From contig CAMKOM010000011.1 of assembly GCA_946414435.1 (NCBI GenBank), forward strand, positions 19,408 to 83,407: a stretch of 64,000 nt of DNA, written 5' to 3'. Position 1 is the stretch's first letter. Every line of letters starts with the position of its first letter. Shown here piece after piece: positions 1-64,000 of the stretch. The translations under genes and the position numbers were made by a program. Under the pieces are notes generated by a model, which saw only the letters and a program-made list of their open reading frames with translations, had not been told where the DNA came from and ran no database searches. The DNA comes from an uncultured Bacteroidota bacterium (GTDB taxonomy: Bacteria > Bacteroidota > Bacteroidia > Bacteroidales > SZUA-534).

Positions 1-1
1 A

Positions 2-646
2 TACAAAGAGGCTATCACAGCCACTGTCGATCACCGCGAGGTATTCAAGAAACAGACTGGTGGTCGTGGTAAGTTCGCCGACATCGTTGTTAAGGTTTCA
101 CCGGCAGAGGAAGGCAAAGAGGGCTTGACATTCATCGATTCTATCAAGGGTGGTCACATCCCTGCAGAATACATTCCTTCAGTAGAGAAAGGTTTCAAAG
201 AGGCTATGAAGAACGGTCCGTTGGCCGGATTCCCGGTTGACAGCCTTCAGGTTGAGTTGGTCGATGGTTCGTTCCACCCGGTTGACTCTGACCAGCTGTC
301 GTTCGAAATCGCTGGCCGTCAGGCATTCCGTGAGGCTTGCGCCAAAGCGAAACCAATCCTTCTCGAGCCTATTATGCACGTTGAGGTGGTAACACCTGAG
401 GACTATATGGGCGACGTGATTGGCGACCTTAACAAACGTCGTGGTCAGGTTGAAGGTATGGAGTCGCGTGCATCGGGCGACCGTGTTGTGAAGGCAAACG
501 TTCCGTTGTCGGAGATGTTCGGCTATGTAACTGTTCTGCGTACAATCACATCGGGCCGCGCCACATCAAGTATGGAGTTCTCGCACTACGCAGAGACACC
601 GAAAAACGTGGCTACTGAGGTTCTCGAGAAAATGAAAGGGAAATAA
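2..646 (+). CDS. fusA: Elongation factor G, C-terminal part (5' end outside window)
   Basis: Frame from base 2 reads YKEAIT...[13 protein letters not shown]; [29 protein letters not shown] motifs of EF-G domains IV-V; precedes rpsJ. Confidence 0.97.
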
Positions 647-669
647 TTTCTTGTTATACATTAAATAAT

Positions 670-975
670 ATGAGCCAAAAAATTAGAATCAAATTGAAAT
701 CTTACGATCACAACTTGGTTGACAAGTCGGCCGAGAAGATCGTGAAGACTGTAAAGACTACTGGCGCAGTTGTTAGTGGGCCTATTCCACTCCCGACTCA
801 CCGCCGTGTGTTTACAGTGCTGCGCTCAACTTTCGTGAACAAAAAATCACGCGAACAGTTTGAGCTGTCTTCTTACAAAAGGCTTCTCGACATCTACAGC
901 TCAACAGCTAAGACTATCGACGCCTTGATGAAACTTGAACTGCCCAGCGGCGTTGAAGTTGAGATTAAAGTATGA
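670..975 (+). CDS. rpsJ: 30S ribosomal protein S10
   Basis: [25 protein letters not shown]. Confidence 0.98.
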
Positions 976-994
976 CATTTTATAAATTATAAAA

Positions 995-1612
995 ATGGCT
1001 GGATTAATAGGTAAAAAAATCGGAATGACATCGATTTTCAGTGCCGAGGGAAAAAACATTCCATGCACTGTTATCGAAGCAGGACCTTGCGTTGTTACGC
1101 AAGTGAAAACCGTTGAGAAAGACGGTTACAGCGCACTTCAATTAGGCTACGAGGACAAGAGTGAAAAGAATTTCACCAAAGCCGAATTGGGACACTTCAA
1201 AAAGGCCGGCACCGCACCAAAGGCAAAGGTTGCCGAGTTCTTGGATTTTGAAGGTGATTACAAATTAGGTGACGTGCTCACCGTTGACATCTTCAACGAT
1301 GAGGCATGGGTTGACGTGACTGGCATCTCGAAAGGTAAGGGATTCCAAGGCGTTGTTCGCCGCCACAACTTTAACGGCGTTAATGATGCTACTCACGGTC
1401 AGCACAACCGCGGAAGACACCCCGGTTCACTGGGTGCATCATCTTACCCGTCGCGCGTTATGCCGGGTATGCGTATGGCAGGCCGTATGGGCTGCGACCA
1501 AGTCAAAGTTTTGAGCTTGCGCATCGTGAAAGTTCTTCCGGAGAACAACCTGATTTTAGTTAAGGGATCAGTACCAGGTCACAAAGGTTCATACTTAATA
1601 ATTGAGAAATAA
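995..1612 (+). CDS. rplC: 50S ribosomal protein L3
   Basis: [21 protein letters not shown]; operon position. Confidence 0.98.
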
Positions 1613-2238
1613 TGGAATTGAAAGTTTTAAATCAAGAAGGAAAAGAGACTGGCAAGAACGTCAATTTGAATGATTCCATCTATGGTATTGAACCAAACGA
1701 TCACGCAATCTATCTTGACGTAAAGCAGTATTTGGCAAACCAACGCCAAGGCACACATAAATCGAAGCAACGTAACGAAGTTTCGGGCAGCACCCGCAAG
1801 CTGAAAAAGCAGAAGGGTACTGGCGGAGCACGTTGCGGCAGCATCAAGGCGCCAGTTTTCGTAGGCGGTGGCCGTGTATTCGGTCCGGAGCCGCGCGACT
1901 ACTCGTTCAAACTGAACAAGAAAGTTAAACAATTGGCCCGTAAGTCGGCATTGTCGTACAAGGCAAAAGCAAACGAGATTATCGTTGTCGACAACGTCGC
2001 AATCAACGAGCCGAAGACAAAGGCATACGTTGCTCTGCTTGACAACTTGAAAATCAACGGCAAAAAATCGTTGCTGGTGTTAAGCGATAGCAATAAAAAC
2101 ATATATTTGTCGGCTCGAAATCTGGAAGGCGTTGAAGTTACAACCGCCGACCTTTTGAACACTTATCAAATAATGAATGCCACATCACTCGTGTTTACTG
2201 AGGCCTCATTGGAGATAATTGATAACTTATTAGGATAG
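1612..2238 (+). CDS. rplD: 50S ribosomal protein L4
   Basis: [22 protein letters not shown]. Confidence 0.98.
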
Positions 2239-2251
2239 AGGAGGATAAGCT

Positions 2252-2542
2252 ATGAGTATTATTATTAAGCCGATAATAACCGAGAAGATGACGGCTCAGG
2301 CTGAGAAGCTGAACCGCTATGGTTTCATCGTTGATAAGAGAGCAGACAAACTGCAAATCCGCAAGGAAGTTGAGGATTTGTACGGCGTTAAAGTCGATTC
2401 TGTGAACACAATCCGCTACGCTGGCAAGCGCAAATCGCGCTACACCAAGGCAGGTTTTGTTGAGGGTCGCACCAACGCTTACAAAAAAGCCATTGTAACT
2501 CTGAAAGAGGGACAGGCAATTGATTTTTATAGCAATATTTAG
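2252..2542 (+). CDS. rplW: 50S ribosomal protein L23
   Basis: PIITEK, YKKAIVTL. Confidence 0.97.
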   Translation: MSIIIKPIITEKMTAQAEKLNRYGFIVDKRADKLQIRKEVEDLYGVKVDSVNTIRYAGKRKSRYTKAGFVEGRTNAYKKAIVTLKEGQAIDFYSNI

Positions 2543-2560
2543 TATTTATAAAAATAGATA

Positions 2561-3391
2561 ATGGCCGCGAAAAAACTAAAACCCGTTACAGCGGGTATGC
2601 GAGGCAAGGTGGTTAGCAACTTTGAGACAGTAACCACCACGACACCTGAAAAATCATTGTTGAGTCCATTAAGGAAGTCCGGAGGTCGTAACAACGACGG
2701 ACGTCTAACAATGAGATATATAGGTGGTGGACACAAACAACGCTATCGTATTGTCGACTTCAAACGCGACAAGGATGGCATTCCTGGAACAGTTAAATCG
2801 ATCGAGTACGATCCAAATCGTAGCGCTCGCATCGCTTTAGTTGTTTACGCCGATGGTGAGAAACGGTACATTCTGGCACCAAACGGTTTGACCGTTGGTC
2901 AGGTAGTAATGTCGGGCAAGGGTGTTGCACCCGAGGTCGGCAATGCTCTGTACCTTTCAGAGATTCCACTCGGTACTATCATTCACAACATTGAGTTACG
3001 CCCCAACGCAGGAGGTAGCATGGCACGCAGCGCCGGAACGTTTGCGCAGCTTACATCACGCGAAGGGAAGTACGCAATTGTGAAATTGCCTTCGGGAGAA
3101 ATCCGTATGGTATTGGTAACATGCAAAGCAACTATTGGAGTTGTCGGCAATTCAGATCATGCTTTGGAGGTGTCAGGCAAGGCCGGACGTTCGCGCTGGT
3201 TGGGCCGCAGACCACGCAACCGTGGTGTTGTTATGAACCCAGTCGATCACCCGATGGGTGGTGGCGAAGGACGTGCTTCAGGCGGACACCCGCGTTCAAG
3301 GAATGGTATGCCAGCTAAGGGATACAAGACTCGCCGTCCGAAGAAGCAGTCTAATAAGTTGATTGTTGAACGTAGAAAAAGTAAAGCATAA
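2561..3391 (+). CDS. rplB: 50S ribosomal protein L2
   Basis: [26 protein letters not shown]. Confidence 0.99.
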
Positions 3392-3397
3392 TAGATT

Positions 3398-3664
3398 ATG
3401 AGTCGTTCGTTAAAAAAAGGGCCGTACATTCATTACAAGTTGGACGCGAAAGTGACAGCTATGAATGAGTCAGGCAAGAAAGACGTTATCAAAACCTGGT
3501 CGAGGGCTTCAATGATTTCTCCAGACTTTGTTGGGCATACCTTTGCTGTTCATAATGGAAACCGCTTTATACCAGTTTATGTGACTGAGAATATGGTAGG
3601 CCACAAACTCGGTGAATTTGCCCCAACCCGTCAGTTCAGAGGTCACGGAGGAAAGAAAAAATAA
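3398..3664 (+). CDS. rpsS: 30S ribosomal protein S19
   Basis: [24 protein letters not shown]. Confidence 0.99.
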
Positions 3665-3684
3665 TAATGTAAATCGGAACTAAC

Positions 3685-4101
3685 ATGGGTGCAAGAAAAA
3701 GAAATATGGCCAATCAAATCAAAGAGGAGAAGAAGAGCGTCAGCTTCGCAAAGCTGAACGACTGCCCCACATCTCCCCGCAAAATGCGTTTGATTGCAGA
3801 TATGGTTCGTGGCGTAGAAGTCAACAAGGCTTTGAGCTTGCTACGCTTTTGTCCTAAAGAAGCTTCTGTAAGAGTTGAGAAACTGTTATTGTCAGCTATC
3901 GCAAACTGGCAGCAAAAGAACGAAGGTTCGAGAATCGAGGAAGCGAATCTCTACGTGAAAGAGATTTCAGTGGATTCGGGTCGTCAATTGAAGAGACTTC
4001 GTCCTGCTCCGCAGGGTCGTGGATACCGCATCAGAAAGCGTTCAAACCACGTTACAGTTGTTGTTGATAGCAAGAGTCAAACTAACGAAAAAAGTGAATA
4101 A
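3685..4101 (+). CDS. rplV: 50S ribosomal protein L22
   Basis: [24 protein letters not shown]. Confidence 0.98.
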
Positions 4102-4797
4102 ATGGGACAGAAATGTAATCCAATAGGAAACAGGTTAGGTGTCATCAAAGGCTGGGATTCAAACTGGTTTGGTGGCAAAAAATACTCGGAGAAAATTCTC
4201 GAGGACAGTAAAATCCGTGAGTATCTCCAAGCTCGTCTGGCAAAGGCAAGCGTATCGAAAATCATCATCGAGCGCACGCTGAAACTCATCACCATCACCG
4301 TGAACACTGCCCGTCCGGGTATCATCATCGGCAAAGGTGGTCAGGAAGTCGACAAGCTGAAGGAGGAGTTGAAGAAGATAACCAAGAAGGAAGTGCAAAT
4401 CAACATCTTTGAAATAAAGAGACCGGAACTTGATGCATTCCTTGTAGGTAGTAACATTGCCCGTCAGCTGGAGGGCCGCGTGTCTTATCGCCGTGCAGTG
4501 AAAATGGGCATAGCATCAACAATGCGTATGGGTGCCGAGGGCATCAAGGTTCAGGTATCGGGACGCCTGGGCGGTGCTGAAATGGCACGGTCGGAAATCT
4601 TCAAAGAGGGTCGCATTCCATTGCACACTCTTCGTGCCGACATCGACTACGCAATGGTTGAGGCATTGACTAAAGTTGGCCTGATTGGCATCAAGGTTTG
4701 GATTTGTAAAGGTGAGGTTTACGGTAAACGCGACCTTTCGCCAAACGTGGGCGCTACACAGCCACAAAAGAAGGGACTTAAAAAACGTCAAAAGTAA
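4102..4797 (+). CDS. rpsC: 30S ribosomal protein S3
   Basis: [34 protein letters not shown]. Confidence 0.99.
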
Positions 4798-4815
4798 TCT
4801 ATAAATCAGTTTAAG

Positions 4816-5244
4816 ATGTTACAGCCAAAGAAAACTAAATACAGAAGGGTACAAAAAGGCCGTTCGAAAGGAAACGCACATCGTGGTCACGATTTGTCAT
4901 TCGGCTCTTTTGGTATCAAGGCTCTGGAAGAATGCTGGGTTACTGCAAGACAAATCGAGGCAGCTCGTCAGGCTGTCACTCGTTATATGAAACGTGAGGG
5001 ACAAATTTGGATTAGAATATTTCCTGACAAAGTAGTGACTAAGAAGCCGGCCGATGTACGTATGGGTAAAGGTAAAGGAGACCCTGAGTGCTTCGCAGCT
5101 GTAGTTACCCCAGGACGCATACTTATTGAAGCAGAAGGCGTGCCATTTGAAATCGCAAAGGAAGCTTTGCGTTTGGGCGCGCAGAAATTGCCAATCAAGA
5201 CCAAATTTATTGTTCGTAACGATTTTGTTGAATCTTCAATTTAA
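4816..5244 (+). CDS. rplP: 50S ribosomal protein L16
   Basis: QIEAAR, WIRIFPD, RMGKGKG. Confidence 0.99.
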
Positions 5245-5249
5245 TTGCA

Positions 5250-5450
5250 ATGAAAGCTTCAGAAGTTAGAGAATTGTCGACCTTGGAAATCCAAGAGCAG
5301 ATAGAGAACAATAAAAAGGCCTTGACCAAAATGCGTCTGAACCACGCAGTGTCGCCGCTCGACAACACCAACAAGATTGGCGAGACAAAAAAAGACATTG
5401 CCCGGTTGCTGACCGAGTTGAGAGCCAGAGAAATTAACCAAAATAAATAA
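5250..5450 (+). CDS. rpmC: 50S ribosomal protein L29
   Basis: [11 protein letters not shown]; position between rplP and rpsQ. Confidence 0.95.
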
Positions 5451-5457
5451 TTGGCAG

Positions 5458-5715
5458 ATGGAAACTAGAAATTTGAGAAAGGAACGTATAGGTGTTGTGG
5501 TCAGCAACAAAATGGAGAAGACCATAACGGTTGCTATCAAACGGAAGGTAAAGCACCCGCTTTACGGAAAATTTGTCAATAAGACTACCAAGTTGCACGC
5601 TCAGGACGAGAAGAATGAGTGTAACATAGGTGATACTGTTAGGATAATGGAAACCAGACCTTTGAGCAAAACAAAGAACTGGCGTTTAGTTGAAATCATT
5701 GAAAAAGCTAAGTAG
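5458..5715 (+). CDS. rpsQ: 30S ribosomal protein S17
   Basis: [26 protein letters not shown]. Confidence 0.98.
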
Positions 5716-5717
5716 TC

Positions 5718-6083
5718 ATGATACAGTCTGAGACTAGATTAAGTGTAGCCGACAACAGTGGTGCCAAGACAGTCTTGTGCATCAATGTTCTGGGTGGGTC
5801 GAAAAAACGTTACGCAACAATTGGTGACACCATTGTGGTTGCTGTGAAGACGGCTCTGCCTGGCGGTGATGTGAAAAAAGGCGCAGTCAGCAAGGCTGTG
5901 GTTGTACGTACCACAAAGGAAATCCGCCGCAGCGACGGTTCATACATCCGTTTTGACGACAACGCTTGTGTATTACTCAACAATGCAGGTGAAATCAGGG
6001 GAACCCGTATTTTCGGTCCTGTAGCCCGCGAATTGCGCGACAGTTACATGAAGATTGTTTCTCTTGCACCAGAAGTTTTATAA
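5718..6083 (+). CDS. rplN: 50S ribosomal protein L14
   Basis: [28 protein letters not shown]. Confidence 0.99.
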
Positions 6084-6101
6084 TTGTAAAAGGTAACAAA
6101 A

Positions 6102-6425
6102 ATGGCAACGAAATTGCATATCAAAAAAGGAGACACCGTTGTTGTTATCGCTGGTGAGTCTAAAGGACAGAGAGGAAAAGTCCTTAGCGTACAAGTAGAA
6201 AAACAACGTGCTGTCGTTGAGGGAATCAACATGGTGTCGAAACACACCAAGCCCAACGCAAAAAATACCCAAGGCGGTATTGTGAAGCAAGAAGCACCTG
6301 TTCACATTTCGAACCTTATGCTTGTTGAGCCGTCAACCGGCAATCCGACACGCACTGGCCGTAGAAAAGGTGAGAACGGGAAATTAGTTAGATACTCTAA
6401 AAAATCTGGAGAGGAGATCAAATAA
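6102..6425 (+). CDS. rplX: 50S ribosomal protein L24
   Basis: IKKGDTV KOW motif, EAPVHISN. Confidence 0.98.
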
Positions 6426-6982
6426 TGGAATACGTACCAGAATTACGCAAGAAGTATAAAGAGGTGATAGTTCCGGCTCTGACAAAAGAGTTCAACTACA
6501 CCACACCAATGCAGGTTCCAAGACTTGAAAAGATAGTCATCAACCAAGGTGTAGGCAAAGGCATCGCCGACAAGAAGATTATTGATACCGCTGCAGAGGA
6601 GTTGACAGCCATTACAGGACAGAAAGCAATGAAGACACTGTCTCGTAAGGACATTTCAAACTTCAAGTTGAGAAAGAAAATGCCGATTGGCGTGAAAGTG
6701 ACCTTGAGAAAAGACCGTATGTACGAGTTCCTCGAGAGACTGATTGTTGTTGCTTTGCCGCGTATCCGCGACTTTAAAGGTGTCAACAGTAAGCTCGACG
6801 GTAAAGGAAACTACACACTTGGCATCACAGAGCAGATTATATTCCCCGAAATCGACATCGACAAGATTACCACCCTGCTGGGTATGGACATCACGTTTGT
6901 CACTTCGGCACAGACCGATGAGGAGGGATACGCACTGTTGAGAGAGTTCGGCATTCCATTTAAAAACCTTAAAAAGAATTAG
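6425..6982 (+). CDS. rplE: 50S ribosomal protein L5
   Basis: [31 protein letters not shown]. Confidence 0.98.
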
Positions 6983-6985
6983 TCC

Positions 6986-7255
6986 ATGGCAAAAGAGTCA
7001 ATGAAAGCCCGCGAAGTAAAAAGGGCTAAATTAGTTCAGAAATATGCTGACAAGCGTGCCAAACTTTTGGCAGAAGGCGACTACATCGCACTTCAGAAGT
7101 TGCCGAAAAACGCATCGCCCGTCCGCATGCACAACAGGTGTTCTCTCACCGGCCGTCCGAAAGGCTATATCCGCCAGTTCGGCATCAGCCGTATCCAATT
7201 CCGTGAGATGGCACTTAAAGGATTGATTCCGGGTGTTAAAAAAGCAAGTTGGTAA
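6986..7255 (+). CDS. rpsN: 30S ribosomal protein S14 (89-aa, non-zinc form)
   Basis: [20 protein letters not shown]. Confidence 0.98.
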
Positions 7256-7273
7256 CCTTAAAGTTATAAGAAA

Positions 7274-7669
7274 ATGACAGATCCAATAGCAGATTTCCTG
7301 ACCAGAATCAGGAACGCTCAAATGGCAAAAAGCAAAGTTGTAGAGATACCCTCGTCGAATATGAAGAAGAGCATAACCAAGATTCTTTACGATAATGGTT
7401 ATATTCTCAATTACAAGTTCGATGACGAAAAGGACAAAGGTATCATCAAGATTGCTTTGAAGTATAACTTGCAGACTAAAGAGCCGGTTATCAAGAAATT
7501 AGAGAGAATTAGCCGTCCGGGTTTGAGAAAGTACACTAACGTGGAGAACATGCCGCGTGTGCTTAATGGTTTGGGCATTGCCGTGATATCAACATCGCAA
7601 GGTGTGATGTCTGACAAAGAAGCTCGCACAAAGAACCTTGGTGGCGAAGTTTTGTGTTACATATATTAA
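7274..7669 (+). CDS. rpsH: 30S ribosomal protein S8
   Basis: [28 protein letters not shown]. Confidence 0.98.
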
Positions 7670-7679
7670 AGTTTATAAC

Positions 7680-8234
7680 ATGTCACGTATTGGAAAATTA
7701 CCTGTAGCTATACCCGCTGGCGTTACCGTCACAGTTGACGGCGACAACGTGGTAGTAGTAAAAGGGCCCAAAGGAACATTGACACAGAAAGTCAATTCCG
7801 ACATTAAGGTCATTGTAGAGCCTGGTGTTGTGAAATTGGAGCGTCCGGACGACGAGATCGCTCACAAATCGATGCACGGTTTGTACCGCGCCTTGATCCA
7901 CAACATGGTTGTAGGCGTTTCTGAAGGGTTCAAATTAGAGATGGAGTTTGTCGGTGTAGGTTATCGTGCTGAGTCGAACGGACAGATGCTCGAAATGAGC
8001 CTCGGCTATTCACACAGCATAATGTTTGAGCTGCCAGCTGAAATTAAGGTTGACGCTAAAACTGACAAACGTAGTAACCCGATTCTGAAACTTGAGAGCT
8101 GCGACAAACAGCTTATCGGACAGGTTGCCGCTAAGATTCGCTCATTCCGTATGCCGGAGCCGTATAAAGGTAAAGGTATTAAGTTCATTGGCGAAAATAT
8201 TCGCAGAAAAGTTGGTAAATCTGCTGGTAAATAA
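7680..8234 (+). CDS. rplF: 50S ribosomal protein L6
   Basis: Start set at ATG 7680 (MSRIGKLP); GVGYRA, PEPYKGKGI. Confidence 0.98.
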   Translation: MSRIGKLPVAIPAGVTVTVDGDNVVVVKGPKGTLTQKVNSDIKVIVEPGVVKLERPDDEIAHKSMHGLYRALIHNMVVGVSEGFKLEMEFVGVGYRAESNGQMLEMSLGYSHSIMFELPAEIKVDAKTDKRSNPILKLESCDKQLIGQVAAKIRSFRMPEPYKGKGIKFIGENIRRKVGKSAGK

Positions 8235-8251
8235 TCTAAAAATTAGGAATT

Positions 8252-8608
8252 ATGGCATCGTTTAAATTAGAAAGACGCAATAAGATTAAGGCAAGCATTC
8301 GTAAGAATGTGAGTGGCACAGCAGAAAAACCCCGTATGAGTGTTTATCGTAGCAACACCCAGATTTATGTTCAAATTATCGATGACGTTGCAGGCAAGAC
8401 ACTTGCTGCGGCATCATCGAAAGTAAAGAGCATTGCTGACGTGAAAGGAACAAAAACACAGAAAGCGGAGAAAGTAGGCGAGGAGATTGCTAAAATTGCT
8501 TTAGAGAAAGGAATCAGCCAGGTCGTATTTGACAGAAATGGCTTTTTGTATCATGGTAGAGTGAAAGCCTTGGCTGACGCTGCCCGTAAAGGTGGACTTA
8601 AATTTTAG
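8252..8608 (+). CDS. rplR: 50S ribosomal protein L18
   Basis: [22 protein letters not shown]. Confidence 0.98.
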
Positions 8609-8613
8609 AAGTT

Positions 8614-9126
8614 ATGTCAAACGTTAGAAGAATAAAAACAACAGATCTTGAATTGAAAGATCGTTTGGTTGCTATCAACCGTGTTACCAAGGTGACCAAG
8701 GGCGGCCGCACATTCACTTTCTCGGCAATTGTTGTCGTAGGCAATGAGGATGGTGTTGTTGGCTATGGATTGGGAAAATCCAATGAGGTAACCACAGCCA
8801 TCACCAAAGGAATCGAAGACGCAAAGAAGAACTTGATCAAGGTTCCAGTCATCAATGGTACCATTCCACATGACCAATTGGCAGAGTTCGGTGGCGCAAA
8901 GGTTTATATCTCGCCGGCATCACACGGTACAGGTGTAAAAGCTGGTGGTGCCATGCGTGCAGTGCTTGAAAGCGTAGGCGTGAAAGACTGCCTTGCTAAA
9001 TCAAAAGGATCATCAAACCCGCACAACGTAGTAAAGGCTACAATGGAAGCATTGTCGCAGATGCGTGATGCTAAAGATGTAGCTTTTGAACGCGGAATAT
9101 CAATGGAAAAAGTATTTAAAGGATAA
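8614..9126 (+). CDS. rpsE: 30S ribosomal protein S5
   Basis: [25 protein letters not shown]. Confidence 0.98.
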
Positions 9127-9131
9127 TTGTC

Positions 9132-9314
9132 ATGGCAAAATATCGCATTAAACAAATCAGAAGCAAAATTGGCAGCAACAAGCGCCAAGTGGCCACACTT
9201 GAAGCCTTGGGGTTGCATAAGGTAAGCCAAGTTGTCGAGCATGACGCAAAACCGGAAATACTTGGTATGATAAATGCAGTTAAACATTTAGTTTCTTTTG
9301 AAGAAATAAAGTAA
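9132..9314 (+). CDS. rpmD: 50S ribosomal protein L30
   Basis: TLEALGL, GMINAVKHLV. Confidence 0.95.
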   Translation: MAKYRIKQIRSKIGSNKRQVATLEALGLHKVSQVVEHDAKPEILGMINAVKHLVSFEEIK

Positions 9315-9326
9315 CAAGACATTATT

Positions 9327-9773
9327 ATGGATTTAAGTAATTTGAAGCCAGCAGCTGGCTCAGTAAAATCTTCGAAGAGAATAGGCCGTGGCGCAGGTTC
9401 GGGCAAAGGCGGAACTTCCACCCGCGGACACAAGGGTGCCAAATCGCGTTCGGGTTATTCGAAGAAGGTAGGTTTCGAAGGCGGTCAGATGCCATTGCAG
9501 AGACGTATGCCTAAATTCGGTTTCAAGAATATCAACCGTAAAGAGTTCAAAGCCGTTAACGTTGGTGATTTGCAGAAAATCGCTGAGGCAAAAGGCTTGA
9601 CTAAGATTGATGTCGACATACTGTTGGCAAACGGCTTGGTTTCGGCAAACGACAAAGTTAAAATCTTAGGCAACGGTAAGTTGAGCGTCCAACTCGAAGT
9701 TGAGGCTCATGCTTTCTCAAAGAAGGCTATCGAGGCCATCGAAGCTCAGAAGGGTAAAGTTGTAACACTGTAA
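9327..9773 (+). CDS. rplO: 50S ribosomal protein L15
   Basis: [23 protein letters not shown]. Confidence 0.98.
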
Positions 9774-9784
9774 TATCTACGTTG

Positions 9785-11116
9785 ATGAAGAGATTAATTG
9801 AAACAATAAAGAATATTTGGAAAATCGATGATCTGAAGACGAGGATTCTCAACACCCTGTTGCTCATCCTTGTTTATAGATTGGGTACAATGGTTGTGCT
9901 CCCGGGTGTTGACCCAAGCCAGCTGGCAGCTCTGAAGAACCAGACAGCAACTGGTATTTTGGGTTTGTTGGATATGTTCTCGGGCGGTGCCTTCTCAAAC
10001 GCGTCGATTTTCGCTCTGGGTATTATGCCCTACATCTCCGCATCAATCGTAATTCAGCTTTTGGGAATGGCAGTGCCATATTTCCAGAGACTGCAGCGTG
10101 AGGGTGAGAGTGGACGTCGCAAAATCAACCAGATTACGCGTATCCTTACCGTCATCATTCTGCTTGTTCAGGCTCCAGGTTATTTGGCAAACCTTCATTC
10201 ACAACTTCCGGAGTCGGCCTTTATTCTTAAAGGCGCCTATTTCACCGTATCGTCGATGTTCATCCTCACCGCAGGCACAATGTTCGTTATGTGGTTGGGC
10301 GAGCGCATCACCGACCGCGGCTTGGGCAACGGCATCTCACTGATTATCATGATAGGCATCATCGCCCGGTTCCCGTCAGCCATTTGGGTTGAGCTCATCT
10401 CTCGCTTGAACGAGCAACAAGGGGGTGGTCTGGTAATGCTTCTGATTGAAATGATTGCTTTGGGTGTTGTCATCTTGCTCACCATTCTGCTTGTTCAAGG
10501 AACCCGCAAGATTCCTGTGCAGTACGCAAAACGGATAGTAGGCAACAAACAGTATGGCGGTGTCCGCCAGTACATTCCCCTCAAGGTGAATGCAGCAGGT
10601 GTGATGCCTATTATCTTTGCTCAGGCAATAATGTTCTTACCCATTGTCTTGGTCGGATTCTCAAACGCTGAAACTGCAACTGGAATTGCATCGGCATTGT
10701 CGAACCCAACAGGATTCTGGTACAACTTGACGGTAGGACTGTTAATCATTCTATTCACATATTTCTATACGGCCATCATCATCAATCCAACTCAAATGGC
10801 CGATGATATGAAGAAGAATGGTGGTTTCATTCCAGGTGTTAAGCCAGGTAAGAAAACAGTTGAGTACCTCGACACAGTGATGTCGAGGATCACACTGCCA
10901 GGATCAATATTCCTCGCTTTTGTGGCCATCATGCCGGCATTTGCCATGATGGCGGGAGTACAGAGCAGTTTCGCTTATTTCTACGGCGGCACTTCTCTGC
11001 TGATTATGGTTGGTGTTGTTCTTGACACGCTCCAGCAAATCGAAAGCCATTTGTTGATGCGTCACTACGACGGATTGATGAAGAGCGGTCGAATCAAGGG
11101 GCGTTCTAACATGTAG
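9785..11116 (+). CDS. secY: Preprotein translocase subunit SecY
   Basis: SIFALGIMPYISASI, GNGISL, GGFIPGVKPG, GGTSLLI; multiple TM segments; ATG at 9785. Confidence 0.98.
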   Translation: MKRLIETIKNIWKIDDLKTRILNTLLLILVYRLGTMVVLPGVDPSQLAALKNQTATGILGLLDMFSGGAFSNASIFALGIMPYISASIVIQLLGMAVPYFQRLQREGESGRRKINQITRILTVIILLVQAPGYLANLHSQLPESAFILKGAYFTVSSMFILTAGTMFVMWLGERITDRGLGNGISLIIMIGIIARFPSAIWVELISRLNEQQGGGLVMLLIEMIALGVVILLTILLVQGTRKIPVQYAKRIVGNKQYGGVRQYIPLKVNAAGVMPIIFAQAIMFLPIVLVGFSNAETATGIASALSNPTGFWYNLTVGLLIILFTYFYTAIIINPTQMADDMKKNGGFIPGVKPGKKTVEYLDTVMSRITLPGSIFLAFVAIMPAFAMMAGVQSSFAYFYGGTSLLIMVGVVLDTLQQIESHLLMRHYDGLMKSGRIKGRSNM

Positions 11117-11292
11117 CCGAGAGGCTGCAATTGCTTGCTCTTTGAAAATTAGTAAGTTGAATCGCTGAAACTAATTGTGCGCACATTTTATTGGCAGGTT
11201 CAGAGAGACGTCCGAAAGGAATTGTCGGTTGACTAATATGAAAGCTAATGGGTCCGGAAAAAGTTTTAGGACTGTAACTAAAAAATGATTTT

Positions 11293-11511
11293 ATGGCCAA
11301 ACAGGCTTCAATAGAACAAGATGGTACAATCATCGAGGCATTGTCGAACGCAATGTTCCGTGTTGAGTTAGAGAATGGGTTGGTAATTACAGCTCATATC
11401 TCAGGCAAAATGCGCATGCATTACATAAAGATACTGCCGGGTGATAAAGTTAAAGTGGAAATGTCGCCTTACGATTTGACTAAGGGGCGTATCGCATTTA
11501 GGTACAAATAA
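11293..11511 (+). CDS. infA: Translation initiation factor IF-1
   Basis: [25 protein letters not shown]. Confidence 0.98.
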
Positions 11512-11523
11512 AAGACTAAAAAG

Positions 11524-11640
11524 ATGAAAGTAAGAGCATCAATTAAAAAACGCAGCGCAGATTGCAAAATCGTGCGTCGTAAAGGACGTTTGTATGTGAT
11601 TAACAAAAAAAATCCGAAATTCAAACAACGTCAAGGATAA
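11524..11640 (+). CDS. rpmJ: 50S ribosomal protein L36 (non-zinc type B), absent from ORF track
   Basis: Manual translation [38 protein letters not shown]. Confidence 0.97.
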
Positions 11641-11645
11641 TTTAA

Positions 11646-11653
11646 TAATTTTG
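11646..11653 (+). promoter_or_regulatory. Bacteroidota sigma-A -7 element upstream of rpsM (internal alpha-operon promoter)
   Basis: TAATTTTG(CA) matches TAnnTTTG, 25 nt before rpsM ATG. Confidence 0.55.
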
Positions 11654-11678
11654 CAACTCAAAAATTTTAAATGTAATT

Positions 11679-12053
11679 ATGGCACGTCTTGCTGGTGTAG
11701 ATTTACCAAAAAACAAAAGAGGAGAAATAGGCCTGACATACATTTTCGGTATCGGACGCAGCAGTGCGAGAACTATTCTCGACAAAGCTGGTATTAGCTA
11801 TGATACCAAGGTGGATGACTGGACTGATGCAGAAATAGCATCGTTGCGCAAGATACTCGGCGAGTACAAACTCGAGGGTGAATTGCGTTCAGAAATACAA
11901 TTGAACATTAAGCGACTGATGGATGTTGGTTGCTACAGAGGTGTCCGTCACCGTTTGGGCTTGCCCGTACGTGGTCAGAATACCCGTAACAACGCCCGTA
12001 CTCGCAAGGGTAAGAAGAAAACTGTCGCTAACAAAAAGAAAGCCACAAAATAA
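11679..12053 (+). CDS. rpsM: 30S ribosomal protein S13
   Basis: [27 protein letters not shown]. Confidence 0.98.
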
Positions 12054-12066
12054 TAGGTAATTAATT

Positions 12067-12456
12067 ATGGCACAGAAGTCAAAAACAACTAAAAAGAGAG
12101 TCGTAAAGGTTGAAACTTCAGGCGAAGTTCACATTCATTCTTCGTTTAACAATATCATAATTACGATAACAAACAGCGAAGGACAAGTAATTTCGTGGTC
12201 ATCGGCTGGTAAAAACGGATTTAGAGGTTCAAAAAAGAACACTCCGTATGCCGCACAGGTTGCCGCTGAAGATTGCGGAAAAGTGGCGTTCGATGCAGGA
12301 ATGCGCAAAGCCAAAGTATACGTCAAAGGACCGGGTACAGGCCGTGAGTCAGCCATAAGGTCGATTCATAATTTGGGAATAGAAGTTACTGAAATTGTTG
12401 ATGTGACTCCGCTTCCGCACAATGGTTGCCGTCCGCCTAAGAGACGTCGTGTTTAA
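12067..12456 (+). CDS. rpsK: 30S ribosomal protein S11
   Basis: [24 protein letters not shown]. Confidence 0.99.
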
Positions 12457-12481
12457 TGTTTAATTGAATAAACAAAAAGAA

Positions 12482-13090
12482 ATGGCTAGATACATTGGAC
12501 CAAAATCAAAAATTGCAAGGAAATTTGGTGAACCCATTTATGGGTCTGATAAGTACTTGGACCGTAAGAATTTTCCTCCTGGACAACATGGTTTGAACAA
12601 GAAAAGGAAAAAATCGTCGGAGTATGGCACCCAGTTGCAAGAGAAACAAAAAGCAAAATACACTTATGGTGTTTTGGAACGTCAGTTCGCCAATTTGTTT
12701 GTAAAAGCTCAGCGCAGTAAGGGTATTACTGGCGAAGTGCTGTTGCAATTATTGGAGTCGAGATTAGACAACGTGGTTTATCGTTTGGGCATCGCTCCTA
12801 CAAGAGCTGCAGCCCGTCAGCTTGTGCTGCACAAGCACATTATTGTTGACGGCGAAGTGGTTAACATTCCGTCTTATCAAGTTAAGGCGGGCAGTATTGT
12901 TGGTGTAAGGGAAAAATCAAAATCTCTTGAGGTTATCGCCAACTCGCTTGCAGGAACAAACCACAGCAAATACTCATGGTTGGAGTGGGATAACGCTAAT
13001 GTCGCTGGAAAATTCCTGAATGTTCCGGAAAGAGCAGATATCCCAGAGCACATCGAGGAACAATTGATTGTTGAACTTTACTCTAAGTAA
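12482..13090 (+). CDS. rpsD: 30S ribosomal protein S4
   Basis: Start set at ATG 12482 (MARYIGP); [19 protein letters not shown]. Confidence 0.98.
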
Positions 13091-13100
13091 TAATTTTATC

Positions 13101-14093
13101 ATGGCAATTTTAGCTTTTCAAAAGCCCGACAGAGTTATAATGCTGGAACAGGACGCCAAGTTCGGCAAGTTCGAGTTCCGTCCGTTGGAGCCTGGTTATG
13201 GTCAGACAATCGGCAATGCCCTGCGTCGCATTTTGTTGTCATCACTTGAAGGTTTTGCTATCACTACAGTCAAAATCGCTGGTGTTGACCACGAATTTTC
13301 CACCATTCCAGGAGTAATGGAAGATGTGACCGAAATCGTTTTGAATCTCAAACAAGTAAGGTTCAAACAACAAATTGAGGATATCGACCATGAGAAAGTG
13401 TCAATATCAGTTTCGGATCAGGAGAAATTCACTGCAGGTGACATTTCACGTTTCCTTAGCGGATTTGAAGTGCTTAACCCGGATCTCGTAATTTGCAGAC
13501 TCGATCCTTCAGTTAAGCTCCAGATGGAACTCACAATTAACAAAGGGCGCGGTTATATTCCGTCAGACGAGAATATGCCTGTCGATGCGGAATTTGGCGT
13601 TATTGCCATTGATTCAATTCATACTCCAATTGTAAATGTGAAGTATGCTGTTGAAAATTACCGAGTTGAACAAAAAACCGACTACGAAAAGTTGGTGCTT
13701 GAAATTAAAACAGATGGTTCAATCCTTCCGAAGGATGCGTTGAATGAAGCAGCAAAAATCCTTATCTATCACTTCATGCTGTTCTCTGACGAGAAGATTA
13801 CTCTCGATGCCGGTGAGAAATATCAGACAGAAGAATTTGATGAGGAAATCCTGCATATGCGTCAATTATTGAAAACCAAACTCATCGACATGGATTTGTC
13901 AGTCAGAGCGCTTAACTGCTTGAAAGCTGCCGATGTTGAGACTTTGGGTGATCTTTGCACATATAACAAGAACGATTTGTTGAAGTTTAGAAACTTCGGA
14001 AAGAAATCGTTGACCGAGTTGGAGGATTTGCTTGATTCAATGAATCTTACTTTCGGAATGGACATCAGTAAGTATAAACTTGAGAAAGATTAA
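13101..14093 (+). CDS. rpoA: RNA polymerase alpha subunit
   Basis: Start set at ATG 13101; [37 protein letters not shown]. Confidence 0.99.
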
Positions 14094-14098
14094 TAACG

Positions 14099-14611
14099 AT
14101 GAGACACAATAAAGGTTTTAATCATTTAGGCAGACAAGAGGGGCACAGAGATGCCATGTTGTCGAATATGGCTAACTCGTTGATTCTGCACAAACGTATT
14201 TCAACAACTGTTGCAAAAGCAAAGGCTTTGAAAATGTACGTTGAACCCCTGATTACAAAATCAAAAGTTGACTCGACACACTCACGTCGCGTCGTATTCA
14301 GCTATCTTCAGAACAAAGAAGGTGTTACCGAGCTTTTCCGTGAGGTAGCAGCTAAGGTTGCGAACCGTCCGGGTGGATACACCAGAATTCTGAAAACAGG
14401 TACTCGTGTTGGCGATAGCGCAGAAATGTGCATCATTGAGTTGGTTGATTTCAATACCAATTACACTCAGGAATCGAATGCGGCAGCACAGAAAACTACC
14501 CGCCGCCGTCGCGCACCGAAGAAAAAAGCTGATGCTGCAGAGGTTGTTGCTGACGCAGTTGAGGTTAAAGAAGAAGCTGCAGCTCCTGCCGAAGAGACAA
14601 AAGCAGAGTAA
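14099..14611 (+). CDS. rplQ: 50S ribosomal protein L17 with Ala/Glu-rich tail
   Basis: [18 protein letters not shown]. Confidence 0.98.
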
Positions 14612-14631
14612 GCCGCACTTACCTATAAAAC

Positions 14632-14659
14632 AAAAAGGGCCGCTTAAGCGGCCTTTTTT
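14632..14659. terminator. Bidirectional intrinsic terminator
   Basis: AAAAAGGGCCGC-TTAA-GCGGCCTTTTTT between convergent rplQ and exonuclease genes. Confidence 0.85.
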
Positions 14660-14686
14660 GTTTTGGTATATGACGATAATAAGCGA

Positions 14687-15439
14687 TTATTCGCCTTCGT
14701 GGTCGTCGGTAATGAAGGGCTCAATCACATCGACATTGGTTTCGGCAATGATTGGCAGCCCCTTGTATCGCAGCAGCAGCTGGCAGATGGTGACAACATC
14801 GTTGATGCAGTACTCGCTGATGCCCTCGATGTTGTGGTCATCCCAAAACGCGTGCCCTACCATACTGCCGTCCATATTCTCTTTCGGTGACGGCAGATAG
14901 AAGATGTTGGCAAGAAGGTCGAGCGAAGTGTAGTGCTTGTAGTCGCCAAAACGCCATAGTTCGAGCGTGTCGATATTGGTTATTTCCCACGGTTTCTTGC
15001 CCGCGCAATCGAGTATCTTTGGTATCGGCAGACCATTTACTAGCAGTCGGCGGCAGATGTATGGGAAATCGAATTCCTTGCCGTTGTGGGCGCAGAGCAT
15101 ATGCTTGTCTTTGTTGAAATGCTTGCTCAACAACGCAGAAAATGCCTTTAGAATCATCTTCTCGTTGCTACCGCAGAACGATTTTACACGGAAGTGTCGT
15201 TCGCCGTCCTCAGTGACAATGAACCCTGCAGAGATGCAGACTATTTTCCCGAATTCAGCCCAGATGCCGGCTTTTTCATAAAGTTCTTCGGGCGTTTTAC
15301 GCTCTTTCTCCATGCTCCACGCCATCTTCTTGGCCCACAACTCTTTGGCGCGTTCGTCAAGTTGGCTGTATGACGGCACTTGCGCAACGGTCTCAATGTC
15401 GATGAATAGGATGTTTTCCTCTTTTATTTTGTCTAACAT
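14687..15439 (-). CDS. PolB-type 3'-5' exonuclease family protein
   Basis: DEDD motifs: LFIDIET, AHNGKEFDFPY, YCINDV; start set at MLDKIKEE. Confidence 0.8.
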   Translation of the reverse strand: MLDKIKEENILFIDIETVAQVPSYSQLDERAKELWAKKMAWSMEKERKTPEELYEKAGIWAEFGKIVCISAGFIVTEDGERHFRVKSFCGSNEKMILKAFSALLSKHFNKDKHMLCAHNGKEFDFPYICRRLLVNGLPIPKILDCAGKKPWEITNIDTLELWRFGDYKHYTSLDLLANIFYLPSPKENMDGSMVGHAFWDDHNIEGISEYCINDVVTICQLLLRYKGLPIIAETNVDVIEPFITDDHEGE

Positions 15440-15532
15440 TCTTAAAACCAAATTACTCGGCAATATAACTCTTTTTTGTAATAGACGGTTAAGTTTTGTT
15501 TAGGAGACGCTGTGTGTGTGCATGCAAAACTT

Positions 15533-15560
15533 AAAAAAAAGCGCACCCGAAGGTGCGCCC
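15533..15560 (-). terminator. Intrinsic terminator of the ECF trio
   Basis: Minus strand GCGCACC-TTCG-GGTGCGC followed by a T8 tract. Confidence 0.8.
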
Positions 15561-15588
15561 CACATAATGGTTAGGTTAGTAAATGCGA

Positions 15589-16761
15589 CTATTCTTTAAT
15601 AACCCTCGGTTGATACTCAAATAACGATTGGTTTTTGCGAAGTTCGTTGACATTCAGGTTGGAACGTACCCCGCCTCTGGGATTTGTAAACTTCACGTAA
15701 AAATTTTCAAGGTCAGGCACAACGTAGGAGAAGGATGCGACAGAAGGAGGCATAGGCTCAAATTCCATTAGAAATGTAAGAAAATCGCCTGAATATCCGT
15801 CTACCCAAAATAATTCATCCATAGGCAGATTACCGCCACCAAACCGTTTGAGTTTGTATTGGTTTCCGCGATTGTCGACAAGCATTGTTCCAGATCTTAC
15901 AGAGTAGTATTCGCTCATTGAATTTTGTTCGTGGGCAATAGCAATATAGGTTGCCTCGGGCGTGTTCCATATGGCCATAGTGCCTTCGTTGACAGGTTTT
16001 ATAAGGTGCACGTCTTTGTAGCGTTGCCAAGTATCCCAGTTGTCACTATCATATTTTTTGCCTTTACTTATAAATGTTGGTGATTTGATTTGCGGAACGT
16101 CATCGTACTCTTTTTCGGCTTTATTTTCTCGTGTTAAAACATACTCGACTCCACCCCGCAACGACCATATAGGAACAGTATATATTGACACACGTTCGGT
16201 GGTTTCAGGAAGTTTCGGAAAATAAATTTTTAAATCGAGGACATCGCCCTTTTTAGCTTTTAAGCCAAAGTGCTTCCTCATACATTCGGGCTCAGTTCGT
16301 CTGATTCGATAATTTACACCCGTCTCCAAATCGACAATGGCTGTCTCCTGCATTGCCAGGAAAAGGTTGGTTACTTCGTCGGCTGGCATTGTGAAGTAGC
16401 AGTGCAACACGGTTTCGTCGTTTTCAATAGCCAACATCCAATTGATAACAACCAAGTTAGCGTTTTGGTTATTGATAGTTGCATCTCGCATACCAGGGAA
16501 CAAAGAGTCGTAATAATCGCTGCTGATGACAGGTGCTTTAACCCAGCAAGTGTCTTTAATCCAACTGTTTTCGGTGTATGGCCATCTAACGGATGTCATT
16601 GCGTATTCATTGTTTTCTTCATCGGTATAAGAAGTAGTAACTGGTGGAGGGCTGACCGTCATACAACATCTGCTTTTGTAGAGAATAGTTTGGTTTTCTG
16701 ATTGAGCCACAACGTTGGCGCAAAATAGTGCCATAAAGCTTAAAATTGTTATTTTCTTCAT
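15589..16761 (-). CDS. Secreted hypothetical protein with two similar beta-sandwich-like domains
   Basis: Signal peptide ending VVA|Q; internal similarity TAIVD..G.NY.I..YFPKLP / TMLVD..GNQY.L..EFEPMP. Confidence 0.7.
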   Translation of the reverse strand: MKKITILSFMALFCANVVAQSENQTILYKSRCCMTVSPPPVTTSYTDEENNEYAMTSVRWPYTENSWIKDTCWVKAPVISSDYYDSLFPGMRDATINNQNANLVVINWMLAIENDETVLHCYFTMPADEVTNLFLAMQETAIVDLETGVNYRIRRTEPECMRKHFGLKAKKGDVLDLKIYFPKLPETTERVSIYTVPIWSLRGGVEYVLTRENKAEKEYDDVPQIKSPTFISKGKKYDSDNWDTWQRYKDVHLIKPVNEGTMAIWNTPEATYIAIAHEQNSMSEYYSVRSGTMLVDNRGNQYKLKRFGGGNLPMDELFWVDGYSGDFLTFLMEFEPMPPSVASFSYVVPDLENFYVKFTNPRGGVRSNLNVNELRKNQSLFEYQPRVIKE

Positions 16762-16780
16762 TTTAGTACGGATTTAATGA

Positions 16781-17737
16781 TTAGTAATATGTATTGAAGC
16801 TTGCAAACGTCAAGTCATTGTAGAACTGTTGGAAACAATCTGATTTATATTCAATGTCAATTAGTGCGTGGACGCTGTAAATCATCACATTAGAGTTTCC
16901 TATCTGCTCGGCTATCCAAAGATAGTTCAGCCCGTTTTGCTCATCGTCGATGCTGAAGAATACCTGCTGCTCGGAGTTGTTGAAAATGTAGCCAGGTGTA
17001 GTGTTGGAGTATTTGCTGGCCATTAGCACAAAAAGTCCGAGTACATCGTAATCTTCTTTGACAGGGAACACATAGAAAGACTCATCAAACAGGGTGTCGC
17101 TGGCGATTGAACACTCTGATTTTATTTTGTTTACGCCTTGAAATTCAGCCATTTTAAAGATAAACTCATCCATTAGAGCTGGGTCAAGATAGGTATCATT
17201 GCCTTTGGGCTGCCTTTCGGCATAATTGCTGTTGGCTTCATCTTGTGAAACCGCATTGTCAATAGTTGCGCTATCGGCGACAACGGTTGTTGGCTCGTTT
17301 TCAGCATAGAGCGGCCTTTCCATTCTCAAATTCGGATTCGGTGCCGGTTGAGTCGCGGGTTTCGGCTTTGCGGCAGGTGTTGCCTTTGTCTTGGGTGCCT
17401 CAACTTTTGGTTTGGGAATCGCAACGGGGTCTGCCACCGAGTCGGTCTCGGCAATATCAGTTGGTTGTTTTTCAGGGTTTTTAGGAACAACAATTTCAGC
17501 AATCGGTGTCGATTCCACAACTGTCTTGTCGGCAAACAGAATCGCGCTTCCGATTCCGGCCACAAGTGCAATGCAAGCCGCAGCAGCCACCCAACGCCAC
17601 AATTTTATGGTCTTGGGTTCGGCCTCAATCTTGCCCATAACGCTGTCGAAGAAGTCGTCGGGCACCGTTGGCGCAGTCCGTTTTTCCTCGCGCCGGCGCA
17701 AGGCCTCGCGAATGTCGTTATCGTTAAACTTGTTCAT
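16781..17737 (-). CDS. Putative membrane-anchored anti-sigma factor
   Basis: Overlaps the sigma 3' end; VPDDFFDSV motif, then WRWVAAAACIALV TM, Pro/Lys linker and periplasmic domain. Confidence 0.7.
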   Translation of the reverse strand: MNKFNDNDIREALRRREEKRTAPTVPDDFFDSVMGKIEAEPKTIKLWRWVAAAACIALVAGIGSAILFADKTVVESTPIAEIVVPKNPEKQPTDIAETDSVADPVAIPKPKVEAPKTKATPAAKPKPATQPAPNPNLRMERPLYAENEPTTVVADSATIDNAVSQDEANSNYAERQPKGNDTYLDPALMDEFIFKMAEFQGVNKIKSECSIASDTLFDESFYVFPVKEDYDVLGLFVLMASKYSNTTPGYIFNNSEQQVFFSIDDEQNGLNYLWIAEQIGNSNVMIYSVHALIDIEYKSDCFQQFYNDLTFASFNTYY

Positions 17738-18311
17738 TTTCTTTATGTTTTATCATTATCAATAACTTTTTCCGTATCCGGTGCAGCCTGACTGCCAGCG
17801 CGTTGGCTTCGGCATCCATTACGTAGGCAATCTCTTGCAAGGGCTTGTCTTCGTAATAATAGAGTTGCACCAGCATCCGCTCGTCGGGCGGCAGATGGTC
17901 GAGTGCATTTTCCATCAGACTGATGCGCTCCTCGCGGCCTGTCGAGAGTTCTTCGTCGGCAATGTCGCTGTCGGCAATCTGCGCATCGTCAATGTCAATC
18001 CAACGTAACTTGCGGCGTTTCAGATGGTTAATTGATTCGTTGTAGGCAATGCGGCTGATCCAAGTCATGAACGACGCACGGCCTTCGAATGTTTCTATCT
18101 TGCCGAATGCCTTGACAAAAGTGTTTTGTGCCAACTCCTCGGCATCGGCTCGGTTGCTCACCATTCGCACCGTAAAATCAAGAACTTGTTGCGAGTATTG
18201 ATTCACAAAGTATGCGTACTCAGCCGCGGCCGCACGGTGGTTGCCGGCATCCAAATAACCGGTAATCCGGCTGATGCGCCTTTGTTCGTCGATGTTCGCC
18301 TTTTGAATCAT
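17724..18311 (-). CDS. ECF sigma-70 family RNA polymerase sigma factor
   Basis: DAEELAQNTFVKAF, F.TWISRIAYN, EIAYVM...VRLHRIRKKL; start set at MIQKAN. Confidence 0.92.
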   Translation of the reverse strand: MIQKANIDEQRRISRITGYLDAGNHRAAAAEYAYFVNQYSQQVLDFTVRMVSNRADAEELAQNTFVKAFGKIETFEGRASFMTWISRIAYNESINHLKRRKLRWIDIDDAQIADSDIADEELSTGREERISLMENALDHLPPDERMLVQLYYYEDKPLQEIAYVMDAEANALAVRLHRIRKKLLIMIKHKENEQV

Positions 18312-18459
18312 TCTGCCCTTTAGACAACGGCTTTCGTGAAATATTACACGGTGCCGCATTTTTTTTTGAAGTTTTTACAAAAAAAGTGTTTTGTTAAACA
18401 GCTCCAACGATTCGATCAGTGGTTGCTTGTTTTTTTATTGACCGATATTAAAAAAGAGA

Positions 18460-18467
18460 TACTTTTG
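18460..18467 (+). promoter_or_regulatory. -7 promoter element of ssrA
   Basis: TACTTTTG(CA) matches TAnnTTTG, 12 nt upstream of the tmRNA 5' end. Confidence 0.7.
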
Positions 18468-18479
18468 CACATTCATTTT

Positions 18480-18871
18480 GGGGTTGATTGGATTTGACAG
18501 CAAGATGAAAAGGTGGGTAAGCACGTCGGGCGCAGTGAAACCGGCCCGTAAATCCCGGACACAAAACTATAACTGGCGAAAATTCTTACGCTCTTGCCGC
18601 CTAATCGAAGTATAGTAGATTGGCCTAATCCCGGTTCAAGGAGCTGGGACAAGACGCATCGCGGAAGCCCTTGTCTTGAGGCTCGCCGATTCTGATGTGC
18701 AGCAATTCGGGACTGGCTCGCATTAGCCTCGTAATGCGGGTGAGATTTTGAGGATAAGGTGCTGGTAGGTGGCTTTGATCCGGCCAGCGCACGAAAACCA
18801 AGTCGGAGCTAAGCGTGTAGAAAGCTCATGGTTTCCTTGTTTGGACCCGGGTTCAAATCCCGGCAGCTCCA
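18480..18871 (+). ncRNA. ssrA: tmRNA
   Basis: 5' GGGGTTGATTGGATTTGACAG, 3' T-arm CCGGGTTCAAATCCCGG-CAGCTCCA; tag ORF 18575-18604 GENSYALAA*; CCA not encoded. Confidence 0.96.
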
Positions 18872-18873
18872 CG

Positions 18874-18900
18874 AAGCGCCTTTTTCGGGCGCTTTTTTTT
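18874..18900 (+). terminator. Intrinsic terminator after ssrA
   Basis: AAGCGCC-loop-GGCGCTTTTTTTT. Confidence 0.85.
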
Positions 18901-19098
18901 AGATCACGATTGGTAACAAAATGTATGGAACCTTTAATGTATGCCCGGTTTCGTTCGTGATTTCATGGAATGTATATCATCTTTTTTTTCTTAGAACATG
19001 TTTGTTATTAGTGTGTGGGATGGAATACCATTTTTGTAGAGTGTGGTGTCCAAATATTAGTTTTTTCATAAAAGTAAAATTATATACATAAAAGTTTG

Positions 19099-19133
19099 TG
19101 ATATTGTATATCCGAAAAAATGATATTGTATAT
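19099..19133 (+). promoter_or_regulatory. 13-bp direct repeat, putative transcription factor site upstream of the 7-gene cluster
   Basis: TGATATTGTATAT at 19099 and 19121 (22-bp period); -7-like TATCTTTA just downstream. Confidence 0.5.
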
Positions 19134-19205
19134 TAAAAATAATTATATCTTTATGTCTTTACCAATGTTTTTTGTCGGGTGGATTATTGAAATACTTTTT
19201 GTAAG

Positions 19206-20126
19206 ATGAAGAAATTGCTAGGCATGTCAATGGCTCTGCTATTATTCTGCTTGATGGCGAGCGCGGAAGATGTATCGAACAAGATGGATGAAATAATGTC
19301 GCTAATGCGCAACAATGAAGTTGTAAGGTATGAATACGATTATTTTACTGCTCCGGGGAATGCCGTATCAACAATTGTGTCAGCAGGGAGATATTATACT
19401 GACAGTTTGCCCAAAATCAGATGCCAGGCGTACAAATATGCGTCAGTGGCCGCATTGCAAAGTGGAAGCGATTCGGCCAAAATGATGGTTGTTGAAGATT
19501 TGTTGAGGTCATGTGATGATTCGTCGAGCATTGTGGTTCAGAATGCTTGGCAGGAATTGACAAAATTCGATAAGAAGTATTATACGGAAGAATCAAAACG
19601 TAGGCTTGAGCATATCATTGATGATGGTAAGTTTTTCTCAGAAAGGTTTTTCCTGATAGGAGGTTATGTGGGATCGGAAAATATGGTTTCGATATTGAAG
19701 AACAGACGAGCTCTATGTGAAAAGAATCTGCAATGGTATGTTGATGTGGCATTGTGCAGATTGAATGATAATTCATCGGTTCAGACGATACTCACTCGTC
19801 TTTCAAAGATCAGGCCATCGTTGGATTTTGTAGACTTGCTTCTGCCAGACTTGCTTTATACGCGGCAGCGCGAGATTTATGATTGGATAATAAAAGAAGC
19901 GATGACGGATGAATGTAAGTGTGTGAGTCGCAGCCCTGTTAGTGAGCGGCAAATACCATGCGCTTATTATATTATGTATGAGATTGCTGATTATATAGAT
20001 GGTTTTCCTATCGAGAGGGATGAAGATGGGGAAAAGGATGATGATTTTTCGAAATCGGACATTAAAAATATGCGCACATGGTTAGGTGCGAATTTGAATT
20101 ATAGAATAATTGATGCTGGTTACTAA
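19206..20126 (+). CDS. Secreted, mostly alpha-helical hypothetical protein (cluster gene 1)
   Basis: 306-aa ORF, signal peptide MKKLLGMSMALLLFCLMASA. Confidence 0.75.
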   Translation: MKKLLGMSMALLLFCLMASAEDVSNKMDEIMSLMRNNEVVRYEYDYFTAPGNAVSTIVSAGRYYTDSLPKIRCQAYKYASVAALQSGSDSAKMMVVEDLLRSCDDSSSIVVQNAWQELTKFDKKYYTEESKRRLEHIIDDGKFFSERFFLIGGYVGSENMVSILKNRRALCEKNLQWYVDVALCRLNDNSSVQTILTRLSKIRPSLDFVDLLLPDLLYTRQREIYDWIIKEAMTDECKCVSRSPVSERQIPCAYYIMYEIADYIDGFPIERDEDGEKDDDFSKSDIKNMRTWLGANLNYRIIDAGY

Positions 20127-20127
20127 A

Positions 20128-21861
20128 ATGCACCTTAAGAGTTTATTTGTCTTTTTGTCAATGATGTTACCATATATGTTGTATTCACAAGAATTATCTG
20201 GAATTACAGAGAATGAGCCGGTTACAATAAACGGCGGCATCAATGTGAATGGAGTGTTTTATCATAGCAAAGACACATTGGCAACGCGGGAACCATTCTC
20301 TTATGTTGTGTCTGGCAATATCAATTTGAATCTGTATAATGTGGTCAACTGCCCGATAACTTTTACGTATTCAAACTATAAAGCCAATTGGTCGCAACCA
20401 TTCAACTTCAATCAATTCGGGATGACACCATCATATAAATGGATAAAAACATATATCGGATATAACTCAATGTCGTTTTCCGACTATACATTAAGTGGGC
20501 ACCAGTTTTTGGGCTTTGGGATAGAAGTCTCTCCCGATATTCCTTGGAAATACGCTGCAATGTACGGACGATTGTTAAAACCTGTTGAGGAAGACACCAC
20601 AAATGAATACAACATTCCAGCATATGCAAGATATGGTTATGCTACAAGCGTTGAGTATTCGGGTTATGGCAACATTAAACTTGTTTTGTTTAAAGCGTGG
20701 GATGATGAAGGCTCTTTGTCAGAACAACCTGTTAAAACCCTGCTTTATCCTAAAAGCAATCTGGCGTTAAGTATAAGCGTGTCAGAGCCTATAGGAGAGC
20801 GCTTGATGTTTGACGGGGAATTTTCCACTTCGGCTTTGAATGCCGATACAAGAAACAAAGAAGAAAAAGATGGCGAGCATATTTTCAAGGTTACAAGATT
20901 TTTACAAAAAAACACAATATCAACAGTGTATTATTGCGCATACAAGGGGGCTTTGAAATATACGGGTAACGGGTACGGACTTGGAGTTTCATACGAAAGA
21001 GTAAATCCTGGATACGAGACATTGGGAGCGTACTATTTTACAAATGATTTCGAGAATATTACGTTCGATGCATCAACAACTTTGCTGAAAGAGACATTGA
21101 ACATAAACGGCCGAATAGGATTGCAACGCGATGATCTAGATGGAACAAATTCTTCGAACACAACTAAGATCGTCGGAAGCCTGAATATGCAGTATGTCAT
21201 GAGTCAAAAAACATGTTTATCGCTGAATTACTCGAATTTTACTGGCTATACATTTATTAAAAGTGAATTTGATGACATTAACGCAACCGATCCATACCAA
21301 AACGTTGATACGCTGAAGTTTACGCAGATTAATCAGTCTGTTTCAGCCAATATATCGCACCGGTTGGGAAATGTTGAGAACAAAGATCTACAACAAACAA
21401 TAAATGTCAACGCAACCTTTCAGAATCAGACTATGCAACAAAACAAATTGCATACACCGGGAACAAGATTTTACAACGGGAATGTTTCTTACAATGTGAA
21501 CGTGCAAAATTTGAAGCTGGGAATGTTCTGTTCTTTAAATGCCAACTACAGCGAGATCCCAGATATGGATGACGCCTTCACTATTGGCCCTACGATAGGA
21601 GGCAACAAAAATTGGTTTGATGATAAATTGAAGTTAACAGTTTCCATGTCATATAACGATGAACTGATAACCAAAAACAATTCGGAAGTATGGATATTCA
21701 GGGCAGGATGTTCTTATAAATTAAAGGAACATCATCAATTTGACATGTCGTTTTCAGAACAAAACAGACAAGCAAAAGATCAGGGAAGAGTCAACGACCT
21801 GACATTTACTATAGGATATAAGTATAACTTTAATGTTAAATACAGTGAGATTTTCAAGTAA
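20128..21861 (+). CDS. Putative outer-membrane beta-barrel protein (cluster gene 2)
   Basis: Signal peptide ending LYS|Q; alternating amphipathic strands; C-terminal LTFTIGYKYNF resembling a BAM beta-signal; start set at ATG 20128. Confidence 0.7.
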   Translation: MHLKSLFVFLSMMLPYMLYSQELSGITENEPVTINGGINVNGVFYHSKDTLATREPFSYVVSGNINLNLYNVVNCPITFTYSNYKANWSQPFNFNQFGMTPSYKWIKTYIGYNSMSFSDYTLSGHQFLGFGIEVSPDIPWKYAAMYGRLLKPVEEDTTNEYNIPAYARYGYATSVEYSGYGNIKLVLFKAWDDEGSLSEQPVKTLLYPKSNLALSISVSEPIGERLMFDGEFSTSALNADTRNKEEKDGEHIFKVTRFLQKNTISTVYYCAYKGALKYTGNGYGLGVSYERVNPGYETLGAYYFTNDFENITFDASTTLLKETLNINGRIGLQRDDLDGTNSSNTTKIVGSLNMQYVMSQKTCLSLNYSNFTGYTFIKSEFDDINATDPYQNVDTLKFTQINQSVSANISHRLGNVENKDLQQTINVNATFQNQTMQQNKLHTPGTRFYNGNVSYNVNVQNLKLGMFCSLNANYSEIPDMDDAFTIGPTIGGNKNWFDDKLKLTVSMSYNDELITKNNSEVWIFRAGCSYKLKEHHQFDMSFSEQNRQAKDQGRVNDLTFTIGYKYNFNVKYSEIFK

Positions 21862-24685
21862 AATATTATTACCCATAATGCTTATGGCATGTTTGCCATA
21901 TGCGGGTGCGACAGAATTAGAGTCTGTTGAAGAGTGGGAAAGCAGAATTGCAGGATTGGTGCAAACTGTAAAGGATCAAAATGCATATATTGATGCTTTC
22001 GACGAGGATACTCCCCAGATTTTACCAGTTGGCATAAAAAAAACTATTGGCGGAATAGATATGACTGTCATTCTGGACAGTGCGGTCTGCACAGAGTCAA
22101 GTACAGAAATGCAAGCTTATATGGCTATAGAATTTTTGGGGAGCGAAAAAACGATAATGTTCAAAGGGGCAAATATTAAATTCACGGCGGGAGGTTTTGT
22201 TAATGCCAGGATGCAATTGGTATCGACAAAACCGTTCAAGGTGGGAGAAATGACAATGCGACTTGACTCTCGCAATACCTATGTCGATTTTGATTGCAAT
22301 GGCTATAGAGAAACATCGCTCACAGCCCTTATAACACTGCCAGAAAAAGTATTTAAAAAAGAAGATAAGACAACAAGGGAAATTGCGGCAGAACCTGTTA
22401 CTGCAACATTTACGGGCACATTTACAAATCTTAATGACATTTTGATTTCTGCAACATTAGATCCTTTTCAAATATCGGGGTTAACAGGGTTTGGTTTTTA
22501 TACCAGCAATATTACTCTGGATTTCAGCGATGAACGAAATCCCAGCTTTGGGGCGGTTACGTACAATTATGTAAATAAGGAGTTCAATGAAAAAATCGAT
22601 TTGTGGAGAGGGGTGTATATAAGCAGTTTTGAAATGAAACTGCCTAAACAATTCTGCAAAGGCGGCAGCAGTACAAGTTTTTCGGCAAACGATATGCTTA
22701 TCGATGATAATGGTATTACTGGCACAGTGGCTGGGAAAAATATTCTGCCACAAGACAAAGGAGATTTAGGCGGATGGAAATTCTCGATTAACACTTTATC
22801 TTTAACATTTACTGCTGGCAATTTTGATAAATTCGATTTTGGTGGCAATCTGGTTTTGCCTGTCTCTGAGACCCCTTCTCCTATGTCATATAGTGCATAT
22901 ATAGAAAAAAACGGGGATTATGTTTTCAGTGTCACCCCTCCCGACAAAACAAAATTTGATATTTGGGCGGCGGAGATAGCTCTTTATAAGACTTCATCGG
23001 TTAAAGTATCGAAGAAAGGAAACGAATATCTTATTTGTGCCGATCTGAATGGGAAAATGACAATTGGGGCGAAAGACAGCAAAATTGAGATAGCCAATGT
23101 GGAGTTTAAGAGCTTATCAATACAAAATGTTGCCCCAAAATTTGATATAGGGGCATTTGAGGCCAAGGTCGGTGATATGAAAGGGTTCCCGATTCAAATC
23201 AGCAGACTTGGTTATAATAAGAAAAACGATAGACATGGTTTGGCGCTTGGGGTTACAGTTTCTTTAATGAATAAGGAAGATAAAGGCTTTGGCGCGACAG
23301 GAGATTTTACAATATACGGTAAAGAGAATCCTGAAAAAGGAATATCGTCTTGGAAATATGACAAAACAGAGTTTAACTCCTTCAAACTTGATATTAAATA
23401 CACAGCTTTTGAAATGCAAGGCTCACTTGTGGTGTACAATTCAGATGCTGTTTATGGCGATGGCATGAAGGGTAATATTAAGATGAAGATAATTGAGAAG
23501 ATTGGAGTGGAAGCAACAGCGCAATTTGGCAATGTTAATGGATTCAAATATTGGTATGCAGATGCTTTTGCCAGTTTTACACCGGGAATACCTGTGTTCA
23601 CGGCGGTAACAATGAACGGATTCGGAGGAGGAGCTTTTTATCACATGAATCATGTACACGATAGCTCTGTTGAATTTGGTGCCAAGGTGTTGGCAAATGC
23701 AGGAAAGACAACTGAACCAGGGCAATTTTTATCAGGCGACAAATATGTGCCGGACAAAAATGTGGGTATTGGACTGAATGCCTCGGTGTTACTGGTTGTT
23801 GGTTCGGAATCAGTGCTTAATGTCAAGGCAGGTTTTGAAATCAGTTTCTTGGCCAGTGGAGGATTAAATAAAGTGTCATTTTCGGGTGAAGCATTGTTGC
23901 TAACTCAATATTCGCCAACAGTTAAACCAAGTGAAACCAGAATGTATGCGAGAATGTTTACGGAATACGATAATACCAACAAATCGTTTTTCGGAAGTCT
24001 TGATACATACTTGAATATTGCCGGTATTTTAACTGGTTCACAATCGGGAAATTATGCCGGACATGGTGAGATTTACTTTGGCGATGGAAAATGGAAAATA
24101 TTTATGGGTACTCCAGATAGTCCGATAGGTGTTAAATTCGTAGGTATTGCTGAGGCCAAGTCGTATTTTGTAACGGGCAACTTTGATATACCGGGTGTTC
24201 CTACTCCGCCGTCGAATGTGTCGAGTATTTTGGGAAGTATGAAATACAGCGAGTGCCGCAATACAACTAAACTAAGCAATGCCGGCGGTTTTGCTTTTGG
24301 TGCAAGTTTGAATGTAGACATTCCAAATCGCGAATTCTTATGCTTCTATGGTAGTTTTGATGCGGGTGTTGGGTTTGATCTAATGCTTGTCAACTACGGA
24401 AGAAACGCTCATTGCAAAGGCGATAGCGACGTGTTAGGTATAAATGGCTGGTATGCAACAGGACAAACTTACGCCTATGTTCGAGGTGATATAGGGATTC
24501 ATTGGAGGAAACGGAGTTTGAGTATACTTGATATAGGTGTTGCAACAATACTTCAGGCACAATTGCCTAATCCTTTGTATATGTCCGGCGAAGTGGGAGG
24601 ATACTATAAAGTACTTGGTGGACTGGTTAAGGGACACTGTGATTTCCAATTTGATATTGGTAAATCATGTGAAATAGTAAATTAG
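21833..24685 (+). CDS. Large secreted Gly/aromatic-rich all-beta hypothetical protein (cluster gene 3)
   Basis: 950 aa, signal peptide, extended beta-strand pattern, GFGGGAFYHM and C-terminal LGGLVKG..F...G..C motifs; overlaps the upstream gene. Confidence 0.75.
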   Translation: MLNTVRFSSKILLPIMLMACLPYAGATELESVEEWESRIAGLVQTVKDQNAYIDAFDEDTPQILPVGIKKTIGGIDMTVILDSAVCTESSTEMQAYMAIEFLGSEKTIMFKGANIKFTAGGFVNARMQLVSTKPFKVGEMTMRLDSRNTYVDFDCNGYRETSLTALITLPEKVFKKEDKTTREIAAEPVTATFTGTFTNLNDILISATLDPFQISGLTGFGFYTSNITLDFSDERNPSFGAVTYNYVNKEFNEKIDLWRGVYISSFEMKLPKQFCKGGSSTSFSANDMLIDDNGITGTVAGKNILPQDKGDLGGWKFSINTLSLTFTAGNFDKFDFGGNLVLPVSETPSPMSYSAYIEKNGDYVFSVTPPDKTKFDIWAAEIALYKTSSVKVSKKGNEYLICADLNGKMTIGAKDSKIEIANVEFKSLSIQNVAPKFDIGAFEAKVGDMKGFPIQISRLGYNKKNDRHGLALGVTVSLMNKEDKGFGATGDFTIYGKENPEKGISSWKYDKTEFNSFKLDIKYTAFEMQGSLVVYNSDAVYGDGMKGNIKMKIIEKIGVEATAQFGNVNGFKYWYADAFASFTPGIPVFTAVTMNGFGGGAFYHMNHVHDSSVEFGAKVLANAGKTTEPGQFLSGDKYVPDKNVGIGLNASVLLVVGSESVLNVKAGFEISFLASGGLNKVSFSGEALLLTQYSPTVKPSETRMYARMFTEYDNTNKSFFGSLDTYLNIAGILTGSQSGNYAGHGEIYFGDGKWKIFMGTPDSPIGVKFVGIAEAKSYFVTGNFDIPGVPTPPSNVSSILGSMKYSECRNTTKLSNAGGFAFGASLNVDIPNREFLCFYGSFDAGVGFDLMLVNYGRNAHCKGDSDVLGINGWYATGQTYAYVRGDIGIHWRKRSLSILDIGVATILQAQLPNPLYMSGEVGGYYKVLGGLVKGHCDFQFDIGKSCEIVN

Positions 24686-24718
24686 TTAATGAAATTATGA
24701 ATTAAAGTAAAAACAGGA

Positions 24719-26758
24719 ATGATGTCGCATAACTATAAGTGCAATATAATCAACTGTATATTCACATTTGTTTTTGCCTTGTTATCAGTATCGATAAAAG
24801 CAGAAAACAAAGATATTGTCATAATGTCATCGGTTGACAATGAGATAGTGCGTTTGCGTTGGAGTCCTATAAACCACGAATTATGGCAGGTGGCTAACAA
24901 ATACGGTTATACTTTGGAACGCTATATATTCGACAAAAAGAAAAGTATGACAATGGAACGGTCTGATGTTTATAGACCATTATCAATAAGCGAATGGAGA
25001 ATAATTGCCGACACTAACGACAGAGCGGCCATAGTTTCAGAAGCAATGTTTGGCGAAAATTTCGAAATAGCCAATGAAGACACATCCGCGCTTCGAATGA
25101 CAAATGTCGCAAAAGAGCAGGACATGCGTTTTTCGTTTGCAATGCTTATGGCTGCGCAGGATTTCGATCTTGCTTGCAAAATGGGCGTTGGTTCATTGCA
25201 GAAAATTGAACCGGGCAAAAAATATATGTACAAGGTTTTTATAAACGCCCCCGATTCAATTGTGAAATGTGATACCGGTAGTTGCATTGTCACTAGTAAT
25301 GACATGTCGCAATTGCCCGATATACTCAGTTTGAATGCCGTGTATGTAAACGGCCGAGTTGAATTACGCTGGCCAAGGGCTACTAACGAAGACTATTATG
25401 CAGGCTACCATATCGAGCGCTCGTCTGATTCAGTAAATTATAAGAGAGTCAACAAATCGATGTTTGTACCTTTTGAAAGCGTGGCAAATGAGCAGAATTA
25501 CACATTCAGCGATACAGTTAACAATAAAACGGACGCCAGGTATTATTACAGAATCCAAGGTGTGAACTTTTTTGGCGAGTATAGCAAATATTCGCCTGTT
25601 GCCGCCGTATCAACTTATAAACCTATTACTGAAACCCCATATATTACTGAACTCGAAGATGCAGGTGGGGGAAATATTCGAGTAACATGGGAATTCCCTG
25701 TTGACGAGCAGCAACAACTGAGCGGATTCCAAATCTTGGTGTCGGATTATGTTGCCGACAACTATATGCCTATGCTCAACGATTTGTTACCATCGGAAAC
25801 ACGCCAGTGTGTGGTGCCAACGGTTGGCCCGTCGAATTATGTTATTGTTGCCGCATACGACAAGAGTGGTATTGAGTATTTGTCGATGCCGAAATTCATC
25901 CAGCCGATTGACAGCATTCCGCCCAAAGCACCTGTGGGATTAAAAGGCAGCATGAACAGCGAAGGTGTGGTTTCATTGGATTGGACGGCCAACACCGAGC
26001 CCGACATTGCCGGGTATCGTGTGTTTTACACTACCGATAAATATATGGACTATACCAATCTTACAAACAGGCCTATTACCGAAAACCATTTCGAATATAA
26101 ATTCCCATTGAACTGGCTCAACAGGAATATATATGTTACAGTGCTTGCCGAAGACGCATTCTATAACTTTAGCGATTTCTCCGACACCATAGCAGTAAAA
26201 GTGTTCGACACCATACCTCCATCGCCGGCAGTGTTCCGCAGCTATGAAAGCACCGATTCGGCCATTTGCATGGAGTGGGTGAATAGCTCGAGCTCCGATC
26301 TAATGGCTACTCGCCTTGTACGGACCGACGGAGCAAACGCCGACACTCTGTTAAGCTTTAAAGACGAACACACACAGTTTTGTGATTCCGGCGCAAAATC
26401 CGATAAGAGATATGAGTACACAATTGTGTCGATTGACAGTGCCGGAAATAAATCGTTGTCGAACACCATAGCTGCCACAGGCAAGCACAAACCTTATAAT
26501 GTTACACTCAAGGTGAAGTTTGACGCCGGCGAGAATGCCATGGTGCTTAGCTGGGACAATGACGACGAAAAGCAAACAAGCGCATATATATACAAAGCTG
26601 CAAACGGAGGGAAGCTATATTTGTTTAAGACAATTAGTGGCGAAGAAACCACTTTTGTTGATAGAGATGTTGAAATAAACAGGCCTTATAGCTATAGAGT
26701 AAAAGTAAAACTTGAAAATGGCAAAACAGCCATAACTAAAACTGTTAACACTCAATAA
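24719..26758 (+). CDS. Fibronectin type III domain protein (cluster gene 4)
   Basis: Repeated FN3 signatures: V.LRW...GY.IERS...YYYRIQG; PPKAP.GL...LDW...IAGYRVF; YEY.IV..D.AGN.S. Confidence 0.85.
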   Translation: MMSHNYKCNIINCIFTFVFALLSVSIKAENKDIVIMSSVDNEIVRLRWSPINHELWQVANKYGYTLERYIFDKKKSMTMERSDVYRPLSISEWRIIADTNDRAAIVSEAMFGENFEIANEDTSALRMTNVAKEQDMRFSFAMLMAAQDFDLACKMGVGSLQKIEPGKKYMYKVFINAPDSIVKCDTGSCIVTSNDMSQLPDILSLNAVYVNGRVELRWPRATNEDYYAGYHIERSSDSVNYKRVNKSMFVPFESVANEQNYTFSDTVNNKTDARYYYRIQGVNFFGEYSKYSPVAAVSTYKPITETPYITELEDAGGGNIRVTWEFPVDEQQQLSGFQILVSDYVADNYMPMLNDLLPSETRQCVVPTVGPSNYVIVAAYDKSGIEYLSMPKFIQPIDSIPPKAPVGLKGSMNSEGVVSLDWTANTEPDIAGYRVFYTTDKYMDYTNLTNRPITENHFEYKFPLNWLNRNIYVTVLAEDAFYNFSDFSDTIAVKVFDTIPPSPAVFRSYESTDSAICMEWVNSSSSDLMATRLVRTDGANADTLLSFKDEHTQFCDSGAKSDKRYEYTIVSIDSAGNKSLSNTIAATGKHKPYNVTLKVKFDAGENAMVLSWDNDDEKQTSAYIYKAANGGKLYLFKTISGEETTFVDRDVEINRPYSYRVKVKLENGKTAITKTVNTQ

Positions 26759-26797
26759 ACGGGAAATAGTATCAACTAACAAAAACCATTACTCATT

Positions 26798-29700
26798 ATG
26801 AATAAGATTAAGAATTCTGTAAGAAAACAACTCCTGTTGGCTGGTTCGTTGCTGATGTGTATCGTGACTTATGGCGGTATTCCTTCGAAGTTGCCTGGAA
26901 TGCTAAAGGCCATGGTTGGCACTCAAAATACGTATGTGTATTCGCCTAACACACCAATACTAATTGAGGAAGTTTCTTCACAAAACCATCGTGTTATTGC
27001 GATAGAATCGCATGGAATAAAAAAATATGGTGATAGCTTTTATACTTATACTTTTGCGTTTACGTTTGAATCATATAATGGCACACAGAGGGTTGTGGAT
27101 AATTTGAATGGAATGCAAGACCATACACCTCAAGATTTAGATATGTATATGTGTTATGATACAGACATTCCCAATATAATAATAAATCAAGTTTCGTATA
27201 AGTCTAATGGAGAAGTTATAATTGGTGATTATATAACAAAATATGGGAATTTACATTTAGGATTTAATAATTCTTTTCAGATAAAAGGCGAGCCCTATCA
27301 ACAAGTTGTTGTTCTTCCATTGATGGGATCATCCGAAAAATATAAATTTTTATATAAAAGTTACAATAAAAGTTATAATGAAAATTACAAAGAATATATC
27401 GGTTCGCTCAGTGGCGTAATTAGTAAGAGTGCGCCGGTTACTGCGGGCGATAGGGTGTATTTCAGCGCTGATAAAAATGGCGAGGGTGTAGATATTGCTG
27501 TTTTTGTGAAAAATGGTTATTATTTTACGGGTTTAACAACCAAATATGAGGGGAAAGATTCTGACGGGAAGCATGGTGTATATTCTTTTGAAATGCCATT
27601 ATGTAGCGATATATACGTGTTTTCATATGTTGAAAGCACGGAAGTTGATGCTGATGGGGACACGAGAACTCGGACATATTATAGCAGCAATTATAAGAGG
27701 TTCACTCCAACAGTTTATCCTAAGCCAACCTACACGTTTGAAAATGCCACCGAAAAAGGAGGAGTGTTGTATATCCATCCTAGGAAGAGTAGTTTTAGTA
27801 TTAAAAATACTACAAGTGGTTCTATAAAAATGGGTTTTAATGCAAGCGGCACAATTTCCGGAGAACAGATAAGTAGTAATGGAAAAAAAACATTTAATAA
27901 AAGTGATTACAGTAATGGCGCGAAGTACATCCTTAACATAGAAGCTGTTGGGGGAGGAAAATTAAAAAAAGAAATCACTGTTAAATATTTGGAGCAATGG
28001 GGAGAAAGTTTTGATATGTGCGATGCGAAAGTAACATTGACAGCACCTCCGTATTTGCCGGATAATATTTCGCCGGTTCTTACCATTGTTACCACTAATG
28101 CACAAGGTCAAACGGGTGGAAATACTGGATCTTTTGGGAAAACCTATAATTTAAATAGAGAACCTTATAAATACAAATATGTAATAAATTATTATAAAAA
28201 CAATGAATCGATTTTCGTTGTAACCAAGGAATTTTCATTTCCGAGTAAGCTAGAATATGTTTCAGAACCAGCGGGGAAAGTTTTCAAAGGCTGTATTAGA
28301 GCATCTGACAATACAAGCATTTCGGTAAATGTGAAAGGCGGCTCAGGGACGTATAATTATTTTATCAACGGTCAAAATGTGAAGTCTGGGACAAGTGACA
28401 AGTCATATGTATTACAGCCATCAGTGGGCAATGATTATAAAATAAAAGTAACCGATTCTAATAATTGCAGTACAGAGGAAAAAACGGTTAATGTAAAAAT
28501 AGATAGCCCGTTTGATTTTACAATTGTGCCCAAAAAAACTAATGGTTATGATATAGCATGCAATGGAGGAAAAGGCACTCTAACGTTTAGCATAAAAGGT
28601 GGTACTGGTGGGTATACATATAATGGTGATCCGATATCTAATGGTGCTTCATTAAGTAGAAGTGGGGTCGGTCCACATTCTTTTACAATATCCGATAGCA
28701 GGGGGTGTAGTGAAACCCATAGCATTACTCTCACACAACCGGCAGAACTTAAGATTACCAAATTGGACTCCATCAGGGCGGATTGCAAAGAAGCAAATAA
28801 TGGTAAAGTAGAAGTTACAGCTTCGGGTGGCGTAGGAACGTTAATGTATCATTTGTCAAATAATTCGGACGGAACAATAGATAGGAATGATGGAATATTT
28901 ACAGGTTTAGGGGTAAAGTCGTACACTTTGAGCGTGACAGACGCAAATAATTGTGCTTCTCCGGAGACGACAGTTACGGTTGGTAGCAATCTTAAATTGG
29001 AAATAGCAAAAATAGAACCTGCAGAGTGCTACGATGAAAGACTTGGTTCAATAACTCTGGCTCCTAAATTTAAGGATGGGTTTAGTTTCAATTATTGGTT
29101 AAACGGCGAGGAGGTAAATGGGCCAAAAATCGTGAACGTGGAAGCAGGTGATAATTATAAAGTTAAAGTGAAGCCAGTTGGTTCAGATTGTTTTGCAGAG
29201 TTGGGTGGTATTCAAGTTGGTGGTCCCACAGAACCTCTGCAAATAGAAACAATAGACATAACACGTTGTTCAAAAACCGATTCAAATGATGGTGAATTAA
29301 GTGTAACGCCCCAAGGCGGAACAGGAGAATATAAGGTGAGTATAAAAGACAAGGAGGGTAATGATGTTAAGGATAGTAAAAAACTTTATCCGGGCGATTA
29401 TTATGTAACTATAACCGATGCCAATGAATGTGTTTATTCGAAAAAAGATCCAATATCAATCCCGAGTCCCACAAAAGATTTAGGTTTTATAGATACAATA
29501 ATCCAACATGTTACATGCAATGGAGGAGACACTGCGAAAATAACAGTATATGCTGACGGAGGATGGCCATACCCTAATGGGGGTTATAAATATACACTTA
29601 TCAATAGCAATAACAAGAAGTTGTACGATAATGTATTATCTAATAAATCATACACATTTTCTAAATTGACGGCAGGCCATTATAAGGTGATAGTAACAGA

Positions 29701-32700
29701 TGAAATGAAAGTTGCTGATACTATTAGTGTGGAAGTCAAAGAACCTGATCCTTTGTCAGCTAGTAGTGAAGTGACAAAAGAAATCAGTTGCCCGGGCAGA
29801 AATGACGGCAAAGTTACAGTAACAGTGAGTGGAGGCACAGCTGGTTACACTTTGTCATTTGACAACGAACCATACACCACCAACAAAACAAAAGAAATCG
29901 ACGGTATTTCTGCAGGCACACACCAGTATAAAGTTATCGATGCGAACAAATGTGAATATTCGTCAACGGTTGAAGTTGACGAGCCAACAGCCATAGAGCT
30001 TAAGGCAAATGCTGCTGGTGAGTTATATAATGGTTACAACATCTCATGCAACGGAGAAAAAACGGGCATAATAGTTGTTTCTGCAACAGGCGGAACATCC
30101 GGTTACCAATTCTCGATTGATGACGGACCGTTTACCGCCCAATACGGGGAAAACGCCCAACACACATTCAGCGGTATAGGAGCCGGGGAACACAATATTA
30201 CGGCGAAAGACGGTCATGGGTGTCCCGCCTCTCTTCCTGCAAAAGTGAAATTAAAACAACCTGATCCCATTGTAATAAAAGAAAAAACCAAAACACAGCC
30301 CTTGTGTTATGACAGCATTAATGGCGAAATAACAGTTATAGTGTCAGGCGGTATTTCAACTCAAGATTATAACTATAGTTTGAATGGGGTATATGATGGC
30401 AGTGAAGGTGGTGAACACACATTTGAAAACATAGGGGCGAAAGCCGACCACAAAGTGTTGGTTACAGACGCCAACGGTTGTAAAGCTGAGACGAGTATTA
30501 AATTAGGCCAGCCTGCGGAATTGACAGCATCTGTCAGCAATGTGAAAAACAACTTGTGCAATGGAGACAAAGAAGGGAGCATAACGTTTACAATAAGTGG
30601 AGGAACGGGCTCGTACTATTATGCATTGAACGGCGCGAATAAAATTGAGTTTGGCAATGACAATACCATCAGCGGGCTGCCGGCCAAAAACGCACATTCC
30701 ATCGTGGTGTCAGACGCGCATGAGTGCAAGGCCGATGCTATAGAACAAAAAATTACTGAGCCTGATAAAATCGTGGCCAGAGCCATTTTGAATGACTATA
30801 ACGGGAAAAATATCAGATGCAATGGTGGTGTGGACACGGCAGTGATTAATATAGAAGGAGGTGCAGGCGACAACTTCTCAACCACACTGGGAGGAATCAC
30901 CAAAAACGGGAAATCTGTCGAGTTCGACAATCTGAAGGCAGGGGAATATGGCTATAAAGTTGTTAATGTCAACGGCGGCAAGAGTTGTGTTAAAGAATTC
31001 TCATTTGAGATGAAGCAGGCGGACGCCGTGGCATTCAGTGGCTTTGCTTCCACCGACGCCAAATGCCATGGAGTGTCGAATGGCGAATTACAAGTGAATG
31101 TAACCGGAGGAGTAAAGAGCTATGCATGTGAAATCACCGACCTGGCAGGAAACAGCGTCAACACGGCCACATCAAGCAGCGGCATCTATCTCTATGACCG
31201 CCTTGCAGTAGGCAGCTACGAGTTTAAAGTCACCGATGCCAACGGTTGTGCGGTAAGCAAAGGATTCCCAATCAAGCAACCTGCGCCGCTAACCGTTTCG
31301 ATAGCCAATCCGAAAAATGTAGATTGCAAAGGTGCCAACACGGGTGAGGTTTCAGCCGTTGCTACAGGCGGATCGGGGTCGTACAAATACAAGTGGAGCA
31401 ACGGCATGACAGGGCAAAGCATACAGAATTTGCTGGCCGGGGAGTATTCGGTTATGGTTACTGATGCCAATAACTGCCAATCGGAAGTAGATGAAAATGG
31501 AGTGAAGGCGCAGACCACCATTGACGAGCCTGCTTCGGCATTAACAATGCTGGAGCCAGTATACGCCAATCCGACATGCAGCTATAACAAGGATGGGGAA
31601 ATCACCATCAATGTCAGTGGCGGCTGGGGCGGATATGAATACACTCTGAATGGTGTTTCTTACGGAAGTAATAAGATAGAAGGCTTGGATGAAGGGACAT
31701 ATACGGCAAAGGTTAAAGATGCCGGGGGCTGTGAAGTTTCCACCAATGACATTACGTTGAAGAAGCCTGAAGCTTTGTCGTTTGAAAATAAAATCGGCAC
31801 AATAATCTGCAAAGGCGGAGCAACCGATGTGACCATAACTTCGGCGTCGGGAGGCACTGGAGGCAATTATTCGTATTCAATTGATGGGGGAAACACCTGG
31901 CAGTCCGGCACCACTTTTGCCAATGTTGTAAGCGGCAGTTACATATTGAGAATGAAAGACGGTAATGAGTGCCTGGCAACAGATAAAGAGATTACTGTCA
32001 CCGAGCCGGAATCATTGGTCTTGAAAGAAGATGTAAGGCATAATTATAACGGCAGCACCCATAAAGCCAACGGCAAGATAACCGTAACGCCGCAAGGCGG
32101 TGTAATGCCATATTCGTACCAATGGAAAGACACAACCGTCACAAGTCAGGAATTGGATAACATCGGTTTCGGAATTTACACGATCATCGTCACTGATAGT
32201 TTGGGCTGTGTCAAAACCGGCACATATTATATCAACGATAACAACCCGACGCCTGAAGTTGTTGACGCGATATGTCCGGAGGGCACAGAAGGATCAATAC
32301 GCTTTGGCGATACGGTTAAATGCACAAAGGTGGAATGGTACAACGCCAGCACCGAGGAGCTGTTGCCGCAATCCGGCACAAAGACAATCACAGGCCTGCC
32401 GAAGGGCATTTACAAGGCGAAACTGTTCAACGACACGCAGGTGACATATATATATGCCGAGGTGAAAGCCCCCGACAGTTTGAAGTACGCCACAAGCCAG
32501 CGTAATATTGATTGCCATGGCGACAATACAGGTATGGCATCAGTGAGCTTTACGGGCGGAGTGGTACCGGTGAGCGTGGTTTGGAAAAATCAGAGCGATG
32601 ATGAAATCAGCCATAGCCAAACGATTGAAAATCTGATAAAAGGAAAATACACGGCATATATTTCCGACGCCAAGAACTGCCAGTCGAGCAGCCAGGCGCT

Positions 32701-35338
32701 TGAGTTTGACATCACGGAGCCGGCAGAGGCGTTTGTGTTGGCCGAGAGCGCTCACAATGATGTGAAGTGTCATGGTAATAATGATGCAGTTGTGGGGCTG
32801 AGCGTATCCGGCAACCAGGGAGCGGTGACATATTTCCAAGACGAAGCGGCGATACCGTCGAACACGGCGAACTCATTATATGCGGGCGCCTATACGTTCT
32901 ATGCTGTTGATGAGAAGAATTGTCAGACTCAGCCATTGAATGTTACAGTCAGCCAGCCTGATCCGTTAAGCTCGTCGGTTAAAACCATTATGCCAATAAA
33001 ATGCGCGGCGGAGACGGGCAGCGTTGAGGTTGAAGCGGAAGGCGGCACTGCACCCTATTCATACAAGGTGTTGGAGCAGACTGAGTTTAGATTGTCGCCG
33101 GTGTTCGACGGGCTGACAACCGCCGATTATAAGTTTGTGGTGAAGGACAACAACAACTGCCACGACACCGCATCTTATCAGTTGACAGAACCCGAGCAGC
33201 TTGTAATCACGGGCAGCAAACTGAAAGACGAGTACTGCGGTCACAGCGACGGCACTATAAGTGTTGATGTGGAGGGCGGAACTGGCGGTTACGACATACG
33301 GTGGTCCGATTACCAGACGGGAGAGTTGGCAAGCGGTTTGCCTGCGGGCAGTTATATGGTATCCGTATATGACGAGAACCGATGCCTTGCCACAGAGACA
33401 TACGATATTAAGGACATTCCGGCCCCGGTTATCTCAATAAAGAGCATTGATTCGACAAAATGCTACGGCAGTGCCGACGGCGTTGCCGAGCTGAACGTAA
33501 GTCTGGGCACGGGGGCGATAGCATACCATTGGGAGACGGAAACGACCGGCGTCCCGTATTCCGGCAAGCTTAAGGCCGGACAGCAGAGTGTGGTTGCCGT
33601 TGACGAAATAGGCTGCGCCGATACTGCTCAGTTCACAATGCCCCAGCCCGACTCGATGAAGATAGAGATAGCTGTTGCGAACCCACTCTGTTTCAACGAC
33701 AATTCAGGCGAACTGACAGCCGCTGTCTCAAATTACAAGACGGGTTTGAGTTATAAATGGGACAACGGTGTTGCCGGGAGCGAAAACCGGGGTTTGTATG
33801 CCGGCACATATGGAGTGAGCGTTACAAACGCCAACGGCTGCGTGGCTAAAAAGAGCGCCACACTTGTCTATCCGGCAAAGATAACCATTAAGAAACTGGC
33901 GATTGCCGACACCAAGTGTGACCAACCCAACGGCAGCGTAACAGTCACGGCTACCGGCGGAACAGGAGTTTTGAAGTATGGGGTGAACATGGGAGCTGTG
34001 GCAGCGGCCAATAAAATTGAAGGTCTGCCGTCGGGCAACCACAAGCTGACGGTTGTTGACGATAACCAGTGCTCGATTGACACGACCGTACATGTCGGAG
34101 CGAATGTACCGCCAGTGTTAGTGATAAACACCCGGGATGATGTCAAGTGTCATGGTGAAAGCAATGGCAAGGTATCAGTTGGAGTGGAAGGCGGACGGAC
34201 GCCGTTTGTCTACAGCTGGGACAATGGTGACCGCACCACCATGTCAGCGAAAAACGGGCTCGGAGTAGGGAGTCACAAGGTGTACGTATTTGACGGCTTC
34301 GGGTGCTCCGACACACTTGATTTCGCAATAGAGGAGCCCTATGAGTTAGAGATATACGAGAGCGGCAGCACCGATCCGGTGTGCTACGGATACTCCAACG
34401 GCCAGATTGTTGCGGGAGTTATGGGCGGAACCGCACCTTACACTTATCAATGGGGGGACAGGCAGAGCACAGCCAAGGCGACCGGACTAGCCGCCGGCAC
34501 GCATTATGTGAATGTGACCGACAAGAACGGATGCAAGGCGAAGAGATACTTCACCCTTAGCAATCCCCAGCCTGTTGTGGTGGACATACCCGAAGTGATA
34601 AGCATTTGCTCAAACCAGACCGCGGACATTGACGCCGGGCACGAAGGCAGCTTCCACTACTGGAGTTCGGCAAACGGTTTCGAGTCTGTAGCGCAGAACA
34701 TCAGCGTCAACAAGAAGGGCACATATGTGGTTACAGTCACCACACTTGACGGGTGCATAGGGTCAGACTCCACCTTTGTTAATGTATCGGAAAAGGAAAT
34801 CAACGCGAACTTCCTGCTGCAGTCCGACGCTTATGTGGGCGACACCATTGTGATGATAGAGATATCGTGGCCGATACCCGAGAGCATAGAGTGGTCGTGT
34901 CCCGAGGGCATGACCGTGATCAGCGACTCGGGCGACGAGATAGAGATGGTGGCGACAAAGGAGGGTGTTTACGATGTTGGGCTCACCACCTATAACGACA
35001 TCTGCACGGAGCAGACATACAAGAGCATAGTGGTTAACCCTGTAGCCCAGAAACCTGCACCGCGCAAGCTCATGGCGCAAAAAATCATCAAAGAGGTCAA
35101 GGTGTATCCGAACCCGGCGGCGGGGCCGTTCAATCTCGAGATAGAGCTGAGCGAGGAGCATGACGTGACAATAGAGATAGTGCACATGTCGGGCACGCTT
35201 CAGAAGAAGAGACACATGAAAGGTGACCGGCGGTATGTGCTCAATTTCAGCAACACAGATCTAAATGCGGGCATAAACACGATAACGGTGATAGCCGGTG
35301 ACGAGATAGTAACGAAGAAGTTAGTCATAATAAGATAA
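26798..35338 (+). CDS. Giant SprB-repeat surface protein with T9SS type A CTD (cluster gene 5)
   Basis: 2846 aa; >20 repeats of C.G...G.I.V...GG..PY.Y.W...L.AG.Y.V.VTD.NGC; C-terminal VKVYPNP...TKKLVIIR. Confidence 0.88.
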   Translation: MNKIKNSVRKQLLLAGSLLMCIVTYGGIPSKLPGMLKAMVGTQNTYVYSPNTPILIEEVSSQNHRVIAIESHGIKKYGDSFYTYTFAFTFESYNGTQRVVDNLNGMQDHTPQDLDMYMCYDTDIPNIIINQVSYKSNGEVIIGDYITKYGNLHLGFNNSFQIKGEPYQQVVVLPLMGSSEKYKFLYKSYNKSYNENYKEYIGSLSGVISKSAPVTAGDRVYFSADKNGEGVDIAVFVKNGYYFTGLTTKYEGKDSDGKHGVYSFEMPLCSDIYVFSYVESTEVDADGDTRTRTYYSSNYKRFTPTVYPKPTYTFENATEKGGVLYIHPRKSSFSIKNTTSGSIKMGFNASGTISGEQISSNGKKTFNKSDYSNGAKYILNIEAVGGGKLKKEITVKYLEQWGESFDMCDAKVTLTAPPYLPDNISPVLTIVTTNAQGQTGGNTGSFGKTYNLNREPYKYKYVINYYKNNESIFVVTKEFSFPSKLEYVSEPAGKVFKGCIRASDNTSISVNVKGGSGTYNYFINGQNVKSGTSDKSYVLQPSVGNDYKIKVTDSNNCSTEEKTVNVKIDSPFDFTIVPKKTNGYDIACNGGKGTLTFSIKGGTGGYTYNGDPISNGASLSRSGVGPHSFTISDSRGCSETHSITLTQPAELKITKLDSIRADCKEANNGKVEVTASGGVGTLMYHLSNNSDGTIDRNDGIFTGLGVKSYTLSVTDANNCASPETTVTVGSNLKLEIAKIEPAECYDERLGSITLAPKFKDGFSFNYWLNGEEVNGPKIVNVEAGDNYKVKVKPVGSDCFAELGGIQVGGPTEPLQIETIDITRCSKTDSNDGELSVTPQGGTGEYKVSIKDKEGNDVKDSKKLYPGDYYVTITDANECVYSKKDPISIPSPTKDLGFIDTIIQHVTCNGGDTAKITVYADGGWPYPNGGYKYTLINSNNKKLYDNVLSNKSYTFSKLTAGHYKVIVTDEMKVADTISVEVKEPDPLSASSEVTKEISCPGRNDGKVTVTVSGGTAGYTLSFDNEPYTTNKTKEIDGISAGTHQYKVIDANKCEYSSTVEVDEPTAIELKANAAGELYNGYNISCNGEKTGIIVVSATGGTSGYQFSIDDGPFTAQYGENAQHTFSGIGAGEHNITAKDGHGCPASLPAKVKLKQPDPIVIKEKTKTQPLCYDSINGEITVIVSGGISTQDYNYSLNGVYDGSEGGEHTFENIGAKADHKVLVTDANGCKAETSIKLGQPAELTASVSNVKNNLCNGDKEGSITFTISGGTGSYYYALNGANKIEFGNDNTISGLPAKNAHSIVVSDAHECKADAIEQKITEPDKIVARAILNDYNGKNIRCNGGVDTAVINIEGGAGDNFSTTLGGITKNGKSVEFDNLKAGEYGYKVVNVNGGKSCVKEFSFEMKQADAVAFSGFASTDAKCHGVSNGELQVNVTGGVKSYACEITDLAGNSVNTATSSSGIYLYDRLAVGSYEFKVTDANGCAVSKGFPIKQPAPLTVSIANPKNVDCKGANTGEVSAVATGGSGSYKYKWSNGMTGQSIQNLLAGEYSVMVTDANNCQSEVDENGVKAQTTIDEPASALTMLEPVYANPTCSYNKDGEITINVSGGWGGYEYTLNGVSYGSNKIEGLDEGTYTAKVKDAGGCEVSTNDITLKKPEALSFENKIGTIICKGGATDVTITSASGGTGGNYSYSIDGGNTWQSGTTFANVVSGSYILRMKDGNECLATDKEITVTEPESLVLKEDVRHNYNGSTHKANGKITVTPQGGVMPYSYQWKDTTVTSQELDNIGFGIYTIIVTDSLGCVKTGTYYINDNNPTPEVVDAICPEGTEGSIRFGDTVKCTKVEWYNASTEELLPQSGTKTITGLPKGIYKAKLFNDTQVTYIYAEVKAPDSLKYATSQRNIDCHGDNTGMASVSFTGGVVPVSVVWKNQSDDEISHSQTIENLIKGKYTAYISDAKNCQSSSQALEFDITEPAEAFVLAESAHNDVKCHGNNDAVVGLSVSGNQGAVTYFQDEAAIPSNTANSLYAGAYTFYAVDEKNCQTQPLNVTVSQPDPLSSSVKTIMPIKCAAETGSVEVEAEGGTAPYSYKVLEQTEFRLSPVFDGLTTADYKFVVKDNNNCHDTASYQLTEPEQLVITGSKLKDEYCGHSDGTISVDVEGGTGGYDIRWSDYQTGELASGLPAGSYMVSVYDENRCLATETYDIKDIPAPVISIKSIDSTKCYGSADGVAELNVSLGTGAIAYHWETETTGVPYSGKLKAGQQSVVAVDEIGCADTAQFTMPQPDSMKIEIAVANPLCFNDNSGELTAAVSNYKTGLSYKWDNGVAGSENRGLYAGTYGVSVTNANGCVAKKSATLVYPAKITIKKLAIADTKCDQPNGSVTVTATGGTGVLKYGVNMGAVAAANKIEGLPSGNHKLTVVDDNQCSIDTTVHVGANVPPVLVINTRDDVKCHGESNGKVSVGVEGGRTPFVYSWDNGDRTTMSAKNGLGVGSHKVYVFDGFGCSDTLDFAIEEPYELEIYESGSTDPVCYGYSNGQIVAGVMGGTAPYTYQWGDRQSTAKATGLAAGTHYVNVTDKNGCKAKRYFTLSNPQPVVVDIPEVISICSNQTADIDAGHEGSFHYWSSANGFESVAQNISVNKKGTYVVTVTTLDGCIGSDSTFVNVSEKEINANFLLQSDAYVGDTIVMIEISWPIPESIEWSCPEGMTVISDSGDEIEMVATKEGVYDVGLTTYNDICTEQTYKSIVVNPVAQKPAPRKLMAQKIIKEVKVYPNPAAGPFNLEIELSEEHDVTIEIVHMSGTLQKKRHMKGDRRYVLNFSNTDLNAGINTITVIAGDEIVTKKLVIIR

Positions 35339-35348
35339 GACGCGGGTC

Positions 35349-38300
35349 ATGAAACGGTCAATATTACACATCATACTGTTGCTGTGGGCCATGCTGCCGG
35401 CGACGACAGCGCACTCGCAGTCCTATCCTGTTCAGTCAAACGTCTATGTGGTGGCGCCGTACAGCCAGACCTACAGCGACTACTATGCCGACGGCCAGCA
35501 GCGCATGTTTGTTAACATTCTGCTGAACGACATGTCGCAGGGACATCTTGACGTGGTGCTCCGGTTCAGCATAAAGAGCAACAACCTGAAGCTCACCAGC
35601 AAGCTTACGGGCAATGTGCAGCCGATAACCATCCACAGCGGGAAGATGTACCGAGTGGAGGGCTCGGAGCTGGCGCAGTATCTGAGGGTTGACGACATGC
35701 AGGCGGAGGGGCGTCTTGCGGGCGAGTTTCAGAAAAGCGGGAAGCTGCCCGAGGGGTATTACGAGATAAAGGTGGAGGTGGTGGAGTACTACCGCAGGGC
35801 CAACGTGTCGGCGCCGTCATATTCGACGATGTGGATAATGCAGCCCGAGGCGCCGGTGTGGACGATGCCACAGAACAACGCCAAGATAGACGCCATAAGT
35901 CCGCAGTTCATGCTTTTCGGGTGGATGATGACCGGCAACACATCGATGTTGCGAAACATTAAATACGAGTTCTCCATTTATGATAAGCCGGCAAGCATGA
36001 GCGCCGACGTGGTGGTGAAGACGTCCACCCCCATCTACAGTGAGGAGCTGACACAGCAGACGCTTGTGTACGGACCCGACAAGCCTTTGCTCGAGCTCGG
36101 GAAGGTCTATGCGTGCCGTGTTAAGGTGGAGGACGGAGACGGCTTAGTCAGCTTCAAGAACGACGGCTACAGCTCCACACTGGTGTTCAAATACGGAGAG
36201 GAGTGCGATCCTCCGACGCAGGTTACCATTACCGATATTACGAAAAAGGGAGCCACCGTGAACTGGGTGAGCGACCAGTCGCACAGCGGATACGATGTGG
36301 AGGTGAGGGAGCTGTCCGACGGCAAGAGCAGCGACTGGTTCACATGGAAAATCGACAAGCGCCAGTACAACTACGAGATAAAGCAGCTCTCGTCCGACAG
36401 CCGTTACGAGTGCCGAGTGGCCGCCGTATGCGGCCAGCGCTCGAACGGCATCCGTAGCGCATACACCGACCCTGTGGAGTTCAAGACATACGAGGCCGGG
36501 AACAAGAAATACAACTGCGGCGACCTTGTAGAGGCGTCAAAACCCACCAACCGTGTGCCATACCCCTATCTTGAGGAGGGCGACGTGATAACCGCCAACG
36601 GTTTTGTGTTCATTATTGAGTCGATATCGAAAGCCGGCGGGGGACTGTTCACGGGACAATGCTCGTGGTATATCAATTTGTGGGGAGTGAAGATATTGTG
36701 CGATTTCAAAGACATAAGCATAAACGTGACAAGGGAGCTCATAGGGGGCCAGATAGTGGCCTGTCACGACAAGGCACAGGTGAAGGCCTTCACCCGTCTG
36801 CAAAGCGCCGCATACATGCCGGCGGGCACACAGGTGCCAACGTCGTTCAAGGCCGACAAGATAATGACCATGACAGAGACCGTCGACTCGGTACGGATAG
36901 TAGACGGCGAGACACTGATATACGTTGCCGGCCAGAATCCGGTAAAGGTGTCGGCCACCGACAACGTGTTTGTCCAGTCGGCCGACGGCAACTACTACGC
37001 GGTGGAGGACGGCAAGGTCTATCCCAAGCCGTCGAACCTCGACAAAGACGGGAACCGCACACTGTCGTATAATCAGCTTATTACCGCCACATTCGGCTAC
37101 GACGACAACTTCGGCCGTCATGCGGGAGTTGACGCCTACAGCGATGAGAAAAAAGCGTTTGCTGCGCAGTACAGCCAGTATCAGCTTCACTCCGACGACG
37201 CCTACGCCACATGGATAGCCAAGAACCAGACCGCCGTGCCCATAGCCAGGGTGACAGTGAGCGGCGGCGACCGCACAGCCTTGCAGTTCCGCAATGGCGG
37301 GCAGGCAGTGGCAGTGAACAACGCCGCCGATGCCGACGCGCTCTATCTGCCTCTGACAGCCGACGGCCAGTACGACGCCTACTATACCACGCAGGACACG
37401 CACGGCGCCGATTTGGAGGTGATGGCAGGCCAGCTCAACGTGGTGTCGTATCCGCAGCAGAATATCAACGTATGCCTTGTTGAAGTGAACGGAGCAAGCT
37501 ACCCCCGTACAGCAAACGAGCTGTCGAACTACCTGAACGATGTGTTCGGCCAGGCGGTATTCGGAGTGAACCTGACCAAGACCTCTATTGAGGTTGACAA
37601 GTTCAACGGCACGCTCTCGGCCAGGGAGAGCGGTGCGCTTTCGGCGTACAATCCCGACATGAAGAAGCTGATAAAGAAGGTTAAGCGACTGCCTGACTAC
37701 AACAGCGATACTTACTACATTATGGTTGTTGCCAAGAGCGACAACTCGTCGCTGGCCGGATTCATGCCTGTGAACAGCAACTTTGGCTTTGTGTTTGCCG
37801 ACGCCTGCAACAGCACCGACATGCTTAACCGCACCATAGCCCACGAGCTTGCCCACGGCGCCTTCCACCTGTGGCATACCTTCAGCTCGAGCAACACCTA
37901 CACGGCACCGCAGGGCACCACAGCCAACCTTATGGACTACAACGGCACCAATGCTGAACTCTACAAATACCAATGGGACTATATCCACAACCCGCAGCAG
38001 GGCATTGTTAGGTGGATGGTGGATGAGGAGGAGAGTGAGGCGATTTTAAACAAAGATGTAATGCTTGCTTATTTAAAATCCATACACAACGCTAATGTTA
38101 AGTTTGTCGAAACTCTTGCATTGTCAATTGAAGCGGGATTCAATTTCAGTTTCAGCGGTGAAATAGAACTTGATGATGAGACAAGTTTGAGTTACTTGTC
38201 AATGTCGACATTCAGTAAAGGAACGGCAGGCGAAAAAATCATTGCCAACATTAAACCTTCAGAAAAAACGTGTGAATCCAAGAAGATAGATGACGAGGAA

Positions 38301-39035
38301 TATACGACTTACACATTTAAATCAACAAAATATGGAGATTTGCCCCCACTTGTGTTTACCGTTAAGAGTGATGAAACCACAATATTTGAAGAGTACGTAT
38401 TTAGGATTCTGACAATTGAAAAAGTACAAGAGTTGGCTGAAAAATCAGTTTCTCTTGCAAATGAATCAATGGATGCAAGCTCTATATGCAATGTCTGTAC
38501 ACGTACCGCCTTGTACTTTATCAAAAACGATTCTACTTTGTTCCCATATGAAGGTTCTGCGTTAAAGAAAACAGCAACTTCTTCAATTAGTTATGTGGAA
38601 GGTTACACAACCAATAATGGTCAAGCAAAGAAAATTCAGGAAGATTTTGAAGCAATGAAGTCTGAGTACGCGCGTGTTTTTGAAGAAATAAAAAAGGAAA
38701 ACGTTGAATCGTGGCAGCAATATTTTACCCGGTTGCAAGATATGGCAAGTGCAGGTGAGATTATCATTGGTGCAATGTTGAATAGCAATTCCACAGTTGG
38801 GCATGTTATGATGATAACACCCGGAGAAATGGCAGATGTATGGTATTTAGATGATGAAAATATAATCAATTACGTTTCCCAATATGGGAAAGGTTATTAT
38901 GATAGTGGTATAAAAAATGTTCCTATAGTAGTTGAATGCGGACAAGATGTAAGAAAATGGGATGCACCATTATGTACTAATGTGGATAGAAAAGGAGCGG
39001 TAGAACGTCTTAAATGGTATAGATATAAAAAATAA
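35349..39035 (+). CDS. TANFOR-like / FN3 / zinc metallopeptidase protein with variable C-terminal domain, putative polymorphic toxin (cluster gene 6)
   Basis: Signal peptide AHS|Q; YPVQ..V..PYS...SDY...LPEG.Y N-terminus; FN3 (PPTQV...VNW...YECRV); HELAHGAFHLWH with NLMDY Met-turn; AT-rich tip with C..GHV motifs. Confidence 0.75.
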   Translation: MKRSILHIILLLWAMLPATTAHSQSYPVQSNVYVVAPYSQTYSDYYADGQQRMFVNILLNDMSQGHLDVVLRFSIKSNNLKLTSKLTGNVQPITIHSGKMYRVEGSELAQYLRVDDMQAEGRLAGEFQKSGKLPEGYYEIKVEVVEYYRRANVSAPSYSTMWIMQPEAPVWTMPQNNAKIDAISPQFMLFGWMMTGNTSMLRNIKYEFSIYDKPASMSADVVVKTSTPIYSEELTQQTLVYGPDKPLLELGKVYACRVKVEDGDGLVSFKNDGYSSTLVFKYGEECDPPTQVTITDITKKGATVNWVSDQSHSGYDVEVRELSDGKSSDWFTWKIDKRQYNYEIKQLSSDSRYECRVAAVCGQRSNGIRSAYTDPVEFKTYEAGNKKYNCGDLVEASKPTNRVPYPYLEEGDVITANGFVFIIESISKAGGGLFTGQCSWYINLWGVKILCDFKDISINVTRELIGGQIVACHDKAQVKAFTRLQSAAYMPAGTQVPTSFKADKIMTMTETVDSVRIVDGETLIYVAGQNPVKVSATDNVFVQSADGNYYAVEDGKVYPKPSNLDKDGNRTLSYNQLITATFGYDDNFGRHAGVDAYSDEKKAFAAQYSQYQLHSDDAYATWIAKNQTAVPIARVTVSGGDRTALQFRNGGQAVAVNNAADADALYLPLTADGQYDAYYTTQDTHGADLEVMAGQLNVVSYPQQNINVCLVEVNGASYPRTANELSNYLNDVFGQAVFGVNLTKTSIEVDKFNGTLSARESGALSAYNPDMKKLIKKVKRLPDYNSDTYYIMVVAKSDNSSLAGFMPVNSNFGFVFADACNSTDMLNRTIAHELAHGAFHLWHTFSSSNTYTAPQGTTANLMDYNGTNAELYKYQWDYIHNPQQGIVRWMVDEEESEAILNKDVMLAYLKSIHNANVKFVETLALSIEAGFNFSFSGEIELDDETSLSYLSMSTFSKGTAGEKIIANIKPSEKTCESKKIDDEEYTTYTFKSTKYGDLPPLVFTVKSDETTIFEEYVFRILTIEKVQELAEKSVSLANESMDASSICNVCTRTALYFIKNDSTLFPYEGSALKKTATSSISYVEGYTTNNGQAKKIQEDFEAMKSEYARVFEEIKKENVESWQQYFTRLQDMASAGEIIIGAMLNSNSTVGHVMMITPGEMADVWYLDDENIINYVSQYGKGYYDSGIKNVPIVVECGQDVRKWDAPLCTNVDRKGAVERLKWYRYKK

Positions 39036-39041
39036 AGTATC

Positions 39042-39959
39042 ATGAAAAATAAAAATGCTTGTTGTGGACTTGTTTTAATGTTTATAAATCTATCAGTTTA
39101 TTGTCAAAATATTGAAAAGATAGATGTTGTTAATGAAAGTGTCAAGCCTTTTATTGCTTCCAAATGTAATCATTACACAAAAGAAGGAATACATCCATAT
39201 TGCATTCAATGTAATGGTATAGTATCTGTATATGATAAAAGTCACAGTTTTGGAGAAGGTAAAATTTTGGATTCGGTTGATGTGATTTTTAACTACAATA
39301 ATGATGTTGAATATGTTGTATGCCGAACAACCGCAAAACTTATTCATGTCAGTTTTTCAAAATCCAAGCCTTTAATGATTATTAACTATCTTGATGATAG
39401 ACCTGAATATTATGACGCAATACTTGATGACTATTTTTGGATTTATAATCTTGATAGCCTTGCTAATGGTATATTATACAAAGACTCTATATATTGCAAA
39501 TATTGTGATGATGGATATTTGATTGGTGATAAGTTGTTTTTTACCCGTTCAAACGAACGAGATGATTTTCAAGGCGGATATTGGCTTACAGATATTTATA
39601 TGTCACCATTTGACAACATTGCCGATTCGGTTGTAGTGGCTCGCAATTTTGGCATTCGAGCCATAAGTTCCGACGGTAAATATATTTTAGCCCAAAACAA
39701 GAACACTATTAGCCAGTATTCTTGCGCCATAATCGATGTGGAGCAAAAAAAATATCAAGTGCTTTTAGGGCGTAATTATTGTAATCGTACTGTCATATAT
39801 TCGGATGAGGAACAAAAATTTGGCTTTATTTTTGGCAAAAAAATCGTGTATGTTGATATGCCAAAAACATTTCCGTTTGATGCTCTTGAAAAGAAAGACA
39901 TATTTTGGCCAAGGCCAAAAGGATTAGAAGAAAAATTTAAAAAGCCACCATTAGAGTAA
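39042..39959 (+). CDS. Secreted/periplasmic protein, putative immunity protein (cluster gene 7)
   Basis: 6 nt after gene 6 with the same AT-rich composition as its tip; signal peptide VYC|Q; propeller-like ISSDGKYIL motif. Confidence 0.6.
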   Translation: MKNKNACCGLVLMFINLSVYCQNIEKIDVVNESVKPFIASKCNHYTKEGIHPYCIQCNGIVSVYDKSHSFGEGKILDSVDVIFNYNNDVEYVVCRTTAKLIHVSFSKSKPLMIINYLDDRPEYYDAILDDYFWIYNLDSLANGILYKDSIYCKYCDDGYLIGDKLFFTRSNERDDFQGGYWLTDIYMSPFDNIADSVVVARNFGIRAISSDGKYILAQNKNTISQYSCAIIDVEQKKYQVLLGRNYCNRTVIYSDEEQKFGFIFGKKIVYVDMPKTFPFDALEKKDIFWPRPKGLEEKFKKPPLE

Positions 39960-40019
39960 ATATTTGAATAATCTACGTATCCATCGTGGCATTGTGGGTT
40001 TATATTTGGGCGCCCTTAG

Positions 40020-40092
40020 CGTAGATACGCGGCGCGCCGCGTATCTACAGGCGGCGAGAGCGGGCATTGGTGCGGCATAGAAAAATCTGCGT
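40020..40092. repeat. REP-like GTAG palindrome plus flank, copy 1
   Basis: Perfect 28-bp palindrome GTAGATACGCGGCG|CGCCGCGTATCTAC (40021-40048) followed by AGGCGGCG...GGGCATTGGTG. Confidence 0.75.
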
Positions 40093-40181
40093 ATGTGGGG
40101 TTGGACTGAAAAAAGGCGACCTTCTTTTTTGATTTTTGTGCCAATTATCTAATTTTGTATAAAAATTTAAAAAACAGGAAA

Positions 40182-40397
40182 ATGTCAGAATCGGCTTTCG
40201 CACAATTGTCAGGTCAGATTGATATGCTTTCTTACACAGAGCGGGTTATGCTGCTCGATAAGATTGTGAGCACTCTGCGCAGTCCGTTCACCGCGGCTGT
40301 GCAAAAGAAAAAAGCCGAAACCGAAGCGGCTTTCGGGTTGTGGAAAGACCGCGACATCACGGTTGAAACCATCCGCCAAAAAGCGTGGGGGCGCTAA
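40182..40397 (+). CDS. Putative antitoxin of a type II TA pair
   Basis: ~71 aa directly upstream of a PIN toxin; AFGLWKDR...IRQKAW motif; TAATTTTG promoter element at 40150. Confidence 0.7.
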   Translation: MSESAFAQLSGQIDMLSYTERVMLLDKIVSTLRSPFTAAVQKKKAETEAAFGLWKDRDITVETIRQKAWGR

Positions 40398-40399
40398 CG

Positions 40400-40771
40400 A
40401 TGGAATATCTCTGCGACACCTGCATACTAATTGATTATCTGCGAGGCAAACAAGAAGCATACAACCGTCTTTCTGCCGACCGCAGCAAAGGTTTAGGAAT
40501 GTCATCTGTCACATTAATGGAACTGATGGTGGGCGCATTGAATAAGCGCGAGGTGTCGGTGATAAAAAAGGCCTTTTCTGATTTTGAGATTGTTGACATT
40601 TCAAGACCAATATCGATAAAAGCCCGATTATTAATTGAAAAATACGCCAAAAGTCACGGTCTTCTCATTCCTGATGCCCTTATTGCTGCCACAGCGTTGG
40701 AGTTAGGCGTGCCGCTGTGCACCGCCAATGTGGGCGATTTCCGTTTCATTCCCGACATCGCGTTGGTTTAA
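40400..40771 (+). CDS. vapC: PIN-domain (VapC-like) toxin
   Basis: LCDTCILIDYL, S.VT.MEL, PDALIAATA, T.N..DF. Confidence 0.88.
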   Translation: MEYLCDTCILIDYLRGKQEAYNRLSADRSKGLGMSSVTLMELMVGALNKREVSVIKKAFSDFEIVDISRPISIKARLLIEKYAKSHGLLIPDALIAATALELGVPLCTANVGDFRFIPDIALV

Positions 40772-40889
40772 ATACCATACATTTTGTCGTTTGTTGAGAC
40801 AATGCCGTCAGCACACGAAACATAAACGCAAAACACCGCAGGGCTGTCAGGGTTGGCGGCCTTGCAGGGTTGGAATAGGTGCACAAAAA

Positions 40890-40960
40890 CGTAGAAACGC
40901 GGCGCGCCACGTTTGTGCAGGCGGCGGAGGTTGGGCATTGGTGAGTGGAGAAAATTCCGT
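40890..40960. repeat. REP-like GTAG element plus flank, degenerate copy 2
   Basis: CGTAGAAACGCGGCGCGCCACGTTTGTGCAGGCGGCG...GGGCATTGGTG, a direct repeat of 40020-40092. Confidence 0.7.
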
Positions 40961-40976
40961 TTTCCCGATACCCTGT

Positions 40977-41013
40977 AAAAAAAGAAACCCGAATTTCTTC
41001 GAGTTTCTTTGTT
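40977..41013 (-). terminator. Terminator downstream of tRNA-Lys
   Basis: Minus strand AAAGAAACTCGAA-loop-TTCGGGTTTCTTTTTTT. Confidence 0.7.
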
Positions 41014-41014
41014 G

Positions 41015-41087
41015 TGACCCGCCAGGGGATCGAACCCTGGACCCACAGATTAAGAGTCTGTTGCTCTACCAGCTGAGCTAGCGAGTC
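41015..41087 (-). tRNA. tRNA-Lys (CTT)
   Basis: GACTCGCTAGCTCAGCTGGTAGAGCA-ACAGA-CTCTTAA-TCTGT-GGGTCCAGGGTTCGATCCCCTGGCGGGTCA; TACCTTTG -7 element at 41095-41102; CCA not encoded. Confidence 0.96.
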
Positions 41088-41326
41088 AGCGGTGCAAAGG
41101 TAGAAAAAACTTAAAATGGCAATAACCTACAGAGTTTTTTTTTGAATAAAAATGGCGACGTGTGTAAGTGATTTAAAAACAGGTTGTTGGTGATGGCGCG
41201 TTTTGCTTTGATGAATTAATATCTATATCCTATAGTTCGATATGAACGAATAAACAATACTTGATAAAATAAAAAAACTCGCAATCATCTTGCGAGCTTC
41301 TTTACATCAGTGTTCAAGAAATTTTT

Positions 41327-41752
41327 TCACTCATCGTATCCGTCACGGAATTTTCCGCCTTTTTCTTGCTCAAAATCATCATCTTCGGCTTCATCGCTGT
41401 AACTGATGTGGATTGCTGTCCATTTGTCGTTGAGCGGAACTTTTGCTACACCCGATAAGTCGTATTCACTCAGCAAGTTAAATACTGTTTTTTCATTTAG
41501 GTCTGTTCCTGATTTGGGGTAGCAAAACCAAAGTTTGCCATCGGTTTCAATGGCATTCATTGCCTCGTTTAGCAGATTTTCGGCATCGTTGCGGTTTTCG
41601 GCAAAGATTTGTACATAGCTATAGTAGTCTTCTACTTCTGTGTGCACATCAATGCCTTCACTTTTAACCAATTGCAGAAATTCTTTGGGGGAATTAAGAA
41701 TCAAAACGGTCTTACCGCCGGTAAGACTTAGTTTTTTCAAGATAGGGTTCAT
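41327..41752 (-). CDS. Hypothetical protein, DUF3052-like
   Basis: I.KKL...L.LN.P, GKLWFCYPK, DKWTA pattern; acidic tail; terminator at ~41271-41303. Confidence 0.55.
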   Translation of the reverse strand: MNPILKKLSLTGGKTVLILNSPKEFLQLVKSEGIDVHTEVEDYYSYVQIFAENRNDAENLLNEAMNAIETDGKLWFCYPKSGTDLNEKTVFNLLSEYDLSGVAKVPLNDKWTAIHISYSDEAEDDDFEQEKGGKFRDGYDE

Positions 41753-41892
41753 TTATTCCATCAATAAATAAGAATTAACGATTCAAAGTAAATGAAAGTT
41801 TTATTCGTTTTGCATAGAGCGTGAAAAAAAATATACAGTCCGCATTGTTGTTTGAAATGAAGAATTTTTGAAAGCCTATGGCATTGGTGAGA

Positions 41893-44031
41893 TCAGTAAA
41901 TGATTTCCATTTCATCAATCAAGTGGCTGGCGCCAGCGTATTTGTCGATGAAAAACAGAACAAAGCGGATGTCGAGACTGATGTTGCGGCAGATGTCGGC
42001 ATCAAACTGTAGGTCACTCATTGTGCCTTCCCATACGCGGTCGAAATTCAGGCCGATGAGGTTGCCATCAGTATCGAAAACGGGGCTGCCAGAGTTACCA
42101 CCTGTGGTGTGGCATGTGCTAAGGAAACAGACGGTTAGTGATGAGTCGGCATTGCTGTACGGGCCAAAATTGCGGTCTGCATAAAGTTTTATCAGATGGT
42201 CGGGGGCGGTGTAGTCGTATACGTCCATATGGCATTTTTCAATTATACCGCCAAGTGTGGTAAAAGGAGCATAACTGATTGCGTCGGTAGGGTGATAGCC
42301 TTTTATCTGCCCATAGGCTATGCGGAAGGTTGAATTGGCATCGGGAAAAAGTTGGCTGCTGGCGAAGCACTCACGCTGCAATTGCATAAAAAGCCGCTGA
42401 TGCTGGTTGTTCTTGCGTTGAATCTGTGAAATCTGCTTGCTTATTTTGTCGTGATAGATGTCGTCGGTTTCGCTGGCAAGCTTGTAGAGAGGGTCTTTGA
42501 GCAATTTTTTTTCGTTTATGACGGAGTGTTTCTCGAAGAAGGCGATGGCCATAGCAGGGTTGGTGAACATTGAATTGCGGCAGGCATGCGCAAAAGATGT
42601 GACTCCGTTTCCTTTTTTAAGTGTGGCAGGTACATGTTCTGGCAAAGCGTTGGCCATATATTCGTTGATCAACATCTTTGAGACCGATATGTCTGTTTCC
42701 GGGTCATAATCGGTATAAAAATCATTCAGATAATTTATAATTCGTGTGCGACGCAGGCTGTCTTCCATTTTGTCGTTGATAAGCGTTCTTATTTTGCGGC
42801 AAACTGTGATAGCTTCCGATTTGTAGAGTGTTTCGCTCATAAGCAGCCAAGCCTGATTCTGATTCACATATTCAATATAGTCGGCTTCATAATCGTCCAA
42901 CAGATTGCTGTACAATTTTTTCCGCTCATCCGATTCTTCAATCCACGTAGTCATCAGCCGTTCGCGCTCGCGTTTTTTGGACACAACGTGCTTTTTTGCA
43001 AGTCCGCGCCGTTCGCCGTCGAGTTTTTTCCATGCGTTGGCAAGACTGGCTACTTTGCTGGTGTATTTTATCATCACCGACTGGTCAGAACGCATACGCT
43101 CTTTTATTATATCGATGGATTTGCTGCGAATGCCAACCACAAGCGGGTCGAAGGTGTTTTGTGTGGCTTCTACGGCAAACGATGGCAAGTACTCATTTGT
43201 GGTTCCAGGGTAACCCATCAGCATCACAAAATCGTCTTCTTGTTTTTGTTTCGCGTTTATTTTCAAATGGTTGCTTGCTTGATATGGAATATTGTCGGCA
43301 GAGTAGGGTGCAGGGCGATTTAAACTATCGGCATAGATGCGAAAAATGGTGAAATCACCTGTGTGACGTGGCCATACCCAGTTGTCGGTATCACCGCCAA
43401 ATTTTCCAATTGAAATTGGGGGCGTTCCAACTAATCGGATGTCTTCAAAAATCTCGTATACAGATAGATAATACTCATTGCCGCAATAGAAGGCGTCAAC
43501 GTGAGCTTTTAGAGTTGAGTTAGCCGAAGCTGTTTGTTCAATGTTTGTTATGTTCTTGGTTATCAGGTTGCTACGTAAGGAGCTCGTCATAGTGTCGTTT
43601 ACCCCATCAAGCACTTGTGCGGTAACATCTTCCATACGGCGTAAAAAACAGACTCCTATATTATTACCGCCTAGTTCGTCTGCTTGATTCATCGCCCAAA
43701 ATCCGTTGGTAATATAGTCGTTCTGCAACGAGCTGTGCTGCTGCACCACATTGAGCCCGCAATGGTGGTTGGTAATGACTAGGCCATGCGCCGAAATGAC
43801 TGAACCTGAGCAGAAATGATGGAATGGCATGTCAAGGTCGACAAAGCCTACAACCGCACTGCTTAGACATGACTGATTGATGTTGTATATGTCATCGGCT
43901 GTAAGGTGTAGCCCCATTTCAGTCATCTCGCCAATGTTATTCTCAAGCAAAAAAGGCAACCACATTCCTTCATTGGCGCGAACCGACAATGCTGCAAAAA
44001 TGCCTAATAATGTTACAGTCTGGCGTCTCAT
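41893..44031 (-). CDS. dpp11: S46 family dipeptidyl peptidase, Dpp11-type (Asp/Glu-specific)
   Basis: EGMWLP, TNHHC, GKFGGDTDNW.WPRHTGDF, TTGGNSGSPV; GLNFDR with Arg at the S1 position; start set at MRRQ. Confidence 0.85.
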   Translation of the reverse strand: MRRQTVTLLGIFAALSVRANEGMWLPFLLENNIGEMTEMGLHLTADDIYNINQSCLSSAVVGFVDLDMPFHHFCSGSVISAHGLVITNHHCGLNVVQQHSSLQNDYITNGFWAMNQADELGGNNIGVCFLRRMEDVTAQVLDGVNDTMTSSLRSNLITKNITNIEQTASANSTLKAHVDAFYCGNEYYLSVYEIFEDIRLVGTPPISIGKFGGDTDNWVWPRHTGDFTIFRIYADSLNRPAPYSADNIPYQASNHLKINAKQKQEDDFVMLMGYPGTTNEYLPSFAVEATQNTFDPLVVGIRSKSIDIIKERMRSDQSVMIKYTSKVASLANAWKKLDGERRGLAKKHVVSKKRERERLMTTWIEESDERKKLYSNLLDDYEADYIEYVNQNQAWLLMSETLYKSEAITVCRKIRTLINDKMEDSLRRTRIINYLNDFYTDYDPETDISVSKMLINEYMANALPEHVPATLKKGNGVTSFAHACRNSMFTNPAMAIAFFEKHSVINEKKLLKDPLYKLASETDDIYHDKISKQISQIQRKNNQHQRLFMQLQRECFASSQLFPDANSTFRIAYGQIKGYHPTDAISYAPFTTLGGIIEKCHMDVYDYTAPDHLIKLYADRNFGPYSNADSSLTVCFLSTCHTTGGNSGSPVFDTDGNLIGLNFDRVWEGTMSDLQFDADICRNISLDIRFVLFFIDKYAGASHLIDEMEIIY

Positions 44032-44232
44032 AAAATTGAATTTTTGATTTGGAAAAATAGTAAAATTTGTCGACTGCCCACGATTCTCTGGCAGTTTCAT
44101 GGAAAAAGAATTGTGTGTTTCAAATCGGAATTAAATAGTGGAATGAATCGGGAGGTTGTGAATTGGTAATTTGTAAATGTTGGTGTGCGGTAAAGATTCA
44201 GTTTCCCGTGCATCTATTGTGTTTAGTATGGA

Positions 44233-45186
44233 TTATATCCCATTCACCACATTCACCGGCCTCCCTTCAACGAAAGCCTTAAGATTGCCAACCGCAATGC
44301 ACATCAGGCGTTGGCGGGCTTCGAAGGTGGCCCACGCAATGTGCGGCGTGATTTGGCAGTTGCGGGCGGTGAGCAGCGGATTGTCGGCAGCGGGCGGCTC
44401 GGTGGATAGCACATCGACAGCTGCAGCGGCAATGCGACCACGGTTAAGAGCGTCGGCAAGGGCCTGCTCATCGACAAGCGGGCCGCGGCCTGTGTTTATC
44501 AGTATTGCCGATGACTTCATCCGCGCAAGCACGGCGGCGTTTATCAGGTGGCAGGTGTTGTCGGAAAGCGGACAATGCAGGCTCACAATATCGCTTTGCG
44601 CCCACAAATCGCTGTACGACACACTTTTAATGCCGTCGGGCAGGCTTTGTTTGCTTGTCACGGCAATCACCTTCATTCCGAAAGCCAAAGCAATGCGCGC
44701 CGTGGCCATTCCCGTGTTGCCGAGCCCCACAAGGCCAATGGTTTTGCCTGCGAGTTCAACCTGCGGGCGGTCCCAAAAGCAGAAATCGACGCTGCCCGAC
44801 CAGGCGCCGCCACGCACAAGTTGCGAGTGGTGCTCGACCGAGTTGGTAATGTTAAGTATGTGAGCGAAAACCATTTGCGCCACCGATGCGGTGCTGTAGG
44901 CGGGAATGTTGGTAACCACAATTCCGCGGCTTGCGGCATACTGCAAATCGACAACGTTGTAGCCCGTGGCCAACACACCAATATATTTAAGATTAGGCAT
45001 TTGCGACATATTCTCGGCCGTCAGCACCGTTTTGTTGGTGAGCAGCGCGTCGGCATCTTTCGAGCGCTCAACGGTGAGAGCGGCGGGTGTGCGGTCGTAA
45101 ACCGTTATCGGGCCAATCGGCTCAAAAACAGACCAATCAAGGTCGCCGGGGTTCAGGCAATAGCCGTCGAGAACAACTGTTTTCAT
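44233..45186 (-). CDS. D-2-hydroxyacid dehydrogenase (glycerate dehydrogenase-like)
   Basis: LDGYCLNPGD, GLGNTG, SLHCPL, INTGRG, TPHIAWA. Confidence 0.9.
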   Translation of the reverse strand: MKTVVLDGYCLNPGDLDWSVFEPIGPITVYDRTPAALTVERSKDADALLTNKTVLTAENMSQMPNLKYIGVLATGYNVVDLQYAASRGIVVTNIPAYSTASVAQMVFAHILNITNSVEHHSQLVRGGAWSGSVDFCFWDRPQVELAGKTIGLVGLGNTGMATARIALAFGMKVIAVTSKQSLPDGIKSVSYSDLWAQSDIVSLHCPLSDNTCHLINAAVLARMKSSAILINTGRGPLVDEQALADALNRGRIAAAAVDVLSTEPPAADNPLLTARNCQITPHIAWATFEARQRLMCIAVGNLKAFVEGRPVNVVNGI

Positions 45187-45290
45187 TTTTCAGCAATTTG
45201 AATTCAAATATGGCGATTTTCGGCTCACCGCACACAACGAATGGCGATAATTGATTGAAATCGCTTATTTTTGGGCAAACAATCTACACA

Positions 45291-46112
45291 ATGAAACAGT
45301 TATCGATAATTGCATTTGCAATATCAATGTTTTTCGCATCGTGTTCGAATGAATTCAGCACTTCGCCGACAGGCCTTGAATACAAAATTGTTGCCGCCAA
45401 CCCCGACGCGCCGCAACCAGCCGTAGGCGACATTGTGGCCATCCGCCTGACGTGCCGCAACCAGCAAGGGCAGACGATTGACGAAACTCCGCTTTTCAAA
45501 ATGCAACTGAAGGCGGCACCGGCCGGGCAACCGTCGGTTGAAGAAGGCCTGCTAATGCTGCACAAGGGCGACAGCGCCGACTTCCGCCTACAGGCGCGGT
45601 TCTACGGCGGCAGCCAGGCGCCGGCCAACGACAGTCTGCTGACGGTTTCGGTTAAAATGGTCGACGTGATTAGCCGCGAAGAGTTTGAGCGCGACCGCGA
45701 AGCCGCACGCATAGCCGGCGAGCGCGAAGAAGACCAGTTGCTCGGCGAGTATCTTCAGAAAAACAACATCGACACCGAGCCAACAATGAGCGGCCTTTAT
45801 TACATTGAAACTGAGAAAGGTACAGGCCCCGCACCCATTCCCGGCAAAATGGTGGCCATTCATTACGAAGCCAGTTTTCTCGACGGCCGCGTGTTCGACT
45901 CATCGTACAGCCGTCGTGAGCCGCTGAAGTTCAAACTTGGCGCCCGAGATGTGATTCAAGGGCTAGAAGAAGGCGTGGCTCGTATGCACCGTGGCGGGCG
46001 CGCAACACTGATAATCCCATCGCCTTTGGCCTACGGTGACCAACAGGTTGGTCCCGTGCCGCCGTTTGCTACACTTATTTTTGAAGTATGGTTGGTGGGG
46101 ACAGAAGAGTAA
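45291..46112 (+). CDS. FKBP-type peptidyl-prolyl isomerase, lipoprotein
   Basis: Lipobox FASC; HYE...DG.VFDSS, VIQGLEEG, PSPLAYG. Confidence 0.88.
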   Translation: MKQLSIIAFAISMFFASCSNEFSTSPTGLEYKIVAANPDAPQPAVGDIVAIRLTCRNQQGQTIDETPLFKMQLKAAPAGQPSVEEGLLMLHKGDSADFRLQARFYGGSQAPANDSLLTVSVKMVDVISREEFERDREAARIAGEREEDQLLGEYLQKNNIDTEPTMSGLYYIETEKGTGPAPIPGKMVAIHYEASFLDGRVFDSSYSRREPLKFKLGARDVIQGLEEGVARMHRGGRATLIIPSPLAYGDQQVGPVPPFATLIFEVWLVGTEE

Positions 46113-46130
46113 AATTGTTTCTAACCAGAA

Positions 46131-46166
46131 TAAAAAAAAGGCGGAAAACTTCCGCCTTTTTTTATT
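46131..46166. terminator. Bidirectional intrinsic terminator
   Basis: AAAAAAAAGGCGGAA-AAC-TTCCGCCTTTTTTT between convergent genes. Confidence 0.85.
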
Positions 46167-46180
46167 CTTAATACTAAATC

Positions 46181-48154
46181 TTACAACTGTATCGTCCACA
46201 TTACGAACGAGTAAGGCAAGATTTTCTCTGCAAATTTGCCCTTGATGCTGACATTTTCCTTCATCGGCACAACCGGCTGACGATTGTAGTTGTTCTCGTC
46301 GTCGGGATTGCCAGAGAGAGTTGTTTTCACTGCGTTAGGCTTAACCTTGAAGCGGCTAAGGTCGATGTTGGCTTGAGCAGCCGAAGAACTTGCATTGCAG
46401 ACCTTCACAAACAGTTTCTTTGTTTTGCTGTCGTAGATGACTGACTGACCGAGCAAATTGTCGTCAGCGCGGTCGAACTTCACGCAATCACCATAATAGT
46501 AATCGCCGCTCGACTGACCAAACAATTGTTGAACGTAGTAACTGCAAGTGAGATAAGGCTTTTCGTTGTCGAAATAAATCAAATCAGGGTTCCAGTTTGT
46601 GGCGCCTTTGCGGGCGAAAAGCGGTGCGTACGAAGTCATTACAACCACATCGCCATTGCGTTCAACATGAAGCAGATACAAGCCTTCTGCCAAAGCATCA
46701 ATCAGTTTCTTGTCCTTTGCGGCGTACTCACCAAGATAAACTTTAGTCTTGCGGTCGCGCGGATAATTGTCGTATTGGCGTTTGTTCAAGAAATAGTCGC
46801 GCGGCTCATAGTAATGCTCATCGATGATTGGCAGGCCGACTTCTTCGGCAATGCGCCAGCCATTCTGATAGTCGGGATTGTCGGGATGCGAACCGGGTCC
46901 TGCTGTTCCAACAATCACAATATCAGGATATTTTGCCTTAATCTTGTTATACATATATTTAAAGCGCTCTTCGAACTCGGGCGAAATCTTCTCTTCGTTG
47001 CCCAAGCCTAAATACTTAAGACCGAACGGTTTCGGATGGCCGGCATCAGCACGGACTTTGCCCCATTTTGTGCTAGCGTCGCCGTTGGCCCACTCAATCA
47101 GGTCGAGAGCGTCCTGTGTCCACTGTTCCATATCTTCCATCGGGCAAGCGTCCTGAGCCTGAGTGGGATACATATTCCAACCGCCGTTTGAGCCTTGGCA
47201 GTTCACGCCGCAAGGCAGAATCGGAACCGGCTGCATTCCTAGATCTTCGCAGAATTGGAAATACTCATAGTAGCCGATGGTGAGCGATTGATGGTAGCCC
47301 CAGGTGTTCTTCTGCGCCTTGCGCTGCTCGCGCGGACCAACAGTGTTTTTCCACATATAGGTGTTCCAGAAGCCGTCGCCACCGCCGTGCACTACGCATC
47401 CGCCAGGAAAGCGCATGAACTTCGGATTCAAGTCGGCCAAAGCCTGTGCCAAATCCTTGCGCATTCCATGACCTTTGTAGGTGTCCTGCGGCATCAGCGA
47501 AATCATGTCAACATCGATATCACCCACTGTGAGCGCCAAAATCTGCAGGCAGGCGCTGTCGCAGGCCTGTTTCGATGTGAGCGTGTACTCATATTTTTTC
47601 CAATCCTTGCCCGATACCTTGAAAGTGGTGTCGAGAATAATGGTTGGTTGGCTGCGCCAGCCGCGTCCGGGCTGTACAACTGCCACGCGCACATCCTTGT
47701 CAACACCGTCGGGGTTGCGCATGAAGGCAGAAAAATCGTACTTGGCATCTGCCGCAATACGCATTCCGTCGAAGCCGTCGTTTTGCAAACCGGTACCCGT
47801 CCAGCCATTGAAATCGCGGAAGTGTCCAACGCGCTCAACATGAATACGCATATAGTTAGGGTTGTTCTCGTTGAGTGGTTCAATTTGGCGTGCTTCGGGA
47901 TATCCGAGCGAGTGTCCGGGGCGGATAGCCTTCCACATTGTGCCGGGTCCCCAGCCGTCGCGTTCCGACGGATTGTACTCAAATGAGCCGTTCTGAACCA
48001 GCTCGGCGCTCAATCCGCCATCAGCCGACGAACTGATGTCTTCAAAGAAAATACCAATCAGCTCATTGCTGATTTTTTTGCCACCTGCAGGTTGAGCCAT
48101 CAATCCAACGGCCGAGCAAGCAAGAATTGTCAATGAAAAGAGTTTTTTTACCAT
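46181..48154 (-). CDS. GH51 alpha-L-arabinofuranosidase (long type with CBM4/9-like insert)
   Basis: GIFFEDI..SADGGL.AELV.NGSFE, FMRFPGGC, GLGNEE, DEHYY, YLGEYA, SYAPLF. Confidence 0.9.
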   Translation of the reverse strand: MVKKLFSLTILACSAVGLMAQPAGGKKISNELIGIFFEDISSSADGGLSAELVQNGSFEYNPSERDGWGPGTMWKAIRPGHSLGYPEARQIEPLNENNPNYMRIHVERVGHFRDFNGWTGTGLQNDGFDGMRIAADAKYDFSAFMRNPDGVDKDVRVAVVQPGRGWRSQPTIILDTTFKVSGKDWKKYEYTLTSKQACDSACLQILALTVGDIDVDMISLMPQDTYKGHGMRKDLAQALADLNPKFMRFPGGCVVHGGGDGFWNTYMWKNTVGPREQRKAQKNTWGYHQSLTIGYYEYFQFCEDLGMQPVPILPCGVNCQGSNGGWNMYPTQAQDACPMEDMEQWTQDALDLIEWANGDASTKWGKVRADAGHPKPFGLKYLGLGNEEKISPEFEERFKYMYNKIKAKYPDIVIVGTAGPGSHPDNPDYQNGWRIAEEVGLPIIDEHYYEPRDYFLNKRQYDNYPRDRKTKVYLGEYAAKDKKLIDALAEGLYLLHVERNGDVVVMTSYAPLFARKGATNWNPDLIYFDNEKPYLTCSYYVQQLFGQSSGDYYYGDCVKFDRADDNLLGQSVIYDSKTKKLFVKVCNASSSAAQANIDLSRFKVKPNAVKTTLSGNPDDENNYNRQPVVPMKENVSIKGKFAEKILPYSFVMWTIQL

Positions 48155-48280
48155 TTTTTAAGTAGTTCTTTAGTGATTATCAAAATTAAAGGTGCAATTT
48201 ACATTTATTTTGATTTCTGCAAAAGCAAAAACATTGTTTTTTGCCCCGAATTTTATCATCGTTTATATTAACCGATTGAT

Positions 48281-48288
48281 TATATTTG
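48281..48288 (+). promoter_or_regulatory. -7 promoter element of the bamD operon
   Basis: TATATTTG(CA) matches TAnnTTTG. Confidence 0.55.
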
Positions 48289-48356
48289 CAGCCCCAAGTG
48301 AATTTCGGTCAATAAACTGAAAATTTTCACGTTATAATGGCGTTTTTAGTGTGGTT

Positions 48357-49157
48357 ATGAGCAAAAAGGCTTTATCGTTTTTAATGGGTTTGATGGTGGC
48401 AGTGCTGTTCTCGAATTGTAGTGAATACTACAAGATTCAGAAGAGTAACGACTACAATATGAAATACGAGAAGGCCAAAGCTTACTACGAATATGAGGAC
48501 TACTACCATGCCAAAGCATTGTTGGACGAGGTTGTGAGCGTTTTCCGGGGAAGCGACAAAGCTGAAGAAGTGCAAATGCTCTATGCCAACTGTCACTACA
48601 AGATGCACGATTATACGATGGCCGCATATTATTTCGAGTCGTTCTATAAGACATATCCGTTCTCGGAAAAATCGGAAGAAGCCTATTTTATGTGTGCCCA
48701 TTGCTATTATAAGGATTCGCCACGTGTTGATTTGGACCAAGCTTGCACGCAAAAAGCTATCAACGCCATGCAAACCTATTTGAACAAATATCCGCAAGGT
48801 GTGCATATCAATGAAGCAGATGCCGTGATTAAAGAGATGCGTGCGAAACTTGAACAGAAATCGTTTCTTACAGCAAAATTGTATTTTAAACTTGGTGAGT
48901 ATCAGTCGGCTACCATATCTTTGAAGAATTGCTTAAAGGAATACCCCGACACAAGATACCGTGAAGAGCTGATGTATTTAATTGTAAAATCAAACTTCAT
49001 GCTGGCAGAAAACAGCGTTGAGAGCAAACGCGCCGAACGGTATCAGAACACAGTAACCGAATATTATTCGTTTGTTGACGAATATCCTGAATCACAATAT
49101 GTTTCGGAAATAGAATCAATGTATAAACAGTCAGTTGACAAGATTAAAAATTTATAA
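48357..49157 (+). CDS. bamD: Outer membrane protein assembly factor BamD
   Basis: Lipobox FSNC, TPR-like helices, SPR.DLDQ..T..AI; bamD-rpoZ-coaBC synteny. Confidence 0.9.
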   Translation: MSKKALSFLMGLMVAVLFSNCSEYYKIQKSNDYNMKYEKAKAYYEYEDYYHAKALLDEVVSVFRGSDKAEEVQMLYANCHYKMHDYTMAAYYFESFYKTYPFSEKSEEAYFMCAHCYYKDSPRVDLDQACTQKAINAMQTYLNKYPQGVHINEADAVIKEMRAKLEQKSFLTAKLYFKLGEYQSATISLKNCLKEYPDTRYREELMYLIVKSNFMLAENSVESKRAERYQNTVTEYYSFVDEYPESQYVSEIESMYKQSVDKIKNL

Positions 49158-49159
49158 AA

Positions 49160-49486
49160 ATGGATTTCAAAAAAACAACCGCCCCTGTAACCACCATTAC
49201 ACGCGACGTTAGACCAATCGAAAACGAGACAGGAAACATTTATGAGAGCATTGTAGTTCTGTCGCGCCGTGCAAATCAAATCTCGGTCGAGATTAAAGAA
49301 GAATTGCAGAAGAAACTTGAAGAGTTTGCATCGTACACCGACAATCTTGAAGAAGTTTTCGAGAACCGCGAGCAAATTGAGATTTCGAAGTTCTATGAAG
49401 CTCTTCCAAAACCGACTTCGATTGCCATCGATGAGTTTGTAAACGATAAAGTTTACTGGCGCAAACCTGAGAAGGAACTCGAATAG
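49160..49486 (+). CDS. rpoZ: RNA polymerase omega subunit (Bacteroidota type)
   Basis: TGNIYESIV..S.RANQI, EVFENREQIEIS.FYE.LPKP. Confidence 0.88.
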   Translation: MDFKKTTAPVTTITRDVRPIENETGNIYESIVVLSRRANQISVEIKEELQKKLEEFASYTDNLEEVFENREQIEISKFYEALPKPTSIAIDEFVNDKVYWRKPEKELE

Positions 49487-50700
49487 TGTCGCTCGGAGGC
49501 AAAAACATATTACTCGGCGTGACGGGTGGAATCGCGGCCTACAAGGCGGCGAATCTTACCCGTTTGCTTGTGAAAGAGGGTGCCAGTGTAAAGGTGGTGA
49601 TGACGCCTGCCGCAAAGCAGTTTGTTACGCCACTCACTTTTGCCACGCTTTCGCAAAACCCCGTCTTAACAGAATTCTTCAACCCCGAAAACGGCGAATG
49701 GCACAGCCATGTGAAGCTTGGCGAGTGGGCTGATGCAATGATTGTGGCGCCCGCCACAGCCAACACCATCGCGAAAATGGCCAATGGCATTGCCGATAAT
49801 CTGCTCACAACAACTTATCTGTCGATGCGCGGCAAGGTGTTTGTGGCACCTGCAATGGACTTGGATATGTACGCACACCCGACAACACAGCGCAATATTA
49901 AGGCGCTGAAAGCCGATGGCAACATCATAATCGACGCCGAAAAAGGTGAGTTGGCGAGTGGCTTGAACGGCAAAGGCCGTATGGCAGAGCCGGAAACCAT
50001 TGTAAAAGTACTGGCCGACTATTTTACGACTGACAAACCGTTGCAAGGCCGCACAATCCTTGTGTCGGCAGGTCCGACATACGAGAAAATCGATCCGGTG
50101 CGATTCATTGGCAACTACTCATCGGGAAAGATGGGTTTTGCAATAGCCGAAGCGGCCGCCGAAGCTGGCGCCAGCGTGATTCTGGTGAGCGGACCGGTAA
50201 ATCGGGAAACAGCAAATCCAAACATCCGGCGCATCGATGTGGAGTCAGCGCAGCAGATGTTTGAGGCCTGCACAGCAAACTTCGCCAACTGTGACGCCGC
50301 CATAATGGCCGCCGCTGTGGCCGACTACCGCCCGGCATCCGTGGCCGGACAAAAAATCAAAAAAGGTGACGCGGCAATGACCATCACCCTTGAATCGACA
50401 CCCGACATTGCCTTGGCTCTGGGACAGGCAAAACGCCCAGGGCAGGTGCTTGTGGGTTTTGCGCTGGAAACCGAGAACGGTCTGGCCAACGCTCAAGAAA
50501 AGCTGAAACACAAGAATTTGGACTTCATTGTACTGAACAGCGCGAGCGAGGAAGGCTCTGGATTCGGGTGTGACACCAATCGCGTGACCATCATCAAAAA
50601 CGATGGCCAACAGATTGATTATAAGATGAAATACAAACACGCGGTGGCTCGCGACATTATCGGTCAGCTGCTACCGCTACTAAATAACCAACAGCGATGA
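49486..50700 (+). CDS. coaBC: Phosphopantothenoylcysteine decarboxylase/ligase
   Basis: GVTGGIAAYK, APATAN, G.GRMAEP, DPVRFIGNYSSGKMG, GFALET. Confidence 0.96.
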   Translation: MSLGGKNILLGVTGGIAAYKAANLTRLLVKEGASVKVVMTPAAKQFVTPLTFATLSQNPVLTEFFNPENGEWHSHVKLGEWADAMIVAPATANTIAKMANGIADNLLTTTYLSMRGKVFVAPAMDLDMYAHPTTQRNIKALKADGNIIIDAEKGELASGLNGKGRMAEPETIVKVLADYFTTDKPLQGRTILVSAGPTYEKIDPVRFIGNYSSGKMGFAIAEAAAEAGASVILVSGPVNRETANPNIRRIDVESAQQMFEACTANFANCDAAIMAAAVADYRPASVAGQKIKKGDAAMTITLESTPDIALALGQAKRPGQVLVGFALETENGLANAQEKLKHKNLDFIVLNSASEEGSGFGCDTNRVTIIKNDGQQIDYKMKYKHAVARDIIGQLLPLLNNQQR

Positions 50701-51614
50701 ACTGGTTGCATAAATCGACATATCTGCTTGCAGTATTGTTTGTTACACTCATTGCTACAAGCACTGTGGCACAAGAGCTTGAAATCAGAATTCAAGTAAA
50801 CCACTCACAGTTGCAAGGTGTGGACAATATAAAATACGAGAATATGCAAAAGGCGCTGAACGAGTTCGTTACCAATCAGATTTGGACTAACAACGTGTTC
50901 AAAACTGAGGAGCGCATCAAGTGCAATATGATGCTGAACATCACTAAAGAGGTGTACAGCGACGAGTTCCAGGGCACGCTGCAAGTGGTTTCGAGCCGCC
51001 CGGTTTACGGCACAGGCTACGATAGCCCGATGCTCAATCTGCTCGACAAAAACATACAGTTTAAGTATGCCGACGGCGAGACGCTCACATTCAACGAGAA
51101 CAGCCACGACGAGCTGACATCGCTTATCGCATACTATGTTTACATTATCATCGGGTTCGACTATGACTCGTTTGGCAAGATGGGCGGCACGCCTTATTTT
51201 GAGAAGGCGCAGAAGATTGTGAACAACGCACAGGGCTCGAACTATGCCGGATGGAAGTCGTTCGAGACCAACAAGCGTAACCGCTACTGGCTGGCCGAGA
51301 ACCTGATGAACTCGGTGTATGCACCCATCCGTGAGTACAGCTACAAATACCACCGCCTGGGGCTCGACCTTATGGGTACGCGCCTTGCCGACGGCACCGC
51401 ATCGATAGCTGAAGGAATGAACGACCTGCTCAAGGTGCATCGCCAGAAATCGGGTTCTTACCTGATGTCGATTTTCTTCGACGCCAAAGCCGACGAGATT
51501 GTCAATATTTTCTCGAACTCGTCGGACCAGACACAGCAGAATAAGGTTTACAATTTCCTGAAGGAGATTGATGCCTCGAACCTGTCGAAATACGATAAAA
51601 TCAAGAAAAAATAG
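50697..51614 (+). CDS. DUF4835 family protein (PorD-like)
   Basis: AQEL, Q.SRPV.G..Y, YY.Y.IIG.DYDSF...GG, NRYWL; usual position after coaBC. Confidence 0.8.
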   Translation: MNWLHKSTYLLAVLFVTLIATSTVAQELEIRIQVNHSQLQGVDNIKYENMQKALNEFVTNQIWTNNVFKTEERIKCNMMLNITKEVYSDEFQGTLQVVSSRPVYGTGYDSPMLNLLDKNIQFKYADGETLTFNENSHDELTSLIAYYVYIIIGFDYDSFGKMGGTPYFEKAQKIVNNAQGSNYAGWKSFETNKRNRYWLAENLMNSVYAPIREYSYKYHRLGLDLMGTRLADGTASIAEGMNDLLKVHRQKSGSYLMSIFFDAKADEIVNIFSNSSDQTQQNKVYNFLKEIDASNLSKYDKIKKK

Positions 51615-51619
51615 GCGCT

Positions 51620-52501
51620 ATGTGGATTGCCGACCGCTGGAAGGATTATAAGGTTATCGATTGCTCGGCCGGCGAGAAGCTTGAGCTGTGGGGCAAATAC
51701 ACGCTTGTCCGCCCCGACCCGCAGGTGATTTGGGACACACCCAAAACAGAAAAGGGCTGGACTCGAATGAACGGCCACTACCACCGAAGCAAGAGCGGCG
51801 GCGGTGAGTGGGAGTTTTTCAACCTCCCCGACGAATGGACAATCCGCTATCCGTTAATCATTGGCAAAGAGTTGACTTTCAGATTGAAACCATTCAGTTT
51901 TAAGCATACGGGCGTTTTCCCGGAGCAGGCCGCCAACTGGGATTGGTTTTCGAGGCTGATTGCCGATGTCCGTCAGCACGGACGCGAGGTGACGGTGCTG
52001 AATCTGTTTGCCTATACAGGCGGTGCAACTGTGGCTGCAGCCGCTGCCGGAGCACGTGTTACGCACGTTGATGCGGCCAAAGGAATGGTGGCTTGGGCGC
52101 GTGAGAACGCCGCCACATCGGGGATGGCAGAGTCGCCTGTCCGCTGGATTGTGGATGACTGCGTGAAATTTGTTGAACGCGAGCTGCGCCGCGGCAACCG
52201 CTACGATGCTATTATAATGGACCCGCCGTCGTATGGCCGCGGCCCGAAAGGCGAGATTTGGAAGATTGAAGACAATGTGTACCCGCTCATCAAACTATGT
52301 GCCAACTTGTTGAGCGATAAACCGTTGTTCTTCCTTGTCAACTCATATACCACCGGTTTGCAGCCGGCAGTGCTCACCTATATGCTTAAATGCGCTTTGG
52401 CAAAATTCGGTGGAAAAGTCGAGTCAAGCGAAATTGGGTTGCCAGTATCTAACGGTTTGGTGCTACCTTGCGGCGCAAGCGGAAGGTGGTGCAAGGATTG
52501 A
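51620..52501 (+). CDS. Class I SAM-dependent methyltransferase (RlmI/RlmK-related)
   Basis: GVFPEQA.NW, LNLFAYTGG, IMDPPSYGRG. Confidence 0.88.
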   Translation: MWIADRWKDYKVIDCSAGEKLELWGKYTLVRPDPQVIWDTPKTEKGWTRMNGHYHRSKSGGGEWEFFNLPDEWTIRYPLIIGKELTFRLKPFSFKHTGVFPEQAANWDWFSRLIADVRQHGREVTVLNLFAYTGGATVAAAAAGARVTHVDAAKGMVAWARENAATSGMAESPVRWIVDDCVKFVERELRRGNRYDAIIMDPPSYGRGPKGEIWKIEDNVYPLIKLCANLLSDKPLFFLVNSYTTGLQPAVLTYMLKCALAKFGGKVESSEIGLPVSNGLVLPCGASGRWCKD

Positions 52502-52592
52502 AGATTTAGCGTTGGTGGTTGAAAGTTGAACGGGTTTAACAAGTTGAAAATAGTGGTTTTCTAGCATACCAACTCTCAATATTTAAACCTAT

Positions 52593-52644
52593 TAAACAGC
52601 GAAGCGATTCAACTTTAAACTAAACCCTCTAAACAGCGAAGCGA
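52593..52644 (+). repeat. 15-bp direct repeat in a convergent intergenic region
   Basis: TAAACAGCGAAGCGA at 52593 and 52630. Confidence 0.6.
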
Positions 52645-52666
52645 CTAAACTTCTACCCTTTCACTT

Positions 52667-53254
52667 TCAAATCACCCCTGCTTCAATCAGTTGAACAATC
52701 TCTTCAATATAAATATCTTCCATTTCTGGGTCGTACTCGCTTTTCAGATTCTCGCCAAACAGTCGGGCAATGCCTTGCCAGAAAAAGGCTGAGAACGAGC
52801 CGCGGTATTCTTTCACGAGTTCGTAAGCGGTATTGTTTATCTCGCGGTCGACAAGTTTGAGCAGGATGCGACCTTGTGATATGGTGAGTGCTCGCAGGTC
52901 CTTCTCATATTTTTTAAACATCTGCTTCTCGTATTCCTTAATGTAGCGTTCGCGTTCGCGTTTGCCTTCAACGCCAACAAGCTGCGAATTCATATTTGCA
53001 AGCTCGTCGCGGGCGGCCACTGCAAACGGATATGCCTTTTTCACATTCCGCACCAGTTTGTCGTAGCGTATCTGCTGTCGGCGCTTGGTGAATCGGCGCA
53101 CTGTCACAGTCTTGATATTGACATTGGGAATGGTGTCGCCATTATCGTTGATAAAAAACGGCAGCGCCACAGGCTCAGGTTTTCGCTCTTGGGCATTGGC
53201 AGAAACCATGGCCGTCAAAATCAATATGCATAATATGGTATGTCTCAAAATCAT
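52667..53254 (-). CDS. DUF4294 family protein
   Basis: LVRNVKKAYP.A, LT.SQG.IL.KL.DRE, FWQ..A.LFG.NLK..YDP; signal peptide. Confidence 0.8.
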   Translation of the reverse strand: MILRHTILCILILTAMVSANAQERKPEPVALPFFINDNGDTIPNVNIKTVTVRRFTKRRQQIRYDKLVRNVKKAYPFAVAARDELANMNSQLVGVEGKRERERYIKEYEKQMFKKYEKDLRALTISQGRILLKLVDREINNTAYELVKEYRGSFSAFFWQGIARLFGENLKSEYDPEMEDIYIEEIVQLIEAGVI

Positions 53255-53384
53255 AACTATAAAGGTAATAGCATTTATAGTTCCCAAATCAAAAAAAATC
53301 AATTCATTGCACCAAATACGATTACACCTTATTATATTCGCACGCTTTTTTTGCAATTATTAAACGTTTAATAAATAAAAAACT

Positions 53385-54365
53385 ATGAATTTCAAAAATC
53401 TTTTTTTTGCAGGGGCACTTGCAACATCAATTGCCGCTTGTGGCTCATCTTACAAATCTCAAACTAAAATCATAACAAAAGCCGACTCTGTGGCTTATTT
53501 GATGGGAGCAATCGATGGTAGTCGGCAAAAAGCCACATTCGAGCATTTCGGACTTGACACACTGCTTGATTATGACGCTTATTTTGAAGCATTATATAAT
53601 GCCAGCAAACAGAACCCGCTGAAATACGAGCTTGATTCGGCAGCCAATGTGCTGTTGTCGAAATTTACAAACATTATTCAATTGCAGACTCAAAAAGTTC
53701 AGACAGATACAACCGGAAATGTGCGGCCAATTAGTTTTCCAAAGTCGCAAATCGATTCTGTGAGCTATTTGCTTGGCGTGGCTGACGGGCAAAACCTTGG
53801 CGAAGGTTACAGCCGTTCGGGACTTGACACTGTTGGCGTCGCTTTCAATTTCTATTATGAAGGGTTCCGTGAAGCCAATCAAGAGTCTAAAACTCGCATC
53901 AATACAGAAAAATACGGAAATATGATTACGGATTTTTTTGCTGAGATCCGAGAAAAAGAACTGATGGATAAATTTGGTGACAATAAACGTGAAGGCGAAG
54001 AATTCTTGGCAAAAAACCAGGCAAACAGCGATGTCATTACAACCGAATCAGGATTGCAATACACTATTCTTAAAGAAGGCAATGGCCCGAAACCGACTAT
54101 CAGTAATATGGTTAAGGTTCATTATACTGGCACTCTGCTCGACGGCACAGTTTTCGACAGCAGTGTTGAACGTGGTGAACCGGCTGTGTTCGGAGTTGGC
54201 CAAGTTATTCCGGGCTGGGTTGAAGCTTTGCAGTTGATGTCTGTCGGTTCGAAATGGAAACTCTTTATTCCTCAGGAACTTGCATACGGAGAGAATGGTG
54301 CAGGCCAAATCAAACCGTTTAGCGTGCTGATATTCGAGGTCGAACTGCTTGGTATTGAGAAATAA
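53385..54365 (+). CDS. FKBP-type PPIase lipoprotein with duplicated FKBP_N segment
   Basis: Lipobox IAAC; DSVAYLMG and DSVSYLLG; [28 protein letters not shown]. Confidence 0.9.
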
Positions 54366-54389
54366 CAAATTGTCAATCTGCTTTTTGCG

Positions 54390-55187
54390 ATGATTTTCGA
54401 CGGAAAGACATTCTGGATAACCGGCGCATCGTCGGGGATTGGCGAAGGCGTGGCCTACGAGTTGGCCAAGCATCGTACCCGGTTGATTTTGTCGGGACGG
54501 AACGAAGAAGCTCTTGCCCGTGTTGCTGACCGTTGCCAGACACTTGGCGCCGCCACGCGTATCGAAGCCTTCGACTTGACCGATTACGAGCGTATGCAGG
54601 CTGCCGTTGACAGCGTGCTTGCCGACGGCGTCAAAATCGATGGTCTGATGAACTTTGGCGGTATCAGCCAACGGTCACTTGCCGTGGAAACGCCTGTCGA
54701 AATTGACCGTAAAGTAATGGAAATCAACTTTTTCGGCACCATAGCCATAACCAAGGCGCTTCTGCCGCATATGATTGCAAACGGTGGTGGCCTGATTGTG
54801 GTAACTTCAAGTGTTGTAGGTAAATACGGCATTACTTTCCGCTCAGCTTACTCAGCTTCGAAGCACGCACTGCACGGCTTCTTTGAGAGCTTGCGCGCTG
54901 AAACTGCCGGGAAGAACATCCAAATCACCATTCTTGAGCCTGGGCGCATCGCAACCAACGTGTCGCTGAACGCCATCACAAAAACAGGTGAGAAATACGG
55001 CATTATGGACAAGGGCCAGGCGGCAGGAATGTCGGCCGAACAATCGGCGCGGATTATTCTGCGAGCTGTTCGTCGGGGGAAAAAGGAAGTCCTTTATGGT
55101 GGCAAAGCAACATTGCTAGTTCACATCCGCAAATGGTTGCCGGGGCTGTTCTATTTTCTGGCATCAAGAGTTGATTCAACAAAATAA
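54390..55187 (+). CDS. SDR family oxidoreductase
   Basis: WITGASSGIG, YSASKHA (YxxxK). Confidence 0.9.
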   Translation: MIFDGKTFWITGASSGIGEGVAYELAKHRTRLILSGRNEEALARVADRCQTLGAATRIEAFDLTDYERMQAAVDSVLADGVKIDGLMNFGGISQRSLAVETPVEIDRKVMEINFFGTIAITKALLPHMIANGGGLIVVTSSVVGKYGITFRSAYSASKHALHGFFESLRAETAGKNIQITILEPGRIATNVSLNAITKTGEKYGIMDKGQAAGMSAEQSARIILRAVRRGKKEVLYGGKATLLVHIRKWLPGLFYFLASRVDSTK

Positions 55188-55254
55188 TTAAGGCAAAAGG
55201 CATAAGTAGGGACGTCATTATCCTAATCAAAAATCAGAAATCAAAAATAAAGAT

Positions 55255-56322
55255 ATGGCACATCAAATTAACGGTATTCAGCAGATGGGCGTCGGTGTTC
55301 CGAACGTTCTGGAAGGCTGGGAATGGTACAACAAGAATTTCGGAATGGACGTGAAGGTGTTCGATGAAGCCGCTGTGGCAAAGTTGATGTTGCCGCACAC
55401 CGGCGGTCAGACACGCGAGCGCCGCGCGATTTTTGCCCTGAATATGCAGGGCGGCGGCGGTTTCGAGATTTGGCAGCACACTGGCAAAACGCCAGAGATG
55501 CCAAAATTCGAAATCCAAATTGGCGACCTTGGCGTCTGCATTGCGAAAATGAAGACTGCCGACATTCACAAAGCATACAACACCTTCAGCAGCAAAGGCT
55601 TGGACCTTCTGACATCGATTGAAAAGGACCCTGCCGGAACCGAGCACTTCTATATGAAGGACCTGTACGGCAACCTTTGGGAATTTGTGCAGGAATCATC
55701 GATTTTCACAAGTACCAAAGCAGTGAATGGCGGCGTTTTCGGTGGTGTTGTAGGTGTTAAGAACATCGACGAAAGTCTGCCCGTTTACCGCGACATTCTG
55801 GGCTACGATAAAGTTGTTTACGACCAGGAAGACGTGTTTGCCGACTGGGGCGGTGTTCCGGGCAGCGGCAACCGCTACCGCCGTATGCTACTTGCACAGA
55901 CGAGCGAAGGCCACGGAGCTTTCTCGCCAGTGTTTGGCAAGTCGCAGATTGAGCTTGTTCAAGTGCTCGACCGCGAACCGAAGGGCATCTTCGACGGCCG
56001 CATCTGGGGCGATCCGGGCTACATTCAAATCTGCTACGACATTGCCAATATGGACGACCTTCGCGAGTTTGTCAAATCGAAAGGCTTCCCGTTCACCGTT
56101 GACAGCACTCGTGCCGGCGACACCTTCGATATGGGTGAAGCCGCTGGTAGTTTCGCATACATTCAAGCACCCGAAGGCACGCTCATCGAGTTTGTCGAGA
56201 CTCACAAAGTGCCAATTGTCAAAAAGTTGGGCTTGGTTATCGACCTTCACAAACGCGGTATGGACAAGCCGCTTCCGCGATGGCTGCTGAAAGCGTTTGC
56301 GCTGAAGAGAGTTAAAATGTGA
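55255..56322 (+). CDS. Two-domain VOC (glyoxalase-like) family protein
   Basis: GIQQMGVGV, D.YGNLWE, PEGTLIEFVE. Confidence 0.78.
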   Translation: MAHQINGIQQMGVGVPNVLEGWEWYNKNFGMDVKVFDEAAVAKLMLPHTGGQTRERRAIFALNMQGGGGFEIWQHTGKTPEMPKFEIQIGDLGVCIAKMKTADIHKAYNTFSSKGLDLLTSIEKDPAGTEHFYMKDLYGNLWEFVQESSIFTSTKAVNGGVFGGVVGVKNIDESLPVYRDILGYDKVVYDQEDVFADWGGVPGSGNRYRRMLLAQTSEGHGAFSPVFGKSQIELVQVLDREPKGIFDGRIWGDPGYIQICYDIANMDDLREFVKSKGFPFTVDSTRAGDTFDMGEAAGSFAYIQAPEGTLIEFVETHKVPIVKKLGLVIDLHKRGMDKPLPRWLLKAFALKRVKM

Positions 56323-56350
56323 ACAAAACGTTCAGAATAGCAATAACCAA

Positions 56351-56393
56351 ATAAAAAACGCAGATTACCCATAACGGTATCTGCGTTTTTTCA
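56351..56393. terminator. Bidirectional intrinsic terminator
   Basis: AAAAAACGCAGAT...ATCTGCGTTTTTT between convergent genes. Confidence 0.8.
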
Positions 56394-56414
56394 TTTATTC
56401 AATTCTTCAATCTA

Positions 56415-58352
56415 TCATTCAATCACCACCACAAAGCCGCCATTTGGCTTCATTGTTACTTCAAACGCTTTCAAATCAACGTTTTCGGCAATAGAATGAG
56501 CCATCTGCCATTTGTTGTCGGTGTCGGTGAAGATTTCGGCCTTATCGGCTGAGCCAATGGCGCTCAAATCGAGCGTCAGACGGCGGGCGGCCTTCTCTCC
56601 ATTGATTCCCGCCACATACCATTTACTGCCTGAGCGGCGTGCGGCAACAAAATACTGGCCAGGATAGCCGTCGATAAACAGGCTCTGGTCCCAAGTGGTG
56701 GGAAAATCCTGCAAAAGGCTGACCACATAATCGGGTTGCGCGGCCATTCCATCGTCGGTTTCGGCAAAATGCTGGACGCCTGACAGAAACAGCACTGGCA
56801 ATGCCAACTCGAAAGCGTTTGTGGTGGCGCGCTCAATGCCTGGTATCGCCGCAAGGCTCATCGGGGTGAAATCCATCGGGTCGAAGACGTTGCGCGTGAA
56901 GAGCCAGCAGCACGACTGCGTTGGAATCATATCCTGATATTCCTGCGTAAATGTCGAGTACTCAAAGCCTTTCACCGCCTCCATCGTGACCAGATTCGGA
57001 TAGGTTCGCTGCCAACCGCGTGGAAGGGTTGCGCCGTGGCAGTTGACCATCAGGTGGTGGGCCGCCGCATCGGCGAAAATATCGGCATAATATTGCATAA
57101 CTGGCTGTCCGTCACCAGCAAAGAAATCGACTTTGATACCCTTTACGCCCATCTGCTCCAAGCGGCTGAACTCCTGCTCGCGCATCTCGTGAGTGAGCAG
57201 GCGGCTTTTGGGCGTGTATTCGGTTGTGTTCCAAGCGCCCGACGAGTTGTACCACAGAATCAGCCCCATGCCTTTCGTAGCGGCGTATTGAGCCAGTTCT
57301 GCAATGCGGTCGTAGCCGATTGTGCGGTCCCAGTTCACGTCAACCAGGCAGTACTCCCAGCGCATTCGGGCGGCGTAATCGACAAAGCGCTTCTGCACGT
57401 CGTACACCACCGACTCGTCTTTCAGTTTGGCCCAACTCCACGACGCGTGTCCTGGCTTCACCCACGAGTAGTCACCATCGACGGCGGGCGCCGCCAAATC
57501 GGTGCCAATGGTCGATTCCACAATGCCTTTCAGGTTGCTGGAAACCGACACCGTGCGCCACGGCGACTGCCACGGGAATGTCAGCCGCGGCCGAATGTCC
57601 TGCGTTGCCGTGTCGATAACCTCCTGCGGCATCGGGAAGCGGACTTTGTATTCGGGCGTTCCCGCGATTTCGGTCAGGCGCGTGCCACAGTATTGCGTTG
57701 TCAGGCCCGTTTCAGAAACCAGCACCCAAGCGCCATTGCTTTGAAACAGAGCGGGATAAACCCATCCCGACGGCCACGGGCACGGCGTCCCGACAGGCAC
57801 ATTCTGCGTGTAATTCTCCTCGTACGAAGGATTGGTGCCGCACCAGCCCGTTTTTGCAATGGCCATTATCTGCAGCCAGGCACGAGCGCTATCGGCAAAG
57901 CAAAAACCGCTAAACTCATCATTCACAATGTTTTGGCCGCCTTTCAGCGAGTTAATCTGATAGCGGAAGGCGAAACCATCGTCCGACACGCGGAACGCAA
58001 TGCCAAGTGTATCGCCCGACTGCGCCAACAAGTTGAAAATCTTTTCGTTGGCGCAATAGTGATAATCGGTCTGCTTGCCAGTTTTGAGCGAATATCTATC
58101 TTCAACGCCCGCGCTAACGGTCGAAATCAGGCGGAACCCGTCCTTAAGATTGCAGCCCTCAACATCGAGTCCCAACGCCGAGCAGCCAATAACCGTCTGG
58201 CCGTCAAGTTGCGCCGAGTAGCGCGGCTCGCCATTCGCCGAAAGGCTGAAACTGACTTTTATGCGGCCATCGGGCGAAGCCACCTCGGTATCGGCTTTTG
58301 TGCAGCCCGCAAGAATTATCGCGGCAGCGGCCACAATGCTTAATATTCTCAT
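56415..58352 (-). CDS. GH97 glycoside hydrolase, lipoprotein
   Basis: Lipobox LAGC; SPDG, SWVKPG.ASWSW, GIKVDF, HGATLPRGWQRTYPN, PMDFTP. Confidence 0.88.
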   Translation of the reverse strand: MRILSIVAAAAIILAGCTKADTEVASPDGRIKVSFSLSANGEPRYSAQLDGQTVIGCSALGLDVEGCNLKDGFRLISTVSAGVEDRYSLKTGKQTDYHYCANEKIFNLLAQSGDTLGIAFRVSDDGFAFRYQINSLKGGQNIVNDEFSGFCFADSARAWLQIMAIAKTGWCGTNPSYEENYTQNVPVGTPCPWPSGWVYPALFQSNGAWVLVSETGLTTQYCGTRLTEIAGTPEYKVRFPMPQEVIDTATQDIRPRLTFPWQSPWRTVSVSSNLKGIVESTIGTDLAAPAVDGDYSWVKPGHASWSWAKLKDESVVYDVQKRFVDYAARMRWEYCLVDVNWDRTIGYDRIAELAQYAATKGMGLILWYNSSGAWNTTEYTPKSRLLTHEMREQEFSRLEQMGVKGIKVDFFAGDGQPVMQYYADIFADAAAHHLMVNCHGATLPRGWQRTYPNLVTMEAVKGFEYSTFTQEYQDMIPTQSCCWLFTRNVFDPMDFTPMSLAAIPGIERATTNAFELALPVLFLSGVQHFAETDDGMAAQPDYVVSLLQDFPTTWDQSLFIDGYPGQYFVAARRSGSKWYVAGINGEKAARRLTLDLSAIGSADKAEIFTDTDNKWQMAHSIAENVDLKAFEVTMKPNGGFVVVIE

Positions 58353-58358
58353 ATTCAA

Positions 58359-59900
58359 TTATTTCGAAAGTTGAATTTTAATCACAGACATTGCAGGCAT
58401 ATCAACTTTTAGCACGCCTTTGGCTGGTTTCTTAACATCGAACGGCTTGAGCGTAATTTTTTCGGCTTGACCAAAATCGTTGTAATCGTTCATTTTGCTT
58501 GCCGTTACAATCTCACCTTTAAGCGTTTTTGCAGCCAACTGACCAATCTCAACATCAACACTCTCGCCCTTGTTCGGGTTCAGATTGACGAGCGTGAGCG
58601 TCACCACGCCGTCTTTTTCGGAAGCCGAAGCGCAAATTGTTTTGGTCGATTTACCTTCGAAAGTGTACTTATTGCTCTGAACGTCAGTCGGTATCAGCTT
58701 CGCGCCCTGGTGGTCGGCATACATTTTGAAAACGTAGTATGTCGGTGTGAGCACCATCTGCTCGTCCTTTGTCAGGATAACCGCCTGCAAAACATTGACC
58801 ATCTGCGCGATATTGGCCATCTGCACGCGCTCGGCGTGGTTGTTGAAAATGTTCAGGCCCATACCAGCCACAATGGCGTCGCGCATTGTGTTCTGCTGGA
58901 AAAGGAAGCCAGGATTGGTGCCAGGCTCAACGTCGTACCAGCAGCCCCACTCGTCGAAAATCACGCCCACCTCGTTGTTCGGGTCGTACTTCTGCATAAT
59001 GCCAATGTGAAGGTCGAGCAGGCTGTCCATCGCCCACGCCTCACTCACGGTCGAGTACCACAAATCTTCTTTGAAATCGGTGGCCGAGCCCTTTGAACCT
59101 GTCCAGGTATTGATTGGCAGAGTGTATTTGTGCAGCGACAAACCTTGTGTGATACTGTGTTGTTTTTCAGTCTTTTTCATCAGCACCTCGGTCCAGTTGG
59201 GGTCGTCGGCAGTGGCACCGCAGGCAATGCGATAAGGCGCGCCACCGCAGAAGGTTGCAAAACGGCGGTAAAGGTCGGCGTAGTATTCAGGTTCCATATT
59301 GCCGCCGCAGCCCCAGTTCTCGTTACCAATGCCGAAATATTTCACGTTCCACGGGTCCTCGCGGCCGTTCTGCTTGCGCAGTTGCGTCATCGGGCTCTCA
59401 TTGGCCGAAGTTATGTACTCAACCCATTCGGCGGCCTCGCGCACATCGCCCGAGCCCACGTTCAGGTTCACGTAAGCATCGCAGCCGAGCAATTCGCAGA
59501 AGTCGAGAAACTCGTGCGTACCGAAACTGTTGTCCTCGGTCACGCCGCCCCAGTTGGTGTTGATAATCGACGGGCGTTTCTCCTTCGGGCCAATGCCGTC
59601 CTTCCAGTGATAGGTGTCGGCAAAGCAACCGCCTGGCCAGCGCAGCACAGGGATTTTCAACGCTTTGAGCGCGTCAACCACGTCGTTGCGGTAACCATTG
59701 GTGTTGGGAATCTTCGAGTCGGCACCCACATAAATGCCACCATAAATGCAGTGTCCCAGGTGTTCGGCGAAGTGTCCGTAAATGTCTTTGCTAATGGTTT
59801 GTTTGGCGTTTTCGGGGTGCAGAACGATTTTGTTCTGGGCCGATACAGCAACAGCCACTGCCATTGCGCCCACTGTTGAAATTAGTCTTAAGTGTTTCAT
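58359..59900 (-). CDS. GH51 alpha-L-arabinofuranosidase
   Basis: YGHFAEHLG, RWPGGCFAD.YHW, GNENWGCGG, FDEWG.W, ANIAQ.VNVLQ. Confidence 0.93.
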   Translation of the reverse strand: MKHLRLISTVGAMAVAVAVSAQNKIVLHPENAKQTISKDIYGHFAEHLGHCIYGGIYVGADSKIPNTNGYRNDVVDALKALKIPVLRWPGGCFADTYHWKDGIGPKEKRPSIINTNWGGVTEDNSFGTHEFLDFCELLGCDAYVNLNVGSGDVREAAEWVEYITSANESPMTQLRKQNGREDPWNVKYFGIGNENWGCGGNMEPEYYADLYRRFATFCGGAPYRIACGATADDPNWTEVLMKKTEKQHSITQGLSLHKYTLPINTWTGSKGSATDFKEDLWYSTVSEAWAMDSLLDLHIGIMQKYDPNNEVGVIFDEWGCWYDVEPGTNPGFLFQQNTMRDAIVAGMGLNIFNNHAERVQMANIAQMVNVLQAVILTKDEQMVLTPTYYVFKMYADHQGAKLIPTDVQSNKYTFEGKSTKTICASASEKDGVVTLTLVNLNPNKGESVDVEIGQLAAKTLKGEIVTASKMNDYNDFGQAEKITLKPFDVKKPAKGVLKVDMPAMSVIKIQLSK

Positions 59901-60176
59901 TTTAAATGTTATTTGTGATATTAATTATGTTTTCTTGATTTTCAAAATTACAATAATTCGGACACAAGAGATTGGTGGTTTGAAAAAAGTTGTGTGGAAC
60001 AGTAAATGAAAAACTTCCACATTGTCATTTTTTGAGGCATAAAACACAAGACCTTCACAGTCCTCAATGGTTGTTGCTGAATTAGGAATGGTTACCGAGC
60101 ACAAAATTTTACTTCTATATCTATGATAATCAGTGCTATCTGTGTTCCCGATAAATATCGGGACAGTGCGAAAAAC

Positions 60177-62171
60177 TCACTGTTTTCTACGTTTTTCCAA
60201 ATCCGATTTCAGCCATTCGAGCCGTTTGCTAACGAACTCTTTAATCCACGCCACTTCTTCGCTGTAGGTGCGGTGCGGTGTTTGTGCGCTGCCAAAACCG
60301 AAGTTAGCGTCAAATCCGCCGAACATTGTGGAATCCATTCCCGGCATCGGGAAGGGGAACGCACCAAAGCTGCCGGCCGAGTCCATCCCGGGCATCGGGA
60401 AAGGGAACGCGCCAAAACCGCCGGCCGAGTCCATTCCCGGCATCGGGAAAGGGAACGCACCGAAGCCGCCGGCCGAATCCATTCCGGGCATTGGGAAAGG
60501 GAACGCGCCAAAGCCGCCGGCCGAATCCATCCCAGGCATCGGGAATGGGAAGGCGCCGAAACCGCCGGCCGAGTCCATTCCGGGCATCGGGAAAGGGAAG
60601 GCACCGAAACCGCCGGCAGAATCCATCCCAGGCATCGGGAAACCGCCAACACCCATATCTTCAAGGTCTTCCATACTGAAACTCATTGCTGTTGGGTCGT
60701 TCAAATCGAAGCCCGGATTGGTGTAGTAGTTCACCGTGTCGGCCGAAACCGAGAGCGCCAGTTGCGCGGCTACAGAGTCGATGTGCGCCATAATGGTGGC
60801 CGAATCGGCAATCATTGCATCAATCTTTTTCAGCAGAAGGCCGGTGAATTCGGGGTCGAGCATCATCCGTTCAAACCAGTCTGATTTGGCAATGTGGTAG
60901 CCTTCGGGTTGGTTGTAGAAAGCCATATCGTTCTCACCGCCGAAGCCCATAGCCAGGCCGCCCAGACCGCCTTCGTTGCCAAACGGATTGCCGCCAAAGG
61001 CAAGGTCGAAATCCCAAATCGGGCCCATCCGGATGATGCCGTCCGCCATAATGTGGCAGAAGCAGCTAGTGAACATATTGCCGTCGAAATCCTTGCTTAA
61101 CTCTTTGATTAGCAACCAATCAACAAAACTCTCAACATCGATTAGCGTTTTGTAGCCCGTTTCGGGATTCAGAAAATCGGGACCGTAGAGCGTGGTCTCG
61201 AAGCGGTCGAGAATCTTTTTCACATCGGCAATCACGTCGGGGTCGCTTTCTTTCTTGCCTTTCAGCGATATGTCCTTAATGTTGAAGATGTTACCAGTTT
61301 TTGCACCGATAATGTCACCGCGTCCGGCTTTGCGGTCGGCTTCAATCAGATAGTCGCCCGGAACGCGCTCTTTGGTGGTTTTAGCCTGCTCGCAGAGATA
61401 GTAGTTGCCACAATGAACGCCGTTCAGCACCAGCTCGACGTGCTGCCCGTGTGGCGTCCAGTCGAGATTGGTGTAACTTTGACCCAGATAGTTGGCCAGC
61501 TCGTTGCGCATCAGCGACAGGTCGTAAAAATTGGCCAGCAGGCACCAGCGTTTGCCCTTCGGCATTCCCAGAAGTGCGGCTTTCTTCTTCAGTTTCAGTG
61601 CATAAGGCCGTTTCACCTTGACTGACCACGTTGAGTTGCCGCGCCCTTTCACCTGCGCGTCGGGCTGCGTTGTGTGAAAGTCGATTTGGCCGTTGGCACG
61701 ATAGATAGTAACCTGCGTGCTATCCATCCATTCGCGCTTGCTAGTTATTGGTTTTGAGCCGTTTGTGTTGATGCAAACCACCGGCAGGCCGCTGTTGAAC
61801 ACCATCACCGTGTAGGTGTGGACGGCGTTTTTGGCCACCACTTTGTATTGCACCGGCTCGCTGAAATCAATCAGACTTTTGCCGCTTGTCTGCAGCGCGT
61901 CGTCAACAAAAACTTTGGCTTTCGCCGATGTTGTGAATGTTGGTTTTAACTTGAAATCAACAAGATACGGAACCAAAATTTTTATTGTGTCGCCCGATAT
62001 GGTGGCTTCATAGTCGCCCAGTAGATTTTTATTGTCGGCTTGCAACAAATTGAAAGTCAGTAGCTGATTGTTGTTGGTGTGTTTTTCGGCGGTCACGGCC
62101 GATGTTGGAAGGCAGCTGCTCACAATGAGTGCCGCAATAAGCAGTTTTTGCAGTGTCGTCTTATTTCGCAT
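60177..62171 (-). CDS. CotH kinase family protein with low-complexity tandem repeat
   Basis: KGRGNSTW, K.PY.LKL, W.LLAN..D, G.Y.L.EQ, GPIWDFDLAFG, RL.W. Confidence 0.85.
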   Translation of the reverse strand: MRNKTTLQKLLIAALIVSSCLPTSAVTAEKHTNNNQLLTFNLLQADNKNLLGDYEATISGDTIKILVPYLVDFKLKPTFTTSAKAKVFVDDALQTSGKSLIDFSEPVQYKVVAKNAVHTYTVMVFNSGLPVVCINTNGSKPITSKREWMDSTQVTIYRANGQIDFHTTQPDAQVKGRGNSTWSVKVKRPYALKLKKKAALLGMPKGKRWCLLANFYDLSLMRNELANYLGQSYTNLDWTPHGQHVELVLNGVHCGNYYLCEQAKTTKERVPGDYLIEADRKAGRGDIIGAKTGNIFNIKDISLKGKKESDPDVIADVKKILDRFETTLYGPDFLNPETGYKTLIDVESFVDWLLIKELSKDFDGNMFTSCFCHIMADGIIRMGPIWDFDLAFGGNPFGNEGGLGGLAMGFGGENDMAFYNQPEGYHIAKSDWFERMMLDPEFTGLLLKKIDAMIADSATIMAHIDSVAAQLALSVSADTVNYYTNPGFDLNDPTAMSFSMEDLEDMGVGGFPMPGMDSAGGFGAFPFPMPGMDSAGGFGAFPFPMPGMDSAGGFGAFPFPMPGMDSAGGFGAFPFPMPGMDSAGGFGAFPFPMPGMDSAGSFGAFPFPMPGMDSTMFGGFDANFGFGSAQTPHRTYSEEVAWIKEFVSKRLEWLKSDLEKRRKQ
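60331..60642 (-). repeat. 48-bp coding tandem repeat (6 full units plus a partial unit)
   Basis: Encodes GGFGAFPFPMPGMDSA units; differences are mostly at synonymous positions. Confidence 0.95.
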
Positions 62172-62356
62172 AATTAATTGTTAATTTGACAATTAAAGTT
62201 TAAATTGACGCTGCAAATGTCGGATTTTTCGTTTCCAAACAAAATTATGTTCGATATTCAACTCAACTTTGCCGCCAATCGGTTGTTTTCGGTGGAAAAT
62301 CCGAAAAATGGGCGATTTTTGTGGATGATTTGACTTTATAGGCGATTATAAACGCA

Positions 62357-62385
62357 GTAGAGACGATGCATAACATCGTCTCTAC
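62357..62385. repeat. GTAG-type REP-like hairpin
   Basis: GTAGAGACGATG-CATAA-CATCGTCTCTAC, perfect 12-bp stem with no U-tract. Confidence 0.7.
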
Positions 62386-62412
62386 CACACTAAATCAATA
62401 TTTTACCTATTT

Positions 62413-64000
62413 TTAATTTATAATCACACGTTTAACGGTGTTGCCCGTTTTGACAATGTAAATGCCTGCATCGTTGACGGTTATTGTACGAACAGTGCAC
62501 GCGTCATTACGGCAAATCAAACTACCCATGGCGTTGTAAACAAATATTTCTTCAGTTGCGTTTTCAACCACTATGACATTGCCGTAGGCGTAGATATTAA
62601 GTTCGCTGGCAGCGGATTCTGAAACTGCGGTTGCTGGATTTTTTTCGTTTCCACCCTGATTCTCATTGCTGCCTTCATTTCCACCTTGGTTTTCGTTACC
62701 ACTTTCATTATTTCCACCCTGATTTTCATTGCCGCCTTGGTTTTCATTGCCACCGCCCTGTTCTCCCAAGGCTGGAATAGTTTCCTGAGCCACAATGATA
62801 GCATTACAAACTGAACAATGTGAGCCTTCTGTAAGGCCGGTTTTTGTGGCAGTTGGGGCAACTGCTTCATCTACAACCACGGTATGGCCCAGTGCGGCTA
62901 TTTCTTCTTGTGCTACAAGTACGGCATTACAAATTGAACAATGTTTGCCTTCAGTAAGCCCCGTTGTTGTACAAGTTGGTGCAACAGCTTTGTCAATGGC
63001 TTCTACGTGTCCAAACAGGGCTGTGAATTTTTGACTTCCGGTAACGTTAATGGTACGCGGATTATCAGTGTTGCCATCGTCCCAGTTAGTGAACGGGTGT
63101 TCGCCTTTGGAAGTTGGAGTGAGTGTTGCCGTACCATTTGTTGTTCCTGACTCATACCAAATTGAACCGTCATTTCCTTTGACAGCATAATTGCTACCGT
63201 CAACGGCTACGGTGCCAAGTTTTTTACCATTGACAGACGCATATATTACTTTGCACCCACGTTTAACAGTGCAGTTGCTGAAGTTCCAATTCGATGCCCA
63301 GCCCGAAGGTTGGCTGCTAGTGTGCTCGATATAGATAATAGTAGTTGTACTATTACATCCGGCAAACGCTGAAGTGCCCATTTCTTTTACCGAAATGGGG
63401 ATGGTTACCGATGTCAGTCCGTTGCAATTTCTGAATGCTGTGGAGCCAATGCTTGTAACCGAATTGGGAATATTTATTGAAGTCAGACTGGTGCAACCGT
63501 AAAATGCAGAACTGCCAATTGTTTTTACAGAATCGGAAATGATAACAGATGTCAGCCCGATACAGTCATAAAACATAGAACCGCCAATACTTGTGACGGA
63601 ATCTGGAAAAACAAACGAAGTTAGATTGCTGCAACCGCTGAATACGCTGCTGCCAATGCTTGTGACTGAATTTGGGAATGTAATCGATTCCAAACTGGTA
63701 CAGTCGTTGAAAGTCGCGTTTTCAACGGTTTTTACCGAATTAGGAATGGTAACTGAAGTCAAATTTGTGCAACCAGAGAACGCATATTCACCAATTGTTT
63801 TTACAGAATTGGGAATGGTAACTGATGTTAAGCTGCTGCAATCTTTGAACATATAGCCACCAATATTGGAAAGTGCATTGGAAATGGTTACCGAAGTCAA
63901 TCCGCTACAACCTTCGAATATGTAGTTGGAAACTATTGTTACTGAATTAGGAATGGTAATTGAAGTCAAACTTGTGCAACCAGAGAATGCACCATAGCTT
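62413..64000 (-). CDS. BspA-type leucine-rich repeat surface protein (5' end outside window)
   Basis: Repeats [15 protein letters not shown]; [11 protein letters not shown] module; APTCT..G.TEG.HCS.C repeats; GGNENQ linker; T9SS-like CTD (GIYIVK...KRVII). Confidence 0.9.

Follow-up and report, generated by a model that had tools for sequence, protein, structure and literature searches.

Where does the conserved body of a polymorphic toxin end, where does its exchangeable tip begin, and what sets the tip free? A single gene of an uncultured Bacteroidales bacterium raises these questions. The gene P0001 (35349..39035, + strand; 1228 aa) is located in a 64,000-nucleotide stretch of contig DNA, here called the window. 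TANFOR toxins, the class to which P0001 is closest, were proposed in 2020 as weapons tied to the type IX secretion system (T9SS) (Jana, Salomon & Bosis 2020, PMC7073777). An earlier note, made from the bare letters of the window, had pointed to a metzincin-like peptidase which ends at an abrupt drop in GC content. It regarded position ~38040 as a recombination junction for tip exchange and placed a self-cleavage site near the adjoining acidic linker DEEESEA.

The toxin, its class and its operon

The body of P0001 comprises residues 1-898 and is conserved up to its end at the acidic motif DEEESEA. It consists of a putative Sec-type leader, a TANFOR-like region, a fibronectin type III (fn3) domain, a middle region and a metzincin-like domain of ~200 residues. 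The leader was assigned by eye: the first 23 residues display a basic n-region, a hydrophobic core and an A-x-S site. The fn3 domain covers aa 287-363 (36207..36437, +; Pfam PF00041, E 2.3e-9, 37.8 bits). The TANFOR-like region, aa 27-150 (35427..35798, +), matches TIGR02542 with 12.6 bits (E 0.22), short of the cut-off of 67 bits. Because residues 8-474 align with the homologue P0019 at 31% identity (E 1e-61), and residues 26-154 of P0019 match TIGR02542 at 43.7 bits, the N-terminus of P0001 is regarded as a divergent TANFOR homologue. Such matches below the cut-off occur in 12 of 20 homologues (12.7-43.7 bits). P0001 is devoid of a T9SS C-terminal sorting domain, and for this reason its export route is a matter of conjecture.

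By sequence, P0001 is a TANFOR-like polymorphic and presumably antibacterial toxin, i.e., it belongs to a known Bacteroidota class and resides in a T9SS-bearing member of the Bacteroidales. Variable tips, known toxin domains, a co-varying downstream gene and orphan modules are all found, as expected of polymorphic toxins. PMC7073777 describes TANFOR toxins much as P0001 presents itself: a large protein with a Sec signal (in P0001 a putative one), fn3 and polymorphic C-terminal toxin domains, an immunity gene downstream (in P0001 a candidate), a gene with SprB repeats and a T9SS sorting domain just upstream, and a T9SS in the genome. A difference is the N-terminus of P0001 with its score below the TIGR02542 cut-off. 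Among homologues, 5 of 20 scanned tips carry deaminase, EndoU, ADP-ribosyltransferase or M43 domains. In a second sample AHH, TNT, WHH/colicin-DNase, M23, M15, C39_2 or DUF5675 domains were identified in 11 of 36 tips, and many tips of the family target the cell wall (M23, M15_4, SLT). Described here are an internal metzincin-like domain, an acidic boundary motif, orphan arrays and a two-part tip; in the main text of PMC7073777 the terms peptidase, protease, metallo-, pre-toxin, orphan and recombination do not occur.

The operon consists of seven genes, with the toxin placed behind a SprB-repeat T9SS protein and with tmRNA and tRNA-Lys genes on either side of the whole. The tmRNA gene on the left (18480..18872, +; ARAGORN; Rfam RF00023, 135.5 bits) is 94-97% identical in each of the 15 further genomes of the genus, and tRNA-Lys(CTT) is the right neighbour (41014..41087, -; ARAGORN, Rfam). 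On the far side of the locus the 3' end of the tmRNA was not found repeated in direct orientation. The operon starts with four close-packed genes (19206..26758, +; gaps of -17, -29 and 33 nt) for proteins of 306, 583, 950 and 679 aa which are presumably exported, as judged by their signal-peptide-like N-termini. Save for an fn3 domain in the last one (679 aa), they match no Pfam or NCBIfam family. Homologues of all four adjoin a distant toxin (locus L005), and a homologue of the 583-aa protein is also located upstream of the toxin in L019. To judge from these neighbourhoods, the four genes are conserved companions of this toxin class. The next gene (26798..35338, +) encodes a surface protein of 2846 aa with SprB repeats (Pfam SprB E 2.7e-126, 18 stretches) and a T9SS type A C-terminal sorting domain (TIGR04183, 26.4 bits against a cut-off of 23; Por_Secre_tail E 4.4e-7). 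T9SS components are present in the same genome (SprA, 2436 bits; GldK, 587 bits).

The body/tip junction and the exchangeable cassette

The reading frame of P0001 runs through the drop in composition as one open frame, as the earlier note had maintained, and its base counts were reproduced exactly (37 of 60 G or C at 37861-37920, 17 of 60 at 38041-38100). In 200-nt windows GC decreases from 0.55-0.57 (37700-37999) to 0.34-0.39 (38000-38999) and stays at 0.26-0.39 through the following reading frame up to ~39900. The drop occurs just past YQWDYIHNP (37968-37994) and DEEESEA (38022..38042, +). In frame, GC3 falls from 0.763 over codons 1-898 to 0.300 over the codons that follow, and the maximum-likelihood change point of a two-segment model is situated after codon 898, which encodes the last residue of DEEESEA. 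This places the junction J1 at 38042/38043. In the 3.30-Mb genome with a mean GC of 0.474, a difference as large as the 0.211 seen here from one 1-kb window to the next is reached at only 45 of 31,939 sliding positions, thus chance is an unlikely explanation. The body exceeds the 95th percentile of GC of the genome, and the tip together with the next gene is at approximately the 1st to 5th percentile (1-kb windows).

A plot of homologue identity had been set beforehand as a test of the junction. The identity is anything but even: in all five close full-length homologues it amounts to 66-86% at residues 871-900 and to 10-20% at 901-930, i.e., it collapses at 898/899. At the DNA level, the nucleotide similarity of two orphan modules spans ~37851 to 38037-38040 and ends there. 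A metagenome contig (run X5) fits 37695-38032 and then continues unlike the window; another one (run X2) spans 38001-40056 with 12 differences. Orphans from three other genomes or contigs show the drop in composition at this very place as well. The homology end points are those of searches with full-length queries, and matches ending at 895-898 when the query was cut at 898 are uninformative. Taken together, a recombination junction at ~38040 is strongly supported. On the other side the variable cassette has its right edge at ~40127, where contigs from X2, X5 and X9 share the same loose-end consensus. Contig-free stretches (X2 on 34500-37916; X5 and X9 on ~38118-39926) were not used as evidence. 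Bases 38043 to ~40127 thus constitute an exchangeable low-GC cassette with an adaptor, a Cys/His end domain and a gene for an exported protein of 305 aa.

Natural exchange products exist. In genomes and metagenomes of relatives the same body is joined to other cassettes, and the same cassette to other bodies. Furthermore, related genomes contain 5'-truncated orphans which have kept no more of the peptidase domain than its 3' part, followed by other tips. Of 55 metagenome loci fetched 54 gave a match; in 26 of these 54 the match begins within the peptidase domain and is preceded, no more than 51 codons away, by an in-frame stop. Orphans occur in tandem, with four copies in L022 and three in L016, and in G022 truncated modules are located downstream of a full-length gene. 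A search of the source genome with the whole protein and with a 65-residue 3' segment uncovered no orphan modules. Because bodies and cassettes are combined in this manner and orphans keep only the 3' part, this part of the peptidase coding region is the homology arm on the upstream side when cassettes are exchanged.

The tip itself indicates a second junction. In L072, a remnant from the same genus, identity is 63% between aa 736 and ~1019, i.e., across J1, and the sequence diverges thereafter; 9 of 55 metagenome loci match only as far as aa 1018-1040. These end points delimit an adaptor subdomain (aa 899-1019; 38043..38405, +), which is also found in tips with other end domains, and place the junction J2 near 38405. 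The tip thus consists of two modules, an adaptor plus a rare Cys/His domain, with the second junction near aa 1019. For the end domain (aa ~1030-1228; 38436..39032, +), presumed to be the toxin proper, the searches retrieved only about seven relatives, and in the alignment A5 the residues C1047, C1050, H1152, E1196, C1197 and C1209 are invariant. It has no match in Pfam or NCBIfam, and PDB sequence matches are at chance level. Comparisons by hhalign with Tae4, NlpC/P60 and C39_2 gave 0.2%, 0.04% and 0.4%, in a test without power since the positive controls, run between these families known to be related, failed, too (0.2%), and two NlpC/P60 alignment rows had been mis-extracted.

The gene P0002 immediately downstream (39042..39959, +; 305 aa) is the candidate immunity gene. 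Its product has a signal-peptide or lipoprotein-like N-terminus and matches no Pfam or NCBIfam family; the gene is low in GC (GC3 0.13-0.40). A P0002 homologue is located directly 3' of the same end domain in all three related loci (54, 37 and 36% identity), and in a remnant with another end domain the downstream gene is unrelated to P0002. This co-occurrence marks the end domain and the exported P0002 as a presumed toxin/immunity pair, rare and unannotated.

In several respects this architecture parallels the CdiA-CT and Rhs-CT toxins. According to Poole et al. (2011; PMC3150448) and PMC9424206, these have a short conserved motif at the start of the variable toxin (VENN or DPxGL), downstream arrays of 5'-truncated toxin/immunity modules with upstream homology of varying length, and tips that split into toxin and entry or adaptor portions, all as in the toxin family studied here. 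According to the same sources CdiA-CT/Rhs-CT tips are freed by proteolysis, whereas for P0001 cleavage and delivery are proposals. Protein family and secretion route are unrelated and, unlike in CdiA-CT/Rhs-CT, the boundary motif of P0001 is an acidic run behind a zinc-peptidase-like domain.

The metzincin-like domain ahead of the junction

The pre-toxin domain (aa ~690-891; 37416..38021, +) belongs to a family of 1869 representative clusters at E<=1e-3. It ends 7 residues before J1, and in almost every one of the best 150 representatives the variable region comes directly behind it; at least 150 residues follow in 122 of 136. The zinc-site motif HELAHGAFHLWH (H832, E833, H836, H843) is located at 37842..37877 (+), exactly where the earlier note had it. 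It is preceded by RTIA, and the string including RTIA begins at 37830. The note's position for NLMDY, 37926..37940 (+), is likewise correct; M862 therein is a candidate for the Met-turn.

Conservation within the family is pronounced. At an overall identity of ~40% all three His, the third included, are kept in every one of the 146 representatives examined, and HExxH with its general-base Glu is intact in 144. The Met of N-L-M-D-Y, 19 residues past the third His, is present in 137 and replaced by Leu in 9 of 146. An acidic run of at least three D/E at the position of DEEESEA is found in 123 of 146.

How far does the designation as a metzincin carry? Comparison by hhalign with M43-like tip domains yields 99.1% (E 1.1e-18, 143 columns). 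Among 22 segments cut to the domain alone, 3 exceed the cut-off of Pfam Reprolysin_5 and 14 match reprolysin or M43 models at E<=0.1; three of the four matches above or near the cut-off are near-identical sequences from related samples and are not independent. P0001's own segment has no Pfam metallopeptidase match better than E 0.076, nor does any Pfam toxin-peptidase model match the domain. Against the PDB, a profile search produced only non-significant metzincin (adamalysin) matches (E 0.21-0.82), phmmer with the peptidase segment yielded none at E<=10, and a profile of alignment A1 plus flanks gave one irrelevant match. The family consensus HELGHGxFxLxH has a Gly immediately after the second His and a distance of 7 residues from there to the third His, as against 6 in the canonical HExxHxxG/NxxH/D; hhalign accommodates this by a one-residue insertion in this stretch. 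Hence, the metzincin kinship put forward in the earlier note stands, borne out by the Pfam matches of relatives and by hhalign, but the spacing of the zinc motif is not the canonical one. Homology to M43/reprolysin-type metzincins is supported by these comparisons.

Pappalysins (M43) and reprolysins (M12B), as laid out in PMC11674741, appear to share several features with the P0001 domain: the N-terminal part is rich in beta structure and leads into a helix with HExxH, a third His follows, a conserved Met comes ~20 residues behind it, and the C-terminal part has a helix motif. The likeness is one of sequence; the P0001 domain differs by H-x3-H-x6-H with Gly right after the second His and by a C-terminal part which is very short compared to M43/M12B metzincins. 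In its placement the domain resembles the PVC-metallopeptidase, a zincin-type HExxH domain just before the toxin for which autoproteolytic release is proposed in PMC3482391. That enzyme is gluzincin-like with the signature HExxHxxQ...E, whereas the P0001 domain with its third His and MDY is M43/reprolysin-related.

Proposed release of the tip

For the toxin with its swappable cassette we propose a self-cleaving metzincin-like release domain, delivery by the adaptor and a tip acting as an envelope hydrolase. As a whole we give this explanation a probability of roughly 0.55. The metzincin-like domain would be an active zinc endopeptidase which, after export, cuts its own chain or that of a neighbouring copy at or beside the conserved acidic motif. 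Cleavage at the acidic linker, as the earlier note had suggested, gains plausibility from the conservation of catalytic residues and acidic motif throughout the family. The cut would free adaptor and toxin from the body, which probably remains attached to the product of the preceding gene, the SprB-like T9SS surface protein. In a next step the adaptor would bring the end domain into the periplasm of the target, where the Cys/His domain may hydrolyse an envelope component; such a target is suggested because the candidate immunity protein is itself exported. With a cleanly mapped body/tip junction and natural swap variants, a conserved candidate processing enzyme (E833A is the evident point mutant) and a conserved candidate cleavage motif, the locus renders the questions of TANFOR toxin release and delivery directly testable. 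A second junction dividing adaptor from warhead and four conserved companion genes add to this.

A more far-reaching version we advance only tentatively, and we consider it doubtful in its entirety. Metzincin-like domain and acidic motif might be the obligatory release device of a distinct Bacteroidota delivery route, in which the toxin rides on the SprB-like protein, the companions help and clipping takes place at the surface or at the target; the 3' part of the domain would double as a swap handle, with adaptor and warhead exchanged independently.

The domain need not be a processing enzyme, because domains of the same kind are also terminal, and presumably toxic, in some members: a homologous domain forms the C-terminal end of P0007, P0099, P0158, P0168 and the L022 tip. 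According to Zhang et al. (2012; PMC3482391), peptidase domains of polymorphic toxins can be either releasing enzymes or toxins, and versions at the extreme C-terminus may be toxins themselves. Accordingly one may envisage an active peptidase with a substrate other than its own chain, i.e., envelope proteins or peptidoglycan peptides of the target, the SprB-like carrier, or a role as a second warhead, and the many family tips that attack the cell wall would fit in. Yet the fixed place before the variable region and the conserved acidic motif suit a cis-acting role. Moreover, for a peptidase harming kin cells a dedicated immunity gene would be expected, and only one small gene follows the toxin. 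We consider this alternative unlikely.

Quite improbable in our view is that the domain, no longer enzymatic, persists as a structural pre-toxin plug and as a DNA recombination handle, with the tip released by another protease or not at all. Orphans retain only the 3' part, and some (L015, L018, G002) have lost the HE of HExxH, which shows that this DNA is kept for reasons beyond catalysis. The non-canonical spacing of the zinc motif agrees with such a view, and non-enzymatic pre-toxin domains such as PT-VENN and PT-TG are a recognised category. However, neither a structural zinc site nor a recombination handle requires the Glu, which is preserved across the representatives almost as firmly as the three His, with the Met somewhat behind.

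That the GC break is a mere compositional accident or a matter of amino-acid usage is refuted: GC does vary along the window from 0.34 to 0.57, but the drop sits in third codon positions, falls precisely on the codon where homology ends, recurs in the orphans from elsewhere and is the point where a natural contig diverges. A scan for promoters and terminators near the junction returned counts no higher than the shuffle level. Behind P0002 there is a palindromic REP-like element at 40020..40056 (no strand assigned), with a second copy at 40890-40926 and about seven sites genome-wide.

The junction behind the acidic motif

The toxin gene of the window (P0001, 35349-39035, + strand) is a single uninterrupted frame of 1228 aa. 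The motifs reported in an earlier note were all found in this one frame, i.e., the zinc-site motif HELAHGAFHLWH (37842-37877, +), NLMDY (37926-37940, +), YQWDYIHNP (37968-37994, +) and DEEESEA (38022-38042, +). Its GC counts of 37/60 and 17/60 on either side of a presumed breakpoint were exactly reproduced. Around 38000, GC in 200-nt windows falls from 0.55-0.57 to 0.34-0.39; it remains low across the next ORF (39042-39959) and recovers around 39900-40100. The suggested third-position analysis gave an in-frame GC3 of 0.763 for codons 1-898 and of 0.300 beyond, with the likeliest single change point after codon 898. At a genome mean GC of 0.474 both flanks are unusual, the body (aa 1-898) being GC-rich and the tip (aa 899-1228) GC-poor. 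Of 31,939 sliding positions, 45 show an equal or larger step between neighbouring 1-kb windows. Opposite the GC3-rich body runs an antisense open frame of 483 aa (36537-37988, minus strand); it is most likely no gene but a side effect of the codon composition.

Out of 5.8 billion proteins searched, 26 were returned, query included. Five of them, close and full-length homologues with 62-91% identity, span just 73-77% of P0001. All five keep the stretch ...YQWDYIHNPxxGIVxWxVxDEExxx and are unrelated beyond. In 30-residue windows their identity amounts to 66-86% at 871-900 vs 10-20% at 901-930. Plotted along the protein, as had been proposed, identity thus collapses at this junction (J1, 38042/38043) and does not continue evenly across 38040.

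The same picture emerges at the DNA level. Orphans are 5'-truncated toxin modules which keep the 3' part of the peptidase-domain coding region; two of them on metagenome contigs (L015 and L018) share about 87-88% DNA identity with the window over ~37851-38040 and are unrelated on either side. Logan contigs from sequencing run X5 match 34500-37597 with 0-7 differences. A 975-nt contig of this run matches 37695-38032 (26 differences), beyond which its sequence no longer resembles that of the window (loose end 38032), the frame, judged by eye, staying open. That X5 diverges more in the last 340 nt 5' of J1 suggests a left crossover inside the peptidase coding region. A 2146-nt contig of run X2 spans 38001-40056 with 12 differences, and one loose-end consensus just 5' of 40127, common to runs X2, X5 and X9, shows where the variable segment ends on the right. 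J1 is a real exchange point at which cassettes are swapped, and the recombination junction predicted near 38040 is strongly supported by the identity collapse at 898/899, the stop of orphan DNA similarity and the divergence of the X5 contig. An accidental GC break is refuted by the third-position drop, the end of homology at the same place, its recurrence in orphans and the diverging contig.

Two GC-rich palindromic REP-like copies (40020-40056 and 40890-40926) enclose a small gene for a VapC (PIN) toxin together with the ORF before it. The element occupies about seven sites in the genome; similar sequence lies 3' of orphan cassettes in genome G002 and in L018. Possibly it provides the right-hand homology for cassette exchange.

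Toxin class and operon

The P0001 gene is the sixth in a run of seven closely packed genes (19206-39959; gaps of -17, -29, 33, 39, 10 and 6 nt), all with signal-peptide-like N-termini. The gene immediately 5' of it encodes a SprB-repeat protein of 2846 aa which carries a type A sorting domain of the T9SS; SprA and GldK are encoded in the genome. The same gene arrangement has been published for TANFOR-domain polymorphic toxins (PMC7073777), and in this respect the locus matches that class. Unlike the class, P0001 remains below the TANFOR model (12.6 bits vs a cut-off of 67). The model matches 12 of 20 homologues, all under its cut-off. Since P0001 misses the cut-off, yet aligns over residues 8-474 with P0019, the best TANFOR-model homologue (E 1e-61), we designate it by homology as TANFOR-like. 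The system is a member of a published class.

Recognisable toxin domains are found C-terminally in distant homologues. Five of 20 scanned distant homologues end in M43/reprolysin, toxin-deaminase, EndoU (twice) or ADP-ribosyltransferase domains, three of these five matches exceeding Pfam cut-offs. Named tips were found in 11 of 36 further representatives (DUF5675 three times, M23 and C39_2 twice each, AHH, TNT, WHH/colicin-DNase and M15_4 once each). In two Bacteroidia genomes Tae4 amidase domains end open frames of 1212 and 1605 aa (L073, G243:C184; L081, G157:C52), which may be further members with a cell-wall amidase tip.

Identity along the body is a mosaic. The homologue P0004 is 100% identical over 1-210, 241-360 and 661-690, with 93% in two windows between, and 60-66% over 421-480; the homologue P0006 is 100% identical over 691-750 and 46-80% elsewhere in the body. 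This points to further recombination within the body. In the SprB-repeat gene (26798-35338) GC climbs from 0.34-0.39 in the first 3 kb to 0.53-0.54 in the last 2.3 kb, and the high GC carries on into the toxin body. The trend suggests a mosaic here too, the head of the gene being variable and its tail conserved.

The operon further encodes four exported proteins of no known family (306, 583, 950 and 679 aa; 19206-26758). Their homologues are kept beside distant toxin-family members in differing gene order (L005 8070-9815 and 15942-22734; L019 8171-9886), and in two distant loci the 583-aa protein is encoded directly 5' of the toxin. The four proteins may belong to an export or assembly apparatus and would, together with the SprB-like T9SS protein, take part in toxin export.

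The metzincin-like domain

With residues 690-898 as query, 1869 representative clusters are found at E<=1e-3, of which 1325 reach E<=1e-10; the matched region mostly lies at about 700-900 in proteins of 1100-2300 residues. The motif is covered by 146 of the 150 best representatives, 144 of which have an intact HExxH and all of which have the third His; the Met of N-L-M-D-Y is present in 137 and replaced by Leu in the remaining nine. At least 150 residues follow the domain in 122 of 136 representatives (median 525).

The segment of P0001 itself has no useful Pfam match. Reprolysin_5 exceeds its gathering score in 3 of 22 domain-only segments, these three being near-identical sequences, and reprolysin or M43 models reach E<=0.1 in 14 of 22. 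An hhalign comparison of the domain profile with five metallopeptidases found as tips in this toxin family, of which Pfam recognises two as M43/reprolysin-like, yields 99.1% (E 1.1e-18, 143 columns) with a one-residue insertion following the second His. Against the PDB the clean profile finds adamalysins, snake-venom metalloproteinases and IgA protease with E 0.21-0.82 at best; the top match is a spurious designed repeat protein. Compared with the metzincin consensus H-E-x-x-H-x-x-G/N-x-x-H/D, as given in PMC11674741, the family reads HELGHGxFxLxH. By these alignments we therefore classify the domain as a compact zincin related to M43/reprolysin, its motif being spaced non-canonically. The original metzincin-like label holds as to homology, not as to the position of the third His.

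In 123 of 146 representatives a run of at least three D/E lies at a fixed distance 3' of an invariant K-x-Q-W-D (columns 892-895: D 71%, E 54%, E 66%, E 78%), and divergence starts two to four residues past it. Conservation of this degree, at the border of the shared region, fits a site of recognition or cleavage; a flexible spacer would explain it just as well. With a probability of roughly 55% we propose that the metzincin-like domain is an active zinc peptidase which, after export, would free adaptor (aa 899-1019) and toxin by cutting at the acidic motif. That it cuts other substrates or constitutes a second warhead is unlikely; related metallopeptidases do occur as tips in this family, but in nearly all of the 150 best representatives the domain itself lies right ahead of the variable region. 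A non-catalytic plug doubling as recombination handle would suit the orphans, which keep only the 3' part of the domain, but is improbable given the nearly invariant HExxH.

Orphan modules and the two-part tip

Among 55 metagenome loci, many from few sample series and hence not independent, 54 gave a match. In 26 of the 54 an in-frame stop lies at most 51 codons 5' of a match which starts within the peptidase domain (near aa 694, 749, 787, 804 and 828-837); four are long or full-length and 24 are interrupted by a contig end. Arrays occur: L022 holds four partial copies, each with a tip followed by a small ORF, and L016 three. In G022, a genome of the same family, a full-length gene plus small gene precedes two truncated modules on the same strand, and a second contig has three consecutive modules. 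The genome of the window has a single toxin copy, and a search for orphans in it found none. In orphans of G014, G002 and L015, GC3 likewise falls from about 0.7-0.88 to about 0.2-0.35 at this point. The step thus characterises the module pool and not one transfer event. The layout parallels CdiA/Rhs, for which PMC3150448 describes VENN and DPxGL boundaries and orphan arrays.

Three orphans of different origin share a start point (L015 6218-7456; L018 5879-6223; L071, G002:C55, 1931-3550, minus strand) and have a near-identical short leader in place of the HE of HExxH. Those of L015 and L018 also have their non-coding upstream sequence in common. Such agreement suggests that one truncation has spread or that breaks favour this site.

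A second junction (J2) lies near aa 1019. In G014, of the same genus, a remnant ORF beginning at the equivalent of aa 736 has 63% identity to P0001 through DEEESEA to about 1019 and diverges beyond; the gene 3' of it is unrelated to P0002, the candidate immunity gene (39042-39959). Nine of the 55 metagenome loci match P0001 no further than aa 1018-1040. From these matches aa 899-1019 are taken as an adaptor common to several end domains and aa ~1030-1228 as the end domain proper. The adaptor could mediate target-cell entry.

The end domain is rare (about seven relatives found, one a free-standing 249-aa ORF), matches no curated family and has invariant C1047, C1050, H1152, E1196, C1197 and C1209. 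A P0002 homologue lies directly 3' of it in each of the three loci containing the end domain (54, 37 and 36% identity). P0002 and its homologues have, by eye, signal-peptide or lipoprotein-like N-termini, and such export-like starts point to a periplasmic or envelope target. The Cys/His end domain might hydrolyse an envelope component, the activity being a guess. In a Paludibacteraceae MAG the 249-aa domain and a P0002-like gene adjoin a PD-(D/E)XK transposase-family gene (L003 4907-7523); on another contig (L002) of this MAG the domain is fused to a toxin body.

In the literature searched we found neither the internal peptidase-like domain nor the acidic boundary, the arrays of orphans or the nested junction described. 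The main text of the TANFOR paper (PMC7073777) lacks peptidase, protease, metallo-, pre-toxin, orphan and recombin-, while its supplements may list domain hits. Judged by title and abstract, the papers found on polymorphic toxins together with T9SS, metzincins, releasing peptidases and orphans do not treat this subject. 'TANFOR' is absent from the examined text of Zhang et al. (2012), and one preprint lists it as a trafficking domain. As a member of a known weapon class the locus is ordinary, yet unusually clean and informative.

At the toxin locus neither an integrase nor a repeat of the tmRNA end was seen. The entire operon is bracketed by the tmRNA gene (18480-18872) on its left and a tRNA-Lys(CTT) gene (41014-41087) on its right; the G014 remnant, in the corresponding context, lies immediately 3' of that genome's own tmRNA gene. 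The gene left of tmRNA in the window is found elsewhere in the other genomes of the genus. The operon looks like a variable island at ssrA.
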